Shown in pieces: positions 1 through 64,000 of a stretch of 64,000 nt of DNA. The DNA lies in contig CACEAP010000005.1 in NCBI GenBank assembly GCA_902557645.1, positions 10,181 to 74,180 on the forward strand, given 5' to 3'. Each line of letters starts with the position of its first letter. Positions within the stretch are counted from its first letter, which is position 1. Below the pieces are notes generated by a model. That model had not been told where the DNA came from. It did no database searches and saw only the letters and a list, made by a program, of their open reading frames with translations. The position numbers and the translations under genes were made by a program. This DNA is from an uncultured SAR86 cluster bacterium. GTDB taxonomy: Bacteria; Pseudomonadota; Gammaproteobacteria; Magnimaribacterales; D2472.

Positions 1-21
1 TAATATAATTTTTAAACAATC

Positions 22-1179
22 ATGACTCAAGATATATTTAACTTTGACGACCAATTAACCGAAGAGGAAATCTTAATTAAGAAAACCACTCAAGATTATT
101 GTCAAAGTACATTAATGCCAAGAATACTTGATGCCAATAGGAATGAAGAGTTTGATAAAGGTATTTATAAAGAGTTAGGTGAGCTTGGTTTATTGGGTCC
201 TCACATTAAGGGTTATGGCTGCTCAGGGGTCAATAATGTTTCTTACGGCTTGATTGCTAGAGAAATAGAAAGAATTGATTCAAGTTACAGGTCTGCATTT
301 AGCGTTCAATCATCATTAGCAATGTATGCAATATCAAATTTTGGCTCTGAAGAACAAAAGGAATTCTATTTACCTGAAATGGCGAAGGGTAATTTAATTG
401 GCTGTTTTGGGTTAACAGAACCTGATGCAGGTTCTGATCCTGCTAGCATGAAAACTGTGGCAATAAAAACTGATGGCGGTTATAAACTAAGCGGTTCAAA
501 GACATGGATTACTAATTCACCTATAGCTGATGTTTTAATTATTTGGGCTAAAGATGAGCAGGGAGTCTTGAGGGGATTTATTGTTGAGCGTGATGTTAAG
601 GGTTTAGATACTCCATACTTAAAAGGTAAATTTGCTTTAAGAGCTTCAGCAACGGGAATGATCTTTCTTGATAATGTTTTTGTACCAGAGGATAAAGTTC
701 TCCCTGATGTTCAAAGCTTCAGAGGTCCTTTTACTTGCTTAAATTCAGCTAGGTATGGAATTGCATGGGGTGCTATTGGTGCTGCAGAATTCTGTTGGAG
801 TCAGTCACTTTCGTATACTTTAGAAAGAGAGCAGTTTGGAAAGCCTCTAGCATCTAAACAACTAATTCAAAAAAAGCTGGCCGATATGCAAACAGAGATT
901 ACGCTTGGCTTGCAGGCAGCATTGAGAGTCGGAAGATTAATTGATGAGGGCAAAATGAGGCCCTCAATGATCTCATTGGTCAAAAGAAATAACTGCGGCA
1001 AAGCTTTAGATATTGCCAGAGCAGCAAGAGATATTCATGGCGGTAATGGTGTTACTGATGAGTATCATGTAATAAGACATTGCATGAATCTTGAGGCAGT
1101 TAATACTTATGAAGGAACTCACGATATCCATGCTCTTATCCTAGGACAAGAGCAAACTGGTATATCTGCTTTTAATTAA
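22..1179 (+). CDS. gcdH: Glutaryl-CoA dehydrogenase (acyl-CoA dehydrogenase family)
   Basis: 385-aa ORF with the acyl-CoA dehydrogenase fold ([14 protein letters not shown]). The C-terminal [19 protein letters not shown] stretch is typical of the glutaryl-CoA DH subfamily. Confidence 0.8.
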
Positions 1180-3247
1180 GATTTCTTTTTAGAAATTTTT
1201 CCATTTCAACATATAGCTCTAGATTGTTGGTTTCAGCATAAAAACCATGTGCTTCATCACCTCTAATCATATATTCATATGGAATACCTTTATCATCAAG
1301 AGCGTTTTTAAGTTCCAGGACTTGTTTGTATGAAACATTTCTATCCCGTCTACCATGGATTACAAAAAGATCACCTTTAATATTATCTAAATAATTAATA
1401 GGACTAGCTCTTTCTAATAATTCTCTATCATCATCTTGATGTCCCATTCCTTTATTCCATGCAGGTCTACCCATATCAGCAAACATCCATTGTTTATCAC
1501 CCATAATGCTTACTAGGTTAACAACCCCTACATAGTTAATTGCACATTTGAATAAATCCGGATTTTTTGTTATTCCTACCATTGCTGAATAACCACCGTA
1601 ACTTGCACCAGATATGCAAACTTTATCCATATCTACATAACCTTGTTCATTTGCCCAAAATAAGCCATCAATAAGATCAGTGTGCATATCAAGCGACCAC
1701 TGTTTCTTGGCAGCATTCATATGATCTATACCGTAACCAACAGATCCTCTAAAGTTTACCTGGACAACACCATAACCTCTTGTTGCATATAACTGCACCT
1801 CTCTTCTAAATCCAAAACTATCAGCTGCATGTGGTCCTCCGTGTGGATGCAAGATAAATGGAATCTTAGTGCCTTTTTTATAATTTGGTGGCAAGGTAAT
1901 ATATCCATGCAGTTTTAAGCCATCTCTTGCAGTAAAGCTAAAAGGTTCCATTTTTCCAAACTCGTATTCTTCTAACCAAGGCGCATATTTATCTATTAAC
2001 TGAATACCAACTTTAGGATCATACAAATAAGTTGTTCTTATGTGACGATCAGATGATGTATTTATAATAAATTTATTAAAATCATCATTTGCAGATATTG
2101 AAACAGTCTCTCCTGGAAATGCTGCTTCTATACCTTGTCTGATATTTGCATAGTTTTGATCAAAATAAATATACTGTCTTTTTGAAGTGTAATAAGAAAG
2201 CCCTAATAATTTTTTGTTTACAACATCTTTCATTACATAACCGCTGCTGCTTCCCCATTCAGGATTAGAAAAATCAAAGTTCTTATCATGGAAAACTTTC
2301 TCAACAAATTTTTCAGTTTTTGTATCAAACAACCACAAAGCATTAGTATCGGTATACTCATGAATAGAACCATCTACATTAATAGCTTGACCTACACCAA
2401 ATAAATGTCTGTTATCAAAGTCAAAGGTAGTAGGGTGAAAGCATGCTTCTCTATTTTCACATGACCACATTTTTTTAAATGAACCATCTGCAGCATTATA
2501 AGAATAATAGTAGGTATACAATCCATCTCTTGGAGAGTTTGGCTTGCCATCTTCTCTAAAATCATGACTTGTGGAGAAACCTCTTGGTACCGCATTATTA
2601 TCTAGTATCCAGTCTCCAAACATTTCATCTTCCAGAACCGGCTCTGCTGCTACTAATGTTGTTTCATTGGTATCAAGATCAAGCATATACACATCTCTGT
2701 ATTTATAAGCCACAGAAGGTCTTCTATTGATACTAATTAAAACTTTATTAGGAAACTGAGGAAGTGTGCTAACCATTCTTGGAAACTTTATTCCACCACT
2801 CTTACTTTGCTTGGCTTTATATAGAGCTTTTAAGTTCTTTCCATCTCTATCAATGGTATATAAAGAATAGCTATCAACATTCATTGAGGTACCAGCTTGG
2901 TAGTCAAATGCTCTGGTAATAAACAAAGTTTTATCATTTAGCCAACTAAATGAGCTTACTCTTGCATTCATACTTGTACCTGAAAGTCTCTTAGCTTTCA
3001 TTCCATCTTCTAAATCTATTACAACTAGTACTTTTATCATTTCATCATCTTCAGGCTCATCTATAGAACACTTAGGGGGTGTAGATGGAACCATTGCGGC
3101 ATAATATCTACCAGAAGGTGATAAAGTTCCTCCAGAAGTCTCTCCGCCACACAATAATTTTTCGAGCGGAATAGGCTCTGCTTCAAGAAAATTATTAAAA
3201 GTAAGTGATATTAAGAATAGAAAACTAAGTATTTTGTATGATTTCAT
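1172..3247 (-). CDS. Secreted S9-family serine peptidase (prolyl oligopeptidase / dipeptidyl peptidase type)
   Basis: 691 aa with an N-terminal signal peptide and a beta-propeller-like N-terminal region. The C-terminal alpha/beta hydrolase carries the nucleophile elbow GASYGGY and a late HG..D region. Confidence 0.8.
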
Positions 3248-3265
3248 TTTAGTCCTTATAAAATT

Positions 3266-3285
3266 ATGTAAAGCTTACTTTACAT
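3266..3285. promoter_or_regulatory. Perfect palindrome ATGTAAAG-N4-CTTTACAT containing a TyrR/PhhR-type box TGTAAA-N6-TTTACA (3267-3284)
   Basis: Read directly: ATGTAAAGCTTACTTTACAT. It lies in the divergent region, 18 nt upstream of the S9 peptidase ATG (3247, minus strand). Confidence 0.5.
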
Positions 3286-3461
3286 AATAATTTATATTTA
3301 TAATATTTCAACTGATTAATACTATTTAATATATAAAGAATAGATATTAAATAAATGGACCTTGATGCTTGCAAAAATCAAAAATTACATTAATATTGAT
3401 GCTATCGAGCATGATTCGTGGACGTTTCATGCTATTTAAAATTTTTTATATGGGGAAACAT

Positions 3462-6452
3462 ATGAATAGAATACAATTATCTTTGCTATTTTTATTAGCA
3501 TTCGCTTTTGCACCATTTAACGTTATTGCTGATGAACCAGTTGATGATGTTGAAGAGGTAACATCAACTGAAACAGAGTCTGATGATTCTGATGAAGATG
3601 TAACTGACGTAGGTCGTGTTACTGTTACTGGTTCAAGAATCAAAAGAATTGACATCGAGGGAGCTACTCCTGTTACTGTTATAACTAGAACTGATATCGA
3701 TCAAGCTGGTTATGGAACAGTTTTCGATGCCGTTTCTAATTTAACACAAAATATTGGTGAAACAGCTGGTGAGAATTTCCAGGCTGGTTTTACACCTGCT
3801 AACCAGGTTGTTGATCTTAGAGACTTTGGTCCAGGTAGAACACTTGTTTTAGTGAATGGAAAAAGAATGGCAGATTATCCGTTTCCTTATAACGGTAATT
3901 CAGCTTCGTTCAACTGGGCATCTATTCCCCTTGCAGCAGTTGAAAGAATTGAAGTCTTAACAGCTGGTGCTTCATCTGTATATGGTTCAGATGCAGTTGC
4001 TGGTGTTATTAATGTTGTACTTGTTGAAGGTGTTGAACAAAGCACTGTTAGAGTAACAGCAGGTGAATATCTTCAATCAAGAGATGGATTCGGTAAAGAG
4101 TATGGAATTGAATTCACAACTGGTGGAGTTGCAGATAAGTTCTCATGGACAGTTGCTGCTGAATTTACGCACTTAGATCCATTAACTACTAAAGATCGTG
4201 ATGATTATGATGATTATGATGATGGTAAAGGTACAGATAATGATGTCCCTTGGTATGCAGCTAGAATGTACGGTGCAAATATTTATGCAACCGGTTATCA
4301 GTTCTGGGGTCCTAGTGACATGGCTGGTCCTGATGGAAATCTTATGGGATGGACATGTGCTGGTACCACAAATATCGATGGTGTTATTGAAACTACTTAC
4401 GATCAGTATTACACAACTACAAGAGTTGGTAATGCATGTATAAGAGAAGAGAATCCACCTCAAACTATTTGGAATGAAAGAGACAATGCTTCAGTATTCT
4501 TTGCTGGTTCATATACTGTTTCAGAGCAAATGGAAGTTTATGCTAAAGCAATGCAGTTTAATACTGAAACAACTGGTGTTTACTTCAACAGTTTTTATTA
4601 TCCTTTCCCTGGAACTCCATGGTCAATGGGTTATTCAAATTACGGCCCACAAGGCACCGGTCTTCCAAACCCAGTAACAGGCGGAACGCTTTACATGATG
4701 GATTGGTATGGAGTTAAAATGTTTAATCCACCAACATGGGATAATTCATTTGAAGAGCAGTCTAATACTTTTGATTTAGGTGTTAGAGGTACTCTTAATA
4801 ATGGTTGGGAATATGACGTTTCAGCAACTATTAATGACTATGAATCAGACTCAGTTGGTCAATTATGGTTAGTTGAAGAAATGGAAGCATTATATTTCAA
4901 CATTGGTCAAAATGATGCGCTAGGTAATCCTTGTGTAATGGATGCATTTGATCTTTATGCTGATGGTTACTGGAGTGGTGTAGGCGGAGACGCAACTGAC
5001 CCATACAGAGGTTATTCATATGCATACAGCTGGGGCCAGCCTACATGTTTAAATGCAGAATGGTTCTATAACGGGGCTGACTTTAATTATGCAGATTATA
5101 TGGCTACTAATGATGAGCACGCTGAATCTTATTCAGATTTTTATACAGCTTCATTAGTTGGTGAATTCGGTATGTTAGATGGTGGTCCAATAGGATTCGC
5201 TCTTGTTGCTGAATATCAAGATCATGGATATACAGTTATCCCATCAGCGCTTAATGTAGCTGGTAAGTTATGGGGTTCAGGATATACAGATGGTGGCGGT
5301 GAAAGAGATAGATACGCTTTTGGTGGAGAATTAAGATTCCCAATAACAACTGAATTTGCTATTTCACTATCTGCTCGTAATGATAAGTATGATGATAAAG
5401 CTGTAAATGTTGATAGAACAACAATTGGTGGTAACTTTGAATGGAGACCATCTGATGACTTTATGTTAAGAGGTTCATGGTCTGAATCATTCAGAGCTCC
5501 AGATATGCAAAGAGCATTCTTGGAAAGAGTCGAAGGCTTTACAAGCGGTATTGACTATTATCAGTGTTGGTTATCAACAGGAGCTATCGATAATTGTGGT
5601 GATTTTAATAAAATTAACATTGTAACTATCACTGAAGGTAACAAAAGTCTTAAAGATGAGGCTGGTGATTCATATTCATTAGGTTTTGTATGGGAGCCTG
5701 CAGAAAGATTAACTCTTACTGTTGATGCATATAAAGTTGTTTTACAAGATATTGTTTCTAACAGTAGTTTAGGTCAGGTCAGAATCGATGAAGCTTATTG
5801 TAGAGCTCAAGAAGCTGGCACGCCTATTGACGGAGCTCCAGAATATAGTAGCTCATACTGTCAACAAGTTTATGACAGTATTGTTCGTGGCGGTAAACCA
5901 ACAGGTGTTGAACCAACTGATCCAACTGCTATACCAGGAATGATTGAGCTTTATAATCAACCTTTGAATATAGCTTCTCAGGAATATCAAGGTCTTGACT
6001 GGTCTATGAGATATACATTAATAACTGATACTAGAGGTGACTTTAGCTTCTCAGTTAGAGGATCAAATCAATTAAATCTTAAACAAGCAACCTTACCTGG
6101 TGAGCCAAGATTTAGTTATATGGATTCAGCATATGTAGTTAGATCTAGACAAGTTGCAACTTCAGCATGGAGTTTAAATGACTGGTCAGCTTCAATTTCT
6201 GTAAGCAGAATAGGTCATGTTAACTATATCGAAGATACTAAAGGAAGCCCTTATTTCTCAACAAACTTAACGGTTGGTTATGACATATCTGATGATATGT
6301 ATATAGCAATTGTTGGAAATAATATTTTTGATGCATTCCCTGATAGAGATGCAGCATATGGTGGAAGTTCATACTATCCTTTCCATGTAAATGCTAATTT
6401 GTATCCTATTACTGGACCATCAATTAATGGTATTTTCCAGTTTAGATTTTAA
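3462..6452 (+). CDS. TonB-dependent outer-membrane receptor
   Basis: ATG 3462 is preceded by GGGGA and starts a signal peptide (MNRIQLSLLFLLAFAFAPFNVIADE). Plug motifs are present (VTVTGSRIKR, LVNGKRM, IERIEVLTAGASSVYGSDAVAGVINVV), followed by a long beta-barrel ending in FQFRF. The ORF-track TTG start at 3369 looks like an upstream extension. Confidence 0.9.
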   Translation: MNRIQLSLLFLLAFAFAPFNVIADEPVDDVEEVTSTETESDDSDEDVTDVGRVTVTGSRIKRIDIEGATPVTVITRTDIDQAGYGTVFDAVSNLTQNIGETAGENFQAGFTPANQVVDLRDFGPGRTLVLVNGKRMADYPFPYNGNSASFNWASIPLAAVERIEVLTAGASSVYGSDAVAGVINVVLVEGVEQSTVRVTAGEYLQSRDGFGKEYGIEFTTGGVADKFSWTVAAEFTHLDPLTTKDRDDYDDYDDGKGTDNDVPWYAARMYGANIYATGYQFWGPSDMAGPDGNLMGWTCAGTTNIDGVIETTYDQYYTTTRVGNACIREENPPQTIWNERDNASVFFAGSYTVSEQMEVYAKAMQFNTETTGVYFNSFYYPFPGTPWSMGYSNYGPQGTGLPNPVTGGTLYMMDWYGVKMFNPPTWDNSFEEQSNTFDLGVRGTLNNGWEYDVSATINDYESDSVGQLWLVEEMEALYFNIGQNDALGNPCVMDAFDLYADGYWSGVGGDATDPYRGYSYAYSWGQPTCLNAEWFYNGADFNYADYMATNDEHAESYSDFYTASLVGEFGMLDGGPIGFALVAEYQDHGYTVIPSALNVAGKLWGSGYTDGGGERDRYAFGGELRFPITTEFAISLSARNDKYDDKAVNVDRTTIGGNFEWRPSDDFMLRGSWSESFRAPDMQRAFLERVEGFTSGIDYYQCWLSTGAIDNCGDFNKINIVTITEGNKSLKDEAGDSYSLGFVWEPAERLTLTVDAYKVVLQDIVSNSSLGQVRIDEAYCRAQEAGTPIDGAPEYSSSYCQQVYDSIVRGGKPTGVEPTDPTAIPGMIELYNQPLNIASQEYQGLDWSMRYTLITDTRGDFSFSVRGSNQLNLKQATLPGEPRFSYMDSAYVVRSRQVATSAWSLNDWSASISVSRIGHVNYIEDTKGSPYFSTNLTVGYDISDDMYIAIVGNNIFDAFPDRDAAYGGSSYYPFHVNANLYPITGPSINGIFQFRF

Positions 6453-6467
6453 TTTAATCTAGTTCTT

Positions 6468-6494
6468 AAAAAAGGCAGCCTAGCTGCCTTTTTT
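6468..6494 (+). terminator. Rho-independent terminator after the TBDR gene (A-tract/T-tract flanked, potentially bidirectional)
   Basis: AAAAAA-GGCAGC-CTA-GCTGCC-TTTTTT read directly, 16 nt after the stop codon. Confidence 0.8.
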
Positions 6495-6544
6495 ATTTAA
6501 TAAAAAATTCCAAATATATACTAAATATATATATAATATCGCCC

Positions 6545-7324
6545 ATGAAAATCATTAAAACATTTTTACCTTTAACCTTTATTTTTATAATAAGCATTAA
6601 TGCTCAAGAATCTACAAATTCTATTGATGAGTTAAATGAATCAGTAGGAACAAGTACAAAATCATTAAAAGATTCTGCTGCTAATCAAAAAAATATTAAT
6701 ACAATTGACAGACAAACTAGAGAACTAGAGTTTGACTATAAAGATACTTATAAAGAGTATGAAAATTTAAAACTCTACAACGATCAACTGCAAAAAATTA
6801 TAAATTCACAAAACGAAGAGATTGAGTCGATTATTTTTCAAATTGCTGAATTAGATAATACTAATATAAATATTATTCCTTTAATGTTAAAAATGACTGC
6901 TGCCCTTGAGCAATTTATTTCTTTAGACATTCCTTTTTTATTAGAAGAGAGAACTTCAAGAATAGAAAACATAAAGGAAGTTATGGATAGAGGTGATGTC
7001 TCTACCTCAGAAAAATTTAGAAAAGTCGCTGAAGCTTATCAAGTTGAGAATGACTACGGTAGAACTATCGAAGCTTACAGAGGTTCAGTAAACTTCGAAG
7101 ATAAAGAATTTAATGCTGACTTCTTAAGAGTTGGAAGAGTAGCATTAATGTTTATAACCACTAATGGTGACAAAGCTGCCTATTGGGATAATTCCTCAAA
7201 GTCTTGGGTTAAGTCATCAGGAGCGATCAAGAGATCTACTGAAGAGGGTTTAAAAATTGCTTTAAAACAAGCACCACCTGCACTAATTAATATTCCGGTA
7301 ACAGCTTATGAAAAGAATAATTAA
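6545..7324 (+). CDS. DUF3450-type periplasmic coiled-coil protein (TtpB-like, TonB2-system associated)
   Basis: 259 aa with a signal peptide and a coiled-coil-rich sequence. It is the first gene of a TtpB-TtpC-ExbB-ExbD-TonB-TtpD-type arrangement known from Vibrio TonB2/TonB3 clusters. Confidence 0.65.
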   Translation: MKIIKTFLPLTFIFIISINAQESTNSIDELNESVGTSTKSLKDSAANQKNINTIDRQTRELEFDYKDTYKEYENLKLYNDQLQKIINSQNEEIESIIFQIAELDNTNINIIPLMLKMTAALEQFISLDIPFLLEERTSRIENIKEVMDRGDVSTSEKFRKVAEAYQVENDYGRTIEAYRGSVNFEDKEFNADFLRVGRVALMFITTNGDKAAYWDNSSKSWVKSSGAIKRSTEEGLKIALKQAPPALINIPVTAYEKNN

Positions 7325-8663
7325 TCTATACTTATTCCCAGTTTTGCTGGTAGCCTCCATTCAAGTTAACTCACAAGAGGTTACTTTATCTGAACCAGTT
7401 GTAGTTACAGACATCGAACAATTACTTGAATTAGTTAAAGATGGAGCAACTTTAAGATCAGAAGAAGACAAGAAAAGATTAGACAGTTTTAATAAAAGTA
7501 AACAAAAGCAAGAGAAACTTCTTGCTGATGCAAGATGGTTGCTTAAAAAGGAATCTAATAGAGAAAAAAGATTAACAAAGCAATTTGAAGATAATGATTC
7601 AAGATTGTCTGATTTAGAAGAGCAATTAAATTTAAAGATTGGTACATTAGGAGAGCTATTTGGAGTTGTCAGACAGCTTAGTGGCGATGCAAAAAATACA
7701 TATAGTCAATCATTAACTAATTTAGAATTTCCTTCAAGAATTGAATTTCTTGGCAATTTAGCTGAGCGCAAAGAACTACCTAAAGTTGATGAGCTAGAGA
7801 GGCTTTGGTTTGAACTTTTAAATGAGATGAACGCTTCTGGAAAGGTTTCAAAATTTTCTTCAGAAGTATTAGATACTAGTGGTAATTCGTCATTGTATGA
7901 TGTTATTAGAATAGGCCAATTTAATGCTGTTGCTGATTCAAATTATTTAAGATTTATACCTGAAGAACAATCTTTAGAGTTTTTATCTAAAAACCCTGAT
8001 GGCTCAAGATCTTCACTTCGTAAACTTTCAAGTTTTGAAGAGGGTGATTATGTTGAATTTTCAATCGATCCAACTAGAGGATCATTACTTAATCTAATAT
8101 TACAAAATCCAAGTGTTATTGAAAGAATTAATCAAGGTGGTTTTGTTGGATATATTATTCTAATTATTCTTGTGAGCGGTCTAGCTCTCGGAGCTTTTAG
8201 ATTTAATTTTTTATACAACAGTCAAAAATCTCTTATTAAAGAACTTGATACTGGTAAATTTAATGAAGGCTCACCTTTAAAAGAAATTGATGATGTGCTT
8301 AGACAAAAAGATAAACTTGATCAAGATCAATTAGAGACTAAGATTGAAGCGATTTTATCGAGCACTGGACCATTGTATGAAAGAAGTATTAGTTCTATTA
8401 AATTATTAGCAGCTGTTGCTCCTCTTTTAGGATTGTTGGGAACAGTTGTTGGAATGATTGGTACTTTCCAGGCAATAACATTATTTGGAACTGGCGACCC
8501 GAAATTAATGGCTGGCGGAATATCACAGGCTCTTGTAACAACTATGTTAGGTCTTATTGCAGCAGTTCCATTATTATTTATGCATAATCAGCTAGATACT
8601 CGCAGTAGAGAAATTATTCAAATCATTGAAGAAGAAGCCATTGGTAAAATAGCTTCTAAATAG
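7308..8663 (+). CDS. ttpC: Large MotA/TolQ/ExbB-family proton-channel protein (TtpC-like)
   Basis: 451 aa with a signal peptide and a long coiled-coil N-terminal domain. The C-terminal MotA/ExbB channel motifs are LLGLLGTVVGMIGTFQAI and GGISQALVTTMLGLIAAVP. The start overlaps the upstream gene by 17 nt. Confidence 0.7.
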   Translation: MKRIINLYLFPVLLVASIQVNSQEVTLSEPVVVTDIEQLLELVKDGATLRSEEDKKRLDSFNKSKQKQEKLLADARWLLKKESNREKRLTKQFEDNDSRLSDLEEQLNLKIGTLGELFGVVRQLSGDAKNTYSQSLTNLEFPSRIEFLGNLAERKELPKVDELERLWFELLNEMNASGKVSKFSSEVLDTSGNSSLYDVIRIGQFNAVADSNYLRFIPEEQSLEFLSKNPDGSRSSLRKLSSFEEGDYVEFSIDPTRGSLLNLILQNPSVIERINQGGFVGYIILIILVSGLALGAFRFNFLYNSQKSLIKELDTGKFNEGSPLKEIDDVLRQKDKLDQDQLETKIEAILSSTGPLYERSISSIKLLAAVAPLLGLLGTVVGMIGTFQAITLFGTGDPKLMAGGISQALVTTMLGLIAAVPLLFMHNQLDTRSREIIQIIEEEAIGKIASK

Positions 8664-8666
8664 AGC

Positions 8667-9191
8667 ATGCTTTACTACCTTCTTTTACCATTCAACCTTG
8701 TAAGTGATTTCATTAATATGGGCGGGGTTGTTCTTTTAGTTTTATTTTTTGTAGCTTTTTACATGTGGATTCTTATATCTGAAAGATTATATTTTTATAA
8801 ATATTCTCTTGATGATGTTGTTGAAAAAAGTTTCATGGAATATAAGAAGTTAACTGGTAAAGATCAGTGGCTAAATAACAAAATAAAAAATATGTCATTA
8901 GCTGATATTAACCTTCAAAAAAATAGAAATTTAAATCAAATTAAAGGTTTAGTCGCATTATGTCCATTGCTTGGACTGCTTGGAACTGTAACAGGAATGA
9001 TTGAAGTTTTTGATGTTATGGCTTTTACAGGCACCGGAAACCCAAGACTTATGGCTGGAGGTATATCTAAAGCTACGCTGCCAACAATGACAGGATTAGT
9101 AATATCTATAACGGGATTATTCGCTATAACTTTTATTGAAAGATTTATTAATGATAGAGTTTTAAGAAAAGTAGAGATTTTTGAGAAATGA
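8667..9191 (+). CDS. exbB: ExbB/TolQ-family proton channel subunit
   Basis: 174 aa with motifs LLGLLGTVTGMIEVF and GGISKATLPTMTGLV. Confidence 0.85.
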   Translation: MLYYLLLPFNLVSDFINMGGVVLLVLFFVAFYMWILISERLYFYKYSLDDVVEKSFMEYKKLTGKDQWLNNKIKNMSLADINLQKNRNLNQIKGLVALCPLLGLLGTVTGMIEVFDVMAFTGTGNPRLMAGGISKATLPTMTGLVISITGLFAITFIERFINDRVLRKVEIFEK

Positions 9192-9589
9192 TAAGAAGAA
9201 AAAAAAGGATACCTGAAGACTCAACCATAGATATTACACCTATGCTTGATATTGTTTTTATAATGCTTATATTTTTTATTGTAACAACTACTTTTATTAA
9301 AGAAACTGGGGTTGAGGTAAATCGACCAAATGCATCAACTGCAGTAGCAGATGAAAGAGGTAATATTCTCATTGCTATTTCAGAAAATAATGAAATTTGG
9401 ATAGATAAAAGGATGATAGATATTAGAGCGGTAAGGGCTAATATCGAAAGACTAAAAGCTGAAAATCCTGAAGGCTCAGTAATTATTCAAGCAGATCAAA
9501 ATTCTAAGACTGGTTTATTAGTTGAAACTATGGATCAAGTTAGATTAGCTGGTGTACAGAATGTATCAATTGCAGCAGATAAGGACTAA
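9188..9589 (+). CDS. exbD: ExbD/TolR-family protein
   Basis: 133 aa with a single N-terminal TM (ITPMLDIVFIMLIFFIV) and a periplasmic ExbD domain. The ATGA start overlaps the exbB stop. Confidence 0.85.
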   Translation: MIRRKKRIPEDSTIDITPMLDIVFIMLIFFIVTTTFIKETGVEVNRPNASTAVADERGNILIAISENNEIWIDKRMIDIRAVRANIERLKAENPEGSVIIQADQNSKTGLLVETMDQVRLAGVQNVSIAADKD

Positions 9590-10190
9590 GAAAAATTCCT
9601 ACTTTATAGCTGGAGGTTTAGGTTCAGCATTTCTACTATTTTTATTTATGTATTTGCTTATTAAGCCAGGTGATTTGGATATAAATGCTTTAAAAGATCG
9701 ACAAATGGTTGATTTCATTAGACTTAAAAAAGATGATACTTTAAATGAAAGGGATAGAAGACTGCCTGATAAACCCCCACCTCCAAAAAGGCCTCCACCT
9801 CCAGAATTAGAAGCTCCTGATGTTAAAGCCTTACCAACTCCAAAAATAGATATTGAATTTCCTGACATAAAGATGCCTATAGATACAGATGGAGCATTTG
9901 TTGCCGGTGGTCAATATTTAGGTGATGGCGGTTTGATACCTTTAGTTAGAATCGCACCAAGATATCCAAGAAATGCTCTTTTAAAAGGCACTGAGGGTTA
10001 TGTTTTGGTAGAATTACTAGTTGATGAATCAGGTTCTGTTTTATCTGCTGTAGTTAGAGAAGCAAATCCAAGCACGGTCTTTAATGCAGCAGCTATTCAA
10101 GCTGTTTTAAAATGGAAATTTAAACCTAGAGTTGATGGCGGAGTTGCTGTCAAACAAAGAGGTATAACAAGGATTGATTTTCAAATATGA
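9552..10190 (+). CDS. tonB: TonB energy transducer
   Basis: N-terminal TM anchor, proline-rich spacer (PDKPPPPKRPPPPELEAP) and a C-terminal TonB domain (YPRNALLKGTEGYVLVELLVDESG). The start is ambiguous: GTG 9552, ATG 9561 or TTG 9570. Confidence 0.85.
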   Translation: MYRMYQLQQIRTKKNSYFIAGGLGSAFLLFLFMYLLIKPGDLDINALKDRQMVDFIRLKKDDTLNERDRRLPDKPPPPKRPPPPELEAPDVKALPTPKIDIEFPDIKMPIDTDGAFVAGGQYLGDGGLIPLVRIAPRYPRNALLKGTEGYVLVELLVDESGSVLSAVVREANPSTVFNAAAIQAVLKWKFKPRVDGGVAVKQRGITRIDFQI

Positions 10191-11407
10191 AGTACTTATT
10201 TTTTATATCATTACTTTTCTCTATATCTTATGCTAATGCAGCCCCTAGCAATAATGAAAATACTATATCTGGCTGGGTGTATTATGAGTTTTTAAGTATT
10301 GAGGATAAATTAGAACAAGGTAGATATGCTGAAGTTGAAGCTGACTACTTAGATCTTCTTGATAATACCTGGTCATCTAGATCATTTGATCATGCTGTTA
10401 TCTTAAAAAAATATGGTTTTTACCTAGTATCACGAGATAGAGTCCCAGAAGGCCTTAAGCATCTTCAATGGAGTTTGCGTAAACAAGCCCTTGAACCAAG
10501 AGATGCACATAATGTTCAATATGTAGTTGCGCAAATTAGTGCAAGCTTAGGAAAATATGAAGAGGCATTAGATTATTTATTAGATTGGTATAGAGTTGGT
10601 GTAAATAGAAGATTTGATTTAACACCAAAAGGAATAGCTTTGATTGGAATTTGTTATGCGCAGCTAGAAGAATATCGCCCTGCTATTAAATATATAACTA
10701 TGGCAACTGAGCAATCATATGTGTTTATGAAGCCTTGGTACGAACTTAAATTCGCATTGCATTATAGACTTGATGAATATTTACTTGCGCTTGAAACAGC
10801 ACAAGATCTCGTAAGAAACTCTCCAAAAGAAAAAAAGTATTTAGAGCAAATGGGAGCGATGTATAATCAGTTACAATTTGAGATTGAATCACTCTCATCC
10901 TTAGAATTTGGTTTTACCCAAGATTTGTTAAAAACAGAAAAAGATTATCTACTCTTAGCTAATTTTTACATGTATAAAGCAGTACCAAATGATGCTGTGA
11001 AAGTTTTAGAAGCTGGTTTTAAACGAAAAAAAATAAAAACAAATGCTAAGAACTTAGAAACATTATCAAATGCTTATCTTTCATCTAAAGAGCACATAAA
11101 AGCTGCAAATAAATTACAAGAAGCATCTAAGTTATCAGATGATCCAGAGTTAATATATAGATTAGGTCAAATTGAATTAAATTTAAGTAGATGGGATAAA
11201 GCTATTGAGTCTTTTCAACTTGCTCAAGACAAAGGTTGGAATAAAGAAAAGGGTAAAATTGAATACTTTATTGGTATTTCATTTATCGAGTTAGAGGAAT
11301 TTAATCAAGCTGTAAAATACCTTTCTATGTCTAGTGAGTTAGGTCAAGATAAGTTGGTAGAACCTTGGCTTCAATATATCGAATACCTACAAAAAACTGC
11401 AAGTTAA
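10187..11407 (+). CDS. Periplasmic TPR-repeat protein (TtpD-like, last gene of the TonB2-type cluster)
   Basis: 406 aa with a signal peptide and helical repeat content. The ATGA start is coupled to tonB, and its position matches TtpD. Confidence 0.6.
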   Translation: MKYLFFISLLFSISYANAAPSNNENTISGWVYYEFLSIEDKLEQGRYAEVEADYLDLLDNTWSSRSFDHAVILKKYGFYLVSRDRVPEGLKHLQWSLRKQALEPRDAHNVQYVVAQISASLGKYEEALDYLLDWYRVGVNRRFDLTPKGIALIGICYAQLEEYRPAIKYITMATEQSYVFMKPWYELKFALHYRLDEYLLALETAQDLVRNSPKEKKYLEQMGAMYNQLQFEIESLSSLEFGFTQDLLKTEKDYLLLANFYMYKAVPNDAVKVLEAGFKRKKIKTNAKNLETLSNAYLSSKEHIKAANKLQEASKLSDDPELIYRLGQIELNLSRWDKAIESFQLAQDKGWNKEKGKIEYFIGISFIELEEFNQAVKYLSMSSELGQDKLVEPWLQYIEYLQKTAS

Positions 11408-11425
11408 ACTTAATTAATTCCCTAA

Positions 11426-11447
11426 CATGTAAAGTGAACTTTACATG
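11426..11447. promoter_or_regulatory. Second perfect palindrome CATGTAAAG-N4-CTTTACATG containing TGTAAA-N6-TTTACA (11428-11445)
   Basis: Read directly: CATGTAAAGTGAACTTTACATG, 20 nt upstream of the ABC ATPase ATG (11468). Confidence 0.5.
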
Positions 11448-11467
11448 GTGTAAAATGTCATACGATT

Positions 11468-12160
11468 ATGAGTATTATAAAAACAGCTGATCTTAAAAGA
11501 TCTTTCTCGATGGGTACACAATCTGTTGAAGCCTTAAGAGGAATTAATTTAGACGTCAATGCTGGCGAGTTTATAGCTATTATGGGGCCTTCAGGTTCTG
11601 GTAAGACAACTCTAATGAATATAATAGGATGTTTAGATACTCCTACAAGTGGTAAATATTTTTTAAATAATCAAGAAGTTAGTAAGTTGAAAGATGATGA
11701 TCTTGCACGAATTAGAAATAAAGAAATTGGTTTCGTTTTTCAGTCATTTCATCTACTTGCAAGAAGTTCAGCGCTTGATAATGTAATGCTGCCATTAAAG
11801 TATGCTGGTGAGAAAAAAAATATTGCAACTGAGAGAGCTAAAGCCTCTCTCAATGATGTTGGTTTGCAAGATAGAATGAGTCATAGCCCGTCTGAACTAT
11901 CAGGCGGGCAACAACAGCGTGTTGCTATTGCTCGTGCACTAGTGAACTCTCCAAGTATTTTATTTGCTGATGAGCCAACAGGAAATCTTGATTCACAAAC
12001 AGGAGATGATGTAATGGCTTTATTTAAACAACTCCATAAAAATGGGCAAACTATTATAGTTATTACACATGAAGAGGATATAGCTAATCAAGCAGAAAGA
12101 GTTATAACTATTAGAGATGGTTTAATTGAATCTGATAAACTGGTACATGAAAATGAATAA
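11468..12160 (+). CDS. ABC transporter ATP-binding protein, MacB/LolD type
   Basis: Walker [10 protein letters not shown], signature [15 protein letters not shown], Walker [13 protein letters not shown]. Confidence 0.9.
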
Positions 12161-13346
12161 AATCTTATCAATATTATTAATATCAACTTTGTTGGTATCT
12201 TGTGGTGGCTCTGATGACGCTAAAGAGGATAGTTTTAAGTACTATTCAAAAGAAGAAGCAACCAATAAGAGTTTAGAGTTATCAATTGAAGCATCTGGTG
12301 AAATAGAAGCTATTTCAACAGTCGAAATTAAATCAAAAGCTTCTGGTGAAGTGCTATTTTTAGGTGCTGAGGTTGGTGATTACATTAAAAAAGGAGCTAT
12401 TTTAGCGAGAATTGATCAAAGAACACCTAATAATATACTTGCACAAGCAAGAGCAGATTTAGAATTATCTAAAGTTAGATTGGAAAATGCTAAGTCTCAA
12501 TTATCTAGAGGGCAAGCTTTGCATGCTGAAGGTAGCATTGCTGATAAAGATTTTGAAGATATTCAAGAAAATTTTGCATCTGCCCAATCAGCTTTAGTTA
12601 GAACTGAGGTTAATCTAGAAAATTCTAAAATTTCATTAGATGATACTATCGTTAGATCACCCACTGAAGGAACCATTATTTCAAGAAGTGTTGAGGTTGG
12701 ACAAGTTATATCATCACCAAGTGTTGCTGTAGGCGGTGGGACTATACTTATGAGAATGGCTGATTTGGAAAGTGTTAGAGTTAGAGCTTTAGTTGATGAA
12801 ATAGATGTTGGTAAAGTTAGGGTAGGTCAGGATGTATCCATAAAAGTTTCTGCTTATAGAGACAGACAATTTTTTGGAAAAGTAGCAAAAATAGAGCCTT
12901 TAGCTAAGGTTGAACAAAATGTAACCTTATTTCCCATTCTTATTGATATAGAAAATAAAGAAAATTTATTACTTTTAGGAATGAATACAGATGTAATAAT
13001 ACAAATTCTTGATGAAAGCGTCTCATTAAGTATCCCTACAAGCTCATTAAGAACAAGAAAAGATATTAAATCTGCTGCTGCATTATTAGAAATGCCAGAA
13101 GAGCAAGTAAATACTTTTTTAAAAGATAAAGTTAAAGGCGAAAGTTTTAATAAATTTATAGTCATTAAAGATTCAAAAATTGGTCCTGAATTAAAATGGG
13201 TTCAAATAGGAAAATCTGATTTAACCAATGTTGAGGTTATTAATGGTCTTGATAAAGGGGATCAGGTATTTGTTTTACCAAGCCAAAGTCTAGTAGATTA
13301 TCAAGAAAAATTTAGAGCTAGAGTTTCATCTTCATTTGGAGCTTAG
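12147..13346 (+). CDS. Efflux periplasmic adaptor (HlyD/MacA family) lipoprotein
   Basis: Lipobox LLVSC after [15 protein letters not shown], then a coiled-coil hairpin and barrel-sandwich regions. The start is taken at ATG 12147/12153 rather than the ORF-track 12126. Confidence 0.8.
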   Translation: MKMNKILSILLISTLLVSCGGSDDAKEDSFKYYSKEEATNKSLELSIEASGEIEAISTVEIKSKASGEVLFLGAEVGDYIKKGAILARIDQRTPNNILAQARADLELSKVRLENAKSQLSRGQALHAEGSIADKDFEDIQENFASAQSALVRTEVNLENSKISLDDTIVRSPTEGTIISRSVEVGQVISSPSVAVGGGTILMRMADLESVRVRALVDEIDVGKVRVGQDVSIKVSAYRDRQFFGKVAKIEPLAKVEQNVTLFPILIDIENKENLLLLGMNTDVIIQILDESVSLSIPTSSLRTRKDIKSAAALLEMPEEQVNTFLKDKVKGESFNKFIVIKDSKIGPELKWVQIGKSDLTNVEVINGLDKGDQVFVLPSQSLVDYQEKFRARVSSSFGA

Positions 13347-13348
13347 TT

Positions 13349-14557
13349 ATGTTATTTGTTGAATCTCTTTATTCTGCAATAAATTCAATTAGAGCTAATG
13401 CAACAAGGTCATTCTTAACATCCCTAGCAATTATTATTGGCACAGCATCAGTTATAGCCATGATTGCTATAGGTGAAGGTGCCCAAAATGCTCTTAATGA
13501 TGAAATTGATGAGTTAGGTGGCAGGGTTTTATCAGTTTATGCAAGTCAAAGAAAAAGAGGTGGAGTAACCTATGGCAGCAATCCATTAATTATAAAAGAT
13601 GCTGAAGCTCTTCGCGATGATACTAAAGTTGATTGGAAGATTACGCCAAGTATTGAAGGCAGTCGTCAAATAAAATTTGGTAATAATAATATGAGTGCTG
13701 GTATAAGTGGCCACTGGACAAATTACTTTGATATCCAAGGTTATAAAATTTCAAGTGGAAGGAATTTTACTGAAAATGAGAATCTTTCCAGAAAAAGAGT
13801 TGCAGTTATTGGTCCAAAAGTAGCAACTGAGCTAAAAACATCACCTAGAACTATGTTGAATAAAGAATTATTGATTTCAGGAGTTCCTTTTAGAGTGATT
13901 GGAATACTAGAAAGTGAAGGGTCAAGCGGATGGAGGTCACCTGATGACAATGTCTATGTCCCATTGTTAACAGCAAGCGATAGAATTTATGGAAGAAAAA
14001 CTGTTAATTCAATCTCTGTCAGTATCTCTAATGATCAAAATATTGAAGAGGCGATGGTAGCAATCGAACAGGTTCTTAGAAGGCAGCATGATATTGGTCC
14101 TGGAGTAGATAATGATTTTCGAATTAATGATTGGAGTCAGTATTCAGATTTAAGAAATGAAGCTGTTGCTATTTTTACTATTTTAATAACTGGTATTGCT
14201 GGGATAAGTTTACTTGTAGGCGGTATTGGCGTAATGAATATTATGCTTGTTTCTGTAACTGAAAGGACTAGAGAAATTGGTTTAAGAAAAGCATTGGGCG
14301 CAACTCATAGAGCTATCATGATGCAATTTATTGTTGAAGCAATGTTGTTATGTTTATTAGGTGGAATTATTGGAGTTATTTTGGGTGCAGGAATGTATTA
14401 TATATTCTCTTCATTTCAAGAATGGGCTTTTTATATTCCTTTAGGAGCTATTATAGGCTCTATTACTTTTTCTGCAGCTGTTGGCCTATTTTTTGGAATT
14501 TGGCCAGCAAGAAGGGCAGCAAAACTAGACCCAGCATTATCTTTAAGATACGAATAA
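13349..14557 (+). CDS. MacB-like ABC permease (FtsX domain)
   Basis: 402 aa with an N-terminal TM, a large periplasmic domain, and a C-terminal FtsX-type 3-TM bundle (REIGLRKALGA motif). Confidence 0.85.
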   Translation: MLFVESLYSAINSIRANATRSFLTSLAIIIGTASVIAMIAIGEGAQNALNDEIDELGGRVLSVYASQRKRGGVTYGSNPLIIKDAEALRDDTKVDWKITPSIEGSRQIKFGNNNMSAGISGHWTNYFDIQGYKISSGRNFTENENLSRKRVAVIGPKVATELKTSPRTMLNKELLISGVPFRVIGILESEGSSGWRSPDDNVYVPLLTASDRIYGRKTVNSISVSISNDQNIEEAMVAIEQVLRRQHDIGPGVDNDFRINDWSQYSDLRNEAVAIFTILITGIAGISLLVGGIGVMNIMLVSVTERTREIGLRKALGATHRAIMMQFIVEAMLLCLLGGIIGVILGAGMYYIFSSFQEWAFYIPLGAIIGSITFSAAVGLFFGIWPARRAAKLDPALSLRYE

Positions 14558-14558
14558 G

Positions 14559-15653
14559 ATGAAAGTATTACAAATACTGCCTGAATTAAATATTGGTGGT
14601 GTTGAGAGAGGAACTTTAGACCTATCTAAGGCTCTAGTTCAAAAAGGGCATAAATCGTACGTAATTTCCAATGGCGGCAAACTTGAGGCTTCTCTGATAG
14701 CCTCAGGCGGTAATCATATAAGTATGCCAATCCATCTAAAAAGATTTAAAACATTAAAATTAGCTGACAATTTATACAAGATAATAAAAGAAATTAATCC
14801 TGACATAGTACATGTACGTTCAAGGATGCCAGCCTGGGTGACCTATAGAGCTTTAAAAAAATTTAAGAAAAACAAACCAGTTCATGTATCAACATTTCAT
14901 GGTCTATATAGTTTTCCAATATACAGCAAGGTGATGGCGAAAGTTGATCATGTTATAAGTATTTCAAAAACAGTTGAAGATTATATAAAGTCCACATATA
15001 AAGTATCTCCAAATAAAATAACAGTTATACCAAGAGGTTGTGATTTAAATGAGTTTAATGAAGAGCCTTTAACTTCTGAATGGACATTTGACTGGTACCA
15101 AGAATTTCCTTATACCAAAAATAAGAGAATCTTAACTTTACCTGCAAGGATTACAAAGTGGAAAGGCGTCGATGATTTTATTGAACTTATAAATCTTTTA
15201 GATAATCAAAATATTCATGGACTGATAGTAGGGCCAGTTTCCCAAAGTAAGAAAAAATATTTTAAAAAATTAAAAGCAAAAGTTGAAGTTTTAAATTTAC
15301 AAAATAGAATCACTTTCTGCGGATCTCGATCTGATATTGTAAATATCTATAAACTTTCAGATATAGTGTTTAATTTATCAAAAACACCTGAGCCATTCGG
15401 CAGAACTACTATTGAAGCAGCTAGTGTTGGCACCAAAATAGCAGGATGGAATCATGGTGGTACTAAAGAGATATTAAGTGAATTATTTCCTCAAGGTCTT
15501 GTTGAGCTTGGTAATTTGTCTGAACTTAAGAATAAATCTATTGATTTACTCTCTCAAGAAGAACTAAGACCAAAAAAAAATATTTTTACATCTGAAAGAA
15601 TGATTAATAGCACATTAAGTGTCTATGAATCTTTGTTAAGAACTGATAAGTAG
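14559..15653 (+). CDS. Glycosyltransferase family 4 (GT-B fold)
   Basis: 364 aa with an N-terminal GGVERG-type motif and a C-terminal EPFGRTTIEAASVG motif. Confidence 0.75.
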   Translation: MKVLQILPELNIGGVERGTLDLSKALVQKGHKSYVISNGGKLEASLIASGGNHISMPIHLKRFKTLKLADNLYKIIKEINPDIVHVRSRMPAWVTYRALKKFKKNKPVHVSTFHGLYSFPIYSKVMAKVDHVISISKTVEDYIKSTYKVSPNKITVIPRGCDLNEFNEEPLTSEWTFDWYQEFPYTKNKRILTLPARITKWKGVDDFIELINLLDNQNIHGLIVGPVSQSKKKYFKKLKAKVEVLNLQNRITFCGSRSDIVNIYKLSDIVFNLSKTPEPFGRTTIEAASVGTKIAGWNHGGTKEILSELFPQGLVELGNLSELKNKSIDLLSQEELRPKKNIFTSERMINSTLSVYESLLRTDK

Positions 15654-16597
15654 ACATTCATAACTTTATCAGCTTGCTTTGCTAAAGAAAATTCTTGTTT
15701 AACAAATTCAAAAATAGATTCTTGATTTAGATTAATAATATTATCAACATATGATTCCATTAATGATTGAAGTGATTCAAGATTATCAGGCTCTGCTAAA
15801 ATCTCTTGAGGTAATATAAGATTCATATGCCCAACATCAGTAGATAAAACTGGTAAATTATTCGCTAAAGCCTCTAAAGCAACTCTAGGACCTCCTTCAG
15901 ATCTTGAGGAAATGATTAAAACTTTTGATTGTGCATATAATTTGAATAACTCCTCTTGTTCAACCCAATTAGTAATTGAAATCTTATTGGTAAGATTCAA
16001 CTCTTGTATTAATGCAACTAAAGATTCTCTTTCGCTACCAGAACCTACTATAAGAAGAGGGGTTTTGATATTAATCCATGACTTAATTAATAAATCAAAG
16101 CCTTTAACTTTTTCAAGTCTCCCAACTGCCAAAGCATGGATGCTCTTATGCTTTTCAGCAGATGATGATTGATACCAATTATGTATTACAGAATTTGGAG
16201 ATTGAATTCCATTTAAAAGCTTCTTGTTTCCGCCAATAACATAATCAGCATAATTAAAAATTTTATTGTTAGACTTAACGCCATGAATAGAGCCAATAAA
16301 TTTAAATTTTAAAAAATATTTAACAACACTTAGAATAAATACAGGTTTAGAGGCATGCGCATGAATAATATCAAATTTATTTAATTTAAGAATTTTATAA
16401 ATTCGAAAAGCGCCCAATAAAGATCTTCTAGAAGAGTGTTTTACATCAATAACATTAAAGTTTTTATAGTGCTCACCAATAGCTTTATCGCAAAGAATAG
16501 TCACATCATGATTAGCTTGTTGTAAAGCTGCAAGTTCAGCTACATGTTGTTCTATTCCAGCAAAGGTTGAGCCTGAAAGATAATGACATATCTTCAT
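15623..16597 (-). CDS. Glycosyltransferase family 4 (GT-B fold)
   Basis: 324 aa with FAGIEQHV at the N-terminus and SRSEGGPRVALEALANNLPVLSTDVG at the C-terminus. Its 3' end overlaps the convergent GT gene by 31 nt. Confidence 0.75.
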   Translation of the reverse strand: MKICHYLSGSTFAGIEQHVAELAALQQANHDVTILCDKAIGEHYKNFNVIDVKHSSRRSLLGAFRIYKILKLNKFDIIHAHASKPVFILSVVKYFLKFKFIGSIHGVKSNNKIFNYADYVIGGNKKLLNGIQSPNSVIHNWYQSSSAEKHKSIHALAVGRLEKVKGFDLLIKSWINIKTPLLIVGSGSERESLVALIQELNLTNKISITNWVEQEELFKLYAQSKVLIISSRSEGGPRVALEALANNLPVLSTDVGHMNLILPQEILAEPDNLESLQSLMESYVDNIINLNQESIFEFVKQEFSLAKQADKVMNVYLSVLNKDS

Positions 16598-17595
16598 GAT
16601 CTTATTAATTTTGATATTTGATATGCAACTTTTTCAACTTCTGCATACAATTGATAATGGCTATTAGGTTTTTTTAATGAATAGGCTTTTATACTGTTAG
16701 CTATATCATCGAATTCAACATAGCCTACATCTCTGGATATTTTTAATTTATTCATAAGTTCAATAATTTTATTTTTATAGAACTTCCATCCATCTGAAAT
16801 AGGTAAGTTTTTATTAGGTTTTTTATTACGGAGCATCTTAAAGCCATTATTTTTTGGTTTAAGATAAAATAAATATGTAGATCCTTTAGATGATAGGCTT
16901 TCAAATACCAGATTGACACTATCTGGCGAAACAAATTTTATATCAGCTTTTCCAACAATTTCATTTAAGTCTGTTGTTTGGTTTTCTATATCTATAAAGT
17001 TTATTGAATCACTATTAAGAGAATTTAATCTTTGTGTTAATTCTGGTGGGGTTCTTCTGGAATTAAATATATACCATTTCTTTGTTTGATAAAGACTTAA
17101 GATAAATTCAATTTGTTTAAAGATTTCTTTAGTCGAAAATTCATAATGTTGATTTTTACCTCCTACAGCAATTAGACCAATATCTTTATCAGGAATGTTA
17201 TCTATAACTTTTGCTAGTGAGCCAATAAATGTATAAGTATTTTTTTCAATATTTTCATAATAATCATGTTCAGGAGCACATATTAAATCAAACCAAGATC
17301 TAAAAATGCTAGGCTTAAGAATTGCTATAGATTTTGTCTTGGATGCACCTAACCTAATCTTATCTGCTAATATTTTCAGGTAAGTATTATGACCAGCTCC
17401 TATTAAAATATCTGGATTAGAATTGGTATCTTTAAAAAAAATTGCGGCAAGAAGATTCAAAATATCTTTAAATGGAGATTTTTTACAATTTATCTCCTTT
17501 ATAGATATCTCAAAATCTTTTTTTAATTCATCAAGAACTGCCTCTACCTGTTTAAGATGACCGGTTTTATCGTCTTTATACCACCATATTTTCAT
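16594..17595 (-). CDS. ELM1/DUF1022-like putative glycosyltransferase
   Basis: 333 aa. The start is MKIWWYKDDKTGHLKQ, and the overall pattern is that of bacterial ELM1-family proteins. It is coupled to the downstream GT4 gene by a 4-nt overlap. The family call is from memory of the family only. Confidence 0.5.
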   Translation of the reverse strand: MKIWWYKDDKTGHLKQVEAVLDELKKDFEISIKEINCKKSPFKDILNLLAAIFFKDTNSNPDILIGAGHNTYLKILADKIRLGASKTKSIAILKPSIFRSWFDLICAPEHDYYENIEKNTYTFIGSLAKVIDNIPDKDIGLIAVGGKNQHYEFSTKEIFKQIEFILSLYQTKKWYIFNSRRTPPELTQRLNSLNSDSINFIDIENQTTDLNEIVGKADIKFVSPDSVNLVFESLSSKGSTYLFYLKPKNNGFKMLRNKKPNKNLPISDGWKFYKNKIIELMNKLKISRDVGYVEFDDIANSIKAYSLKKPNSHYQLYAEVEKVAYQISKLIRS

Positions 17596-17700
17596 ATTTA
17601 TATAAAAATCAAACTTATAATATTTATTAGAATCTTTTATTCTGCTATGTCAAAATATAAGTATAAATCATGATTACTTCATCCCAAAAATTATAAAAAA

Positions 17701-17877
17701 ATGATTAGAAAGTTAGCTATAGATCTTATATCGCAATATGGAGATGATGCTGAAACTATTGCAATGATGAAGGCAGCAGAATATGCAGCATTATTAGATA
17801 ATGAAAACTGGCAATTATGGGAAAAGGTTATTGAGATGCTCGAACAATTGAATAACTCCAAATCACTTGATAGTTAG
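17701..17877 (+). CDS. Small conserved-looking helical protein (58 aa), below the ORF-track size cutoff
   Basis: Own translation: MIRKLAIDLISQYGDDAETIAMMKAAEYAALLDNENWQLWEKVIEMLEQLNNSKSLDS. It fills an otherwise empty gap upstream of bolA. The pattern resembles small proteobacterial hypothetical proteins (..hG.dA...a..rA......gd...W..V...i..L). Confidence 0.5.
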   Translation: MIRKLAIDLISQYGDDAETIAMMKAAEYAALLDNENWQLWEKVIEMLEQLNNSKSLDS

Positions 17878-17928
17878 AAATCTACTAGAATTAATATAAA
17901 TAGCACTTTCTCAACTTATAATACTCAC

Positions 17929-18237
17929 ATGAAACCCAATAACATTAAATCAAAGATTATGGATAAATTAAATACTGTATTTAATCCATCTTTTATAGAT
18001 CTTATAAATGAAAGTCATATGCATAATGTTCCTGAAAATTCTGAAACACATTTTAAATTAATCATTGTTTCAGATTTATTTAAAGATTTATCATTAGTTA
18101 AAAGACATAAAAAAGTTTTTGAATCATTAGGAGTAACTATGGATAAGATTCATGCTTTATCTATGTCCACATATGACTTAAATGAGTATGAATCAAATCC
18201 AAAAATTATTGATAGCCCTGAATGTGCAAATAAGTAA
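17929..18237 (+). CDS. bolA: BolA-family protein
   Basis: 102 aa with the BolA signature region (INESHMHNVPENSETHFKLIIVSDLFKDLSLVKRHK...IHALS). Confidence 0.8.
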   Translation: MKPNNIKSKIMDKLNTVFNPSFIDLINESHMHNVPENSETHFKLIIVSDLFKDLSLVKRHKKVFESLGVTMDKIHALSMSTYDLNEYESNPKIIDSPECANK

Positions 18238-18240
18238 CTT

Positions 18241-20676
18241 ATGAGCTTTATAAGTAAATATATAAATTTAGTCCTAACTTACCCAAAACAAATTCTTTTA
18301 ATTGTCTTTATATCATTAGTAATAAGTTTAATAGGATTAAATAATTTTAAGCTAGATGCTTCATCCGATGCCTTAGTGTTGGAAAATGATTTAGCTTTTA
18401 AAATTTATCAGGAATCTGGTGATGAATTTGGCGGCTCAGATTTTTTGATAGTAACTTTTAAACCCTTTAATGAGTTATTTTCAAAGAATTCGCTGCAGAC
18501 TTTGAGCGATCTGGAGATGAACTTAAGTAAGGTTCAGGGAGTTGAAGATGTATTTTCACTTTTAGATGCGCCTATTTTTTTTCAACCCAAGGTTCCATTA
18601 ACAGATGTTGCAGATAATTTAAAAGATCTTGAATCTCCAGATATCGATTTTATAAAAGCAAAAAAAGAGTTTCTAGATAATCCTATATACAAAGATTTAA
18701 TATTAACATCTGACGGAAAAACAACTGCACTTCAGGTAGTTATATCTGAAAATATTAAAAAAAGTAATTTAGTCAATGAAAGATACACAGCTCTTGCAGA
18801 AATTAATCCTGATGATGAATATATTAAAAAACTCAATAAGCAAATTTCAGCATTTAATGAAATTGAATCTATTGAACAAGAAATTCTTATAAAAGAAATA
18901 AGAAATATTCTTGATATTTATAGAGATAAAGCAACATTATTTCTAGGCGGCCCTTCTATGATAGCTGTAGATATGATGAGTTATATAAAATCAGATCTGG
19001 TTACATTTGGTATAGGCGTTGCAATAATTTTTGCCCTAATGCTGTATTTATTTTTTGGGAATATCTGGTTTGTATTCTTGCCTCTAACCAATGCTTTTAT
19101 AACATCAACTTTTACCGCCGGTATATTGGGTTTAATGGATTGGAAAATTAGTGTTGTATCATCTAACTTTGTAGCCTTATTACTTATATTAACAATCTCT
19201 CTGACTGTGCATGTAATGGTTAGGTTTTCAGATAGTAAAGAGTCAAATAGAAAATTAGCACTACAAAAGACATTTATAGGAATGTTTATGCCGTGTTTAT
19301 TTGCTGCATTAACAACAGCTATAGCCTTTTTATCTTTAACCTTCGCTGATCTAAAGCCTGTAATTGAATTTGGAAAGATGATGGCTGTAGGAATGTCATT
19401 TGCCTTATTATTCACCTTTAGTTTCCTGCTTGCAGCTTTTGCTCTTCTAGATACCAGACTAACACGTGATTTTATAAACATAAGATTAATTTTAAAAACA
19501 ATTGCTGAATTTACTAATGCACATAAAGTTTTCTTGTCAGCATCCTATTTAATTATTTTTATTTTATTTTTTATAGGAATGTCTAAATTAATTGTAGAGA
19601 ATAGATTTATTGATTACTTCGACGAATCCACTGAGATATATCAAGGCATGCTGCTATTGGATGAGGAGCTTGGTGGGACAGCAACCTTAGATATTATCAT
19701 TAATGAGCCTGAAGATGATTCTAATAACATCACTACAGACGATACTGATGATTTATTTTTTGATGATATGTTTGCAGATGATGATAGCCAAGCATCAGGT
19801 TACTGGTGGAATATATATTCATTAGCAAAATTAGAAGAAATTCATGATTATCTTGATGCAATGCCTGAGATTGGTAAAGTTTTAAGTGTTGCAAGTGGTG
19901 TTAAATTAGCCAGACAAATTAATGATAATGAGGATTTAAATGATCTTGAATTAGCATTATTAAGATCTGTCTTGCCTGAGGATATAAGAGAAACGTTATT
20001 ATATTCATATATCAACAAAGATGATTCGAAAGTAAGAATATCAACCAGAGTAATAGAATCAGCAGAATCATTAAATAGAGATGAATTATTAACAAAGATC
20101 GAAATGGATTTGGTTAATAACTTTAATCTTTCAAAAGATCAATTTGAAATAACTGGTCTTGCTGTGCTTTATAATAATATGCTGCAATCGCTTTTCACAT
20201 CACAAATTGGTTCACTTACATTGGTATTTGTTGTTATTGCATTTATGTTATTAATTTTATTTAGATCAATAAAAATTATGTTGATTGGGATCTTGCCAAA
20301 TATTTTTGTGGCTTCAAGTGTGTTGGGGTTATTAGGCCTGCTAAAAATACCCTTAGATATTATGACTATTACGGTAGCTTCTATAAGTGTAGGCATGGCT
20401 GTTGATAATACTATTCATTATCTATATCGATATCGTTCTTATATTAAAGCTGGTCATGATGCTGAGGAAAGTATGCATCTGTCACATTTAAGCGTTGGAA
20501 GAGCAATCTTTTATACAGCATTTACTATTGCGGTTGGTTTTTCTATTTTAATGCTATCTAATTTTGCACCAACAGCATTGTTTGGCATTTTTACTGCAAT
20601 AGCACTATTATTAGCATTTGTTAGTTCATTAACTTTATTGCCGATAATGTTAGTAAAGTTTAAGGTTTTTCAATAA
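18241..20676 (+). CDS. MMPL/RND-superfamily exporter (two 6-TM bundles, SSD-like)
   Basis: 811 aa with two hydrophobic bundles separated by large soluble domains, the typical MMPL/HpnN-like layout. Confidence 0.7.
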   Translation: MSFISKYINLVLTYPKQILLIVFISLVISLIGLNNFKLDASSDALVLENDLAFKIYQESGDEFGGSDFLIVTFKPFNELFSKNSLQTLSDLEMNLSKVQGVEDVFSLLDAPIFFQPKVPLTDVADNLKDLESPDIDFIKAKKEFLDNPIYKDLILTSDGKTTALQVVISENIKKSNLVNERYTALAEINPDDEYIKKLNKQISAFNEIESIEQEILIKEIRNILDIYRDKATLFLGGPSMIAVDMMSYIKSDLVTFGIGVAIIFALMLYLFFGNIWFVFLPLTNAFITSTFTAGILGLMDWKISVVSSNFVALLLILTISLTVHVMVRFSDSKESNRKLALQKTFIGMFMPCLFAALTTAIAFLSLTFADLKPVIEFGKMMAVGMSFALLFTFSFLLAAFALLDTRLTRDFINIRLILKTIAEFTNAHKVFLSASYLIIFILFFIGMSKLIVENRFIDYFDESTEIYQGMLLLDEELGGTATLDIIINEPEDDSNNITTDDTDDLFFDDMFADDDSQASGYWWNIYSLAKLEEIHDYLDAMPEIGKVLSVASGVKLARQINDNEDLNDLELALLRSVLPEDIRETLLYSYINKDDSKVRISTRVIESAESLNRDELLTKIEMDLVNNFNLSKDQFEITGLAVLYNNMLQSLFTSQIGSLTLVFVVIAFMLLILFRSIKIMLIGILPNIFVASSVLGLLGLLKIPLDIMTITVASISVGMAVDNTIHYLYRYRSYIKAGHDAEESMHLSHLSVGRAIFYTAFTIAVGFSILMLSNFAPTALFGIFTAIALLLAFVSSLTLLPIMLVKFKVFQ

Positions 20677-20682
20677 TTTATT

Positions 20683-21786
20683 ATGGGCCCATTAAAAGGT
20701 TTAAAAATATTAGAGTTTTCTGGAATTGGTCCAGGGCCGTTTTGTGGAATGTTATTAGCTGATTTAGGTGCTGATGTTATTAGACTTGATAAATCATCTA
20801 ATCATGGAAATTTTAATAAAGCTGATATTCACAATAGAAATAAAAAATCTATAACAGTAGATTTAAAAGATCCTGATTCAATTCATGAGATAAAAAAATT
20901 AATCTCACAGATGGATGGTATATTTGAAGGCTTTAGGCCAGGTGTTATGGAGAGGCTTGGTTTAGGACCTAAAGAATGTCTAGAAATTAATAATTCATTA
21001 GTATATGGAAGAATGACAGGTTGGGGTCAGGAAGGACCTATGGCAAATCAATCTGGTCATGATATTAATTATATTGCTCTATCAGGAGTTTTAGACTCTA
21101 TGGGTAGAGAAGGTGAAAATCCACAACCTCCATTAAATTTAGTAGGAGATTTTGGTGGCGGAGGTATGCTTTTAGCTGTTGGGATGCTTGGAGCTTTTAT
21201 TCATTCGCAAAAAACTGGAGAAGGGCAGGTAGTTGATGCAGCAATGATAGATGGAAGCTCAATGCTGATGAGTATGTTTTACTCATTTAAAGAAATGGGA
21301 TTTTGGAAAGAGAACAAAGAATCAAATCTATTAGATGGAGCGGCACATTTTTATGACACCTATGAATGCAGAGATAAGAAGCATATAGCTATAGGCGCTA
21401 TTGAACCTCAATTTTATAAAGAGTTATTAGAAAAGCTAGAAATCAACGATAAAGATTTTTTAGATCAAATGAATAGACTAATTTGGCCAAAATTAAAGAT
21501 AAAAATGGCAAGTGTCATCAAAACTAAAACCAGGGATGAATGGGCTGAAATATTTAATAATTCTGATGCTTGTGTTTCACCAGTCTTAAGTCTTACTGAA
21601 ACACCATTACACCCTCATCATGTCGCTAGAGAAACTTTTATGAATATAAATGGTTTTGCTGAGCCAACTCCTTCACCGAGATTCTCAAAAACTTACTTAG
21701 AACAAAATTCTAATATTGTGGCATCTGGTTCTGATAATGAAGCTGTTTGTAAAGAGTATGATTTAGATATTTCTAAGTTAGGCTAA
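20683..21786 (+). CDS. Family III CoA-transferase (CaiB/BaiF), alpha-methylacyl-CoA racemase-like
   Basis: The N-terminus GPLKGLKILEFSGIGPGPFCGMLLADLGADVIRLD closely follows the AMACR/MCR pattern. Confidence 0.8.
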   Translation: MGPLKGLKILEFSGIGPGPFCGMLLADLGADVIRLDKSSNHGNFNKADIHNRNKKSITVDLKDPDSIHEIKKLISQMDGIFEGFRPGVMERLGLGPKECLEINNSLVYGRMTGWGQEGPMANQSGHDINYIALSGVLDSMGREGENPQPPLNLVGDFGGGGMLLAVGMLGAFIHSQKTGEGQVVDAAMIDGSSMLMSMFYSFKEMGFWKENKESNLLDGAAHFYDTYECRDKKHIAIGAIEPQFYKELLEKLEINDKDFLDQMNRLIWPKLKIKMASVIKTKTRDEWAEIFNNSDACVSPVLSLTETPLHPHHVARETFMNINGFAEPTPSPRFSKTYLEQNSNIVASGSDNEAVCKEYDLDISKLG

Positions 21787-22558
21787 AAAAATCTTCACCA
21801 TTTTTATAAGTGGACTCACATATTAATTCAAGAGGCTCTTCTCTTAATTTAGCAATTTCGTTAGCTATGTGCATAAGATATTTTGGCTCATTTCTATTTT
21901 TATTTGGCTTAGGAGAAAGATTTCTTGGAATTAAATAGGGCGAGTCTGTTTCTATCATTAATTTATCAAGAGGAATATTCTTAATAGATTTTCGCAATTC
22001 TTTATTTCTTCTTTCATCACAGATCCATCCAGTTAGACCTACATAAAAACCATTATCAAGATAATCATCAAGTTCATTTTGAGTTCCAGTAAAACAATGT
22101 ACAACAGCTTTATCAATATCATTCTTATATTTATCTATTAGTTTTATAAAAGGTTCGTGCGATTCTCTTTGATGAAGAAACAGCGGTTTATTAAATTTAA
22201 TAGCTAATTTTATCTGCTCTTCAAAAGCATACATCTGTTCTTCATAACTAGAAATATTTCTAAAAAAATCTAAACCCATCTCACCCAAAGCATTCGGATT
22301 ATATTTTGAAACAAGTTCATGCATTTTTAGAACAGAATCACTGTTAAATGTTTTAGCATGATGGGGGTGAACACCAGTAGTGAAGTAACAATTATTATTT
22401 TTAACTATTTTATTTATTGATGGTTGGTCAGTTAGTTCAGCAGAAACAACAAGAAACTTGTTTACACCAACATTAACTGCTGAATTAATAACCTCATCTA
22501 AATCATTAGCAAAAGCTTCATGAGTAAAGTTACAAGCTATATCAAATAATTGATTCAT
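21773..22558 (-). CDS. tatD: TatD-family metal-dependent hydrolase
   Basis: 261 aa with the TatD pattern (GVHPHH, GEMGLDF, LHQRESH, VHCFTG, ETDSPYL). Confidence 0.85.
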   Translation of the reverse strand: MNQLFDIACNFTHEAFANDLDEVINSAVNVGVNKFLVVSAELTDQPSINKIVKNNNCYFTTGVHPHHAKTFNSDSVLKMHELVSKYNPNALGEMGLDFFRNISSYEEQMYAFEEQIKLAIKFNKPLFLHQRESHEPFIKLIDKYKNDIDKAVVHCFTGTQNELDDYLDNGFYVGLTGWICDERRNKELRKSIKNIPLDKLMIETDSPYLIPRNLSPKPNKNRNEPKYLMHIANEIAKLREEPLELICESTYKNGEDFFSLT

Positions 22559-22581
22559 TTTATAAAGATTCTTCTAGTCTT

Positions 22582-23457
22582 ATGAATTACAATTATCTAA
22601 CAAAAATAACAATTATGGACAAATTTAAACAATTTATAGATGCAATTAGTATCGAGAAGGTTGATGATTTCTCATATAAGGTAACACCAAGCGAAAATTT
22701 TTTCGTTGGAAATACACCTCATGGTGGATATTTGATGGCAATAATGCATAAAGCGCTGACATCAACATTGCCTCATTCTTGTGCAATTAGTTCATCAATA
22801 CAGTACTTAGATAGAACTGAGCCTCGAGAGATAGATATTAAGGTTGATGTTATAAGAATTAGCAAAGGCAGCTCAACAGGCAGAGTTACCATTTTTCAAG
22901 ATAATAATATTAAATGCATTTATACAGGGTTGTGTTCAGATTTTGAACACATGAAAGGTTATGCAGGGCTTGAATCACCAATTCCAGAAATATTTCTAAA
23001 TACTAATAAAGATAAATTTGTAAATTTAGATTATGAAAATATAAAGCCTGGATTTACACCCGCTTTTGTTAAGCAGGTGGATTGTTTTGTCCATCCTGAT
23101 CATGCATGGTGGGATAGAAAAATTACAAATGAAGATGCCGATGCTAGATGCTCTGCATATATATCATTAGAAGGAGGTATTCCAGATCAATATGCTTTAT
23201 CATTTTTTTCAGATATTCTTCCTCCAGTTGTCTCTAATAAATATGGACCACTTGGATGGGTACCTACATTGACTTTAACTACACATATTAGGCAAATGCC
23301 ACAAACTGAAGAACTAATGCTAGATTTTGTAGCAGGTGATATTAATAATGGATACTTTGAACAAGACTGCAGAATATGGGATCTAAATAAAAATTTAGTT
23401 GCTTCAAGCAGACAACTCACTAGAATACTTAAATCAGAAGAAAAAATTACAATATAA
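22582..23457 (+). CDS. Thioesterase-like superfamily protein (TesB/4HBT_3-like double hotdog)
   Basis: About 280-291 aa with TPHGGYLMAI near the N-terminus. An alternative start is ATG 22615. Confidence 0.55.
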   Translation: MNYNYLTKITIMDKFKQFIDAISIEKVDDFSYKVTPSENFFVGNTPHGGYLMAIMHKALTSTLPHSCAISSSIQYLDRTEPREIDIKVDVIRISKGSSTGRVTIFQDNNIKCIYTGLCSDFEHMKGYAGLESPIPEIFLNTNKDKFVNLDYENIKPGFTPAFVKQVDCFVHPDHAWWDRKITNEDADARCSAYISLEGGIPDQYALSFFSDILPPVVSNKYGPLGWVPTLTLTTHIRQMPQTEELMLDFVAGDINNGYFEQDCRIWDLNKNLVASSRQLTRILKSEEKITI

Positions 23458-23477
23458 AAATAAAATAGGAATTAATT

Positions 23478-24329
23478 ATGCAGTTTAAAGGAACTAAAAA
23501 TTATATCTCTACAGATGATCTTAGTATGGCAGTTAATGCATCTGTAGCATTAGAAAGACCTTTATTGATTAAAGGTGAGCCTGGTACTGGTAAAACTTTG
23601 CTAGCAATAGAGGTTGCTGAAGCCTTAGGGTTAGATTTAATTGAGTGGCATATAAAATCTACTACAAAAGCCACACAAGGACTTTATGAATATGATGCTG
23701 TAACAAGACTTAGAGATTCTCAGCTTGGAGATGAAAGAGTTAAAGATATCGCAAACTATATTAAAAAAGGAAAACTATGGGAGGCTTTTACCTCTGAAGA
23801 ACAAGTTGTTCTTTTAATTGATGAAATTGATAAAGCCGATATTGAATTTCCTAATGATTTACTTCAAGAGTTAGATCGTATGGAATTTTTCTGTTATGAA
23901 ACAGGCGAGACTATTAAAGCTAAACATAGACCTATAATTATTATGACTTCTAACAATGAAAAAGAATTACCTGATGCTTTTTTAAGAAGATGTTTTTTTC
24001 ATTATATTAATTTTCCTGATAGAGAAACCATGAATAAAATTGTTAAAGTGCATTATCCAAAAATCAAGAAAAAACTTGTTAATGATGCTTTAGAAATTTT
24101 CTTTGATCTTAGAAAAATACCAGGATTGAAGAAAAAACCTTCGACCTCAGAACTCATTGACTGGTTGAAACTATTATTATCGGACGATATGCCTGATGAA
24201 ATTTTAAAAAACGCTGATTCTTCAAAAGCAATACCACCACTTTATGGAGCTCTCTTAAAAAATGAACAAGATGTTCATTTATTAGAAAGATTGGCATTTA
24301 TGTCTAGAAGAGAATCAGCAAATAAATAA
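23478..24329 (+). CDS. MoxR-type AAA+ ATPase (CoxD-like)
   Basis: Walker A GEPGTGKT, Walker B LLIDEIDK, and a sensor region TSNNEKELPDAFLRRC. Confidence 0.85.
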   Translation: MQFKGTKNYISTDDLSMAVNASVALERPLLIKGEPGTGKTLLAIEVAEALGLDLIEWHIKSTTKATQGLYEYDAVTRLRDSQLGDERVKDIANYIKKGKLWEAFTSEEQVVLLIDEIDKADIEFPNDLLQELDRMEFFCYETGETIKAKHRPIIIMTSNNEKELPDAFLRRCFFHYINFPDRETMNKIVKVHYPKIKKKLVNDALEIFFDLRKIPGLKKKPSTSELIDWLKLLLSDDMPDEILKNADSSKAIPPLYGALLKNEQDVHLLERLAFMSRRESANK

Positions 24330-24335
24330 AAATTT

Positions 24336-25511
24336 ATGCTAATAAATCTTTTTCAAACAGTTAAAGCCTCTGGAGTTCCTTGCTCTCTTAGGGAACTGCT
24401 TGATTTATTAGGTGCATTAGAAAAAAGAGTTGCTTATGCTGACCTTGATGATTTTTATTATTTATCACGCGCAATACTTGTCAAAGATGAAAAACACTAC
24501 GATAAGTTTGACAAAGCTTTTGAAATTTACTTTAAAGGAATTGAAAAGCTTGAGGATATATTTCAAGCATTAATTCCAGATGATTGGTTAAGAAAAGCAT
24601 TTGAAAAAGAATTAGATCCAGAAGAATTAAAAAAAATTAAATCACTTGGAGGTCTAGATAAGCTGCTTGAAGAATTCAAAAAGCGTCTTGAAGAACAAAA
24701 AGAACGACATGAAGGCGGTTCTAAATGGGTAGGTACAAACGGTACTTCTCCTTTTGGTCATGGAGGACAAAATCCTGAAGGCATAAGAGTAGGTGGAGCA
24801 GGAGGACAAAAAAAGGCAGTTAAAGTTTGGGAACAACGTCAATATAGCAATTTAGATGACTCTATTACCATTGGTACAAGAAATATAAAGATGGCGCTTC
24901 GTCGCTTAAGAAAGTTTGCACGTCAAGGTAATGATTTAGAGTTAGATATGGATGGAACTATAAAATCTACTGCTAAAAATGCCGGATATCTTGATATTAA
25001 TATGGTCCCAGAAAGAGCAAATGCAGTAAAAGTATTGATATTTTTTGATGTTGGTGGATCAATGGATCCATATGTAAAACTTTGTGAAGAATTATTTTCA
25101 GCAATAAAAACTGAATTTAAAAATCTTGAGTATTATTATTTTCATAATTGCATATATGAGTCAGTATGGAAGGATAACAGAAGAAGAAGTCAAGAAAGAA
25201 TACTCGTTCAAGACATAATTAATAAATACACTCCAGATTACAAGGTTATTGTTGTAGGTGATGCAACTATGGCTCCCTATGAAATTACCAATTCAGGTGG
25301 GAGTATCGAGCATTGGAATGAAGAGCCTGGATCAGCATGGATCAAGAAATTATCAAAACATTTTGAAAATATGGCATGGTTAAATCCAGTGCCAGATGAT
25401 CATTGGGATTACACCTCATCAGTATGTATCTTAAGAGACTTATTTGATGATAGGATGTATTCTTTAACATTAAAAGGTTTAGAGGAGGGGATGTCTAATC
25501 TATCAAAATGA
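24336..25511 (+). CDS. VWA-domain protein, CoxE-like
   Basis: 391 aa. The C-terminal VWA has a MIDAS-like DVGGSM, and it pairs with the MoxR ATPase. Confidence 0.75.
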   Translation: MLINLFQTVKASGVPCSLRELLDLLGALEKRVAYADLDDFYYLSRAILVKDEKHYDKFDKAFEIYFKGIEKLEDIFQALIPDDWLRKAFEKELDPEELKKIKSLGGLDKLLEEFKKRLEEQKERHEGGSKWVGTNGTSPFGHGGQNPEGIRVGGAGGQKKAVKVWEQRQYSNLDDSITIGTRNIKMALRRLRKFARQGNDLELDMDGTIKSTAKNAGYLDINMVPERANAVKVLIFFDVGGSMDPYVKLCEELFSAIKTEFKNLEYYYFHNCIYESVWKDNRRRSQERILVQDIINKYTPDYKVIVVGDATMAPYEITNSGGSIEHWNEEPGSAWIKKLSKHFENMAWLNPVPDDHWDYTSSVCILRDLFDDRMYSLTLKGLEEGMSNLSK

Positions 25512-26857
25512 ATACAGCAACTAACACAACAACCAGTAAGGGTATTAAGTGGGGGCCATTTACACTTAGAATTCCTTTTATTCATCTTAATCTAAGAGCT
25601 GGAGAGTTCTTTCAAGGCATGGTTATATCAGGAGCTACTGCTTTTGCAGCTGTTCCAATTGCTATGGGTCTTGGATTAACTTTTGAGGAAGGGGTAGCCT
25701 TAAGTTTTATTGCTGGAACACTCATAGGAGCTGGACCTATTTTTTTTGGTGAACCAATGGCTCCAGGCTGGGTTACACCAGCAGTGCCTATAGTTATAGC
25801 TGCATTCGCTGCTAAAGGACAATTTAATGGAGTATATGATCCAGAAATTTTTAAGTTTATGGCAGCCATGTGTATAGAATTTACTCTATTGCTTTTTATT
25901 ATGGGAATTACAGGCTGGGGAAAAAAGCTTATTGAAATTATACCTAACGGACTTAAGGCTGGAATTATTTTAGGAGCTGCATTGGCAGCATTTTATCAAG
26001 TCTTTGTTACTGATCTTGATAAATTAATGGTTCAACCTGTATCAATGATTCTTGCAATTTCTCTTTGCGTAATTACTACATTTTCTGAACCTTTTAAAAG
26101 ATTAGCATTAAAAAATAACTTTTTTAGAGTAATAGGATCATTGGGCTTATTGCCAGGTTTTGTTTTAGCTGCATTAGTTGCATTTTTACTTAATGAGGTA
26201 ACTTTTGATATTGAATGGGGTTTTAGAATTCCTGATGTAGTTTCATTATTTAACAGAACATCGCCTCTAGCAATTGGCTTTCCATCTTTCGATATGTATG
26301 TTGAGGCGCTTCCATTAGTAATAATAGGATATACATTATTATTTGGTGATTTAATAACTGGAACAGAGGTTTTAAATGATGCTCAAACACAAAGACCAGA
26401 TGAGCCGCTTGATGTTAATTTAGATAGATCACATCTTTCTGTGGCTATGAGAAATTTCTTAGGTCTTTTAGTCAATCCATTTTTTCCAACCCAAGGTGCT
26501 TTATGGACAGGAGTTCATGTTGTAGTAGCAGAGCGTTGGAAAAAAGGTCCAAAGGAAATGCCATCTATATTTGATGGCTTAGGTTCATATTATTTAATGG
26601 GTATCCCATTTTTGTATGTAACTTTACCTTTTATTACATTAATGAAACCATTAATGCAGATGGCTTTAACATTAACTCTTATATTAACAGGTTTTGCTTG
26701 TGCCTATGTTGCTATGGCAATTCCTAAGAAAAATTCTGAAATGGCATCAGCTTTATTAATAGCTGTATTCATAACATTTTTTAGTGCTTGGATAGGACTT
26801 ATTATTGGAATTTTGTTGAGTTTATTTGTAGTTGGAACTGATAAAGATAAAGTTTAA
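25508..26857 (+). CDS. Polytopic membrane protein, putative permease (family not identified)
   Basis: 449 aa with about 11-12 hydrophobic segments. The ATGA start overlaps the VWA gene stop. Confidence 0.5.
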   Translation: MNTATNTTTSKGIKWGPFTLRIPFIHLNLRAGEFFQGMVISGATAFAAVPIAMGLGLTFEEGVALSFIAGTLIGAGPIFFGEPMAPGWVTPAVPIVIAAFAAKGQFNGVYDPEIFKFMAAMCIEFTLLLFIMGITGWGKKLIEIIPNGLKAGIILGAALAAFYQVFVTDLDKLMVQPVSMILAISLCVITTFSEPFKRLALKNNFFRVIGSLGLLPGFVLAALVAFLLNEVTFDIEWGFRIPDVVSLFNRTSPLAIGFPSFDMYVEALPLVIIGYTLLFGDLITGTEVLNDAQTQRPDEPLDVNLDRSHLSVAMRNFLGLLVNPFFPTQGALWTGVHVVVAERWKKGPKEMPSIFDGLGSYYLMGIPFLYVTLPFITLMKPLMQMALTLTLILTGFACAYVAMAIPKKNSEMASALLIAVFITFFSAWIGLIIGILLSLFVVGTDKDKV

Positions 26858-26868
26858 AATAGCTCACC

Positions 26869-27780
26869 ATGAGTTATGCTTTAGAAATTTCAAATTTAAA
26901 GAAAATTTATGCTAATAATATAGTTGCATTAAATGGAATAGATCTCAAAGTTCAAGAAGGAGATTTCTTCGCACTTCTTGGACCTAATGGTGCAGGCAAA
27001 TCATCTACAATCGGCATAGTTGGCTCCTTAGTAAACAAGTCGTCAGGTTCTGTTAAAATTTTCGATATAGATATCGACGATAATTTTTCTGAAGCCAAAC
27101 GTCTTCTTGGTGTTGTTGCGCAAGAAGTAAATTTTGGAAACTTTGAAAAAGTTATAGACATAGTTGTTACTCAAGGTGGTTATTATGGTATACCTTTGAG
27201 AGAAGCATTAATAAAAGCTGAAAATGTAATGAAACGTCTAGGTTTATGGGATAAAAGAAATGATCAAGCCAGAACATTATCTGGAGGTTATAAAAGGCGG
27301 TTAATGATAGCAAAAGCATTAATTCATGAACCAAAGTTATTAATTTTAGATGAACCTACAGCTGGTGTTGATATAGAGCTTAGAAGAGAAATGTGGCAAT
27401 TTTTAAAAGAAATTAATGACAGCGGAACAACTATTATATTAACAACTCATTATTTAGAAGAAGCTGAACAGTTATGCAAAAACATTGCAATTATTGATCA
27501 TGGAGAAATTGTTGAAAATACTAGCATGAAGGATCTTCTTAGTAGGCTTGATGTGCAGGGTTTTGTTTTAGATTTAAATAAACCTATAAATGAAGCACCT
27601 ATTATTGATGGTTTTCCTATGAGACTTGATGATCCAACTACCTTAGTAGCTGCAGTTTCAAAAGATAAGAATATAAATGAGTTATTTAAACTTCTTAGTG
27701 AAAAATCCATACAAGTTAACTCTATGCGAAATGAATCAAATAGATTAGAAGAATTATTTATCGAAATGGTAAAAAGATAA
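26869..27780 (+). CDS. ABC-2-type exporter ATP-binding protein (YadG-like)
   Basis: Walker A GPNGAGKSS, signature LSGGYKRRL, Walker B LILDEPTAGVD. Confidence 0.85.
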   Translation: MSYALEISNLKKIYANNIVALNGIDLKVQEGDFFALLGPNGAGKSSTIGIVGSLVNKSSGSVKIFDIDIDDNFSEAKRLLGVVAQEVNFGNFEKVIDIVVTQGGYYGIPLREALIKAENVMKRLGLWDKRNDQARTLSGGYKRRLMIAKALIHEPKLLILDEPTAGVDIELRREMWQFLKEINDSGTTIILTTHYLEEAEQLCKNIAIIDHGEIVENTSMKDLLSRLDVQGFVLDLNKPINEAPIIDGFPMRLDDPTTLVAAVSKDKNINELFKLLSEKSIQVNSMRNESNRLEELFIEMVKR

Positions 27781-28559
27781 TGTATAGAAGAAAAGAAATT
27801 TTTAATTCATTAATAACTTTATCAATAAAAGAGATAAGGCGTTTTATGCGAATATGGGTTCAAACTTTAGTACCACCAGCAGTAACAATGTCTTTGTATT
27901 TTGTTATTTTTGGATCACTTATCGGACCAAGGATCGGATCTATGGATGGCTTAGACTACATTCAGTTTATGATTCCAGGACTAATTATGATGTCAGTTAT
28001 TACTAATTCATATGCAAATGTTACTTCGTCTTTTTATGGAGTAAAATTTCAAAGATCAATAGAAGAGCTACTTGTTTCACCAATGCCAAATTGGGCAATT
28101 TTATTAGGTTTTATTATTGGTGGTGTTTCCAGGGGTATTTTAATAGGATTTATAGTTTATGTGGTTAGTTTATTTTTTTATCCAGCATTTGAAGTTGTCA
28201 ATCCTGGTTTAACACTTCTTGTTCTCTTTTTAACTGCGATTCTTTTTTCATTGATGGGATTTATAAATGCTGTTTTTGCTGATAGTTTTGATGATATCTC
28301 AATAATTCCAACTTTTATTCTTACTCCTCTAATATATCTTGGTGGAGTTTTTTACTCTATAAATATTCTCCCTGAATTTTGGAGAAATGTGTCCATGGTT
28401 AATCCAATGCTTTATGTAGTCAATACTTTTAGAGAGGGTATGTTAGGAGTTAGTGATGTATCAATACCATTTGCATTAGGTATGATCTTTTCATTTATAG
28501 TTGTTTTTACAGTGGTCTGTCTTTATCTACTCAATAAAGGTATTGGTATTAGACAGTGA
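27780..28559 (+). CDS. ABC-2-type exporter permease (YadH-like)
   Basis: 259 aa with 6 TM. It overlaps the ATPase gene by 1 nt (TAATG). Confidence 0.8.
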   Translation: MYRRKEIFNSLITLSIKEIRRFMRIWVQTLVPPAVTMSLYFVIFGSLIGPRIGSMDGLDYIQFMIPGLIMMSVITNSYANVTSSFYGVKFQRSIEELLVSPMPNWAILLGFIIGGVSRGILIGFIVYVVSLFFYPAFEVVNPGLTLLVLFLTAILFSLMGFINAVFADSFDDISIIPTFILTPLIYLGGVFYSINILPEFWRNVSMVNPMLYVVNTFREGMLGVSDVSIPFALGMIFSFIVVFTVVCLYLLNKGIGIRQ

Positions 28560-29305
28560 GCAGGAAATACTTAGGTAAAAATATTAATCAAACTAAGATT
28601 AAAGAAAACTCTCATATTCTAGATCCAATCATAAGACAAAGAGAGCAATCAAAATACAAAGGCTTACATCAATCAAAATATGGTATTGATATATGGAACG
28701 CTTATGAATTTTCTTATTTAGATAAATATAAATCTCCACATCTAGTGCTTCTTGAGATTATTATTCCCAGCAAATCTACAATAACTATTGAATCGAAGTC
28801 TATGAAAATTTACTTAAATTCATTCTTTAATAAAGAGTTTTCAAGCTCAAGTGAAATAATTAAAAGAATAAAAGATGATCTTTCTAAGATTTGTAAAATT
28901 TCAGTTAAAGTTAAAATTAGGGAATTATTTCCTAAGAAACCAAGTTCAAAATCATTAATTAATAATAAAAATAGAACTACTAAGACTAATAAAGTTTATA
29001 AATTTGAAGCATTTAGATCGTTATGTCCAGTAACTAATCAACCTGACTGGGCCATAATATATGTTCGCTCCAGTTCCGCAATGAATATAGCTTGGTTAAA
29101 TAAATACTTTCTATCATTCAGAAATATTGGGGAATTTCATGAATTATGTATTGATAAAATTTTTTCTAAAATATTAAATAAGTATAATCCAGACAAATTA
29201 TGCGTATATGGAAGATTTCTAAGAAGAGGAGGAATTGACATTAATCCCATGCGAGCCAATACAAAAGATTTTATGTTTCTTAACCATAGAGAAGATGCTC
29301 AGTAA
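28556..29305 (+). CDS. queF: NADPH-dependent 7-cyano-7-deazaguanine (preQ0) reductase, two-domain type
   Basis: QueF motif ESKSMKIYLNSF and the catalytic-Cys region SLCPVTNQPDWA. The GTG start sits in a GTGA overlap with the upstream stop. Confidence 0.8.
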   Translation: MSRKYLGKNINQTKIKENSHILDPIIRQREQSKYKGLHQSKYGIDIWNAYEFSYLDKYKSPHLVLLEIIIPSKSTITIESKSMKIYLNSFFNKEFSSSSEIIKRIKDDLSKICKISVKVKIRELFPKKPSSKSLINNKNRTTKTNKVYKFEAFRSLCPVTNQPDWAIIYVRSSSAMNIAWLNKYFLSFRNIGEFHELCIDKIFSKILNKYNPDKLCVYGRFLRRGGIDINPMRANTKDFMFLNHREDAQ

Positions 29306-29936
29306 CAAGATTCAAAGTTTTGCTAACGAAAATTTATTGAATAAAGCACTTTTTAATAAATTTATACAATCCACAAAAAAAAATAAAACTAATATTGTCT
29401 TATCTGGTGGAAAATCACCTATGGATTTTTATAAACTCTTAGCTAATCAAAGTATTGATTGGACTAAATATAATATTACTTTATCAGATGAAAGGGATGT
29501 TAATACCGAACATAAATTAAGCAATGAGGGTATTATCAAATCCATTATTAATAGTAATAAATTTAACAATTCGTTCATAAGTTTAAGAGAAGCAAATGCT
29601 AAAAAAAAATTAATAAATATAAATAACTATCAATTTTGTCTTTTGGGTATGGGTATGGATGGACATTTTGCATCTATTTTTCCAGACATGAGTAATCTTA
29701 ATGACGCTTATAATCTGTCAGATCCTTTAATATCAATACCAGATGGTTATCCGGATGTACCTAGGATATCTATGACTTTAAAAGAGCTTAATAAAGCAGA
29801 TGAAATTATCTTGTTAATTAAAGATAAAGTTAAAATTGATCTTATATGTTCAAATAGAACAAATAGTGAAGCACTACCAATAGATAAATTAATATCAATG
29901 TGCTCAGATAAATTGCATATATTTTCCCTAGGTTAA
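29295..29936 (+). CDS. pgl: 6-phosphogluconolactonase
   Basis: LSGGKSP and LLGMGMDGHFASIFP motifs. The start is taken at ATG 29295, because the ORF-track 29235 start would lie inside queF. Confidence 0.75.
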   Translation: MLSNKIQSFANENLLNKALFNKFIQSTKKNKTNIVLSGGKSPMDFYKLLANQSIDWTKYNITLSDERDVNTEHKLSNEGIIKSIINSNKFNNSFISLREANAKKKLININNYQFCLLGMGMDGHFASIFPDMSNLNDAYNLSDPLISIPDGYPDVPRISMTLKELNKADEIILLIKDKVKIDLICSNRTNSEALPIDKLISMCSDKLHIFSLG

Positions 29937-29973
29937 TTCCTAAATTTTTATCATATAATATCAACCGAACTAT

Positions 29974-30062
29974 GGAGAGGTGTCAGAGTGGTCTATTGTG
30001 CAACCTTGGAAAGGTTGTGTTCCTTTGCGGAACCCCGAGTTCGAATCTCGGTCTCTCCGCCA
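29974..30062 (+). tRNA. tRNA-Ser (anticodon GGA)
   Basis: Cloverleaf folded by hand. The acceptor is GGAGAGG/TCTCTCC plus an encoded CCA. The anticodon stem CAACC/GGTTG carries the loop TTGGAAA. There is a long variable arm and a T-arm CCGAG-TTCGAAT-CTCGG. The sequence is close to E. coli tRNA-Ser(GGA). Confidence 0.9.
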
Positions 30063-30123
30063 TTTATGTTTATTTTTCATATATATATTGCTAATATATA
30101 TATGTTTTATACTTACAGTTATT

Positions 30124-30411
30124 ATGAAATCATTTAAAGAAGACTTAATGGAAGCTATTGCATTAGTTTCCAATATTGAGCATCAGCTCAAGATAAATAC
30201 TCTTAATGGAAATGAGAAAACAGTCTTTTACTCTATCCTTTTAAAGGAAAAAGAAAATACGGAATGTATTATTTCTGACGTTATTAATATTTCAAAATTA
30301 TCTAGGTCAACTGTTTTTAAGACATTAAAAAAGCTTGAAGATCTTCAATTAATTTTATCTAAACAATCTACTTCTGATAAAAGAGAGCTGGTAATATCTG
30401 TTAACGTATAA
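30124..30411 (+). CDS. Small winged-helix (MarR-like) DNA-binding protein
   Basis: 95 aa from ATG 30124. The HTH-like segment is ISDVINISKLSRSTVFKTLKKLEDLQLI. The upstream part of the ORF-track frame runs through the tRNA and is discarded. Confidence 0.55.
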   Translation: MKSFKEDLMEAIALVSNIEHQLKINTLNGNEKTVFYSILLKEKENTECIISDVINISKLSRSTVFKTLKKLEDLQLILSKQSTSDKRELVISVNV

Positions 30412-30430
30412 AAACTAAAAAAACTAAACA

Positions 30431-31027
30431 ATGAAATATTATCTTCAAGCTTTTGCATTTACTTTTCTTATGTACTTTGGTTTGTGGATTATGTGGATCC
30501 ATTTTGCTATTGACTTTGGATCTGATAGAGATTATCCAGGTAGTTTAGTTTACTTGCCTCATGCAGCAAGAGTTATATGTACATGTCTCTTTGGATGGAT
30601 TGCTATTCCAGCTATGGTATTTGCTGAATGGATTGGCATATCTTATTTTGTGCATGGTGATGCATTTTTAGTTGATGGCACATATTCATTAGTTGAATTA
30701 ATTCAATCTATTTTTGCATCTTCTTCTGTATTACTTGCTTTAATCTTATTAAGAGTTTCTGGTTTCTCTTTTAGTTATAGTCATGGTATGTTGCTTTTAA
30801 AAAAATCTAATTTTCGCCATATATTTTTAATAACTGTTATATCTGCTTCTATAAATGGTCTTTTTGGTAATTTTCTTAGACAGGCTATTACGGATCATGA
30901 TATACATATGTATACCGTCTTAAGATTTACAGTTGGCGATATTATAGGATGTATTACTGTTTTATTAGTAAGTACAATAATGTTATCTGCATATAAAGAT
31001 TTTATTTATCAATCATCCAAAAAATAA
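30431..31027 (+). CDS. Hypothetical integral membrane protein (about 5-6 TM)
   Basis: 198-aa hydrophobic ORF with no motif I recognise. Confidence 0.45.
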   Translation: MKYYLQAFAFTFLMYFGLWIMWIHFAIDFGSDRDYPGSLVYLPHAARVICTCLFGWIAIPAMVFAEWIGISYFVHGDAFLVDGTYSLVELIQSIFASSSVLLALILLRVSGFSFSYSHGMLLLKKSNFRHIFLITVISASINGLFGNFLRQAITDHDIHMYTVLRFTVGDIIGCITVLLVSTIMLSAYKDFIYQSSKK

Positions 31028-31050
31028 GAATTATATGAAATAATATAACG

Positions 31051-31461
31051 ATGAATCCGTTTCATCTTGCTATACCCGTAAATAATTTAAAAACATCAAC
31101 TAGCTTTTATCAAGACATTCTTGGATGCACTAAAGGCAGATCATCATCAAAGTGGGTAGATTTTAATTTTTATGGTCATCAGTTAGTTTGTCATCAAACT
31201 GATGATGCAAAGACCAAGAGCTTTAATCCTGTTGATGGTGAGGAAGTGCCAGTACCGCATTTTGGGATCATTCTAAACTGGAATGAATTCGATCAACTAA
31301 GTAAATCATTAGTAGATAAAAATATTAATTTTATTATTAAACCTACTATACGTTTTGCAGGTAAAACTGGCGAACAAGCAATCATGTTTTTAAAAGACCC
31401 CTCAGATAATGCTATTGAGTTTAAAGCCTTTAAGAATAAAGAAGATATATTTAAAAAATAG
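31051..31461 (+). CDS. VOC-family (glyoxalase/bleomycin-resistance/dioxygenase fold) protein
   Basis: 136 aa. The N-terminal FHLAIPVNNLKTSTSFYQDILGC is typical of VOC beta-alpha-beta-beta-beta modules. Confidence 0.7.
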   Translation: MNPFHLAIPVNNLKTSTSFYQDILGCTKGRSSSKWVDFNFYGHQLVCHQTDDAKTKSFNPVDGEEVPVPHFGIILNWNEFDQLSKSLVDKNINFIIKPTIRFAGKTGEQAIMFLKDPSDNAIEFKAFKNKEDIFKK

Positions 31462-31471
31462 GAGAATTAAA

Positions 31472-32002
31472 ATGATTAAACCTAGAAGAATTGTTACAGG
31501 TAATGATAAAAATGGCGAATCAGAAATTAAAATCAATTCTATAATCGAACCAGATATTATTAATGGCGACAACATATTTTTAGAACTATGGAATACCGAT
31601 GGCAATGTTATTGATAATACAGACTCTATTGATAGAACGGATGGACCAGTTATATTATCTCCACCAGCTAACGGATCTAAAATCAGATACTTTAGTATAG
31701 CTCCTCAAGATCCATCTATATCAACAGAAGCGTTAGAAGAAATGTTTGCATTAGGATTTAAGGCTATAGGCGCTGAACACGAAAGAATTAATACACACAA
31801 ACACCCTGGAATGCATGTAACAAAATCCATTGATTACATTATCCTTATTAGTGGAAATGCAACTTTGACTTTAGATAACGAAGAAGTTTTACTACAGACA
31901 GGCGATATTGTTATTCAAAGAGGCACCAATCATGCCTGGACTGCAAATGGAGATACGCCAGCATTGTTCATAGCGGTGCTTATAGATTCTAAATTTAATT
32001 AA
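31472..32002 (+). CDS. Cupin-domain protein
   Basis: 176 aa from ATG 31472, preceded by AGGAG. The C-terminal cupin motif region is HPGMHVTKSIDYIILISG...GDIVIQRGTNHAW. Confidence 0.65.
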   Translation: MIKPRRIVTGNDKNGESEIKINSIIEPDIINGDNIFLELWNTDGNVIDNTDSIDRTDGPVILSPPANGSKIRYFSIAPQDPSISTEALEEMFALGFKAIGAEHERINTHKHPGMHVTKSIDYIILISGNATLTLDNEEVLLQTGDIVIQRGTNHAWTANGDTPALFIAVLIDSKFN

Positions 32003-32004
32003 AC

Positions 32005-32033
32005 TTGACTACTGTATATTTATACAGTATATT
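32005..32033 (+). promoter_or_regulatory. Sigma70-like promoter TTGACT-17 nt-TATATT
   Basis: The hexamers are read directly at 32005-32010 and 32028-32033. The -10 ends 7 nt before ATG 32041. Confidence 0.55.
32010..32029. promoter_or_regulatory. LexA (SOS) box, gammaproteobacterial type
   Basis: TACTGTATATTTATACAGTA matches the consensus TACTG(TA)5CAGTA at 19 of 20 positions, and the CTGT-N8-ACAG core is intact. Confidence 0.65.
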
Positions 32034-32040
32034 AATATTT

Positions 32041-32274
32041 ATGAATAATTTAATACACTTAAAACACGCTGATCCTATTATTGACCAGTGGACAAATGCT
32101 TTAGATAAAGATGCAGCATATAAGACAATTGCTTTTAAATTTTTTGGTGGTGATTCTGACAAACTAGATATTTATCTTGATAAATTTGGAGAATCACTTA
32201 CAAATATAAAAGTTAAAGTTAACGATATGGCAAATACTGAGGTAAGAGAATATAGACAATTAGCAATGTTTTAA
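32041..32274 (+). CDS. Hypothetical 77-aa hydrophilic protein, candidate SOS-regulated
   Basis: In-frame ATG inside ORF 32005..32274, immediately downstream of the promoter and LexA box. No recognisable family. Confidence 0.5.
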   Translation: MNNLIHLKHADPIIDQWTNALDKDAAYKTIAFKFFGGDSDKLDIYLDKFGESLTNIKVKVNDMANTEVREYRQLAMF

Positions 32275-33686
32275 ATAATTGCTTTAATTTCTAAGTATTC
32301 TTCTAACCCGTATTTACCGTGTTCTCTTCCATTTCCTGATAGCTTAAATCCACCAAAGGGTGCTGGAACTGAACCTCTGCCTATCTTATTAATTATAGAC
32401 TGACCTGAATGAATTCTTTTAGCAATATTATACCCATCATCATAGTCTAGACATGTAATATAGTTAGATAAACCATATTTTGAATTGTTTGCAATATCTA
32501 TAGCATTATCAATACTAGAATAGCTAATAATTGATAAAACTGGTCCAAATATTTCTTCTTGCGCGATAGTTGCAGAATTATCAACATTAATAAAGACAGT
32601 TGGTCTTATAAAATAACCACTATTGCAATTATCAGGATTTCCAAGTCCTCCAGTTACAATTTCATAACCTTCATCTATACCACTTTTGATAAATTCTTGA
32701 ATAGTATTATATTGTTTTTTGTTAACAACCGGTCCATGTGTGGTATTTTCATTATTTGGATCATTAAATATCAATGTTTTTATATGATTAACAATAATAT
32801 TTTTAATATTATTAATAGAAACCTCTGGAATCAATAATCTAGTTGGCGCTGAGCATGATTGCCCAGAATTAATAAAACATTGATTTATTGCATTTGGAAT
32901 AACAGCATTTAGATCAACACCTTCACAAACTATATGTGCAGATTTCCCACCAAGCTCTAATGAAACTCTTTTTACTGTTTTCGCTGCTTTTTCTTGGATA
33001 TCAATACCTGCAATTGTAGAACCTGTAAATGAAATCATTTTAATATCTGGGTGAGTTGAAATAATTGGGCCTATTTCAGAACCAATTCCATTAATACAAT
33101 TAAAACAACCTTTCGGTAAAGCTGAGTTATCAATTACATCTATAAGCAATCTACTGCTAACAGGTGAATATTCACTAGGTTTAAGAATTATAGGGCAGCC
33201 AGCTGCTATAGCTGATGCAATTTTAGTTAATGTTTGATTGAGCGGCCAATTCCATGGAGTTATTAAGGCAGATACACCAATTGGCATTTTAAAAACCTTA
33301 TAGCCATCATACTTTTCTTCAAACTTATATTTTTTAAGCTCACTAATAGTATTAATTAAATGATCTGTTCCCATTTGAATATGCGCATTGCTGGTTAAGG
33401 TAATTGGCGCTCCCATTTCAAGGGTCATAGCTTCAGCAAATTCTTTTCTTCTTACTTCTATTTGATCATTTATAGACTGTAAAACATCAATTCTTTTAAC
33501 AATACTTATATTAGCTGCAACTTTTTCATTTTCTTTAGCTGATTTAACAGCTTGATTTACTTGATCAACTGATGAGCATAGAAGAGTTCCATATTGATTC
33601 TCATTAGCAGGATTAATTAAATTAAAATTAATACCAGTTGGTTCATCAATTAAGTTACCAGCAATATAGGTGTTTGAAATTTTCAT
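32271..33686 (-). CDS. NAD(P)+-dependent aldehyde dehydrogenase
   Basis: 471 aa with the catalytic Glu motif LELGGKSA and the Cys motif FINSGQSCSAPTR. Confidence 0.9.
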   Translation of the reverse strand: MKISNTYIAGNLIDEPTGINFNLINPANENQYGTLLCSSVDQVNQAVKSAKENEKVAANISIVKRIDVLQSINDQIEVRRKEFAEAMTLEMGAPITLTSNAHIQMGTDHLINTISELKKYKFEEKYDGYKVFKMPIGVSALITPWNWPLNQTLTKIASAIAAGCPIILKPSEYSPVSSRLLIDVIDNSALPKGCFNCINGIGSEIGPIISTHPDIKMISFTGSTIAGIDIQEKAAKTVKRVSLELGGKSAHIVCEGVDLNAVIPNAINQCFINSGQSCSAPTRLLIPEVSINNIKNIIVNHIKTLIFNDPNNENTTHGPVVNKKQYNTIQEFIKSGIDEGYEIVTGGLGNPDNCNSGYFIRPTVFINVDNSATIAQEEIFGPVLSIISYSSIDNAIDIANNSKYGLSNYITCLDYDDGYNIAKRIHSGQSIINKIGRGSVPAPFGGFKLSGNGREHGKYGLEEYLEIKAII

Positions 33687-33813
33687 TTTCTTTATTATTA
33701 ATCATATAAATAAATTGTACAGTTAAAAAATTTCTAGATTAAAAGTAGATCTTATTTTATGGGTTATTGTTATATACTAATATTAATTAATGCAAAAAAA
33801 CGTGGAGGTTTCT

Positions 33814-36309
33814 ATGCATAATCTTATTAAAAATTTTACACTTTTATTTTTTTCATTCTTTACTATTTTACTCGTTGCTCAAGATAATCAACAAGATGCC
33901 AATGATGGAGTTACAGAACTAGAAGAAATAGTAGTAACAGCAACATCAAGAGAGTCGTCACTTTTAGATGTTCCATATAATATTTCAACCATTTCAGGAG
34001 CTGATTTAGAAGAAAGAGCAGTTCAGGATACTAGTGAATTACTTAGAAGTTTTGCTGGAATAAGTACAATAGACAGGGGTTATAGAAATGCAGGAACTAC
34101 TAATAGTGCAAGAATTAGGGGTTTAAATGTAGATTCATCAGCTCTTCAAGATTATCCTGTAAGTTCCGTTGCCTCAGTTTCAACTTATGTGGATAAAACT
34201 CCTATTTTCGCTAATTTTCTTTTAAAAGATCTAAAGCGTGTAGAAGTCTTAAGAGGTCCTCAGGGAACTCTTTATGGCTCAGGAGCTTTAGGTGGCACTA
34301 TAAGATATATAACTAATGATCCAATCATGGATGAGATGAGCGGAAGTGTTAATGTAACAACTTCAGATGTTACAGGCTCTAATTCACAAGGTTTTGCATT
34401 AGATTTAGTACTAAATGTCCCCTTAGCTGACAATGTAGCTTATCGATTAGCTTATTCACATGCTGACTATCCTGGTATTACAGATTATGTAAATGTTTTC
34501 AGAGTTTCAGATATTCCAGGCTTTGATTCATGGTTTGGACCAGTTGATCCATCTTATGGCGTTCCAACTCCAAGAGGAGGCACTGGTTATCCAGATTTTA
34601 TAACTTCACCACCTTCTATTAAAACAGTCCAAGATGCCGATACTGTTGGTATAGATTTTTTTAGACATAAATTATTATTTGATATTAATGAAAATATTGA
34701 ATTAGTTATTACTGCAACAACACAAGAAGATGATGTTGGAGGAAGAAGACAGGCATCAACAGGTACTAAGTACATGTTAAATGAATCATGTGTTTCATTA
34801 ATGGATGCAAATTGCTATTCAACAGGCACTTATGGTAAATATGAAAATGGAGCTTTAATGTTAGAGCCTTCTGAGAGAGAAGTTGAAGTTTATGCTTCAG
34901 AGTTAACCTACGATGCGGATAACTTTGATTTAATTGTTTCGTTATCTACATACGAAAAAACCGGTTCAAGTATTACAGATAATACTGGTTATTTTGCAGG
35001 TACTGGAGTTTATACCTCAGCGCTAGCTGGTTATTATAATCAGACAGCTGGAGGAATATGGAGTACGCCAGCAAGACCATATTCACCAGCACATAGACAA
35101 TATAGCAATTCAGCTGATACTTTAGAAATAAAATATATCTCAGAAGTGTCTGAGACATTTGATTATATTATTGGCTATTTTAATCAATCAGAAGATATGT
35201 CTAGGGCGCAACAAACTTATATTAAAGGTGTTAATGTCTGGAAGGGCTATTATTGGGGTGTTGATTATGTAATTGATCCTAATGAACAAGATTTTGATTA
35301 TCTGGTTAATGAAACAATAGATCATGAAGCTATATATGGTGAATTTACCTTCCATCTTAATGATGAATATGATTTAACTTTAGGGTTTAGAGATTTTACT
35401 TCAGATGCTGACGCTAATATGAATATGTCATTTAAACTATACAATATTGGTCCAGCAACAGATACATCAACTAATTCAGACTCAGATACTTTACTTAAAG
35501 CTAATTTGGCATACAAACCTGCAGATAATGTTACTTATTTTGCTACTTTATCTGAAGGTTTTAGACGCGGTGGTGTAAATGCTGTGCCTACAGAGGGAAC
35601 TTTTATTGAAGAGGCTGGATGGGTTCCATTTCAATCTGATACAGTCACAAATCTTGAGATTGGAGTAAAAGGTTTTGTGGGAGATACTTATTACAACATG
35701 AGTTTGTATAACGTAACTTGGGATAATCCCCAGCTTAATACTGCAACACCTGTATATGGTTACTATGCGGTAATTAATGGTGAAGAGGCTGAGACTAAAG
35801 GATTGGATCTTGAAATGCAGGGAACAGTTGGTGCATTAGATTGGAATATTGGATATGCTTTTAATGATACAAATCTTACAAAAGATCTCTTTACTCCAGC
35901 ATCTATTCCTGTTCTCTATGCAAGCAAAGGAGCAAAGCTTCCAGGCAGTCCTGAGCATATGTTAAATATTGGACTCGCTTATACTCATTATTTTAACTCT
36001 GGTATTGGTCTAGCTCAGAGACTAGATTTTTATTCTCAGTCTGATACTAGAAATTATATTGGGGATAGCTCTTTATATGATGCTAAGTTTGATGGATTTA
36101 GAATAACAAACATGTCCTCAACTTTTTTTAAAGATAATACTTATTTATCTATTTTTATAAAAAATCTAGGAAATGAAAGAGGCGTTACAGGGGCATTTTT
36201 AAACCCAGCCTTTGGACCACAGCTCTCCCAGGGTTTTTATGGAAGCAATAATAGAGAATTCTTTGCACTTCCAAGAACTTTAGGTATTTCTCTTAACAGA
36301 GCTTTTTAA
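33814..36309 (+). CDS. TonB-dependent outer-membrane receptor
   Basis: ATG 33814 sits 5 nt after GGAGG and is followed by a signal peptide. A TonB-box-like EEIVVTATSRE and plug motifs (VEVLRGPQGTLYGSGALGGTIRYITN) are present, and the barrel ends in RAF. Confidence 0.9.
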   Translation: MHNLIKNFTLLFFSFFTILLVAQDNQQDANDGVTELEEIVVTATSRESSLLDVPYNISTISGADLEERAVQDTSELLRSFAGISTIDRGYRNAGTTNSARIRGLNVDSSALQDYPVSSVASVSTYVDKTPIFANFLLKDLKRVEVLRGPQGTLYGSGALGGTIRYITNDPIMDEMSGSVNVTTSDVTGSNSQGFALDLVLNVPLADNVAYRLAYSHADYPGITDYVNVFRVSDIPGFDSWFGPVDPSYGVPTPRGGTGYPDFITSPPSIKTVQDADTVGIDFFRHKLLFDINENIELVITATTQEDDVGGRRQASTGTKYMLNESCVSLMDANCYSTGTYGKYENGALMLEPSEREVEVYASELTYDADNFDLIVSLSTYEKTGSSITDNTGYFAGTGVYTSALAGYYNQTAGGIWSTPARPYSPAHRQYSNSADTLEIKYISEVSETFDYIIGYFNQSEDMSRAQQTYIKGVNVWKGYYWGVDYVIDPNEQDFDYLVNETIDHEAIYGEFTFHLNDEYDLTLGFRDFTSDADANMNMSFKLYNIGPATDTSTNSDSDTLLKANLAYKPADNVTYFATLSEGFRRGGVNAVPTEGTFIEEAGWVPFQSDTVTNLEIGVKGFVGDTYYNMSLYNVTWDNPQLNTATPVYGYYAVINGEEAETKGLDLEMQGTVGALDWNIGYAFNDTNLTKDLFTPASIPVLYASKGAKLPGSPEHMLNIGLAYTHYFNSGIGLAQRLDFYSQSDTRNYIGDSSLYDAKFDGFRITNMSSTFFKDNTYLSIFIKNLGNERGVTGAFLNPAFGPQLSQGFYGSNNREFFALPRTLGISLNRAF

Positions 36310-36315
36310 AAGTAT

Positions 36316-37962
36316 TTGAAAAAATATTTATTACTTTTACTTTGTATTCCGCTAACTTCACAAGAGTTAGCGGATGTATTGTGGAGTAAAGCACAACTAT
36401 CAAATACATTTCATTACGCTGATATATCTAAAGCAGCTATAGATCTTCCAAATAATGGAAAATCATTTTCTGGTATTTTAAAAGTTGATCAGCCTGCTAT
36501 TGGTATTGGTTATAACGTAATAATAGATAGTAGGAAAATTTATCAAGATAATCATAAAAATATTCCAAAATTTGAAATAGAAATATCTTCCCTTGACGGT
36601 AAAGTTTATCCAAAAAATACAAAAATCATTGAAACAAACCATTTATTTTGGAATATACAATTTGGAGTTGGCTCCTCTAAACTTGAAATCTCTTCTTCTA
36701 ATACATTAATTACTCTACCTTTTAGTCTTATTCATAAATCAGCAAATTGTATACATAATGGCATTGGGGTATTTTCTATTTCAAATGATAATCAAATATC
36801 TAATATAATTTTTGAAATAGCTAGTGAAACTTGTGCATATTATAAGTTTGATTATGTAGGTTTATATTCTGCCAATTTTCAATTCACAAACGCTCTTCCA
36901 AATTTATCTAATAATAGTGATAAGAATATAATTTCTATAGAAAATCTATACAAACGATACAACTTAACCAATAAATCTTTTTTAAATTCAGATTATATTG
37001 ATCCTTCTAATGTCACTATGTTTGGTCTTATAGATAGTAATAATCACTATGTTAGTTCTTGCATGACAAGATTAGGCAATTACCCATTTTGTGATCAAAT
37101 TTTATTACCATCTTATTCTTTAGCTAAATCAATAGCAGGCACTTTTTCTTTATCTCTTTTAGAATCACAATATGGCTCAATTTCAAATTTATACGTATCT
37201 GATTTAGTCCCAGAATGTTATGGACGTAAATGGAAGAATGTGACACTTAATAATCTATCTGATATGTCTACTGGCCAATATTTTAACTCTATTCATGACT
37301 TTGACGAGAGTAGTGTCGCTTCATCAGAAGTTATTTTCATGTTTGAAGAACATAAAGATAAAATCAAGAAAGCTTGTTCGGCTTTTCCAAAAAAAACAAA
37401 ACCTGGAACCCGTTTTGTTTATCACACTTCAGATACCTACATTTTAGGACTTGCTTTAAACAACTTCTTGCAATCTAATTCAAATAGAAAAGATTATTTT
37501 AATGATGTCTTAATACCATTTCTTGAATCAAATAATTTAAGTCAAACTTCTCAATCAGTTTTGGCAACCAATGACAACATTAAACAGTCATATACTGGAT
37601 GGGGTATGTTTTTTTTAAGATCTGATTTAGATCGCTTAGCAACAATTATTCATAATATAAAGAATAACTCATCTACACAATTAACCTATTTATATGATGC
37701 ATTAAATCCAAATGATAATAATTCGTTACTGGCAATTCCCTCTGTTAATATCTATTACAATAATGGCTTCTGGTCACGTAAATTTGATAAGAATATCTTT
37801 AATTGTTCTGAGGATGTTTGGATTCCATTTATGTCAGGTTTTGGCGGAATAACTTTTGCTTTTTTTCCTAACGGTATGAGTTATTACTATTTTAGTGATG
37901 GGTATGAATTTGCTTGGGAATCAGCTATATTTTCATCACATTCTATTAAACCTTTTTGTTAA
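36316..37962 (+). CDS. Secreted beta-lactamase-fold serine hydrolase with an extra N-terminal domain
   Basis: 548 aa from a TTG start, with a signal peptide. An SxxK motif (LPSYSLAKSIAG) lies near residue 270 and a YxS/N-like motif (VYHTSDTYILG) follows downstream. The preceding roughly 250 aa are unassigned. Confidence 0.55.
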   Translation: MKKYLLLLLCIPLTSQELADVLWSKAQLSNTFHYADISKAAIDLPNNGKSFSGILKVDQPAIGIGYNVIIDSRKIYQDNHKNIPKFEIEISSLDGKVYPKNTKIIETNHLFWNIQFGVGSSKLEISSSNTLITLPFSLIHKSANCIHNGIGVFSISNDNQISNIIFEIASETCAYYKFDYVGLYSANFQFTNALPNLSNNSDKNIISIENLYKRYNLTNKSFLNSDYIDPSNVTMFGLIDSNNHYVSSCMTRLGNYPFCDQILLPSYSLAKSIAGTFSLSLLESQYGSISNLYVSDLVPECYGRKWKNVTLNNLSDMSTGQYFNSIHDFDESSVASSEVIFMFEEHKDKIKKACSAFPKKTKPGTRFVYHTSDTYILGLALNNFLQSNSNRKDYFNDVLIPFLESNNLSQTSQSVLATNDNIKQSYTGWGMFFLRSDLDRLATIIHNIKNNSSTQLTYLYDALNPNDNNSLLAIPSVNIYYNNGFWSRKFDKNIFNCSEDVWIPFMSGFGGITFAFFPNGMSYYYFSDGYEFAWESAIFSSHSIKPFC

Positions 37963-37969
37963 ATAAACT

Positions 37970-39133
37970 ATGAGTAATTCATCATTATCAACAACCTTTG
38001 ATCAATCAAGTTTTATAGCAGCAATTTTCTATAGTATTTTAGCGACTGCAGGTTTATTTTATGTAAATCTGGGTGGAGCATTTTTGTCTGCCTTTGTTGA
38101 TGGTTTAGGTGTTGAAAGAGATACAGCAGGCTTTATTGTGAGTGCAAATAAATATGGAGCTGCTTTTGGTGCCTTGATCGCAACCTTTATAGTTAAGAAT
38201 GTAGAATGGAGAAAAGCTGTTAGATTATTATTTATCGGATTAATAGTTTTTGATCTTATTTCAACACAGATTACAAATCCAAATATATTAATTTTAGTAC
38301 GTTTTATCCATGGAACAATTGGTGGGCTTTCAGTAGGAATAGGATTATCAATAATTGCAAGAACATATAATCCTGACAAAATATTTGGAATGCTCTTAGC
38401 TGTTCAATATTCATTTGGCAGTATTGGCATTCTTGCTGTTCCTAGACTTGTTGATGCATATGGTCAAGGCGCTTTATTTGCAACATTAATATGTTTCACT
38501 TTAATGACATTGATCATCTTGCCTTTTATTCCAGATGTAGATTCAAACAGCGAAACACCAAAAAATAAATCTAATTTTTATCAAATACCCTTATCTGGAC
38601 TTCTGGTCTTATCCTTATGTTGTCTATTCTTATTTCAAGCAGCAAATATGGGTGTTGCTGATTATGCTTTCGAGTTAGGTAAAGATATTGGATTGGATAA
38701 AAATGAGATATCAAACCTATTAACGATTGCTAACTTTATTTCAATTTTAGGTGGAGTACTAGTTTATATAATAGGAATTAAATTTGGTAGAACAATCCCT
38801 CTTTGTTTTGGAATATTCACCGCTGCAGTATTTACGTATTTACTTCACTATTCTGATAATGTTAATAATTATTTTATAGCGAACACTATGACTGGAATAG
38901 CATGGGGTTTTACAATTCCTTATTTATTAGGCTTATGTGCAACTTTTGACAAATTTGGCCAAATGGCTGCTTTAGCAGGGTTTATATCTAAATTAGGATT
39001 AGCATCAGGACCCCTGATTGGTGCACTTTTTATAATGACGCAAGGCTTTAGTTTTATTATTAATTTAGCAACTATAGCTTTAATAATTGCTTTATTATTT
39101 GGGGCTTATGTAGGTATGAAAAAAGAAAATTAG
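37970..39133 (+). CDS. MFS transporter
   Basis: 387 aa with about 12 TM arranged as two 6-TM halves. Confidence 0.7.
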   Translation: MSNSSLSTTFDQSSFIAAIFYSILATAGLFYVNLGGAFLSAFVDGLGVERDTAGFIVSANKYGAAFGALIATFIVKNVEWRKAVRLLFIGLIVFDLISTQITNPNILILVRFIHGTIGGLSVGIGLSIIARTYNPDKIFGMLLAVQYSFGSIGILAVPRLVDAYGQGALFATLICFTLMTLIILPFIPDVDSNSETPKNKSNFYQIPLSGLLVLSLCCLFLFQAANMGVADYAFELGKDIGLDKNEISNLLTIANFISILGGVLVYIIGIKFGRTIPLCFGIFTAAVFTYLLHYSDNVNNYFIANTMTGIAWGFTIPYLLGLCATFDKFGQMAALAGFISKLGLASGPLIGALFIMTQGFSFIINLATIALIIALLFGAYVGMKKEN

Positions 39134-39973
39134 ATGAGTATTTTAAGAGTAGCCTCATTACAACTTGAGTTAAAAAAAACCAATAACTTTAAATATGTCG
39201 TTGAAGCTATAGAAAAGTGTTTTGAAGATGATAAAAGCATTGAGTTAATTATTCTTAGTGAGTTAGCAGTAGGCGGTGCAGGAGCAAAAAATACAAATTA
39301 TGAATTAAATAAATATCTAGAGTCTTTCCAAAACTTAGCAAAAAAATTAAATGTCTGGTTAATTCCTGGATCATTTTATGAAAATGATAATGGACAAATT
39401 TTTAATACAGCCCCAATTATTAATTCAAATGGCGAGCTCGTTACAAAAGCAAAAAAACTATACCCTTGGCTTCCTTATGAATGTGATGTTGCGCATGCAG
39501 ATAATATTTGTGTCTTTGAAATACCTGATAAAGGCTTAGTGGGTGTTCATATTTGTTATGACCTCTGGTTTCCAGAAACCAGCAGGGCATTAGCATTAGC
39601 TGGAGCAGAACTAATAATTAATCCAACTTTAACACCAACTAAAGATAGAGATATTGAAACACTTATGGTTAGAACAACAGCTGCACAGCAACAACTATAT
39701 TATATTGATGTTAATAGCTGTGGTGAGCAAGGTTGTGGTAAATCAATAGTTGCTGACCCTCATGGAAATATCATGCATAATTCAGGTAATGAAGAAGATA
39801 TTTTTACTGTAGATATAGATTTTAACGTAGCAAATAATTCCAGAAGAAATGGTTTTATGGGATTAGGGCAAAATCTTAAAAGTTATAGAGATAAACCTTT
39901 CAGCATTAAAAATACAATTAATAAAAATTACCTAGATAATCTAGGTAGGCTGGATATCAATAAGGATAAATAA
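39134..39973 (+). CDS. Carbon-nitrogen hydrolase (nitrilase-superfamily amidase)
   Basis: The Glu-Lys-Cys triad context is present: IILSELAVGG, KKLYPW, GVHICYDLWFPE. Confidence 0.8.
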   Translation: MSILRVASLQLELKKTNNFKYVVEAIEKCFEDDKSIELIILSELAVGGAGAKNTNYELNKYLESFQNLAKKLNVWLIPGSFYENDNGQIFNTAPIINSNGELVTKAKKLYPWLPYECDVAHADNICVFEIPDKGLVGVHICYDLWFPETSRALALAGAELIINPTLTPTKDRDIETLMVRTTAAQQQLYYIDVNSCGEQGCGKSIVADPHGNIMHNSGNEEDIFTVDIDFNVANNSRRNGFMGLGQNLKSYRDKPFSIKNTINKNYLDNLGRLDINKDK

Positions 39974-41337
39974 TGAGTTTAAAAAAATTAGCTAAGATAG
40001 ATCAAACAAATCTATTTCATCCTATAACAAATTTAAAATCTCATGCAGAAGATGAAGATATATTAATTCTTGATAAAGGAGAGGGAGTATATGTATATGA
40101 TACTAATGGTAAAAAATATCTTGAGGGTTTGGCTGGTCTTTGGTGCACATCATTAGGCTATGGTGTTCAAGAATTAGCTGATGCTGCTTCAGAACAAATG
40201 GCAAAACTCGGTTATGCCTCTTTATTTACATCAAAAAGTCATGAACCAGCTATTAGATTAGCTGAAAAGTTAATTGATATGTCTCCATATAATAACGGTA
40301 AAGTTTTTTTTGGAAACTCAGGTTCAGATGCTAATGATACTCAATTAAAAATATTTACTTATTACAATAATGCTTTAGGAAATACTAAAAAGAAAAAAAT
40401 TATTTCAAGACTAAAAGGATATCATGGTGTTACTGTCGCAAGTGCAAGTATGACTGGTCTTCCTGCACAACATAAACTTTTTGATCTACCAGCGGAAGGT
40501 TTTTCACATATCGATACTCCTCATTATTATCATGGAGCAAAAGATAATGAATCTGAAAGTGAATTTGTTCAACGTCTTGCTAATAATTTAGATTCATTAA
40601 TATATAAAGAGGGCTCTGAGAATATAGCTGCAATGATTGCAGAACCATTAATGGGAGCAGGTGGCGTTATTATTCCTCCTAAAGATTATTTTCCTGCTAT
40701 ACAGTCTGTTCTTGATAAATATTCCATACCTCTTATTGACGATGAGGTAGTGTGTGCATTCGGAAGAACAGGAAATGTTTGGGGAGCTGAAACATTTGAT
40801 ATGAAACCATCATCTATAACTATTGCTAAAGCACTTTCTTCTGGTTATCTTCCAATTAGTGCTGTAATTATTCCAGATGAAATATATGAACCTGTTAGAG
40901 ATGCAAGTGGAGATATAGGTATATTTGGTCATGGTTATACTTACTCTGGTCATCCAGTAGCCTGCGCTGTAGCAATAAAAACACTTGAAATATATGAAAG
41001 AGATAATATTTTTCAACATGCTGCCTCTATGGGAGATTATTTTCAAACTAGAGTAAATAAATTAAATTCATTTGATAGTGTAGGAGAAGCTAGAGGTGTT
41101 GGATTGATCTGTGGAATTGAACTAGTAAGCAATAAAACAACAAAAAAAGGGTTTGATCCAATGGGTTCTGCTGGACGTGTAGTTGCTAAAGCATGTCAAG
41201 ATGAGGGGTTGATTGTAAGAGCTATTGGTGATGTTTTAGCAATGTGCCCACCATTAATTATTACAAAAAAAGAAATTGATGAAATGTTTGATATGTTTGA
41301 GATAGCATTAACTAAAGCTGAAGAGGTTATTCTTTAA
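39973..41337 (+). CDS. Class-III (omega) aminotransferase, SpuC-like amine:pyruvate transaminase
   Basis: GLWCTSLGYG, SGSDANDT, GYHGVT, AEPLMGAGGVIIPP, DEVVCAFGRTG, IAKALSSGYLP and HGYTYSGHPVA all follow the SpuC/omega-TA pattern. Confidence 0.8.
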   Translation: MSLKKLAKIDQTNLFHPITNLKSHAEDEDILILDKGEGVYVYDTNGKKYLEGLAGLWCTSLGYGVQELADAASEQMAKLGYASLFTSKSHEPAIRLAEKLIDMSPYNNGKVFFGNSGSDANDTQLKIFTYYNNALGNTKKKKIISRLKGYHGVTVASASMTGLPAQHKLFDLPAEGFSHIDTPHYYHGAKDNESESEFVQRLANNLDSLIYKEGSENIAAMIAEPLMGAGGVIIPPKDYFPAIQSVLDKYSIPLIDDEVVCAFGRTGNVWGAETFDMKPSSITIAKALSSGYLPISAVIIPDEIYEPVRDASGDIGIFGHGYTYSGHPVACAVAIKTLEIYERDNIFQHAASMGDYFQTRVNKLNSFDSVGEARGVGLICGIELVSNKTTKKGFDPMGSAGRVVAKACQDEGLIVRAIGDVLAMCPPLIITKKEIDEMFDMFEIALTKAEEVIL

Positions 41338-41366
41338 TTAATGATACTTTATGTTAAATTACAAAA

Positions 41367-42455
41367 ATGTTAATAGGCGTACCTACTGAAATTAAAAATA
41401 ATGAATATAGAGTTGGATTAACTCCTGATTCTGTTTCATCAATAGTTAATTCTGGTCATACAGTATTCATTCAAAAAGGTGCTGGTTTAGGCATTGGGTT
41501 TACTGATGAGAATTATACTAATTCCGGTGCATTAATTATTAATTCTGCTAAAGAGGTTTACCAAAAATCTGAATTAATAATCAAAGTAAAAGAGCCTGTA
41601 GAATCAGAATATGAATATTTACACAAAGATCTAACTTTATTCACTTATCTGCATTTAGCTGCAGATTCAGATATGGCAAAGAAGTTTATAGAAACTGGTG
41701 TTAGAGGTATAGCCTATGAAACTGTTACCTCAGATGATGGCTCGATGCCTCTTTTAGCCCCTATGAGCGCAATAGCAGGACAAATAAGCATAGTTGTAGG
41801 CTCATATCACTTACTAAAACACAATAAAGGTAAGGGTGTGCTCATTGGCGGCATGAATGATATAGCACCCAGAACAATTAGTATTATAGGTGGAGGCGTT
41901 GCTGGCACTGAAGCTCTTAGTAAAGCATTAGACAATAAAGCTCATGTAAAAGTAATAGATTTATCTCAAAAAAGGCTGGACGAACTCAAAGAGAAATTTG
42001 GAACTGATAATATGGAATATATATTGTCAACGCCTGAATCAATTAAAGATGCTGTATCTGAGTCTGACTTAGTTATTGGAGCAGTCTACATTCCTGGAAA
42101 AGAGGCTCCACAAATAGTTACATCAGAAATGATAAGTAATATGAAGCCAGGATCTGTAATTGTAGATATATCAATTGATCAAGGGGGTTGTATTGAAACT
42201 AGTAATCCAACAACTCATGATGCACCAACTTTTTTAGTGAATGATGTTGTACATTACTGTGTAACAAATATGCCGGGCGCAGTACCTCTAACAGCTACAT
42301 TAGCCTTGAACAAAGCCACACTCTCATACATATTAGAAATTGCTAATAATGGAATTGAAACAACTTTAAGCAAGAATCCTCATATTAAAAATGGCCTAAA
42401 TTGCGAAAATGGTCAACCTAAACATCCTGGCGTTTTAGAAATTTTTAATAAATAA
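41367..42455 (+). CDS. ald: Alanine dehydrogenase
   Basis: MLIGVPTEIKNNEYRVGLTP at the N-terminus and a Rossmann motif IIGGGVAGTEA. 362 aa. Confidence 0.85.
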   Translation: MLIGVPTEIKNNEYRVGLTPDSVSSIVNSGHTVFIQKGAGLGIGFTDENYTNSGALIINSAKEVYQKSELIIKVKEPVESEYEYLHKDLTLFTYLHLAADSDMAKKFIETGVRGIAYETVTSDDGSMPLLAPMSAIAGQISIVVGSYHLLKHNKGKGVLIGGMNDIAPRTISIIGGGVAGTEALSKALDNKAHVKVIDLSQKRLDELKEKFGTDNMEYILSTPESIKDAVSESDLVIGAVYIPGKEAPQIVTSEMISNMKPGSVIVDISIDQGGCIETSNPTTHDAPTFLVNDVVHYCVTNMPGAVPLTATLALNKATLSYILEIANNGIETTLSKNPHIKNGLNCENGQPKHPGVLEIFNK

Positions 42456-42527
42456 AATCTTAATATATTCCTTGTAGAATTTTTTTAAATCTCTGTATAT
42501 AATTTTATTGGGTGTCGTGTTTATAGA

Positions 42528-42721
42528 TTGACATGGGGATTTATAAATACTTTTATTTTTACCCTACGAAGGAGGTGGTCCTATTAGTATTAATATTAAA
42601 TCAGGAAACGGAGGATTCACCTTTTGACAAGAGGTAAATCATAAGTTTTCGACTGTAAGTTACTAAATTTTGTAACAAACAGATTTTTTAAACCCTCAAA
42701 TTAACTTTTGAGGGTTTTTTT
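42528..42721 (+). promoter_or_regulatory. Candidate cis-regulatory leader RNA (class unknown): promoter-like TTGACA-17-TTTTAT, two hairpins, then a terminator
   Basis: TTGACA at 42528-42533. A long bulged hairpin spans 42570-42625 (AGGAGGUGGUCCU / AGGAUUCACCUUUU). A second hairpin spans 42653-42682 (CUGUAAGUUAC / GUAACAAACAG). The terminator is at 42690-42721. All were folded by hand. Confidence 0.4.
42690..42721 (+). terminator. Rho-independent terminator 11 nt upstream of the EamA start codon
   Basis: AAACCCUCAAA-UUAACU-UUUGAGGGUUU followed by a U-run extending to 42721. Confidence 0.8.
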
Positions 42722-42732
42722 ATATTCTATAT

Positions 42733-43596
42733 ATGCAAATTAAGTATTGGTTATTATTAATTCTGCTTGGTGCAGTTTGGGGCAGTTCTTTTATATTTAT
42801 AAAAATTGCAACTCCTGAATTTGGTCCTATAGCTTTTGTTGGATTAAGGCTACTCCTTGCAGGTTCATTATTTCTGCCATTTTTATTAATGCCGAAATAT
42901 TTAAATCAAATTCATGGACATATATATAAAATTTTATTTCTAAGTTTATTTAATACAGCTATTCCTTTTACTCTTTTTTCATATGCTTCTTTGTACTCAA
43001 ATTCAAACATGTTGGCAATTTTAAATTCAACGGCAGCTCTATTTACAATGATAATTGCTTATTTATGGATAAATGAACCAGTTAGTAAAAAGCAATTATT
43101 GGGTTTAGTTATAGGATTTATTGGTATTTTAATAATAGTTAATCCATTTAATACACAAACAACTCTTATAGCTAGTTTAGCTTGTCTTTTAGCTGCATCA
43201 TCATATGGAACTGCTAATGTATTTATTCAAAAATTTGCTACAGATGTTAATAAATTAGTTTTAATAGGATGGTCACTAATTTTTGGTGGTTTAATTTTTT
43301 TACCATACACCATTATTTCTTTTCCAGAAGTAACACCATCAAAAGAGGCAATTCTTAGTCTTATATGGGCAGGAGCAGTTGGAACTGGCTTAGCTTTTAT
43401 TGGTTATATTCGTTTAATAGAAAAAATTGGTGCTGTTAAGACCTCAACTGTTGCTTATTTTTTACCCGTATTTGGCATTATTTGGGGTAATTTATTTTTA
43501 GATGAATTAATCACTTTCATCATTATATTTGGTTGTATTACAGTTTTAATTGGTATCTTTATAGCCAATTCGAATAAGCCGTCTGCTGAGTTGTAA
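42733..43596 (+). CDS. EamA/DMT-superfamily transporter
   Basis: 287 aa with 10 TM and two EamA repeats (WGSSFIFIK..., and WAGAVGTGLAFIGYIRLIEKIGAVKTS in the second half). Confidence 0.8.
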   Translation: MQIKYWLLLILLGAVWGSSFIFIKIATPEFGPIAFVGLRLLLAGSLFLPFLLMPKYLNQIHGHIYKILFLSLFNTAIPFTLFSYASLYSNSNMLAILNSTAALFTMIIAYLWINEPVSKKQLLGLVIGFIGILIIVNPFNTQTTLIASLACLLAASSYGTANVFIQKFATDVNKLVLIGWSLIFGGLIFLPYTIISFPEVTPSKEAILSLIWAGAVGTGLAFIGYIRLIEKIGAVKTSTVAYFLPVFGIIWGNLFLDELITFIIIFGCITVLIGIFIANSNKPSAEL

Positions 43597-43640
43597 TTCC
43601 TTATTGGAAAGTCTATATTTATATTATCTATGGAGTTTTT

Positions 43641-44012
43641 ATGGCTACAATAAATGAGTTATTAGATATTGCAAATGATTCTGTAACTCGTGTTGATTTT
43701 GATACTGCAAATGAAATGATTCTAAATGGCGCATATATAGTTGATGTACGTGAAGAATCTGAGGTTGCTCAATCAGGTAAAATTAAAGATGCTATTCATA
43801 TTCCAAGAGGATTAATAGAATTTCAATTAAGCGCTGAATCAACAACCAACCCTTTAGATATCAATAAAGATTCTGATCTTCTTATATATTGTGCCGCAGG
43901 AATTAGGGCTGCTTTAGCTGCAAAGACTCTTCAAGACCTAGGTTTTAAAAATGTTTACAACCTCGGTGGATTATCTGAATGGGTTAGCAGTGGCGGAGCT
44001 ATAGAACCCTAG
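43641..44012 (+). CDS. Single-domain rhodanese-like sulfurtransferase
   Basis: 123 aa with the active-site loop CAAGIRA (CxxxxR). A GGAG SD lies upstream. Confidence 0.75.
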   Translation: MATINELLDIANDSVTRVDFDTANEMILNGAYIVDVREESEVAQSGKIKDAIHIPRGLIEFQLSAESTTNPLDINKDSDLLIYCAAGIRAALAAKTLQDLGFKNVYNLGGLSEWVSSGGAIEP

Positions 44013-45703
44013 GGCTTAAAGTCATTATTATAAAAATTATTCATTGATTTAAATAAATTTTCTTCATAAATTTTGGTATATGACATTTCAGTTTGATAAT
44101 TCATTTGCATAGTTTTTTGATCAGAAAATCTTGGCCAACCAAACTTGCTCAAATCTCCAGTTTTTGCAAAGTTTGTCCAATCTAATCTCATTTGCCTGCC
44201 TATATCATCATCGATATTATTTTTTGGCCAACCAGGTATAAACGAATTAAATAAATACATTATTTCAGCACCATGAGTTGCACCTATAATTTGTTTTGAT
44301 GATGCTGGAGCTCGATTAAAATAATAAAAATAAGTATCTGCATTAACTTTGCTATGATTTGTTGCAGAATAATAACTTGAGCTACCAAAATTTAAATCAC
44401 CCCATAGTTTTTGAGATGCTAAATATTTATCAAGTTTTATATTTTTAGCCCAATCAATATACTCAGAGGGAATTTTGGTTGATTGGTCTGTAATAGCAAG
44501 TTTCCATATAGTACTAGTCCAATCTGAATCATTTTCATTTTGATCTTTAGTATAAAATAATGGCAGCAAACTAGAACCTTCAAAGCTATTAAAACCTATC
44601 AATAATGGCACATTATGTGTTTTACCATAACGTGATACGTTTAAATCTGAATCTTCAAAAACCCACCCATCAATAACTGGCATCCAGTAACTTGATATTT
44701 GCCAATCATCTTCACTTGTTACATTTTCACCAATAGACAAGCTTCCAACCTGTATTAGATTTTCTGCTGATATTTTTCTAAGATTATTTAAGAGATTTTC
44801 ATCTTCTATAACACCTAGAGTTCTTACAAAGTCTCTACCAGCATCTTCAGCTGACTTTACTGAACCATTTGAGGTATTTAAATTAATATAATTTCTTATA
44901 CCATAACTGCTCTGCGCAATAGCTTTATGAAATAAACCTTTTGATAAAGGTGATGACATTAATTGTCTTACAGAATGTCCGCCAGCAGATTCACCAAATA
45001 TAGTAATATTATCAGGATCACCACCAAAGGCTTCTATATTATCTTTTATCCATTTAAGTGCATGTATTTGATCTAGAGTGCCATAGTTACCAGAGGAATT
45101 ATTTTTTGACTCAGCAGAAAGAGCTGGATGCGCAAAATATCCCATAGAACCTAATCTATAATTAATTGATACAATAATTACATCATTTTTAACCAGATCT
45201 TCATTTAAATAGGAACCAGATCCATTACCGTATCTATAACCACCACCATGAATCCACATCATTACTGGTAGTTTTTTATTAATATTTTTTGGGGTAACTA
45301 TATTTAAATAAAGACAATCTTCTGATTGATTATCTTCGCCATTTAAAAATGGCATAAGACCAGCCCCCAGATATATTAATTTTTTAGAAAACCAGCTCAT
45401 TCCTGAACCTTCGATCCATAGTTCAATAAAAGCATTTAAACCATACTCAACAGGTTGCATACATGAATTGGGTAACTCAATTGCTAAAAGTTTATCATTC
45501 CAACCTTTATGTTCTAGAGGAGGTTTCCATCTAAGCTGATTTATCGGAGGTTCAGCATAAGGTATACCCTCAAAAATATTTACAGCATTTCCCTCGTAAC
45601 CATATATATCACCTTGACTTATAGTTATCTTTTCGGTGAGCACTTTATCTTTTTCAGCACAACCAACCAAAAAGATAAATAATAGAGCACATAAATATTT
45701 CAT
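44009..45703 (-). CDS. Type-B carboxylesterase/lipase-family lipoprotein
   Basis: The nucleophile motif is FGESAGG and the oxyanion region is HGGGY. ATG 45703 is preceded by AAGGGGG, and the lipobox is FLVGC. Confidence 0.85.
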   Translation of the reverse strand: MKYLCALLFIFLVGCAEKDKVLTEKITISQGDIYGYEGNAVNIFEGIPYAEPPINQLRWKPPLEHKGWNDKLLAIELPNSCMQPVEYGLNAFIELWIEGSGMSWFSKKLIYLGAGLMPFLNGEDNQSEDCLYLNIVTPKNINKKLPVMMWIHGGGYRYGNGSGSYLNEDLVKNDVIIVSINYRLGSMGYFAHPALSAESKNNSSGNYGTLDQIHALKWIKDNIEAFGGDPDNITIFGESAGGHSVRQLMSSPLSKGLFHKAIAQSSYGIRNYINLNTSNGSVKSAEDAGRDFVRTLGVIEDENLLNNLRKISAENLIQVGSLSIGENVTSEDDWQISSYWMPVIDGWVFEDSDLNVSRYGKTHNVPLLIGFNSFEGSSLLPLFYTKDQNENDSDWTSTIWKLAITDQSTKIPSEYIDWAKNIKLDKYLASQKLWGDLNFGSSSYYSATNHSKVNADTYFYYFNRAPASSKQIIGATHGAEIMYLFNSFIPGWPKNNIDDDIGRQMRLDWTNFAKTGDLSKFGWPRFSDQKTMQMNYQTEMSYTKIYEENLFKSMNNFYNNDFKP

Positions 45704-45800
45704 TAATTTAACCCCCTTCAATTAATTACATATATCATGTCTAAAGTTATAATACATATAAATATGTTATCAATAAATAAATATTCAATTTTCTATATAT

Positions 45801-47246
45801 ATGCATAAAGACGTTATTGTAATTGGAGCAGGCATTTCAGGTATTGGAGCTGCTTACAATCTCCAAAAAAGCTGTAAAACAAAATCTTATTGTATTCTTG
45901 AAGGCAGAGATAATATTGGTGGAACTTGGGATTTGTTTAAATATCCAGGTATAAGATCTGATTCAGATATGCATACTCTTGGTTTTAGGTTCAAGCCATG
46001 GATTAATAAAAAATCCATCGCTGATGGCCCATCAATTATGAATTATTTAAATGAGACGGTTGATGAGTTTCATATCAGAGAGAAAATACTATTTAATCAT
46101 AAAATATTATCTGCTAACTGGATAACAGAAAAATCGCATTGGAGTCTTGAGGTTATTAATAATGGCAAGAAACTAAATATGACATCCAATTTTTTATTTA
46201 TGTGTGGTGGTTATTACAGTTATGACAATCCTTATAGACCTAAATTTCCTAATGAAGAGAGTTTCAAAGGCGTAATTTTACATCCTCAATTTTGGGATGA
46301 ATCTCTTGATTATGCTGATAAAAATATAATTGTAATAGGTAGCGGAGCTACAGCTGTGACCCTTGTTCCAGCTTTAGCAAAAAAAGCTAAACATGTGTGC
46401 ATGTTACAAAGATCACCGAGCTATGTAATTGCTGCACCAGAAGAAGATGCAATAAATAAAAGACTTAAGAAAATCTTACCAAAAAGAACTGCTTATTTTT
46501 TAACTCGATGGAAAAATATTCTCTTAACAAGTTTATTTTTTAAACTTTCTAGAAAATATCCTGAAAGAACAAAGACAAGATTAGTAAATCAGGTTAAAGA
46601 TGAATTAGGCGATAATTTTGATGTTGATAAACATTTTACACCTAGCTATAAGCCTTGGGATCAAAGGATGTGCCTAGTTCCTGATGGTGATCTTTTTAAT
46701 GCAATGAAATCAGGCAAAGCTTCTGTGGTAACAGATCACATTGAGAGTTTTACAGAAAAGGGTATTAATCTTAAATCTGGTGAGCAATTAGAAACAGACA
46801 TTATTATTACAGCTACTGGGATAGAGCTTAATGTTCTGAATGATGTAAAAGTTTATATAGATGGAAAAGATATAGAGCCACATAATAGACTTGCCTATAA
46901 AGGTATGATGTTAGGCGGAGTACCAAATTTGGCTTTTTCATTCGGTTATGTCAATGCTTCATGGACACTTAGAGCTGATCTAACATGTGAATATGTATGT
47001 AGATTATTAAACCAAATGGATAAAGAAAAAGTTTCTATTTGTATGCCTCAAGAAGATCCATTGGCCGAAGCTGATGATGATTATATAGACTTTACATCGG
47101 GCTATGTTCAAAGAGCTTTAGATAGACTACCTCAACAAGGTAAAAAGTCACCTTGGAGAAATTATCAAAATTATTTATTAGATATTTTTTACGTTAGGCT
47201 ATTTTCATTGAAAGACTCAACAATGCGTTTTTATAACTCAAAATAA
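45801..47246 (+). CDS. Flavin-dependent Baeyer-Villiger-type monooxygenase
   Basis: The FAD motif is GAGISGIG. The BVMO fingerprint FxGxxxHxxxW[P/D] appears as FKGVILHPQFWDE. A second Rossmann motif is GSGATA. Confidence 0.75.
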   Translation: MHKDVIVIGAGISGIGAAYNLQKSCKTKSYCILEGRDNIGGTWDLFKYPGIRSDSDMHTLGFRFKPWINKKSIADGPSIMNYLNETVDEFHIREKILFNHKILSANWITEKSHWSLEVINNGKKLNMTSNFLFMCGGYYSYDNPYRPKFPNEESFKGVILHPQFWDESLDYADKNIIVIGSGATAVTLVPALAKKAKHVCMLQRSPSYVIAAPEEDAINKRLKKILPKRTAYFLTRWKNILLTSLFFKLSRKYPERTKTRLVNQVKDELGDNFDVDKHFTPSYKPWDQRMCLVPDGDLFNAMKSGKASVVTDHIESFTEKGINLKSGEQLETDIIITATGIELNVLNDVKVYIDGKDIEPHNRLAYKGMMLGGVPNLAFSFGYVNASWTLRADLTCEYVCRLLNQMDKEKVSICMPQEDPLAEADDDYIDFTSGYVQRALDRLPQQGKKSPWRNYQNYLLDIFYVRLFSLKDSTMRFYNSK

Positions 47247-47247
47247 T

Positions 47248-47324
47248 TGGCGCGCCCGGGAAGATTCGAACTCCCGACCCCTTGGTTCGAAGCCAAGTAC
47301 TCTATCCAGCTGAGCTACAGGCGC
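47248..47324 (-). tRNA. tRNA-Arg (anticodon TCG)
   Basis: The reverse complement GCGCCTGTAGCTCAGCTGGATAGAGTACTTGGCTTCGAACCAAGGGGTCGGGAGTTCGAATCTTCCCGGGCGCGCCA folds as a cloverleaf with anticodon loop CTTCGAA. It is close to E. coli tRNA-Arg. Confidence 0.9.
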
Positions 47325-47440
47325 TATTAATTTTTTCTATTGTATAATTTTTAGAAGTTTTCAGGAAAGAATTATCCTATTTGTTTATGTAGTTTTATAT
47401 AATATTTAATATACTATAAGTACATTAATAGGGGGTTTTT

Positions 47441-49123
47441 GTGAATAGTTATGATTTTATTATTTTAGGTGCTGGATCAGCTGGATGCGTTCTCGCTAAT
47501 AGGTTAAGTCAGAACCCTGATATTAATGTATGTCTAATTGAAGCTGGCTCAAAAGACAATGACCCTAGATTACATATTCCAATTGGTTTTGCTTTTTTAG
47601 GTGACAAGAGTAAATACAGTTGGTCGTACGATACAGTTCCTCAAAAAGAATTTGAAAAAGTACCAGTTTCTGAACCTGAATCAGTTGCAGTTGATTCAGC
47701 AGGCGGTGTACACAAGATGCCTAATGAATCAACAGAACATAGAAAAGGTTTTCAGCCAAGAGGGAAGACATTAGGTGGATCAAGTTCAATTAATGCAATG
47801 TTATATGTAAGAGGGCATAAGTGGGATTATAACCACTGGTCAGAACTTGGTAATGATGGTTGGTCCTATGATGAAGTATTACCATACTTTAAAAAAGCAG
47901 AACATAATGAGGAACATGACAATAAATATCATGGTCAAAATGGCCCTTTAAATGTGAGTAAAATTCGTCATCAACCAGAATCCTGTGATGCCTTTGTAAA
48001 AGCAGGCTCCGCTTTATTTAAATATAACGACGATTTTAATGGTGAAGACCAAGAGGGATTTGGTTATTATCAAACTACTCAAATTAATGGAAAAAGATGT
48101 AGCGCTGCAAAAGCTTATTTAGTGCCAGCTCTTGAAAGAGAAAATCTAACTGTGCTAACTGATACTAATGTAAATAAAATTTTAATTGAAAATAATTCTG
48201 CAAAAGGTGTTGAATGTATTGATTCTGAAAATAATACAATTCAATTATTTGCTGATAAAGAAGTTATACTTTCATCAGGCGCCTTTGGATCGCCTCAAAT
48301 CTTACTAAGATCAGGAGTAGGTCCTGCAAATGAAATTACTAAACATGGTATTGATCATAAGGTTGATTTACCTGGTGTTGGGAAGAATCTACAAGATCAT
48401 ATAGACTATTTAACAGTTCATAAATATAACTCTATTAATTTAATAGGTTTTAACTTGAAAACTATATTTTTTAAATTCCCTTTAGAGATTCTTAAGTATT
48501 GGTTTAAAAAAACAGGATTATTTACTTCAACTATAGCTGAAGCTGGTGCCTTTATAAAAACGCGTGATGATTTAAAAGCTCCAAATATTCAATATCATTA
48601 TGCTCCTGCTATGGTTGTTGATCATGGAAGAACAAGTGTATGGGGCACTGGTATGAGTTGTCATTCATGCTTATTGAGACCTAAATCAAGAGGCGAAGTA
48701 ACACTCGAGTCTGCAGATCCATTTGCAGATCCATTAATAGATCCTAAATTTTTAAGTCATCCGGATGATGTTAAAGATATGATTGATGGATATAAAATCA
48801 TGATGAAGGTCTTAAATACAGAACCATTTTCTAAATATATTCAAGAGCATACACAGAGGCCTGTTGATGTAAATGATGATGCTGATATCGAACTAGCTAT
48901 TCGTGAGGATGCTGATACTGTTTATCATCCTGTTGGTACATGTAAAATGGGAAATGATGATATGAGTGTTGTTAATAATAGATTGAAAGTTCACAATATG
49001 AATAACTTAAGAGTTGTTGATGCTTCTATTATGCCAACCTTAGTAGGAGGTAATACTAATGCGCCTACTATTATGATAGGTGAAAAAGCATCAGATATGA
49101 TTATAGAGGATTGGAATATTTAA
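47441..49123 (+). CDS. GMC-family flavin oxidoreductase (choline/alcohol dehydrogenase, BetA/AlkJ-like)
   Basis: GTG start after GGGGG. Motifs are YDFIILGAGSAGCVLANRLS, GKTLGGSSSINAM and, at the C-terminus, HPVGTCKMG. Confidence 0.85.
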   Translation: MNSYDFIILGAGSAGCVLANRLSQNPDINVCLIEAGSKDNDPRLHIPIGFAFLGDKSKYSWSYDTVPQKEFEKVPVSEPESVAVDSAGGVHKMPNESTEHRKGFQPRGKTLGGSSSINAMLYVRGHKWDYNHWSELGNDGWSYDEVLPYFKKAEHNEEHDNKYHGQNGPLNVSKIRHQPESCDAFVKAGSALFKYNDDFNGEDQEGFGYYQTTQINGKRCSAAKAYLVPALERENLTVLTDTNVNKILIENNSAKGVECIDSENNTIQLFADKEVILSSGAFGSPQILLRSGVGPANEITKHGIDHKVDLPGVGKNLQDHIDYLTVHKYNSINLIGFNLKTIFFKFPLEILKYWFKKTGLFTSTIAEAGAFIKTRDDLKAPNIQYHYAPAMVVDHGRTSVWGTGMSCHSCLLRPKSRGEVTLESADPFADPLIDPKFLSHPDDVKDMIDGYKIMMKVLNTEPFSKYIQEHTQRPVDVNDDADIELAIREDADTVYHPVGTCKMGNDDMSVVNNRLKVHNMNNLRVVDASIMPTLVGGNTNAPTIMIGEKASDMIIEDWNI

Positions 49124-49163
49124 TTTATCAATTGATTAAATGGGTCTACATTAAAATAGGGGA

Positions 49164-51320
49164 ATGAATATGAATAAATTATTGAAGAAAATATTGTTAT
49201 CAATACCTTTTGTATTGTTATTTGTTTATGTCGTTCTATATATAGATGTTTATGATAAGAGACCAATAATAGGTCTTTTTAAGAATATTACACACTCTGA
49301 ATCAGCCCTTGAAATTGTTGATTTTTCTGTTGATAAGCCTATATCTGAAAAGATTAAACCTGCTCCAAATCCTAATAAAAACCCATATTATGGAGATCTA
49401 CATGTACATACAAAATATTCATTTGATGCCTATGTATTCGGTGTAACAGCATCACCAGATGATGCTTATGACTTTGCAAAAGGTAAAGGCATAATGCACC
49501 CACTTGGTTATGAGATGAAGTTACAGGAGCCATTAGATTTTTACTCAGTAACAGACCATGGTTTTTATATGGGAATGATTCAAGCTTATGCTGATACAAC
49601 TACTGATATATCGCAAAATGATTTTGCTGTACCTTTTCATAATTTAAATGCCCCTGAAAATCTTGTTGTTGAGTCAGCCGGTCAACGTTCAAATATTTTT
49701 AGTAATGTTTTAGCTGCTGCAATTATTAATCCTATGCCATGGTGGCATCCAAGGACTTTGAAAGCTTGGTTTACTAATAATACGCAATTAGCCCTTGAAT
49801 CATTTGATTATGAGATACATAAGTCAGCATGGGCTGATGTAGCAAGATCTGCAAATGAGCATAATGACCCTGGTCATTTTACAACTTTTATCGGTTATGA
49901 ATTTACAACCTCAACAGATACAGAGGGTGGAAATCTTCATAGAAATGTTATTTTTAATTCATCAAAAGCACCAATTAGACCTTGGACTAGAATTGATTCA
50001 ATAAATCCTGAAGATCTATGGACCTGGCAAGATGGACTAAGAGAAAAAGGTATAGATACTGTATCGATGCCTCACAATAGTAACGGTTCAAATGGACAAA
50101 TGTTTGAAATGGAAACATTTAAAGGTGATGCTATAAATCGTAAATATGCAGAACAAAGAATGAGAAATGAGCCACTGGTCGAGATAACTCAAGTTAAGGG
50201 AACATCAGAAACTCATCCTTTATTATCGCCAGATGATAATTGGGCTGATTTTGAAATAATGGATAAGAGAGTAGGAAGTAGACCACCAACCTATAGCAAA
50301 CCATCTGGAAGTTATGTTAGAGAAGCATATCAAAATGGCTTAACACTTGATTGGGCTAATCAAGGCAATCCATATAAATTTGGTTTAATAGGTTCAAGTG
50401 ATACTCATACTGGCGGAGGCTCGTTTGATGAATCTAATTATTGGTCTAAAGTAGGTTTGTTAGATGGTGATGGAGTTAATAGAGGAAGTGTTCCTGTTAG
50501 TCCAGAGCAAGAACAACTTCTCATAGATTATATGAATGCATTTAACCAACCAAATGCATTAGTTGACCTTGAAGCAGGAACATTCGCAAATACTGGATTT
50601 ACTCAATGGGGCGCATCAGGATTAGCTGTTGCATGGGCAGAAGAAAATACTAGAGAGTCTATATTTAATGCTTTTAAGCGTAAAGAAACATTTGCAACAA
50701 CAGGAACTCGAATTGCAGTTCGATTTTTTGCAGGATATGACCTTAAAACACTTGATTTAGATTCAGATACTTTAGTAAGTGATGCTTATAAAAAAGGTGT
50801 GACTATGGGTTCGGACATTATGAATGATGATAATAAAACACCTGATTTTTTAGTTTGGGCTCAAGGAGACAAGAATGGAGCTCCACTTCAACGTATTCAA
50901 ATAGTAAAGGGTTGGATAGATATGAACAGCGGCACTCCATATGAAAAAATTTATGATGTAGCTTGTTCAGATGGAATGAGTGTAGATCCTATAACTAATA
51001 GATGCCCTGATAATGGTGCAAGAGTTAATATAAATGATTGCTCAATTTCTCAAAATGTAGGCGCAACAGAATTAAAATCGATATGGATAGATCCTGATTT
51101 TGATTCAACAGTAAAAGCATTTTATTATGTTAGAGTTCTAGAAAACCCAACTTGTAGATGGTCCACATGGGATGCAATCAAAGCTGGTTACACACCAAGA
51201 GAAGATCTTCATGAAACTATTCAAGAAAGAGCATGGTCGTCACCTATATGGTACGTACCCGGTATTTCAGAATATACAGTTATTCCGTTAGGCGGAACTG
51301 TTGCTGTTGATGACCAATAA
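49164..51320 (+). CDS. DUF3604-family protein (PHP-like metal-dependent hydrolase fold), membrane-anchored or secreted
   Basis: The N-terminal hydrophobic segment is followed by YYGDLHVHTKYSFDAY, a PHP-type HxH metal motif. ATG 49170 is better spaced from the AGGGG SD than ATG 49164. The family call is from memory. Confidence 0.6.
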   Translation: MNMNKLLKKILLSIPFVLLFVYVVLYIDVYDKRPIIGLFKNITHSESALEIVDFSVDKPISEKIKPAPNPNKNPYYGDLHVHTKYSFDAYVFGVTASPDDAYDFAKGKGIMHPLGYEMKLQEPLDFYSVTDHGFYMGMIQAYADTTTDISQNDFAVPFHNLNAPENLVVESAGQRSNIFSNVLAAAIINPMPWWHPRTLKAWFTNNTQLALESFDYEIHKSAWADVARSANEHNDPGHFTTFIGYEFTTSTDTEGGNLHRNVIFNSSKAPIRPWTRIDSINPEDLWTWQDGLREKGIDTVSMPHNSNGSNGQMFEMETFKGDAINRKYAEQRMRNEPLVEITQVKGTSETHPLLSPDDNWADFEIMDKRVGSRPPTYSKPSGSYVREAYQNGLTLDWANQGNPYKFGLIGSSDTHTGGGSFDESNYWSKVGLLDGDGVNRGSVPVSPEQEQLLIDYMNAFNQPNALVDLEAGTFANTGFTQWGASGLAVAWAEENTRESIFNAFKRKETFATTGTRIAVRFFAGYDLKTLDLDSDTLVSDAYKKGVTMGSDIMNDDNKTPDFLVWAQGDKNGAPLQRIQIVKGWIDMNSGTPYEKIYDVACSDGMSVDPITNRCPDNGARVNINDCSISQNVGATELKSIWIDPDFDSTVKAFYYVRVLENPTCRWSTWDAIKAGYTPREDLHETIQERAWSSPIWYVPGISEYTVIPLGGTVAVDDQ

Positions 51321-51344
51321 ATTTTATTTATATAAATAAAGCAA

Positions 51345-52148
51345 TTGAAAACGAAAATATTTATATTTTTTATTATTGGTCTCTTTATCTATCTTATTGA
51401 TATAGGGTTGAACCCTCAAGAAAACCCTAAAGAGATTTATATATCTGATCAAGAGGTACTTAGTCTTGTAAGTGCTTGGGAGTCACAAGTTGGGAGAAAG
51501 CCTACGGATGATGAGATATCTCGGATATTAAACAATTTAATTGAAGAAGAAATATTATACAGAGAAGCTCTATTATTAGGGTTAGATCAAGAAGATAGGA
51601 TTATTAAAAGAAGATTAGCTCAGAAAATATCATTTTTAAAACAAGAAACTTTAATTGATAAACCTTCAAACAAAGATCTTATTAATTTCTATGATGTAAA
51701 TAAAGATAATTATTTTGTTAAACCTACTTTCACTTTTACACATTATTTTTTTAGTGCTGAAAATAATTCATTAGTTAGATCTAATAATGCATTCAAAGAT
51801 ATATTAGCAGGATCTAATAATATTGAAGCTGATCCTTTCTTTCTTGGAAAAAATTTTGTAGAAAAAAATACAGATGAAATTAGCAGAAGTTTTGGAAAAA
51901 TCTTTAGTCTTAACTTTACTAAGGATATAACTCTCAATGAGTGGTTAGGGCCATTCAAATCTTCATTTGGCCATCATATTATTAAAGTCAATAGAACAAG
52001 CTCAGGCTATTATCCAATGATTACAGAGGTATTAAATCAAGTTGAGATAGACTTACTAGCACAAAAAAGAGATCAAGCTATTAAAGAATACATAGCTACA
52101 GTTAAATTAGAATATAAAGTTTATGTAAATCAAAATCTAGAATATTGA
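51345..52148 (+). CDS. Membrane-anchored parvulin-type peptidyl-prolyl isomerase (PpiC/SurA-like)
   Basis: TTG start and an N-terminal TM. The C-terminal rotamase signature is GPFKSSFGHHIIKV. Confidence 0.6.
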   Translation: MKTKIFIFFIIGLFIYLIDIGLNPQENPKEIYISDQEVLSLVSAWESQVGRKPTDDEISRILNNLIEEEILYREALLLGLDQEDRIIKRRLAQKISFLKQETLIDKPSNKDLINFYDVNKDNYFVKPTFTFTHYFFSAENNSLVRSNNAFKDILAGSNNIEADPFFLGKNFVEKNTDEISRSFGKIFSLNFTKDITLNEWLGPFKSSFGHHIIKVNRTSSGYYPMITEVLNQVEIDLLAQKRDQAIKEYIATVKLEYKVYVNQNLEY

Positions 52149-53101
52149 TGGCTAAAATTTTTATATCTATTTTATTAATTTTTGCTATACAGAATAATGC
52201 TCATGAATTTAATCCTGCTCATCTTGTTATAGAAGAATCAGATTCGGTTAATTACAATTATGAAGCAACATGGTTATACCCATTAAAAAATATCGGTAAG
52301 AGAGCTGAGTTAATCTTCCCGGATATATGTAAAATTGAAGCATTAGCACCTTATCCACAGGGCAAGTATTTAGTTGAAAAACTATCATTAAATTGTACTT
52401 CGACCTTAAAAGATCAAACTATTAAAGTAGAACATTTAAGTGTTTTAACTGATGCATTAGTTACAGTAAATTTTAGTGATAACTCAACTTTTGAAGGAAT
52501 TATGAACCTCAGAAACCCAAGTATTACTATTCCAATAAAAAAACAAGCTTTTCCAACAACATACTTTAAGCTAGGCATAGATCATCTGTTAAGCGGCATT
52601 GATCATATTTTGTTTATATTTGGTTTGTTGTTTCTTGTTACAGGGGTTATTAATATAATTAAGACAATAACCGCCTTTACTATTGCGCATAGCATAACCC
52701 TAGGCCTTTCTGTATTTAATTTAATTACTCTACCTCAGGCTACAATTGAAGTTTTAATAGCATTAACAATAGTTTATCTTGCAGTAGAAATAAGTAGCAA
52801 AAATAAATACTCAGCTACACCATGGTTTATGGCTTTTGGATTTGGATTACTTCACGGATTAGGCTTTGCAGGCGCTTTAGGTGAAATTGGCATAAGCAAT
52901 GATCAAATTTTATTATCATTATTATTTTTTAATATTGGTATCGAGGCTGGACAACTAGCATTAATACCAATTTTTGGATTTTTAATATGGACGGCAAATA
53001 AATACAAAATTTATACAAATGCTTCTATTGGCGCGTCATACTTGCTTGGCTCAATGGGTTTTTATTGGGTTATTAGTAGATTTATTGGCATAGTTACCTA
53101 A
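52148..53101 (+). CDS. HupE/UreJ-family membrane protein with an N-terminal extracytoplasmic domain
   Basis: The signal peptide ends with a mature HEFNPAH. C-terminal TM repeats carry the DHILFIFGLL and AFTIAHSITLGL motifs. Start ATG 52148 (the ORF track gives TTG 52145). Confidence 0.6.
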   Translation: MAKIFISILLIFAIQNNAHEFNPAHLVIEESDSVNYNYEATWLYPLKNIGKRAELIFPDICKIEALAPYPQGKYLVEKLSLNCTSTLKDQTIKVEHLSVLTDALVTVNFSDNSTFEGIMNLRNPSITIPIKKQAFPTTYFKLGIDHLLSGIDHILFIFGLLFLVTGVINIIKTITAFTIAHSITLGLSVFNLITLPQATIEVLIALTIVYLAVEISSKNKYSATPWFMAFGFGLLHGLGFAGALGEIGISNDQILLSLLFFNIGIEAGQLALIPIFGFLIWTANKYKIYTNASIGASYLLGSMGFYWVISRFIGIVT

Positions 53102-53154
53102 TTGATTTTTTGGCTTTTGATATAAAATAAATCCTTACATAGATAAGTTTAAAT

Positions 53155-54297
53155 ATGAATAAATTACATGATTTTGGTTTTGGTACACAAATAAGAAAAA
53201 GTCCCTTTTTTGATGCTACTGTAAGATGGGGTGCTCAAGGATTTTCTACTTACAATCACATGTATATACCTCGTGATTTTGGTAATCCAGAAGAAAATTT
53301 TTGGAATTTAGTAAATGATGCAATTCTATGTGACGTTGCTGTAGAAAGGCAGGTACAAATTAAAGGACCAGATGCATCACAATTTGTACAAATGATGTCA
53401 CCTCGTGATTTATCTAAAATGCAAGTTGGTCAATGTAAATATGTAATTTTAGTAAACGAAGCAGGTGGTATATTAAATGATCCAGTTTTGCTTAAAATTG
53501 CTGATGATTGTTATTGGTTTTCATTAGCTGATAGTGATATTTTGTTTTGGGCTCAAGGCCTAGCAGTAAATTCTAATTATGATATTAAAATTTCTGAACC
53601 TGATGTATCACCACTGCAACTTCAAGGGCCAAAATCTAAAGATATTATGGTAAATATATTTGGTAATACTATAAATGACTTAAAATATTTTTGGTTTAAA
53701 AAATTTAATCTAGGATCAATTGAATTAATAATATCGAGAACAGGTTGGTCGAGCGAGCTTGGCTATGAAATATTTCTTTTAAATTCTAATCAAGGTGATG
53801 AATTATATGAAAGCTTGATGCATGGTGGTAAAGATCTGGGCTTAAAAGCTGGTCACACTTCTACTATTAGAAGGTTAGAAGGTGCAATGCTTTCTTATCA
53901 TGCTGATATGGATATTAATACAAATCCTTTTGAGCTCGGCTTAGATAAATTCATTGATTTAGATGGCAATTTTAATTTTATTGGCAAAACTGCATTAAAA
54001 AATATTTTAAATGCAGGAATTGAAAGAAAACAAGTTGGTTTAATTATAGATGATAAGCCTTTATCTGGACCTAATACACGCTTTTGGGTTATTAAATCTA
54101 ATGAAGTTGAGATTGGTAAGGTTACTTCAGCAGTCTATTCACCAAGATTAAAACAAAATATTGCTCTTGCTATTATTTCTGCAGATCAAGCAAATATTGG
54201 AGATGAAGTTATTGTAGATAATGGGTCTGAGTTACTATCTGCGACTATCGTCGATAAACCATTTTATGACCCTAATAAAAATCTAGCAAAAGGTTAA
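53155..54297 (+). CDS. GcvT-family aminomethyltransferase, DmdA-like (possible DMSP demethylase)
   Basis: 380 aa. IRKSPFF, STYNHMY, CDVAVERQVQIKGPDA, SPRDL, GQCKYV, GGILNDPVLLK, SLADSD and PLQLQGPKS follow the pattern I recall for DmdA rather than canonical GcvT. Confidence 0.5.
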   Translation: MNKLHDFGFGTQIRKSPFFDATVRWGAQGFSTYNHMYIPRDFGNPEENFWNLVNDAILCDVAVERQVQIKGPDASQFVQMMSPRDLSKMQVGQCKYVILVNEAGGILNDPVLLKIADDCYWFSLADSDILFWAQGLAVNSNYDIKISEPDVSPLQLQGPKSKDIMVNIFGNTINDLKYFWFKKFNLGSIELIISRTGWSSELGYEIFLLNSNQGDELYESLMHGGKDLGLKAGHTSTIRRLEGAMLSYHADMDINTNPFELGLDKFIDLDGNFNFIGKTALKNILNAGIERKQVGLIIDDKPLSGPNTRFWVIKSNEVEIGKVTSAVYSPRLKQNIALAIISADQANIGDEVIVDNGSELLSATIVDKPFYDPNKNLAKG

Positions 54298-54372
54298 TAT
54301 AACTACAAATTGATATTAACTTAAAAATCGATATTATTATCGTTATTTATATGAACAATTTATACTTTAATA

Positions 54373-55569
54373 ATGATTAGGCTTTCTAATAAAAAAATAC
54401 TGTTATGCATAACAGGCGGAATTGCTGCATATAAAACTCCTGAATTAACAAGGATTTTTAAAAAGAATGGTGCTGATGTTCGTATTATTATGACTGAGTC
54501 TTCAAAAGAATTTGTTGCACCATTAAGTCTTCAAGCAGTTTCTGGAAATCAAATTCATTATTCTCTCATTGATGAAGAGGCTGAGCTTGGTATGGGTCAT
54601 ATCGAATTAGCTAAATGGGCTGATGTTATATTAATTGCTCCTTGTACTGCAGAATCTATCTCAAGATTATCCCAAGGTAGAGCTAATGATCTAATGAGCG
54701 CAGTTATCTTGGCATCAGATGCTGATCTTTTTATAGCTCCAGCTATGAATGTTAAGATGTGGGGTGACAAGGTTACACAAAAAAATGTTAAAACTCTTAA
54801 AATAAAAAATGTAAACTTTATCGGGCCTGATAGTGGTGATCAGGCATGTGGTGATGTTGGTGAAGGAAGAATGTCGGAGCCACAAGATATAGCTTTTGCT
54901 ATAGCTAAGTCATTTTCATCATCTTATTTAAATGGCATGAGAATTTTAATTACAGCCGGACCAACAAAAGAAGCAATAGACCCTGTTAGATATTTAACAA
55001 ATAATAGTTCAGGGAAGATGGGTTATGCACTTGCTGAGTCAGCATTTTTAGCAGGGGCACAAGTAGATTTAGTTAGCGGACCAGTAAGTATAAATGCTTA
55101 TGAAGGCGTAAACTTGCACAAAATAAATAGTGCTGATGAGATGCTTGAAAAGATAAAAACTTTAATTAATGGTATAGATATATTTATAGGTTGTGCAGCT
55201 GTTGCAGACTTTAAACCTACCAACTATATTGATTCTAAAATTAAGAAAACTGATGAAAATAATATGTCTATTAATTTAACAAAGAACCCTGATATTCTTA
55301 AATATGCATCTGAAAACATGAAAGATAAAATTGTAATTGGTTTTAGTGCTGAAACAGATAATATTATTGAAAATGCTCGATTAAAATTATCTAAAAAAGA
55401 TTTAGATATGATTATTTGTAATGACGTTTCTGATTCAAGTATTGGATTTGATTCAGATAATAATGAAGTTCATATAATTACTAAAGATTATGAAAAAAAA
55501 CTTCATAAAAAATCAAAAATTAGAATTGCAAAAGAGATTTTAAAAAATATTGAACCATTAATTAATTAA
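54373..55569 (+). CDS. coaBC: Bifunctional phosphopantothenoylcysteine decarboxylase / phosphopantothenate-cysteine ligase
   Basis: 398 aa. The N-terminal flavoprotein domain begins KILLCITGGIAAYK. The C-terminal ligase domain carries ITAGPTKEAIDPVRYLTNNSSGKMG. Confidence 0.9.
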   Translation: MIRLSNKKILLCITGGIAAYKTPELTRIFKKNGADVRIIMTESSKEFVAPLSLQAVSGNQIHYSLIDEEAELGMGHIELAKWADVILIAPCTAESISRLSQGRANDLMSAVILASDADLFIAPAMNVKMWGDKVTQKNVKTLKIKNVNFIGPDSGDQACGDVGEGRMSEPQDIAFAIAKSFSSSYLNGMRILITAGPTKEAIDPVRYLTNNSSGKMGYALAESAFLAGAQVDLVSGPVSINAYEGVNLHKINSADEMLEKIKTLINGIDIFIGCAAVADFKPTNYIDSKIKKTDENNMSINLTKNPDILKYASENMKDKIVIGFSAETDNIIENARLKLSKKDLDMIICNDVSDSSIGFDSDNNEVHIITKDYEKKLHKKSKIRIAKEILKNIEPLIN

Positions 55570-56385
55570 ATGTCATTACAAAATAACAAACCTTTAACAA
55601 CAATATCTTCTTTGAATAATTTGAAATCAAAGTCTGAAAAATTTACTTGTCTTACTGCTTACGAATCAACTATGGCATCAGTAATTAGCAAAGCAGGTGT
55701 TGATGTTATATTAGTTGGGGATAGTCTAGGTATGGTTGTACAAGGGCACGATAGTACTCTGCCAGTTACAATGGATCAATTGATTTATCATTTAGAGTGC
55801 GTGGTCCAAGGCAATCAAGGTTCTCATATAATGGCTGACATGCCATTTATGAGTTATGCAACTGATGATCTTGGGTTTGAAAATGCTACTCGTCTTATGC
55901 AGAATGGAGCACATTCAGTAAAAATCGAGGGTGGTGAGTGGATTTGTAAAATGGCAAATACTTTAGCTGAAAGAGGTATACCTGTTTGTGCTCATATTGG
56001 ATTAACGCCACAGGCAATTAATCGAATTGGTGGATATTTTGTTCAAGGTCGTGATACTAACAAACAAGATTTAATGATTGCAGAGGCTAAAGCTCTTGAA
56101 GATGCTGGTGCGGCAATGCTCTTACTTGAGTGCGTTCCAGATAAACTAGCTGAAATAATTACGAATGAATTAAAGATTCCAGTAATTGGAATTGGAGCTG
56201 GAGCTAAAACTGATGGCCAGATTATGGTTATACATGATTTATTAGGAATTTCTTGCTTAGAATCTCCTCCAAAATTTGTTAAAGACTTTATGGAAGATGC
56301 AAGTTCTATTCATGATGCTATTGAAATGTATGTGAAGTCAGTTAAATCTGGATCATTTCCTGCAAAAGAACATACTTTTTATTAA
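55570..56385 (+). CDS. panB: 3-methyl-2-oxobutanoate hydroxymethyltransferase
   Basis: LTAYE, VGDSLGMVVQGH, KIEGG and GHIGLTPQ-type motifs. Confidence 0.9.
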   Translation: MSLQNNKPLTTISSLNNLKSKSEKFTCLTAYESTMASVISKAGVDVILVGDSLGMVVQGHDSTLPVTMDQLIYHLECVVQGNQGSHIMADMPFMSYATDDLGFENATRLMQNGAHSVKIEGGEWICKMANTLAERGIPVCAHIGLTPQAINRIGGYFVQGRDTNKQDLMIAEAKALEDAGAAMLLLECVPDKLAEIITNELKIPVIGIGAGAKTDGQIMVIHDLLGISCLESPPKFVKDFMEDASSIHDAIEMYVKSVKSGSFPAKEHTFY

Positions 56386-56387
56386 GA

Positions 56388-57197
56388 TTGAAAGTAATAA
56401 GATCAGCATCAGATTACGATTTTATAAATAATAATAATATCTCAATAGTTCCAACTATGGGAAATCTCCATGATGGACATTTAGAATTAATAAAGTCTGC
56501 TAAAAGTAGTAATGCGTATGTAGTAGCTACAATTTTTATCAATCCACTTCAATTTAATGATAAAAATGATTATAAAAATTATCCCATAACTATAGAAGAA
56601 GATTTAAAAGCTCTTGAAACATCTGGTTGTGACCTAGTTTTTTTACCTAGCTCTAATATTTTAGATAATATTAAAACTATAAATGCACCTAATTCAGCAA
56701 ATATACTATGTGGCAAATCTAGACCAGGGCATTTTGATGGCGTATTAACAATTTTAAATAAGTTATTTCAATTAACTAATCCTAAAACTGCATATTTTGG
56801 TTTAAAAGACTATCAACAATATATTTTAGTTAAAGATTTTGCAGCTAAGAACTTTCCAGATCTTATTATTAATGGAATAAAGACCAAAAGGGATATAAAT
56901 GGATTAGCATTATCATCAAGAAATATCCATCTAAAAGAAGATCAATTAAAAATTGCTAGTAACATATACAAAGAATTGACATATATATCTAATCATTATT
57001 CTTATGCTAGTTATGATGATTTAATTAATCAGGCTATTACAAATCTTAGTGATCTGGGCTTTAATGTTGATTACTTATTAATATACGATGCATCAAGGTT
57101 AAATAATGTTACAAAATCATCAACAGAAATTCTGATAGCTATAGCAGTATATCTTGATGGGATAAGACTTATCGATAATATTATTAAAAAACTTTAA
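56388..57197 (+). CDS. panC: Pantoate-beta-alanine ligase
   Basis: PTMGNLHDGHLELI (HIGH-like) and FGLKDYQQ. The TTG start is needed to include the motif. Confidence 0.9.
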   Translation: MKVIRSASDYDFINNNNISIVPTMGNLHDGHLELIKSAKSSNAYVVATIFINPLQFNDKNDYKNYPITIEEDLKALETSGCDLVFLPSSNILDNIKTINAPNSANILCGKSRPGHFDGVLTILNKLFQLTNPKTAYFGLKDYQQYILVKDFAAKNFPDLIINGIKTKRDINGLALSSRNIHLKEDQLKIASNIYKELTYISNHYSYASYDDLINQAITNLSDLGFNVDYLLIYDASRLNNVTKSSTEILIAIAVYLDGIRLIDNIIKKL

Positions 57198-57244
57198 TTT
57201 ATTTGAGTTTAAGCATTAATTAATAGATAATCATTTTTTTTATT

Positions 57245-57634
57245 ATGAAACAAACTTTCTTAAACGCTAAATTACATCGAGTAAATGTAACTCAAGTTGA
57301 GTTAGATTATGAAGGATCGTGTGCAGTTGATATTAATTTTTTAAAAGCTGCAGGAATGCAAGAGTATGAAAAAGTTGATATCTATAATGTTACTAATGGA
57401 GAAAGATTTTCAACTTATTTAATTTTAGCGGAAGAGAATTCTAAAACTATATCAGTTAATGGAGCAGCAGCCCATAAAGTCTCTTTAAACGATATTCTTA
57501 TTATTTGTACTTATTCATCTCTATCAGAAAAAGAAGTTGCAACGCACAAACCAACTTTAGTTTATTTTGATAAAAACAATAATATTACAGATATTAAAAA
57601 TTCAATTCCTGAACAAAAACTTCGCTCGGTTTAA
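57245..57634 (+). CDS. panD: Aspartate 1-decarboxylase proenzyme
   Basis: KLHRVNVTQVELDYEGSCAVD contains the Gly-Ser self-cleavage site. Confidence 0.9.
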   Translation: MKQTFLNAKLHRVNVTQVELDYEGSCAVDINFLKAAGMQEYEKVDIYNVTNGERFSTYLILAEENSKTISVNGAAAHKVSLNDILIICTYSSLSEKEVATHKPTLVYFDKNNNITDIKNSIPEQKLRSV

Positions 57635-57646
57635 TATATACATATT

Positions 57647-58633
57647 TTGAATATTAAATTTCTTCATTTAGTAATTTTAGTATTTCTTGTTTTTCCTGTT
57701 TCTTCAGAAGAAATTTTTTTTAATAATCATAATATTCACGGTGAAGATAGCACTTTTAAAGATTTCATAAAGTGGCAACTAAGTGGAAATAAACCTGATC
57801 GTTTCTCAATAGAAATGAGTGATGAATTTAATTTGTTGTTAAAAAAACCAAAAACACCGTATGCTGTTTGGGTAGGACATTCAAATTTTTTAATCAACAA
57901 TAATGATATAAATATTCTTACAGACCCTATTTTTTCAAAAAGAGCATCTCCTATTTCATTTGCTGGACCAAAGCGATTAATTCCGCCAGGAATTAACTTT
58001 AATTTACTCCCAGATATAGACGTTGTTACTGTCAGTCATGCTCACTACGATCATATGGATATACCAACATTAAAAAGATTATATGAAATTAATGAGAACA
58101 CATTATTTTTAGTACCTATGAATTCTGCAAAACTTTTACTATCAGCTGGAATTAAGAATGTAGTTGAAATGAACTGGTGGGATACCATATCTTTAAGTGA
58201 TACTTTAATTACATTTGTACCAGTGCATCATTGGTCTTCAAGAACACCTTTTGATAAAAATGAAACATTATGGGGAGGGTGGTGGTTTGAGCATTCATCT
58301 TTAAAATTAGTTCATTTAGGTGATACAGGTTACACATATGATTTTTTAACCATTAACAAAGAACTTGGCTCGCCAGATTTTGCTTTTATTCCAATTGGTG
58401 CTTATGAGCCTAGATCTATAATGAAAGATAGTCATTTAAATCCTGATGAAGCTATTCAAACTGCTTTAGATTTGAATGCTACTCATGCAATTGGTATGCA
58501 CTGGGGTACTTTTATGCTTACAGATGAGCCTGTACAAGAACCACCAGTTTTAGTTAAAAATAGATTAAAAGAACTTGATTTAGAAGGGTTATTTACAATT
58601 CCAATTCCAGGAAAAATTATTTCTCTGGAGTAA
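57647..58633 (+). CDS. Secreted MBL-fold metallo-hydrolase (NAPE-PLD-like)
   Basis: TTG start and a signal peptide. The metal motif is VSHAHYDHMD, with a later HWGTF. Confidence 0.7.
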   Translation: MNIKFLHLVILVFLVFPVSSEEIFFNNHNIHGEDSTFKDFIKWQLSGNKPDRFSIEMSDEFNLLLKKPKTPYAVWVGHSNFLINNNDINILTDPIFSKRASPISFAGPKRLIPPGINFNLLPDIDVVTVSHAHYDHMDIPTLKRLYEINENTLFLVPMNSAKLLLSAGIKNVVEMNWWDTISLSDTLITFVPVHHWSSRTPFDKNETLWGGWWFEHSSLKLVHLGDTGYTYDFLTINKELGSPDFAFIPIGAYEPRSIMKDSHLNPDEAIQTALDLNATHAIGMHWGTFMLTDEPVQEPPVLVKNRLKELDLEGLFTIPIPGKIISLE

Positions 58634-59975
58634 AACTTACTGGCATTTCTTGTATTGCATGTACAAAATTATTTGGTGCAACTTTCCAGTCTCCATCCAT
58701 TTTCATGTCAGGAAATCTTGTTAAGATCTGCTTATAAACTTCTTTTAGCTGCATCAAAGCTACTGGTTTTCCAATACAGGTATGTCGACCAAGACCAAAG
58801 GCTAGGTGCTTAATCGCATTATCACGTTCAATATCAAATTGATGTGGATTTTTAAATATTGACGGGTCTCTATTTGCAGCACCATACCACATAATTATTT
58901 TTTCTCCAGGACCTATTTTCTGATTACCAATAATAGTTTCACATTTAGTTGTTCTTCGCATATGAATAACTGGAGAAACCATTCTAATTGTTTCTTGAGC
59001 AAAATTTGATAAAAGCTCTAAGTTGTTAAGTAATTTAATTTTTTGATCTGGAAATTCAGTTAATAGTTTAATTGCTCCACTAATTGAATTTCTAGTTGTA
59101 TCATTACCAGCAAAAATAATTAATAACCATGAACCATCAAGATACTCTTGACTTAATTTATGACCATCTAATTCTGCATTGGCTATAGCAGATAAAAGAT
59201 CATTAGAAGGATTATTCCTTTTTTCTTGAAGTATATGCTTTCCATAATCGAACATTTCATTAACCATATTTTCAAAAAGTTCTATCATAGATGGATCAAC
59301 CTCCATCTCTTCTTCGTTTCCAGTGGTTTGTTTTAGATTTTCAGCACTTAAGTATTGTGCTAATTCTAGAAACTCCATCCAAGTTGCAAGTTTGTGTCTA
59401 TCTGCTTCAGGTATTCCTAATATCTCTGATAATGTAAAAATAGGAATTTGTTGTGATATATCTTTAACTAAATTACATTTACCAACTTTAGCAATAGCAT
59501 CAAGGAGTGATGAAACTTTAATCTCAACCTTTTTATGCAATTCATCAACATAACCAGGTTTAAAAAAAGGCATATGCTCTTTTCTTAAATCTAAATGAAA
59601 ACTGCCATCAAGATTAAGCATATGGTCTATAGATGTTTGCCATAACTTTGGATGTCTCGTTTCAGGATTTCCTAAAGTGATTAGATTTCCAGTAGCAATT
59701 TGAGATGAGTAAATAGATGGATTTGAAGATACTTCAACTATATCCTTGTATGATGTTAGCATCCATGAGCCTGGTTCTGTGTCCCATTCAGGAGGCTCTT
59801 GAAAATATATAGGACTATTTTTTCTTAACTCATCAAATTCTTCAAAAGGTTGGCCATTTGTAAACTTATGAATGTCATATAAATCTATTGGACTTTTATA
59901 ATTATAATAAGGCTCATAAGCATTAGCCTTAATTTTTGTATTAAGAGCAGTTTCACTTATAGGCGGATATGACAT
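58617..59975 (-). CDS. Cytochrome P450
   Basis: Heme-Cys loop FGLGRHTCIGKPVA, the ExxR motif ETIRM, and the I-helix AGNDTT. Confidence 0.9.
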   Translation of the reverse strand: MSYPPISETALNTKIKANAYEPYYNYKSPIDLYDIHKFTNGQPFEEFDELRKNSPIYFQEPPEWDTEPGSWMLTSYKDIVEVSSNPSIYSSQIATGNLITLGNPETRHPKLWQTSIDHMLNLDGSFHLDLRKEHMPFFKPGYVDELHKKVEIKVSSLLDAIAKVGKCNLVKDISQQIPIFTLSEILGIPEADRHKLATWMEFLELAQYLSAENLKQTTGNEEEMEVDPSMIELFENMVNEMFDYGKHILQEKRNNPSNDLLSAIANAELDGHKLSQEYLDGSWLLIIFAGNDTTRNSISGAIKLLTEFPDQKIKLLNNLELLSNFAQETIRMVSPVIHMRRTTKCETIIGNQKIGPGEKIIMWYGAANRDPSIFKNPHQFDIERDNAIKHLAFGLGRHTCIGKPVALMQLKEVYKQILTRFPDMKMDGDWKVAPNNFVHAIQEMPVSFTPEK

Positions 59976-59980
59976 TTCTA

Positions 59981-62719
59981 TTAGTTAGTTAAGATTTCAA
60001 CTTTACCTATATTTAATTCTCTTACTGGGCTTTCAATTTGTGCAAGATCACCCACAATTACCCATGTCCACTTATTAGTATCTAAATATTTTTTTGATGC
60101 AGAACGAACATCTTCAAGCAAGATAGCATTTCTTTTATCAGCAATAGTATCAAGATAATCAAAGTCCCTATTATATTTAACTATATCTTCCATGCCTCCA
60201 AGTAGGGCACCTAAAGTTTCATATTGCCCTGGCAATCTTAAAGTTCTAGCATTTTTAATTTTTGATAATTCATCAGCTGTTATAGGTGAATCATTAACGT
60301 ATTCATTATATTCACGCAATACTTCAAGTATAGCAGGAGCTGTTTTATCCGTCTGAACAGGAGCTGTCATTCGCATTAACCTTTGCCCTTGTGAATAGCC
60401 AGTAGAGGTTCTTACACCATATGACCAACTTTTATCTTCTCTTAAATTCATATTAATTCTAGATGTAAAACTTCCAGCAATTGCATAGTTCATATAGTCA
60501 ATAAGAATATCATCATCTGAATTTGTAGGTGGCAATAATTGAGCAGCAAGAATATATGATTGAATAGCTCCAGGCTTATCAATTAAAAATACTCGTGGCT
60601 CACTTTGATCTTCAACTGTAAAAAGATCTATTGGATTAATATCAGAAGCTTTACTTGTCCAATTATTAAATTTTTTATTTAATAATTCTTTAGCTTCATT
60701 AAGATTAATATCACCAGTAACAATAAAAGTTGAGTCACTAGGATTAGTTAATAAAGCATGCATTTTTATTAAATCTTCTCTTGTAAATTGCTCAACAGTT
60801 TCTTTTAAACCTGAGCTTGATTCTTTTGCATAAGGATGACCTTCTCCATAAACCAAACCTCTTATTTTTCTATTTGCTACCGATCCTGGATTGTTAAGCT
60901 GTTGATCAATACTATCAAGCCAACGCTTTTTAACTTTATCTAATTCAGCTTGAGGAAAAATAGGATTTAATAATCCTTCTTTGAATAAATCTAATGTTGC
61001 TTCAAGATTAACTTTCATTGATGATAATGATGCATATGTTGTATCAATAGATGATCCATAACCAATTCCTGAACCTAATCTTTCCTGGGCTTCAGCAAAG
61101 TCAAGAGATGAATATTTTTTTGTTCCTTCATCCATCATCGACATAGTAAAGTTTGCTAGACCCTGTTGTTCATTTGATTCAATTGCCCAACCTTTATTAA
61201 AGACAACCTCTATATTAACTAAAGGCAAATCATTTCTTTCTGCTAATACAAGTTTTGAACCATTGTCTAAAACAGCACTTTGTATTTTAGGGAATGAATA
61301 AGATAGTTTTTCAGTAGGATATGGGATGCCTTTACTTCTATCTACTTGTGACTTAACAACTGAAGTTTTCTTTGCAGGAACGATACTTAAAACATAATCA
61401 CCAGATGTTAACCATTTATTTGCAGCCTTTTTAATATCAACTGCTGAGGTATTTAAATATATTGATAATTGCTCACGGAAAGCACCAGCATCTCCATATA
61501 AAGTTTGATAGGTCGCTAAAATATCTGATTTACCTCCAAAGCCACCAATTCTTTGTAGCCCATTAGTTAATGAAGATATAGATGATGTTTTAATATTTTT
61601 AAGAAGTTTAGTATCTGGGCCTCTTTGTAAATACTTCTCTAAGGTATCATCTATAACTTTTTCAACTTCATCTGGATCTTGTCCAGATGCCACTGTTGCA
61701 ACAATTACAAACAATCCAGCAATTTCACGACCATAATAAAATGCAGATACACCAGAGGCTAAACCAGTCTTATAAACTAACTCTTGATATAAAGGGCTAT
61801 TCTTACTTCCAGCCAGCGTTGAAGAGGCTAGGTCTAATGCCTGAGCTTCATTAGTTCCATCCTCAGCAACATTCCATACTTTATAAATTCTAGTTTGTGG
61901 AACATTATCTTCCATAACTTCTCGTGTTTGCTCAGAACGTTTTGCTATCCATTTTTTAGGTTTTGTTAGTGGCGGGCCGCCTGGTATATCACCAAAATAT
62001 TCTTGAACTTTAATTTTTGCAGTTTCTACATCAATATCTCCAGCTAAAGCTAATACTGCATTTGTTGGACCATAATATGTTTCAAACCATTCTTTAACAT
62101 CATCTAAAGTAGCTGCATTTAAATCATCCATCGATCCAATAACGGACCATGAATATGGATGTCCTTTTGGAAATACAGCTTCTCCAATTGCATTCCAAAC
62201 TTGTCCATATGGTTGATTTTCACCTTGTCTCTTTTCGTTTTGAACAACACCTCTTTGCTCATCTAGTTTATCTTGATCTATGACATTTAATATATGACCC
62301 ATTCTTTCAGATTCCATCCATAAAGCTAAATCTAGGGCATTAGTAGGAACATTTTGAAAATAATTAGTTCTGTCACTATTTGTTGTACCGTTTTGGTCTG
62401 TTGCACCAATCTTTTCAAAAGGTTCAAAATATTCAGCATTATAATTTTCTGTGCCATTAAACATAAGATGTTCAAATAAATGTGCAAAACCAGTCTTTCC
62501 AGGTTTTTCATTTTTTGATCCGACGTGATACCAGATATTAACTGCAACCATTGGAACTTTTCTATCTTCATGCACAACTACAGTTAAACCGTTGTCTAAA
62601 GTAAAAGTTTCGAATTCGATATCAGGAACTTCAAGTTCTGGTTGACCATAAGCTTGAATTGAACTAATTGTTACAGTTGCGAGAATTAAAAAAATATTTT
62701 TAAATTTAAAAAGATCCAT
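59981..62719 (-). CDS. Secreted tandem M16-family zinc peptidase (PqqL/insulinase-like)
   Basis: 912 aa with a signal peptide and the inverted zinc motif HLFEHLMFNG. It has the duplicated M16 architecture. Confidence 0.85.
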   Translation of the reverse strand: MDLFKFKNIFLILATVTISSIQAYGQPELEVPDIEFETFTLDNGLTVVVHEDRKVPMVAVNIWYHVGSKNEKPGKTGFAHLFEHLMFNGTENYNAEYFEPFEKIGATDQNGTTNSDRTNYFQNVPTNALDLALWMESERMGHILNVIDQDKLDEQRGVVQNEKRQGENQPYGQVWNAIGEAVFPKGHPYSWSVIGSMDDLNAATLDDVKEWFETYYGPTNAVLALAGDIDVETAKIKVQEYFGDIPGGPPLTKPKKWIAKRSEQTREVMEDNVPQTRIYKVWNVAEDGTNEAQALDLASSTLAGSKNSPLYQELVYKTGLASGVSAFYYGREIAGLFVIVATVASGQDPDEVEKVIDDTLEKYLQRGPDTKLLKNIKTSSISSLTNGLQRIGGFGGKSDILATYQTLYGDAGAFREQLSIYLNTSAVDIKKAANKWLTSGDYVLSIVPAKKTSVVKSQVDRSKGIPYPTEKLSYSFPKIQSAVLDNGSKLVLAERNDLPLVNIEVVFNKGWAIESNEQQGLANFTMSMMDEGTKKYSSLDFAEAQERLGSGIGYGSSIDTTYASLSSMKVNLEATLDLFKEGLLNPIFPQAELDKVKKRWLDSIDQQLNNPGSVANRKIRGLVYGEGHPYAKESSSGLKETVEQFTREDLIKMHALLTNPSDSTFIVTGDINLNEAKELLNKKFNNWTSKASDINPIDLFTVEDQSEPRVFLIDKPGAIQSYILAAQLLPPTNSDDDILIDYMNYAIAGSFTSRINMNLREDKSWSYGVRTSTGYSQGQRLMRMTAPVQTDKTAPAILEVLREYNEYVNDSPITADELSKIKNARTLRLPGQYETLGALLGGMEDIVKYNRDFDYLDTIADKRNAILLEDVRSASKKYLDTNKWTWVIVGDLAQIESPVRELNIGKVEILTN

Positions 62720-62832
62720 AGGTACTCCGTTTTTGAAAAAATTATATGATGGATAATTTGTTTATATATTTAATATTATATAGAAATCAAAGTAGAATTA
62801 AGTTACTTATTATTAATTATTAAATAATTATT

Positions 62833-64000
62833 ATGAATAAATTTTTTATTATATTTTCATTGATTATTATAGTATCTAGCTGTGGTACAAATAATACTAA
62901 ATTAAATGATATAAGCATAAGAGAATCAATAGAAATTCTAGCATCTGATGATTTTGAGGGCAGAGCCCCCGGTACTGAAGGTGGAAAACTTACAAAGAAC
63001 TATATTGCTAAATTTTATAAAGAAAACTCCCTTACACCATTAAAAAATACATATTTTTTAGATGTTCCTGCTGTAAATATTAATCTCCAAGATAAATCTT
63101 TTTTTTCTATATCATTCAGAAATAATGATCAAAAGTTAGAACCAGGAAAAGATATTGTTTTTTGGTCCAAAAGAACAACTGAATATGAAAAAATAAGGGC
63201 AAGTGATCTTGTTTTTGTTGGTTATGGTGTTGTGGCACCTGAATATAATTGGAATGATTATGATGGAATAGATGTTAAGGGTAAAACTGTAGTGATGTTA
63301 ATAAATGATCCAGGCTTTATAACAGAAAATCCTAGATTATTTAACGGTCGTGCAATGACCTATTATGGTAGATGGGTTTATAAATTTGAAGAAGCAGCTA
63401 GACAAGGAGCTGCTGGGGCCATAATTATTCATGATACAGAAGCAGCATCTTATCCATGGTCAGTGATTGAATCATCATGGATGGGGCCACAGTTATCTTC
63501 TCAACGAACACCTGAACAAATTACTCCTGTTCAACTTGAAGGTTGGATACATAAAGATAAATTAAATGAATTACTAGAGTTTACAGGCTTTAATTATCAA
63601 TCATTGGAAGAAATAGCTTTAACTAAAACTTTTAAACCTTTTACTCTTCGAGGTATGCAATTAAATTCTGATATTTACAATGATGTTAATTACTTTAAAT
63701 CCCATAATATGGCTGCAATTAAGAAAGGGTCTTCAAGGCCTGATGAAATTATTTTATTTACAGCGCATTGGGATCATATGGGTATTAACAAATCAGAGGA
63801 GGGTGATAATGATAATATTTATAATGGCGCTGTTGATAATGCAACCGGTGTTGCAGTAATTTTAGAATTAGCTAAAAGATTTTCTACTATTAAAACAGAT
63901 AGATCAATATTATTTTTAGCTACGACTTTAGAAGAGTCAGGTTTGATTGGGTCTGAATATTTTGCAAATAATTCACCTGTACCTTTAAAAAATATAGTTG
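62833..64000 (+). CDS. M28-family metallo-aminopeptidase lipoprotein with PA domain (3'-truncated by the window edge)
   Basis: This frame is open to the window edge and is absent from the ORF track. My own translation from ATG 62833 to the window end shows no stop. It has the lipobox IVSSC, a PA-like insert, and the metal ligand motifs HWDH, GAVDNATG and EESGLIGS. Confidence 0.8.
   Translation, partial: MNKFFIIFSLIIIVSSCGTNNTKLNDISIRESIEILASDDFEGRAPGTEGGKLTKNYIAKFYKENSLTPLKNTYFLDVPAVNINLQDKSFFSISFRNNDQKLEPGKDIVFWSKRTTEYEKIRASDLVFVGYGVVAPEYNWNDYDGIDVKGKTVVMLINDPGFITENPRLFNGRAMTYYGRWVYKFEEAARQGAAGAIIIHDTEAASYPWSVIESSWMGPQLSSQRTPEQITPVQLEGWIHKDKLNELLEFTGFNYQSLEEIALTKTFKPFTLRGMQLNSDIYNDVNYFKSHNMAAIKKGSSRPDEIILFTAHWDHMGINKSEEGDNDNIYNGAVDNATGVAVILELAKRFSTIKTDRSILFLATTLEESGLIGSEYFANNSPVPLKNIV

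Follow-up and report, generated by a model that had tools for sequence, protein, structure and literature searches.

The SAR86 clade carries a 77-residue gene headed by a LexA-type operator that lies across its core promoter and is strictly conserved through the lineage. The gene is real and under selection, and its product is organised as a domain, a linker and a short C-terminal tail, the last of which matches the motif by which bacterial proteins bind the beta sliding clamp. The explanation that accommodates these observations best, and to which an even chance is given here, is that of a stand-alone, leaderless SOS gene repressed by LexA, the product of which would dock on the sliding clamp. 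SAR86 is among the most abundant bacterial groups of the surface ocean; what has been learned of SOS regulons comes mostly from model bacteria in culture and says little of how streamlined lineages of the sunlit ocean respond to UV damage. For one such lineage, a gene that occurs throughout it, belongs to no described family and has an exceptionally conserved damage-type operator has now been defined.

Operator and promoter of the 77-residue gene

The locus lies within a 64-kb stretch of SAR86 DNA (~31% G+C), the whole of which is referred to below as the window. From the -35 hexamer through the ATG region it reads cTTGACTACTGTATATTTATACAGTATATTaatatttATG, and comprises the following features:

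32005–32010, + strand: -35 hexamer TTGACT, belonging to the best promoter by scan; it ends on the base with which the operator begins
32010–32029, unstranded: LexA-type operator TACTGTATATTTATACAGTA, with a CTGT-N8-ACAG core at 32012–32027, filling the 17-nt spacer
32028–32033, + strand: -10 hexamer TATATT, which shares the last two bases of the operator and is conserved in the window's clade
32040–32041, + strand: predicted transcription start, at the A of the ATG or 1 nt before it, as placed by promoter geometry
32041–32274, + strand: coding sequence of 77 aa plus stop codon (32272–32274), without a match in Pfam, NCBIfam or PADLOC

A preliminary description of this DNA, made from its letters alone, had placed TTGACT, the box, TATATT and ATG 32041 at exactly these coordinates, with the -10 hexamer ending 7 nt before the ATG, and every position proved correct. 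An independent promoter scan returned TTGACT-17-TATATT as the top promoter of the region, with 10/12 matches. The operator had further been described as sitting inside the 17-nt spacer and departing from the gammaproteobacterial consensus TACTG(TA)5CAGTA at one central position, in agreement with the 19/20 identity counted here and with a spacer that is filled from end to end.

Such a site is exceptional for its surroundings. When the 64-kb window was searched with the 20-mer SOS consensus at up to three mismatches, one match was obtained against 0.01 expected. Scoring with a LexA position weight matrix, a check that had been recommended at the outset, gave the operator 24.7 bits, above the best training site (22.9) and far above both the next-best site of the window (9.7 bits) and the maximum across 200 shuffles (19.1); the matrix, derived from 26 E. 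coli operators, is only approximate. As SAR86 is a gammaproteobacterial clade, CTGT-N8-ACAG is the LexA motif to be expected here. This core occurs a second time at 54400, 27 nt into the coding sequence of coaBC, where it falls outside the eight best matrix scores (all sites other than the operator reaching at most 9.7 bits) and is most likely a chance occurrence.

The palindrome was also considered as a transcription terminator of the upstream gene and rejected, in that it accompanies the small gene whatever lies upstream and offers only two G-C stem pairs. A terminator or hairpin more generally was set aside on the behaviour of the arms, which are conserved in sequence and show no compensatory changes; where the arms are invariant, the centre is free and such changes are lacking, the pattern points to a site bound by protein, and a hairpin in RNA or DNA would not produce it.

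A SAR86-wide gene family

The preliminary description had called the gene an orphan, a label that has to be dropped: 41 distinct intact homologs of 70–84 aa were recovered at 54 SAR86 loci, in 35 species genomes, and the exact 77-aa protein is recorded on 265 contigs, with 'SAR86 cluster bacterium' as its source in UniRef. A word-indexed search returned six clusters at 57–99% identity, and an exhaustive search by profile, run over 1.84 billion representatives, returned 36 proteins of 46–106 aa, many of them shortened by adapter or chimera artefacts. When 185,579 species genomes were scanned with the peptide KTIAFK[FY]F, 35 loci were found, all in SAR86 genomes, metagenome-assembled genomes, single cells or unclassified gammaproteobacterial bins, bar one contig assigned by binning to Flavobacteriales, on which the locus is again of SAR86 type. 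No match was obtained in IMG/VR contigs or GenBank phages, which were searched for a phage or viral origin. The 77-aa gene is a chromosomal, SAR86-specific family present across many SAR86 species.

All homologs begin at the Met corresponding to ATG 32041. An 89-aa open reading frame with a TTG start at 32005 was rejected on this ground, its extension being no more than translated operator. Against Pfam, the window protein matched 0 families at E<=1 and 19 family members gave nothing consistent, and NCBIfam and PADLOC yielded no meaningful match for the family. The family models of DinI, YebG, SulA, SymE and TisB/DinQ in Pfam, NCBIfam and PADLOC were likewise without a match; the impression, formed earlier by eye, that the product resembles none of the known SOS proteins DinI, YebG, SulA, SymE and TisB is confirmed by these databases and by a PDB profile search.

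Conservation of the operator and apparent rewiring of the promoter

The TACTGT-N8-ACAGTA box lies 2–14 nt 5' of the ATG in 34/34 evaluable species genomes, and is kept at every one of the 13 metagenome loci, out of the 14 designated L001–L014, whose contigs extend upstream of the gene, as well as at the divergent loci L050–L054. Its arms, TACTGT and ACAGTA, are invariant at all family loci examined, and the central bases vary, the variants including TATATTTATA, TATAAATATA, TACATACATA, TATATATATA, TATAAACATA and TATATATGTA; in five genomes the box is a full 20/20 match to the gammaproteobacterial consensus, TACTGTATATATATACAGTA. Within the window's clade, 29 nt running from TTGACTACTGTATAT to ATACAGTATATT are invariant where neighbouring intergenic bases have changed, and this promoter–operator segment is identical between genomes in which 47–97% of synonymous sites differ; the -35 hexamer is invariant across the same clade except for TTGACC in one genome. 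The most divergent subfamily (30–35% identity, metagenome contigs) also has the box in a 17-nt spacer, between a TTG-type -35 (TTGTAT, TTGATT or TTGACT) and a -10 (TATAAT or TAATAT) that ends 6–7 nt before the ATG. A search for homologs that keep the upstream box had been proposed in the preliminary description, together with the concern that box and reading frame might prove not to be conserved in relatives; the box is present at every evaluable locus, and the concern is removed by the 34 genomes and by the subfamily at 30–35% identity, all of which keep it.

The promoter hexamers around the box follow the clades. In the window's clade and in the clade whose proteins end in QLEFSF, the hexamer just 5' of the box reads as the -35 element and a good -10 element follows the box, ending 6–7 nt before the ATG (7 nt in the window); the QLEFSF clade has TTGTAT, TTGATT or TTGACT as -35. 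The clade ending in QPELLH has a conserved TTGAC[AT] located 17 nt 5' of T[TA][TA]AAT, the latter hexamer abutting the box. In that arrangement the box would cover approximately -6 to +14, over the predicted start of a leadered transcript, and several members of the clade have AAGGA or AGG, resembling Shine-Dalgarno sequences, ahead of the ATG. We infer that the operator stayed fixed while the promoter hexamers surrounding it were rewired between clades, of which the locus would offer an example.

A -10 element ending 6–7 nt before the ATG implies that transcription begins on the A of the ATG or beside it and that the mRNA is leaderless, and on this geometry leaderless transcription is probable in the window's clade. 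The preliminary description had come to the same reading by two routes, of which the spacing between -10 element and ATG is upheld in two clades and the lack of a Shine-Dalgarno sequence is not: since SD-like sequence is present at only 8/41 window genes, its absence is uninformative here.

Identity of the regulator and genomic neighbourhood

LexA is very probably the protein that binds the box. Its characteristic pattern, in which invariant arms enclose a variable, AT-rich centre, is reproduced by the family, several genomes have the consensus without a single departure, and the operator outscores every E. coli training site. These observations tell against an alternative, considered improbable, in which the palindrome would be bound not by LexA but by some other regulator, whether through loss of lexA or through the action of another repressor, and the gene would lie outside the DNA-damage regulon. 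For this alternative the following can be advanced: tblastn with E. coli LexA and RecA found neither lexA nor recA in the window and all loci, which together make up 390 kb of SAR86 DNA; no second SOS-type box occurs in the same 390 kb, where CTGT[AT]N6[AT]ACAG is confined to the family boxes and the one in coaBC; and SAR86 genomes are streamlined (PMC3358033). The absences say little, because 390 kb amounts to less than one third of a single genome and includes none of the canonical SOS genes. A metagenome scan aimed at the recognition helix of LexA, using AATGCWGCWGAAGAACATTTA (NAAEEHL in AT-rich codons), identified 91 lexA loci of 34–55% GC, none of which could be assigned to SAR86, those looked up belonging to Colwellia, Pseudoalteromonas and Haemophilus. 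No discussion of LexA or SOS in SAR86 was found in the papers and supplements searched.

A regulator encoded nearby could also be invoked for the alternative, as in the window's clade a MarR-type gene (weak Pfam match on an orthologue) is found three genes 5' of the small gene. It is not adjacent in other clades, however, and a global repressor is favoured because no local regulator is conserved beside the gene across clades. Downstream, the small gene meets a convergent neighbour, included for context only:

32271–33686, - strand: aldehyde dehydrogenase gene, the stop codon of which overlaps that of the small gene by 4 nt

No terminator was found by scan between these two genes, and their convergent arrangement is kept only in the window's clade. 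The other neighbours comprise a membrane-type protein (no significant Pfam match), a glyoxalase-fold gene and a cupin gene. The cluster of small uncharacterised genes in which the preliminary description had set the locus consists instead of these, the MarR-type gene and the aldehyde dehydrogenase gene; among the adjoining genes, no link to DNA metabolism was found.

Protein architecture and selection

The protein divides into three segments, delimited by structure prediction and by substitution rates:

32074–32184, + strand: N-terminal three-helix domain, residues 12–48 (DPIIDQW...DKDAAYKTIAFKFFGGD...YL), from AlphaFold2 and dN/dS
32185–32247, + strand: variable linker, residues 49–69, predicted to be disordered, with low pLDDT
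32248–32271, + strand: conserved C-terminal tail EYRQLAMF, in which QLAMF (32257–32271) is a candidate beta-clamp-binding motif with a free carboxylate

Two AlphaFold2 models, built from 6 and 19 sequences, place helices at residues 12–19, 23–35 and 39–48 with pLDDT 78–87, and give the linker values of ~48–57. In the family alignment, the linker differs between clades in both length and sequence. The same partition is visible in the substitution rates, with dN/dS at 0.06–0.42 for the whole protein, 0.03–0.21 for residues 1–48, 0.07–0.17 for residues 67–77 and 0.14–3.6, near neutral, for linker residues 49–66. The 77-aa protein is under purifying selection and is the product of a real gene.

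Structure prediction and profile comparison, which the preliminary description had called for, have given a modelled three-helix domain that is without a PDB sequence or Foldseek match: Foldseek against the PDB with the two models returned nothing below E = 3, weak matches to GyrA being rejected as noise, and the PDB sequence profile search returned nothing below E = 0.49. The theta subunit of Pol III (HolE; 76 aa, three helices), suspected from a shared 'AFK', was also rejected, hhalign assigning a probability of 0.3% over 11 columns to a comparison with a theta sequence. As modelled, the three-helix N-terminal domain is new.

The product is, as first described, small and hydrophilic, with a predicted soluble helical domain and no hydrophobic segment in its 77 aa. 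Its size and its position behind a LexA box would also suit a type I toxin or membrane peptide induced by SOS, like TisB, DinQ or SymE of E. coli, and the preliminary description had raised a toxin-like factor. This is very improbable for a hydrophilic protein with a confidently modelled, soluble three-helix domain: the models for SymE, TisB and toxins in Pfam and PADLOC gave no match, Rfam gave none in the region, and no conserved antisense or antitoxin feature was found there. Beyond the size of the gene and its LexA box, no support was found for the toxin-like suggestion.

The C-terminal tail and its candidate clamp motif

Beyond the linker, all 41 distinct proteins have a tail that opens with Gln, a residue also invariant in the 19-sequence alignment. 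The candidate clamp-binding peptide of the window protein is TEVREYRQLAMF, and the tail EYRQLAMF is invariant within the window's clade. The distinct proteins are distributed among the following tails:

QPELLH: 19 distinct proteins
QLAMF: 11 distinct proteins
QPELFSENRCS: 3 distinct proteins
QPELI: 2 distinct proteins
QLEFSF: 2 distinct proteins
QPELSF: 1 distinct protein
QLELFY: 1 distinct protein
QLEFTF: 1 distinct protein
QLELSF: 1 distinct protein

Database representatives add the tails QLELI, QLELL and QPELMLI, and the family consensus is Q-[LP]-[EA]-[LMF]-x-[FLIHY]. The pattern Q-[LP]-x-[LMF]-(x)-[FLIYH] stands at the extreme C-terminus of 38/41 family proteins and of 0/502 control open reading frames from the same DNA.

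The bacterial clamp-binding motif is QL(S/D)LF, in pentameric or hexameric form (also QLxLxL), with a critical Gln at position 1, a tolerant position 2 at which Leu is preferred, a free position 3, Leu or Met at position 4 of natural motifs, and Phe, Leu or Ile at position 5/6 (PMC11139829). Natural examples located at the C-terminus include QLGLF of Pol II, QLVLGL of Pol IV and QVELEF(D) of Pol III alpha, which also has an internal motif, QADMF; the free C-terminal carboxylate contacts the clamp, and acidic flanks help binding (PMC11139829). Set against these, QLAMF-COOH unites the consensus Leu at position 2 with the Met-Phe of the internal alpha motif, and Leu or Met at position 4 followed by Phe, Leu or Ile at position 5/6 is found in QLAMF, QLELF(Y), QPELF, QPELI, QLEFSF, QLELSF and QPELSF. 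The commonest tail, QPELLH, fits as QxxLL followed by His, and is less canonical because of its Pro at position 2 and its terminal His; its nearest parallels are QMSLL of MutS and QPLLIP of MutL. Clamp clients are usually built as a folded domain joined by a floppy linker to a terminal motif, and the family tail, which follows a fast-evolving linker of low pLDDT and in 38 of 41 proteins forms the very end of the chain, conforms to this plan. On this resemblance of motif and layout, binding of the family tail to the beta sliding clamp is an evenly balanced proposition. No SOS-induced small clamp-binding protein of this kind was found in the literature searched.

A different function of the tail, while rather unlikely, has arguments of its own. 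The small protein would still be SOS-regulated, on the same evidence of regulation, with the three-helix domain carrying its activity, and the tail would be either a degron of Lon or ClpXP type, through which the effector is cleared once repair is complete, or a peptide that docks on some other partner, for example the tau subunit or RecA. In the largest clade the protein ends in ...ELLH, and recognition of E. coli SulA by Lon depends on a C-terminal His. The last residue of the tail moreover differs between clades (F, H, I, Y), and the C-terminal peptide of Pol III alpha, QVELEF, binds tau as well as the clamp (PMC11139829). An invariant Gln with hydrophobic residues at +3 and +4/+5 is nevertheless the signature of the clamp motif. 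We know of no degron that matches this pattern, and degron and clamp motif are in any case not mutually exclusive, so that both readings are compatible.

Proposed mechanism and its implications

Under the preferred reading, in which a LexA-repressed gene encodes a clamp-docking protein, a dimer of a LexA-type repressor would in the off state sit on the 20-bp palindrome and, as the palindrome takes up the whole spacer between -35 and -10 elements, would shut out RNA polymerase. DNA damage would lead to removal of the repressor, classically by RecA-stimulated self-cleavage, upon which the promoter would fire and produce an mRNA beginning at or next to its own AUG. The 77-residue protein would then accumulate, and its ...EYRQLAMF-COOH terminus would insert into the hydrophobic cleft of DnaN, the beta clamp, where Pol III alpha and epsilon, Pol II and Pol IV also bind. 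Two outcomes can be envisaged: clamps may be occupied and polymerases outcompeted, so that replication is slowed or paused in a damage checkpoint resembling that of p21, or the N-terminal domain may recruit a further factor to the clamps of stalled forks.

Extended to the lineage, the proposal becomes more speculative, and it is put forward only tentatively that SAR86 may run a minimal SOS response whose hallmark effector is a LexA-repressed, leaderless 'clamp plug' of 70–84 residues, pausing or remodelling replication after UV as a counterpart of p21 acting on PCNA and built on a three-helix domain not seen before. If true, it would add to the polymerases, division inhibitors and toxins a new class of SOS effector, the small clamp-occupying protein, and would provide a natural peptide ligand for a known target of antibiotics, the cleft of the clamp. 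These predictions are testable because a SAR86 isolate exists (PMC11582366).

Comparison with known systems

The arrangement at the operator is that of classical SOS genes, the E. coli genes sulA, umuDC, recN, dinI, yebG and tisB likewise having a 20-bp TACTGT-N8-ACAGTA over the core promoter, and by the E. coli matrix the operator of the SAR86 gene is at least equal in quality to the strongest E. coli sites. The SAR86 gene differs from them in that its protein belongs to none of those families, in that its box fills the whole spacer of an apparently leaderless promoter, and in its host, a streamlined marine clade of uncultured type without a described SOS regulon. Bacillus subtilis YnzC, a 77-aa protein of an SOS operon with a helical N-terminus and a disordered C-terminus, shares with the SAR86 protein its size, its order of helical and disordered parts and its link to SOS, although the two show no similarity by Foldseek against the PDB or by PDB sequence profile search, and YnzC is not known to have a Gln-hydrophobic terminal motif.

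Restraint of replication through the beta clamp has bacterial precedents. The Caulobacter toxin SocB slows replication via the clamp and is controlled by proteolysis and, as far as is known, not by LexA, and the UmuD2C checkpoint, encoded by the LexA-controlled umuDC, slows replication through the same clamp. The relation of umuDC to the beta clamp is covered in PMC4045847. Neither SocB nor UmuD2C is similar to the SAR86 protein in sequence or fold, and UmuD and UmuC, of the S24 and Y-polymerase families, are much larger. Among eukaryotes, p21 (CDKN1A) is a damage-induced small protein whose PIP-box tail binds the sliding clamp and restrains replication; it serves as an analogy only, homology being absent and the two differing in clamp (PCNA versus beta), in motif and in the pathway of induction (p53 versus LexA).

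[quoted passage not shown] In the SAR86 protein this motif is mounted on a domain of ~37 residues without an enzymatic fold, for which reason the protein would be expected to occupy or adapt the clamp rather than to synthesise DNA upon it.

Promoter layout around the operator

[quoted passage not shown] In the QPELLH clade, a -10-like T[TA][TA]AAT lies immediately upstream of the operator, with TTGAC[AT] 17 nt further upstream; in the window's clade (QLAMF) and the QLEFSF clade, the hexamer abutting the 5' side of the operator is the -35 element (TTGACT, TTGTAT or TTGATT), and the -10 is located 3' of the box.

One further palindrome of this type was identified in the window:

54400–54415: second CTGT-N8-ACAG, TACTGTTATGCATAACAGGC, 27 nt within the coaBC coding sequence

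This site, in a gene encoding Flavoprotein and DFP domains, falls outside the top eight LexA-matrix scores for the window, where every site besides the operator scores at most 9.7 bits. Since 0.54 CTGT-N8-ACAG matches are expected by chance per window, the coaBC-internal sequence is probably a chance match.

Translation starts across the window

Shine-Dalgarno (SD)-like sequences were found at only 8 of the 41 window genes, and at several a TATAAT-like hexamer ends 6–7 nt 5' of the ATG, for example:

17929 (start): tataatACTCAC-ATG
6545 (start): tataatATCGCCC-ATG
33790 and 42733: further example starts in the SD/TATAAT-like survey

SD-independent or leaderless initiation may be widespread in SAR86, although chance also yields TATAAT-like matches near ATG in this genome of 31% G+C.

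Flanking genes

32271–33686 (-): convergent aldehyde dehydrogenase, overlapping the small gene by 4 nt (32271–32274)

No terminator was found between these two genes, and small-gene induction could lead to antisense transcription into the aldehyde dehydrogenase gene; the overlap is confined to the window's clade. Upstream, mechanically called ORF starts give overlong genes at 31409–32002 and 29980–30411. Homologs of the former, a cupin ORF, are annotated at 176 aa, placing its start near 31472 rather than 31409; the latter contains a MarR-like gene of 95 aa, compared with 143 aa for the mechanical ORF, which overlaps tRNA-Ser (29974–30062). The MarR-like and membrane-protein genes are present twice, in tandem, in one relative (L001, 6960–8989), a local duplication 5' of the block formed by the glyoxalase gene, the cupin gene and the small gene.

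Public records and a LexA-domain protein outside SAR86

Many family representatives (P0042, P0053, P0056, P0064, P0069 and others) carry a translated sequencing adapter at the C-terminus (..SYTHLTLPTI.., ..LIHISEPTRQP, ..CLLYTSPSPRD..), indicating that public assemblies hold adapter-chimeric contig ends that generate spurious C-termini. In JGI/IMG, the 77-residue product carries the name 'ABC-type glycerol-3-phosphate transport system substrate-binding protein', clearly a misannotation, and assignment of a contig bearing the SAR86 locus (L020, NYWQ01000094.1) to a 'Flavobacteriales' MAG is probably binning contamination.

One protein of unusual architecture comes from a source other than SAR86:

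L117 (ERZ651776 NODE_25571), minus strand: 253-aa protein with LexA-type N-terminal domain

CTGT/ACAG half-sites lie upstream of this ORF, which combines an N-terminal DNA-binding domain of LexA type (..RSANAAEEHL..), without the S24 protease domain, with a C-terminal end that appears, by eye, OmpA/MotB-like.

Follow-up and report, generated by a model that had tools for sequence, protein, structure and literature searches.

A conserved structured RNA preceding eamA in SAR86 bacteria is a candidate cis-acting leader

The window analysed, a stretch of 64,000 nt of DNA, originates from a SAR86 gammaproteobacterium. Within it, the stop codon of the alanine dehydrogenase gene ald (42455) and the ATG of eamA (42733) bound a gap at positions 42456-42732, in which the only ORFs, of 34 and 25 aa, do not represent a credible gene. 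The original prediction described this gap as the longest non-coding stretch, but the 333-nt gap at 17596-17928, located between divergent genes and containing ORFs of 38-58 aa only, is longer. Folding of the 42456-42732 gap yielded a z value of -3.4 and was better than that of 200 out of 200 shuffled sequences. The features of the locus are listed in Table 1. Of 86 loci, 82 have the rhodanese gene after eamA, and the four loci missing it all belong to the most divergent clade. It had been proposed that a sulfur or amino-acid compound could be the ligand of an RNA in this gap; the names of these two genes are the sole basis for that idea, and no ligand can be inferred.

Table 1. Features of the ald-eamA gap and of the genes downstream, in positions of the window
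Feature	Position	Strand	Basis or remark
Promoter -10 region TGTATATAAT, with TATAAT hexamer at 42498-42503	42494-42503	+	conservation
Predicted 5' end GGGUGUC; GUC 42514-42516 is the candidate 5' strand of P1	42510-42516	+	-10 spacing
Hairpin H1, loop 42529-42538	42517-42550	+	covariation
Joining strand, 53 nt, highly conserved	42551-42603	+	carries CCCU and GGAGGUGGUCCUAUUAGUAU
Order within joining strand: U-rich tract, CCCU (42562-42565), box 1 GGAGGUGGUCCU (42571-42582), AUUAGUAU (42583-42590), linker		+	
Alternative helix Pa, 42571-42582 with 42612-42624	42571-42624	+	excludes 5' arm of P4
P3 (42604-42609 with 42645-42650), enclosing box 2 GGAGGA (42610-42615) and hairpin P4	42604-42650	+	covariation
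P4; UUUUGAC(A) at 42622-42629 invariant	42619-42623 with 42631-42635	+	covariation
G-R-C 42651-42653 (candidate 3' strand of P1), then hairpin H5 at 42653-42682	42651-42682	+	predicted fold
AUUUUUU spacer and intrinsic terminator, stem 42690-42700 with 42707-42717, U-tract to 42721	42683-42721	+	
Spacer to eamA start, 11 nt, no SD	42722-42732	+	
eamA, DMT-family transporter, 287 aa	42733-43596	+	Pfam EamA, 150 bits
Single-domain rhodanese, 123 aa, co-directional with eamA	43641-44012	+	Pfam Rhodanese, 60 bits

Retrieval by EamA protein similarity (54-85% amino acid identity) gave 14 SAR86 genomes, and in each of them the leader lies immediately upstream of the eamA orthologue; the order leader-eamA is likewise kept in all of more than 100 metagenome loci with sufficient downstream DNA. 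The 14 genome loci were found through the EamA protein, independently of any RNA pattern, while in the metagenome set the invariance of box 1 is imposed by the search pattern, so that on this point the genome loci alone are independent. The original prediction hinged on conservation upstream of eamA orthologues, and the element is kept in these 14 of 14 genomes; its helices covary across the collected sequences. Most loci (112) carry immediately upstream of the leader an ORF of 70 aa with no Pfam match; in the window this ORF is located 10 kb away, at 32005-32274, and the leader still adjoins eamA. The leader has remained beside eamA where the upstream neighbour changed, and it is equally conserved in loci where the upstream gene is not ald. 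This contradicts the view that the region does not function as a structured RNA and only combines the end of the ald transcript (3' UTR and terminator) with an ordinary promoter region of eamA, a view suggested by the position of the gap downstream of ald in the window and by its AT-richness. Covariation of the helices, together with a core that is more conserved than EamA and the flanking proteins, makes it hardly tenable.

Neither the window nor 868 kb of related DNA yielded a second copy of the leader. Likewise, no such leader precedes the more distant EamA genes of Bdellovibrionales and Rhodocyclaceae (L015, L016), and neither BLASTN of the leader against E. coli genomes nor a pattern scan of viral contigs for the RNA gave a match. 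The element thus does not recur across lineages or gene types, being linked to eamA alone and to SAR86 alone.

The promoter-like TATAAT hexamer claimed at the 5' side of the gap is present and occurs in 94 of 99 distinct versions, with TATACT in three more, and the preceding TGTA is 80-95% conserved. The distance from this hexamer to the GUC trinucleotide, invariant in 95 of 95 sequences, is exactly 10 nt in 88 of 97 versions. The -10 spacing places the predicted transcription start near 42510. The letters of a second proposed promoter, TTGACA-17-TTTTAT, are there as well (42528-42533 and 42551-42556), but they lie inside the conserved RNA and are found in the window's own clade only; the TTGACA forms the 3' end of the 5' arm of H1 and the start of its loop. 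An independent sRNA of about 160 nt, offered as an alternative on the basis of this promoter, has the wrong start, because conservation and covariation begin at about 42510, corresponding to an RNA of about 212 nt.

The first conserved hairpin, H1, has ten of 11 tested pairs changing on both sides, and 95.7% of the cells (pair positions over all sequences) can pair. The many G-U pairs in H1 indicate that the plus strand is the functional one. In the GGGG of its loop (42535-42538) the GGG is invariant and the fourth G is replaced by U in two of 95 sequences. In the joining strand, CCCU shows no variation among 95 sequences and the segment GGAGGUGGUC..AUUAGUAU is invariant across the 14 genome loci found via the protein, while the linker of 13 nt that closes the strand is A/U-rich and variable. 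P3 pairs in 98.2% of cells with two pairs changing on both sides, and the P4 core in 98.7% with three such pairs, enclosing the invariant loop UUUUGACA. In the proposed structure overall, 97.8% of 3115 cells pair and 17 pairs change on both sides; sliding the partners by one to three columns lowers the pairing to 33-56%, and none of 500 shuffles reached the observed values. A covarying structured domain in the 5' leader of a gene, as generally expected of a riboswitch, is therefore present in H1, P3 and P4.

Further contacts may complete the fold. UCCU at 42579-42582 can pair with AGGA at 42612-42615 in 98% of cells, with compensatory change at two pairs. The GUC at the 5' end can pair with G-R-C to form P1 in 100% of cells, U42515 being opposite A or G. 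P1 and the GGGG:CCCU pairing are both invariant, with no compensatory change, and so lie outside the reach of covariation. RNAalifold suggested another pairing, UGUC:GACA, of the 5' end with the P4 loop; it was rejected, as its first pair is lost through uncompensated U to C/A changes, and the pairing of GUC with G-R-C was preferred because it closes the domain. A mutual-information scan for further pseudoknots was dominated by clade markers.

The original prediction placed a long bulged hairpin at 42570-42625. The underlying complementarity of 42571-42582 with 42612-42624 exists, but it clashes with the covarying P4 and is therefore regarded as an alternative pairing, Pa. Over its 12 pairs 98.5% of cells pair; no change is seen in the 5' strand, and those in the 3' strand are all transitions that preserve pairing. 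Constrained folds gave means of -28.7 kcal/mol for the Pa state and -33.8 kcal/mol for the P3/P4 state, with Pa favoured over P3/P4 in 14 of the 95 sequences. The two states are mutually exclusive, both compatible with the sequence and nearly iso-energetic.

The 5' strand of Pa is box 1, which we take to be complementary to the near-universal 3' tail of 16S rRNA, GGAUCACCUCC. It could act as a very strong SD for a uORF of 14 codons, from AUU at 42583 to UGA at 42625-42627, whose occupancy by ribosomes would remodel Pa, P3 and P4 in a ribosome-mediated attenuator. GGAGG lies 7 nt upstream of the AUU. All 77 distinct versions keep this frame open and at the same length, whereas the other two frames are open in 31 and 0 versions. 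The stop codon falls within the invariant UUUUGACA, and a perfect SD is conspicuous in a window where just seven of 42 long ORFs have an SD-like tetramer. However, entropy sums of 5.7, 5.4 and 5.2 bits at codon positions 1, 2 and 3 reveal no three-base periodicity, every substitution seen is a transition explicable by RNA pairing, and the GGAGG of box 2 shifts by one base in divergent versions (GG to WR or RS). In addition, AUU is a rare start codon, and the stop codon is separated from the terminator by about 60 nt and one stable hairpin. The coding reading of the AUU frame was rejected for its lack of codon periodicity and for the frame shift in the GGAGG box, and the attenuator as a whole is considered quite improbable. 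Leader-peptide attenuators such as Phe_leader (RF01859) and His_leader also combine a short SD-preceded frame with alternative helices and with a terminator upstream of the operon; they differ in that the SAR86 frame starts with AUU and has neither regulatory codon runs nor codon periodicity.

The second hairpin claimed at 42653-42682 is present and corresponds to H5, which shares C42653 with P1. Its sequence varies and is too divergent for column-wise alignment, while the hairpin is always there: RNAfold of the part from the 42651 region to the ATG resulted in exactly two hairpins in 101 of 101 versions. The claimed intrinsic terminator at 42690-42721 is the sole terminator-like site on the plus strand within 41000-45000. 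Its stem in the window has 11 pairs, four of them G-C, followed by U7. Terminators were found in 101 of 101 versions, with 7-16 pairs (9-12 in 95 of 101), 4-6 G-C pairs and a mean energy of -14.5 kcal/mol, and their predicted stems end 2-19 nt before the ATG. Two Logan contigs, examined as a proxy for transcript ends, proved uninformative, since they share one break point within the leader that most likely stems from assembly.

The statement that the last 11 nt hold no promoter or SD is correct in that none is conserved, but a -10-like hexamer occurs there in one of 101 versions, the window itself. TATAA[ACT] just 5' of the terminator was dismissed as an internal promoter, since it is found in 40 of 101 versions only and is absent in the window. 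Because no conserved promoter or SD lies between the terminator and eamA, this gene would be expressed only via transcripts reading through the terminator.

A conserved antiterminator was searched for in these versions and none was found. The best partners of the 5' arm of the terminator are short G-runs in the H1 loop (GGGG), box 2 and the 3' arm of P4, and the duplex energies, -9.1 kcal/mol against -7.3 kcal/mol for shuffled sequences, are barely better than expected. When the RNA was folded up to the terminator loop, the C-rich arm paired with a 5' GGG in 74 of 101 versions, and about 15% of versions have no such GGG. Apart from Pa and P3/P4, P1 and the base of H5 are mutually exclusive, but neither of these alternatives involves the terminator. 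The conserved strand paired with the start region of eamA no better than shuffled sequences did. The proposed riboswitch or attenuator architecture is partly supported: a conserved, structured plus-strand RNA with a terminator abutting eamA is present, and regulated termination is putative.

Comparison with Rfam at gathering thresholds gave a single match in the whole window, a tRNA at 47251-47324; the RNA in the gap reaches the threshold of no Rfam family, in line with the original remark that it could not be assigned to a class. A search of Rfam 15 with the gap region and two divergent homologues at E values up to 5-10 returned sub-threshold matches only. The best match in the gap was PyrR (26.1 bits, threshold 54), and together with a partial match to RsmY (17 bits, threshold 57) it derived mainly from the 3' hairpins. 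For the homologue L013 the best match was Phe_leader (33.9 bits, threshold 55), due to a near-identical terminator alone, and for L007 it was MicC (32 bits, threshold 90), the sRNA matches covering the 3' hairpins only. The sole riboswitch model to match was SAM-II, on the minus strand and below threshold (20 bits against 44). Literature searches on SAR86 RNAs, EamA riboswitches, Ms_IGR-5 and RNA discovery by the Breaker laboratory found no description of the leader. The RNA in this gap, absent from Rfam, is probably a new regulatory leader.

It was also considered whether the leader is bound by a dedicated RNA-binding protein, as in leaders of the ribosomal-protein, PyrR, CsrA or ANTAR type, rather than by a metabolite. 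The narrow phylogenetic range and single operon, the long invariant single-stranded segments, the five GGA motifs in the core, one of them in the H1 loop, and the uncharacterised 70-aa ORF just upstream in 112 loci agree with this. The low PyrR and RsmY scores given above mean that no known protein-binding RNA family matches, the 70-aa ORF is distant in the window, and no evidence pinpoints an RNA-binding protein. Such a protein-bound leader appears unlikely.

The best explanation of these data, held with middling confidence, is that the RNA of about 212 nt serves eamA in cis, as a leader or riboswitch candidate, and that this gene is expressed by terminator read-through. The RNA would be transcribed on the plus strand from its own promoter and make up the 5' leader of a transcript that continues into eamA and the rhodanese gene. 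Nucleotides 42510-42654, the first 145 nt of the RNA, would fold into a junction-type domain, in which a short GUC-GAC terminal helix closes H1, the long joining strand and the P3-P4 arm, with possible tertiary pairings of the H1-loop GGGG with CCCU and of UCCU with AGGA. The domain would be followed by H5 and then by the strong terminator ending 11 nt before the ATG. As a sensor, either a small-molecule aptamer or a factor-binding site, the conserved domain would set the fraction of read-through, and its candidate moving parts are two pairs of alternatives, one of Pa and P3/P4, the other of P1 and the base of H5. Several observations speak against the leader: a stable hairpin, H5, stands between the conserved domain and the terminator, and a single-stranded stretch of 20 invariant nucleotides suggests a small-molecule pocket less than it does an RNA that binds proteins or pairs with nucleic acids. 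Riboswitch classes are mostly broader than one gene family or clade, and this element is confined to one of each.

The same single-stranded stretch resembles a seed. A serious rival reading, though considered less probable, is that the gap holds a stand-alone sRNA gene whose product of about 212 nt acts in trans through base pairing or protein or ribosome binding, with eamA passively co-transcribed owing to leaky termination. An sRNA would be expected to have its own conserved promoter and a strong U-tailed terminator, as observed here, and many versions have a hairpin and U-run before the terminator like the 3' Hfq-binding module, a known feature of enterobacterial sRNAs. The failure to find an antiterminator also fits an sRNA. 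However, the RNA adjoins eamA in 100% of cases, and a terminator 2-19 nt from the ATG leaves no space for a conserved promoter, so eamA would depend on the promoter of the RNA under either reading. An eamA independent of the RNA is not indicated, a -10-like hexamer following the terminator in one version of 101. Moreover, the U-run before the terminator is absent in about half of the versions and no target complementarity with the eamA start region was found. Seeds of repressing sRNAs are usually C/U-rich, of the anti-SD type, and the putative seed is instead purine-rich and SD-like. Hfq-type enterobacterial sRNAs resemble the SAR86 RNA in having their own -10, a hairpin, a U-run, a U-tailed terminator and a conserved single strand, and differ from it in that the SAR86 RNA is in every case set against the start codon of one and the same gene, with no promoter between, and that its conserved strand is SD-like, not anti-SD-like.

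Among riboswitch candidates, the cis-acting leader can be compared with ykkC subtype 2d, orphan candidates preceding EamA and TauE transporter genes (PMC7266159). Both comprise a 5' leader with a multi-helix domain, a possible closing helix and a terminator before a DMT/EamA gene, and neither has a known ligand. They differ in that the fold of the SAR86 leader is another one, that it occurs in one clade only and that no antiterminator was found for it. GGUCC and ACGG.GGA in the SAR86 leader create what we take to be an apparent resemblance to ykkC; no ykkC-family model was among the matches to the gap with E values up to 10. To our knowledge, the EamA-associated orphan riboswitches of subtype 2d are still unsolved, and the alignment of about 100 distinct versions with clear covariation would add to the orphan riboswitch candidates. 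Few heterotrophic lineages are as abundant in the surface ocean as SAR86, which has few protein regulators; RNA-based control is expected in this lineage yet, as far as we know, almost undescribed. A new class of leader on a DMT/EamA exporter would also provide a handle on the transported substrate.

Box 1 is also found outside SAR86. The RNA L062 of an organism with 69% GC shares with the SAR86 leader box 1 and a spacing of 19 nt to a second GGAGG, and may be a relative. The SAR86 model scores only 13 bits on it, and the downstream structure differs. L062 matches Ms_IGR-5 (RF02471), an actinobacterial sRNA of unknown function whose consensus also begins GGAAGGAGGUGGUC, with 26 bits and E = 3.7e-4, under the gathering threshold of 45; the Ms_IGR-5 model had no match in the window, and BLASTN of L062 against plasmids had none. 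L062 leads no gene, being transcribed on its own with a convergent gene after it, which favours an sRNA and counts against the leader.

It is curious, and calls for an explanation, that an organism in which SD sequences are seldom used should carry a perfect anti-SD complement. One very improbable account is that the leader senses the translation machinery and is not a metabolite aptamer. The invariant 11-nt complement of the 16S rRNA 3' tail, GGAGGUGGUCC, can pair with an internal mimic of that tail, GGAUUCACCUUUU, and AUU follows at ideal spacing; Pa would be opened and the fold reset either by free 30S subunits or by initiation at AUU that depends on IF3. If so, L062 and Ms_IGR-5, which share the arrangement of box 1, spacer and GGAGG, would join the same widespread, unrecognised class.

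The gap between the alanine dehydrogenase gene (ald) and the EamA-family transporter gene (eamA) contains a real, conserved and structured leader RNA linked to eamA, which is absent from Rfam and from the searched literature, where no description of it was found. The longest ORFs within the gap are of 34 and 25 aa, and its folding is more stable than that of 200 out of 200 shuffled sequences on either strand (z = -3.4). All elements listed in the original prediction were located there, as summarised in the table; its description of the gap as the longest non-coding stretch in the window needs correction, since the 333 nt between divergent genes at 17596-17928 exceed its 277 nt, leaving it among the two longest. 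The former stretch contains ORFs of 38-58 aa only, and about 97% of the window consists of ORFs of at least 100 aa.

Features of the leader RNA and its flanking genes (all coordinates refer to the window)
Feature	Position	Strand	Observation
ald, alanine dehydrogenase gene	41367-42455	+	stop codon bounds gap on 5' side
Gap with leader RNA	42456-42732	+	between ald stop and eamA ATG
TATAAT	42498-42503	+	conserved -10 element
Candidate closing helix P1	GUC 42514-42516 with G-R-C 42651-42653	+	fits all sequences, barely varies
Hairpin H1	42517-42550	+	10 of 11 pairs changed on both sides; 95.7% of cells pair
TTGACA	42528-42533	+	3' end of H1 5' arm and start of loop
Candidate pairing	H1-loop GGGG 42535-42538 with CCCU 42562-42565	+	fits all sequences, barely varies
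TTTTAT	42551-42556	+	originally predicted -10 for TTGACA
Alternative helix Pa	42571-42582 with 42612-42624	+	98.5% of cells compatible
Candidate pairing	UCCU 42579-42582 with AGGA 42612-42615	+	fits all sequences; compensatory change in 2 pairs
Helix P3	42604-42609 with 42645-42650	+	98.2% pair; exchanges C-G to U-A, A-U to G-C
Helix P4, core	42619-42623 with 42631-42635	+	98.7% pair; double changes in 3 pairs; invariant UUUUGAC in loop
Hairpin H5	42653-42682	+	shape kept, sequence not
Intrinsic terminator	stem 42690-42717, U-tract to 42721	+	predicted hairpin with U-run
eamA, EamA-family transporter gene	42733-43596	+	ATG bounds gap on 3' side
Single-domain rhodanese gene	43641-44012	+	next gene after eamA

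The window was assigned to the SAR86 cluster, Gammaproteobacteria, by its EamA relatives in one-genome-per-species data. A protein similarity search found EamA at 54-85% identity in 14 SAR86 genomes, and in all 14 the same element, with invariant GGAGGUGGUC..AUUAGUAU, lies immediately 5' of eamA. Scanning metagenomes with this pattern yielded at least 120 loci, in which the 18 pattern bases are fixed by the search, so that independent evidence for their invariance comes from the 14 genome loci only. In every listed metagenome locus with enough 3' DNA eamA starts 140-170 nt past the pattern, except for L120, probably a chance match, and the high-GC contig L062. The 5' neighbour of the leader varies by lineage, being ald in the clades of the window and of L013, while in 112 loci among the matches listed it is a 70-aa ORF without Pfam match, itself preceded by a MarR/TrmB-like gene of 97 aa (for example L137:2167-2721). 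Their homologues in the window, 32005-32274 for the ORF and 30139-30405 for the MarR/TrmB-like gene, are some 10 kb 5' of the leader, from which they appear to have been separated by insertion of the gene block 32271-42455, encoding an MFS transporter, a C-N hydrolase, a class-III aminotransferase and alanine dehydrogenase, among others. Therefore, the RNA has been kept with eamA through rearrangement of the neighbourhood. Among the matches listed, 82 of 86 loci have a rhodanese gene after eamA; the four exceptions (L013, L084, L087 and L092), which belong to the most divergent clade, have the leader and eamA with no detectable rhodanese gene directly 3' of the latter, which makes leader plus eamA the conserved unit. 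Searches of the window and of 868 kb of related DNA found no second leader copy.

Among the matches listed, TATAAT is present in 94 of 99 distinct versions and TATACT in 3 more; the hexamer ends exactly 10 nt 5' of the invariant GUC in 88 of 97 versions and is directly preceded by TGTA, conserved at 80-95%. With the -10 at its usual distance, a transcription start near 42510 would be expected, and the span from there to the U-tract at 42721 is roughly 212 nt, instead of the originally predicted 160 nt or so. The second proposed promoter, TTGACA-17-TTTTAT, is present as sequence but is no conserved promoter; TTGACA is part of the H1 hairpin and confined to the clade of the window.

Two alignments were built from the matches listed, A3 with 95 distinct core sequences (42509-42654) and A2 with 101 full leaders. 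Helices H1, P3 and P4 covary across the 95 core sequences, which answers in the affirmative the question, raised in the original prediction, of covariation upstream of eamA orthologues. All proposed helices together pair in 97.8% of 3115 cells, versus 33-56% with partners slid by 1-3 columns, and the observed values were reached by none of 500 shuffles. The many G-U pairs identify the plus strand as the functional one. P1, GGGG:CCCU and UCCU:AGGA are kept as candidates because their sequences barely vary. The alignment suggests a junction-type domain, in which H1 and the P3-P4 arm are linked by a 53-nt, largely invariant strand.

The complementarity behind the long bulged hairpin predicted at 42570-42625 exists, but this helix, Pa, would take up the 5' arm of P4, whose pairing with the P4 3' arm is backed by covariation. 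The two are mutually exclusive, and Pa stands as an alternative pairing only. Its 5' strand is without any variation, and changes in the 3' strand are exclusively pairing-keeping transitions. Constrained folding gave means of -28.7 kcal/mol for the Pa state and -33.8 kcal/mol for the P3/P4 state, with the former favoured in 14 of 95 sequences; the two states may alternate.

In all 101 versions listed, the RNAfold prediction for the stretch from G-R-C to the ATG contains exactly two hairpins, so that both H5, which shares C42653 with the candidate P1 3' strand, and the strong terminator of the original prediction have counterparts throughout. Across these versions the terminator comprises 7-16 pairs (9-12 in 95), of which 4-6 are G-C, and a U-run, with a mean energy of -14.5 kcal/mol, and 2-19 nt lie between its stem and the ATG; in the window it is the only terminator-like site on the plus strand within 41000-45000. 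The claim that neither promoter nor SD separates terminator and ATG is borne out for the SD, absent before eamA in the window, and for any conserved -10. The single -10-like hexamer in this interval among the 101 versions listed is the window's own TATATT (42721-42726), 6 nt 5' of the eamA ATG, from which a leaderless eamA mRNA is conceivable in this strain. Immediately before the terminator, 40 of the 101, but not the window, carry TATAA[ACT]. Since only 7 of the 42 long ORFs of the window have an SD-like tetramer within 20 nt 5' of the start, the lack of an SD before eamA is normal here, and initiation in this genome appears to be mostly SD-independent.

Because no promoter dedicated to eamA is conserved and the terminator abuts the eamA start codon, eamA transcripts would have to start at the leader promoter and then pass the terminator, so that the RNA would act in cis as a leader, independently of any further role. 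The large, strongly constrained fold would be an obvious candidate sensor of a metabolite or factor. We regard the proposed riboswitch or attenuator architecture as an even bet, and not better, since nothing found connects the sensor with the terminator; the original interpretation is supported in part, for a conserved, structured, eamA-linked leader, with regulated termination and a ligand as putative features. Folded without the terminator 3' arm, the C-rich 5' arm pairs with the 5'-terminal GGG in 74 of the 101 versions listed, and this GGG is missing in about 15%. By duplex energy no conserved antiterminator emerged, the best partners being short G-runs (H1 loop, the GGAGGA at 42610-42615 and the P4 3' arm) that hardly outdo shuffled arms (-9.1 versus -7.3 kcal/mol), and the stable H5 sits between the conserved domain and the terminator. 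The RNA fits best as a new class of structured cis-leader, or as an orphan riboswitch candidate.

A stand-alone sRNA with leaky termination is somewhat unlikely; it would fit the long invariant single strand, the 3' end with hairpin, U-run and terminator, and the RNA at 1-192 (+) of L062, a metagenome contig of 69% GC. This RNA has its own terminator, followed by a convergent, BioY-like gene, and shares with the SAR86 leader CCCUAC..GGAAAGGAGGUGGUCUUAUUAGUAU, then exactly 19 nt, then GGAGG; its counterpart of the SD-like stretch 42571-42582 is enclosed in a 13-pair helix with GGACCGCCUCCU. It scores only 13 bits with the SAR86 covariance model (nhmmer E = 6e-4 over about 40 nt), and it is possibly a distant homologue in a non-leader context. 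It also weakly matches the actinobacterial sRNA Ms_IGR-5, which has no known function and a consensus starting GGAAGGAGGUGGUC (26 bits, E = 3.7e-4, below the Rfam threshold of 45). In the leader, the SD-like stretch is complementary over 11 nt to the near-universal 16S 3' tail, GGAUCACCUCC. Such a complement is conspicuous in a genome rarely using SD sequences, which is the ground for a low-probability reading of the leader as a sensor of 30S subunits or of initiation.

A leader that binds a protein is improbable, and a ribosome-mediated attenuator even more so. The latter would use a 14-codon frame from AUU 42583 to UGA 42625-42627, open in 77 of 77 versions among the matches listed. No coding gene is evident there: the three codon positions vary alike (5.7, 5.4 and 5.2 bits), divergent versions have the second GGAGG displaced by one base, and RNA pairing explains all substitutions.

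The RNA could not originally be placed in a known class, and the whole-window scan likewise gave no Rfam family at the gathering threshold over the gap. Permissive scans of the region and two divergent homologues gave sub-threshold matches only (PyrR 26/54, MicC 32/90, Phe_leader 34/55), which rest on the 3' hairpins; that to Phe_leader arises from the terminator of the most divergent clade (GAAGCCUCC...GGAGGCUUC), which is near-identical to the one in the enterobacterial Phe leader model. The ykkC subtype 2d, an orphan riboswitch group linked to EamA and TauE genes (PMC7266159), shares the EamA association; however, this identity was rejected, since no ykkC-type model matches the gap region at E up to 10. 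The sole Rfam match at the gathering threshold in the window is a tRNA gene at 47251-47324 (-), inside a 194-nt gap (47247-47440). The C-N hydrolase, class-III (omega) aminotransferase and alanine dehydrogenase genes, arranged in tandem at 39134-42455, 3' of the MFS transporter, resemble a cluster for utilising omega-amino acids or amines, of the type that combines a pyruvate-dependent transaminase with Ald.
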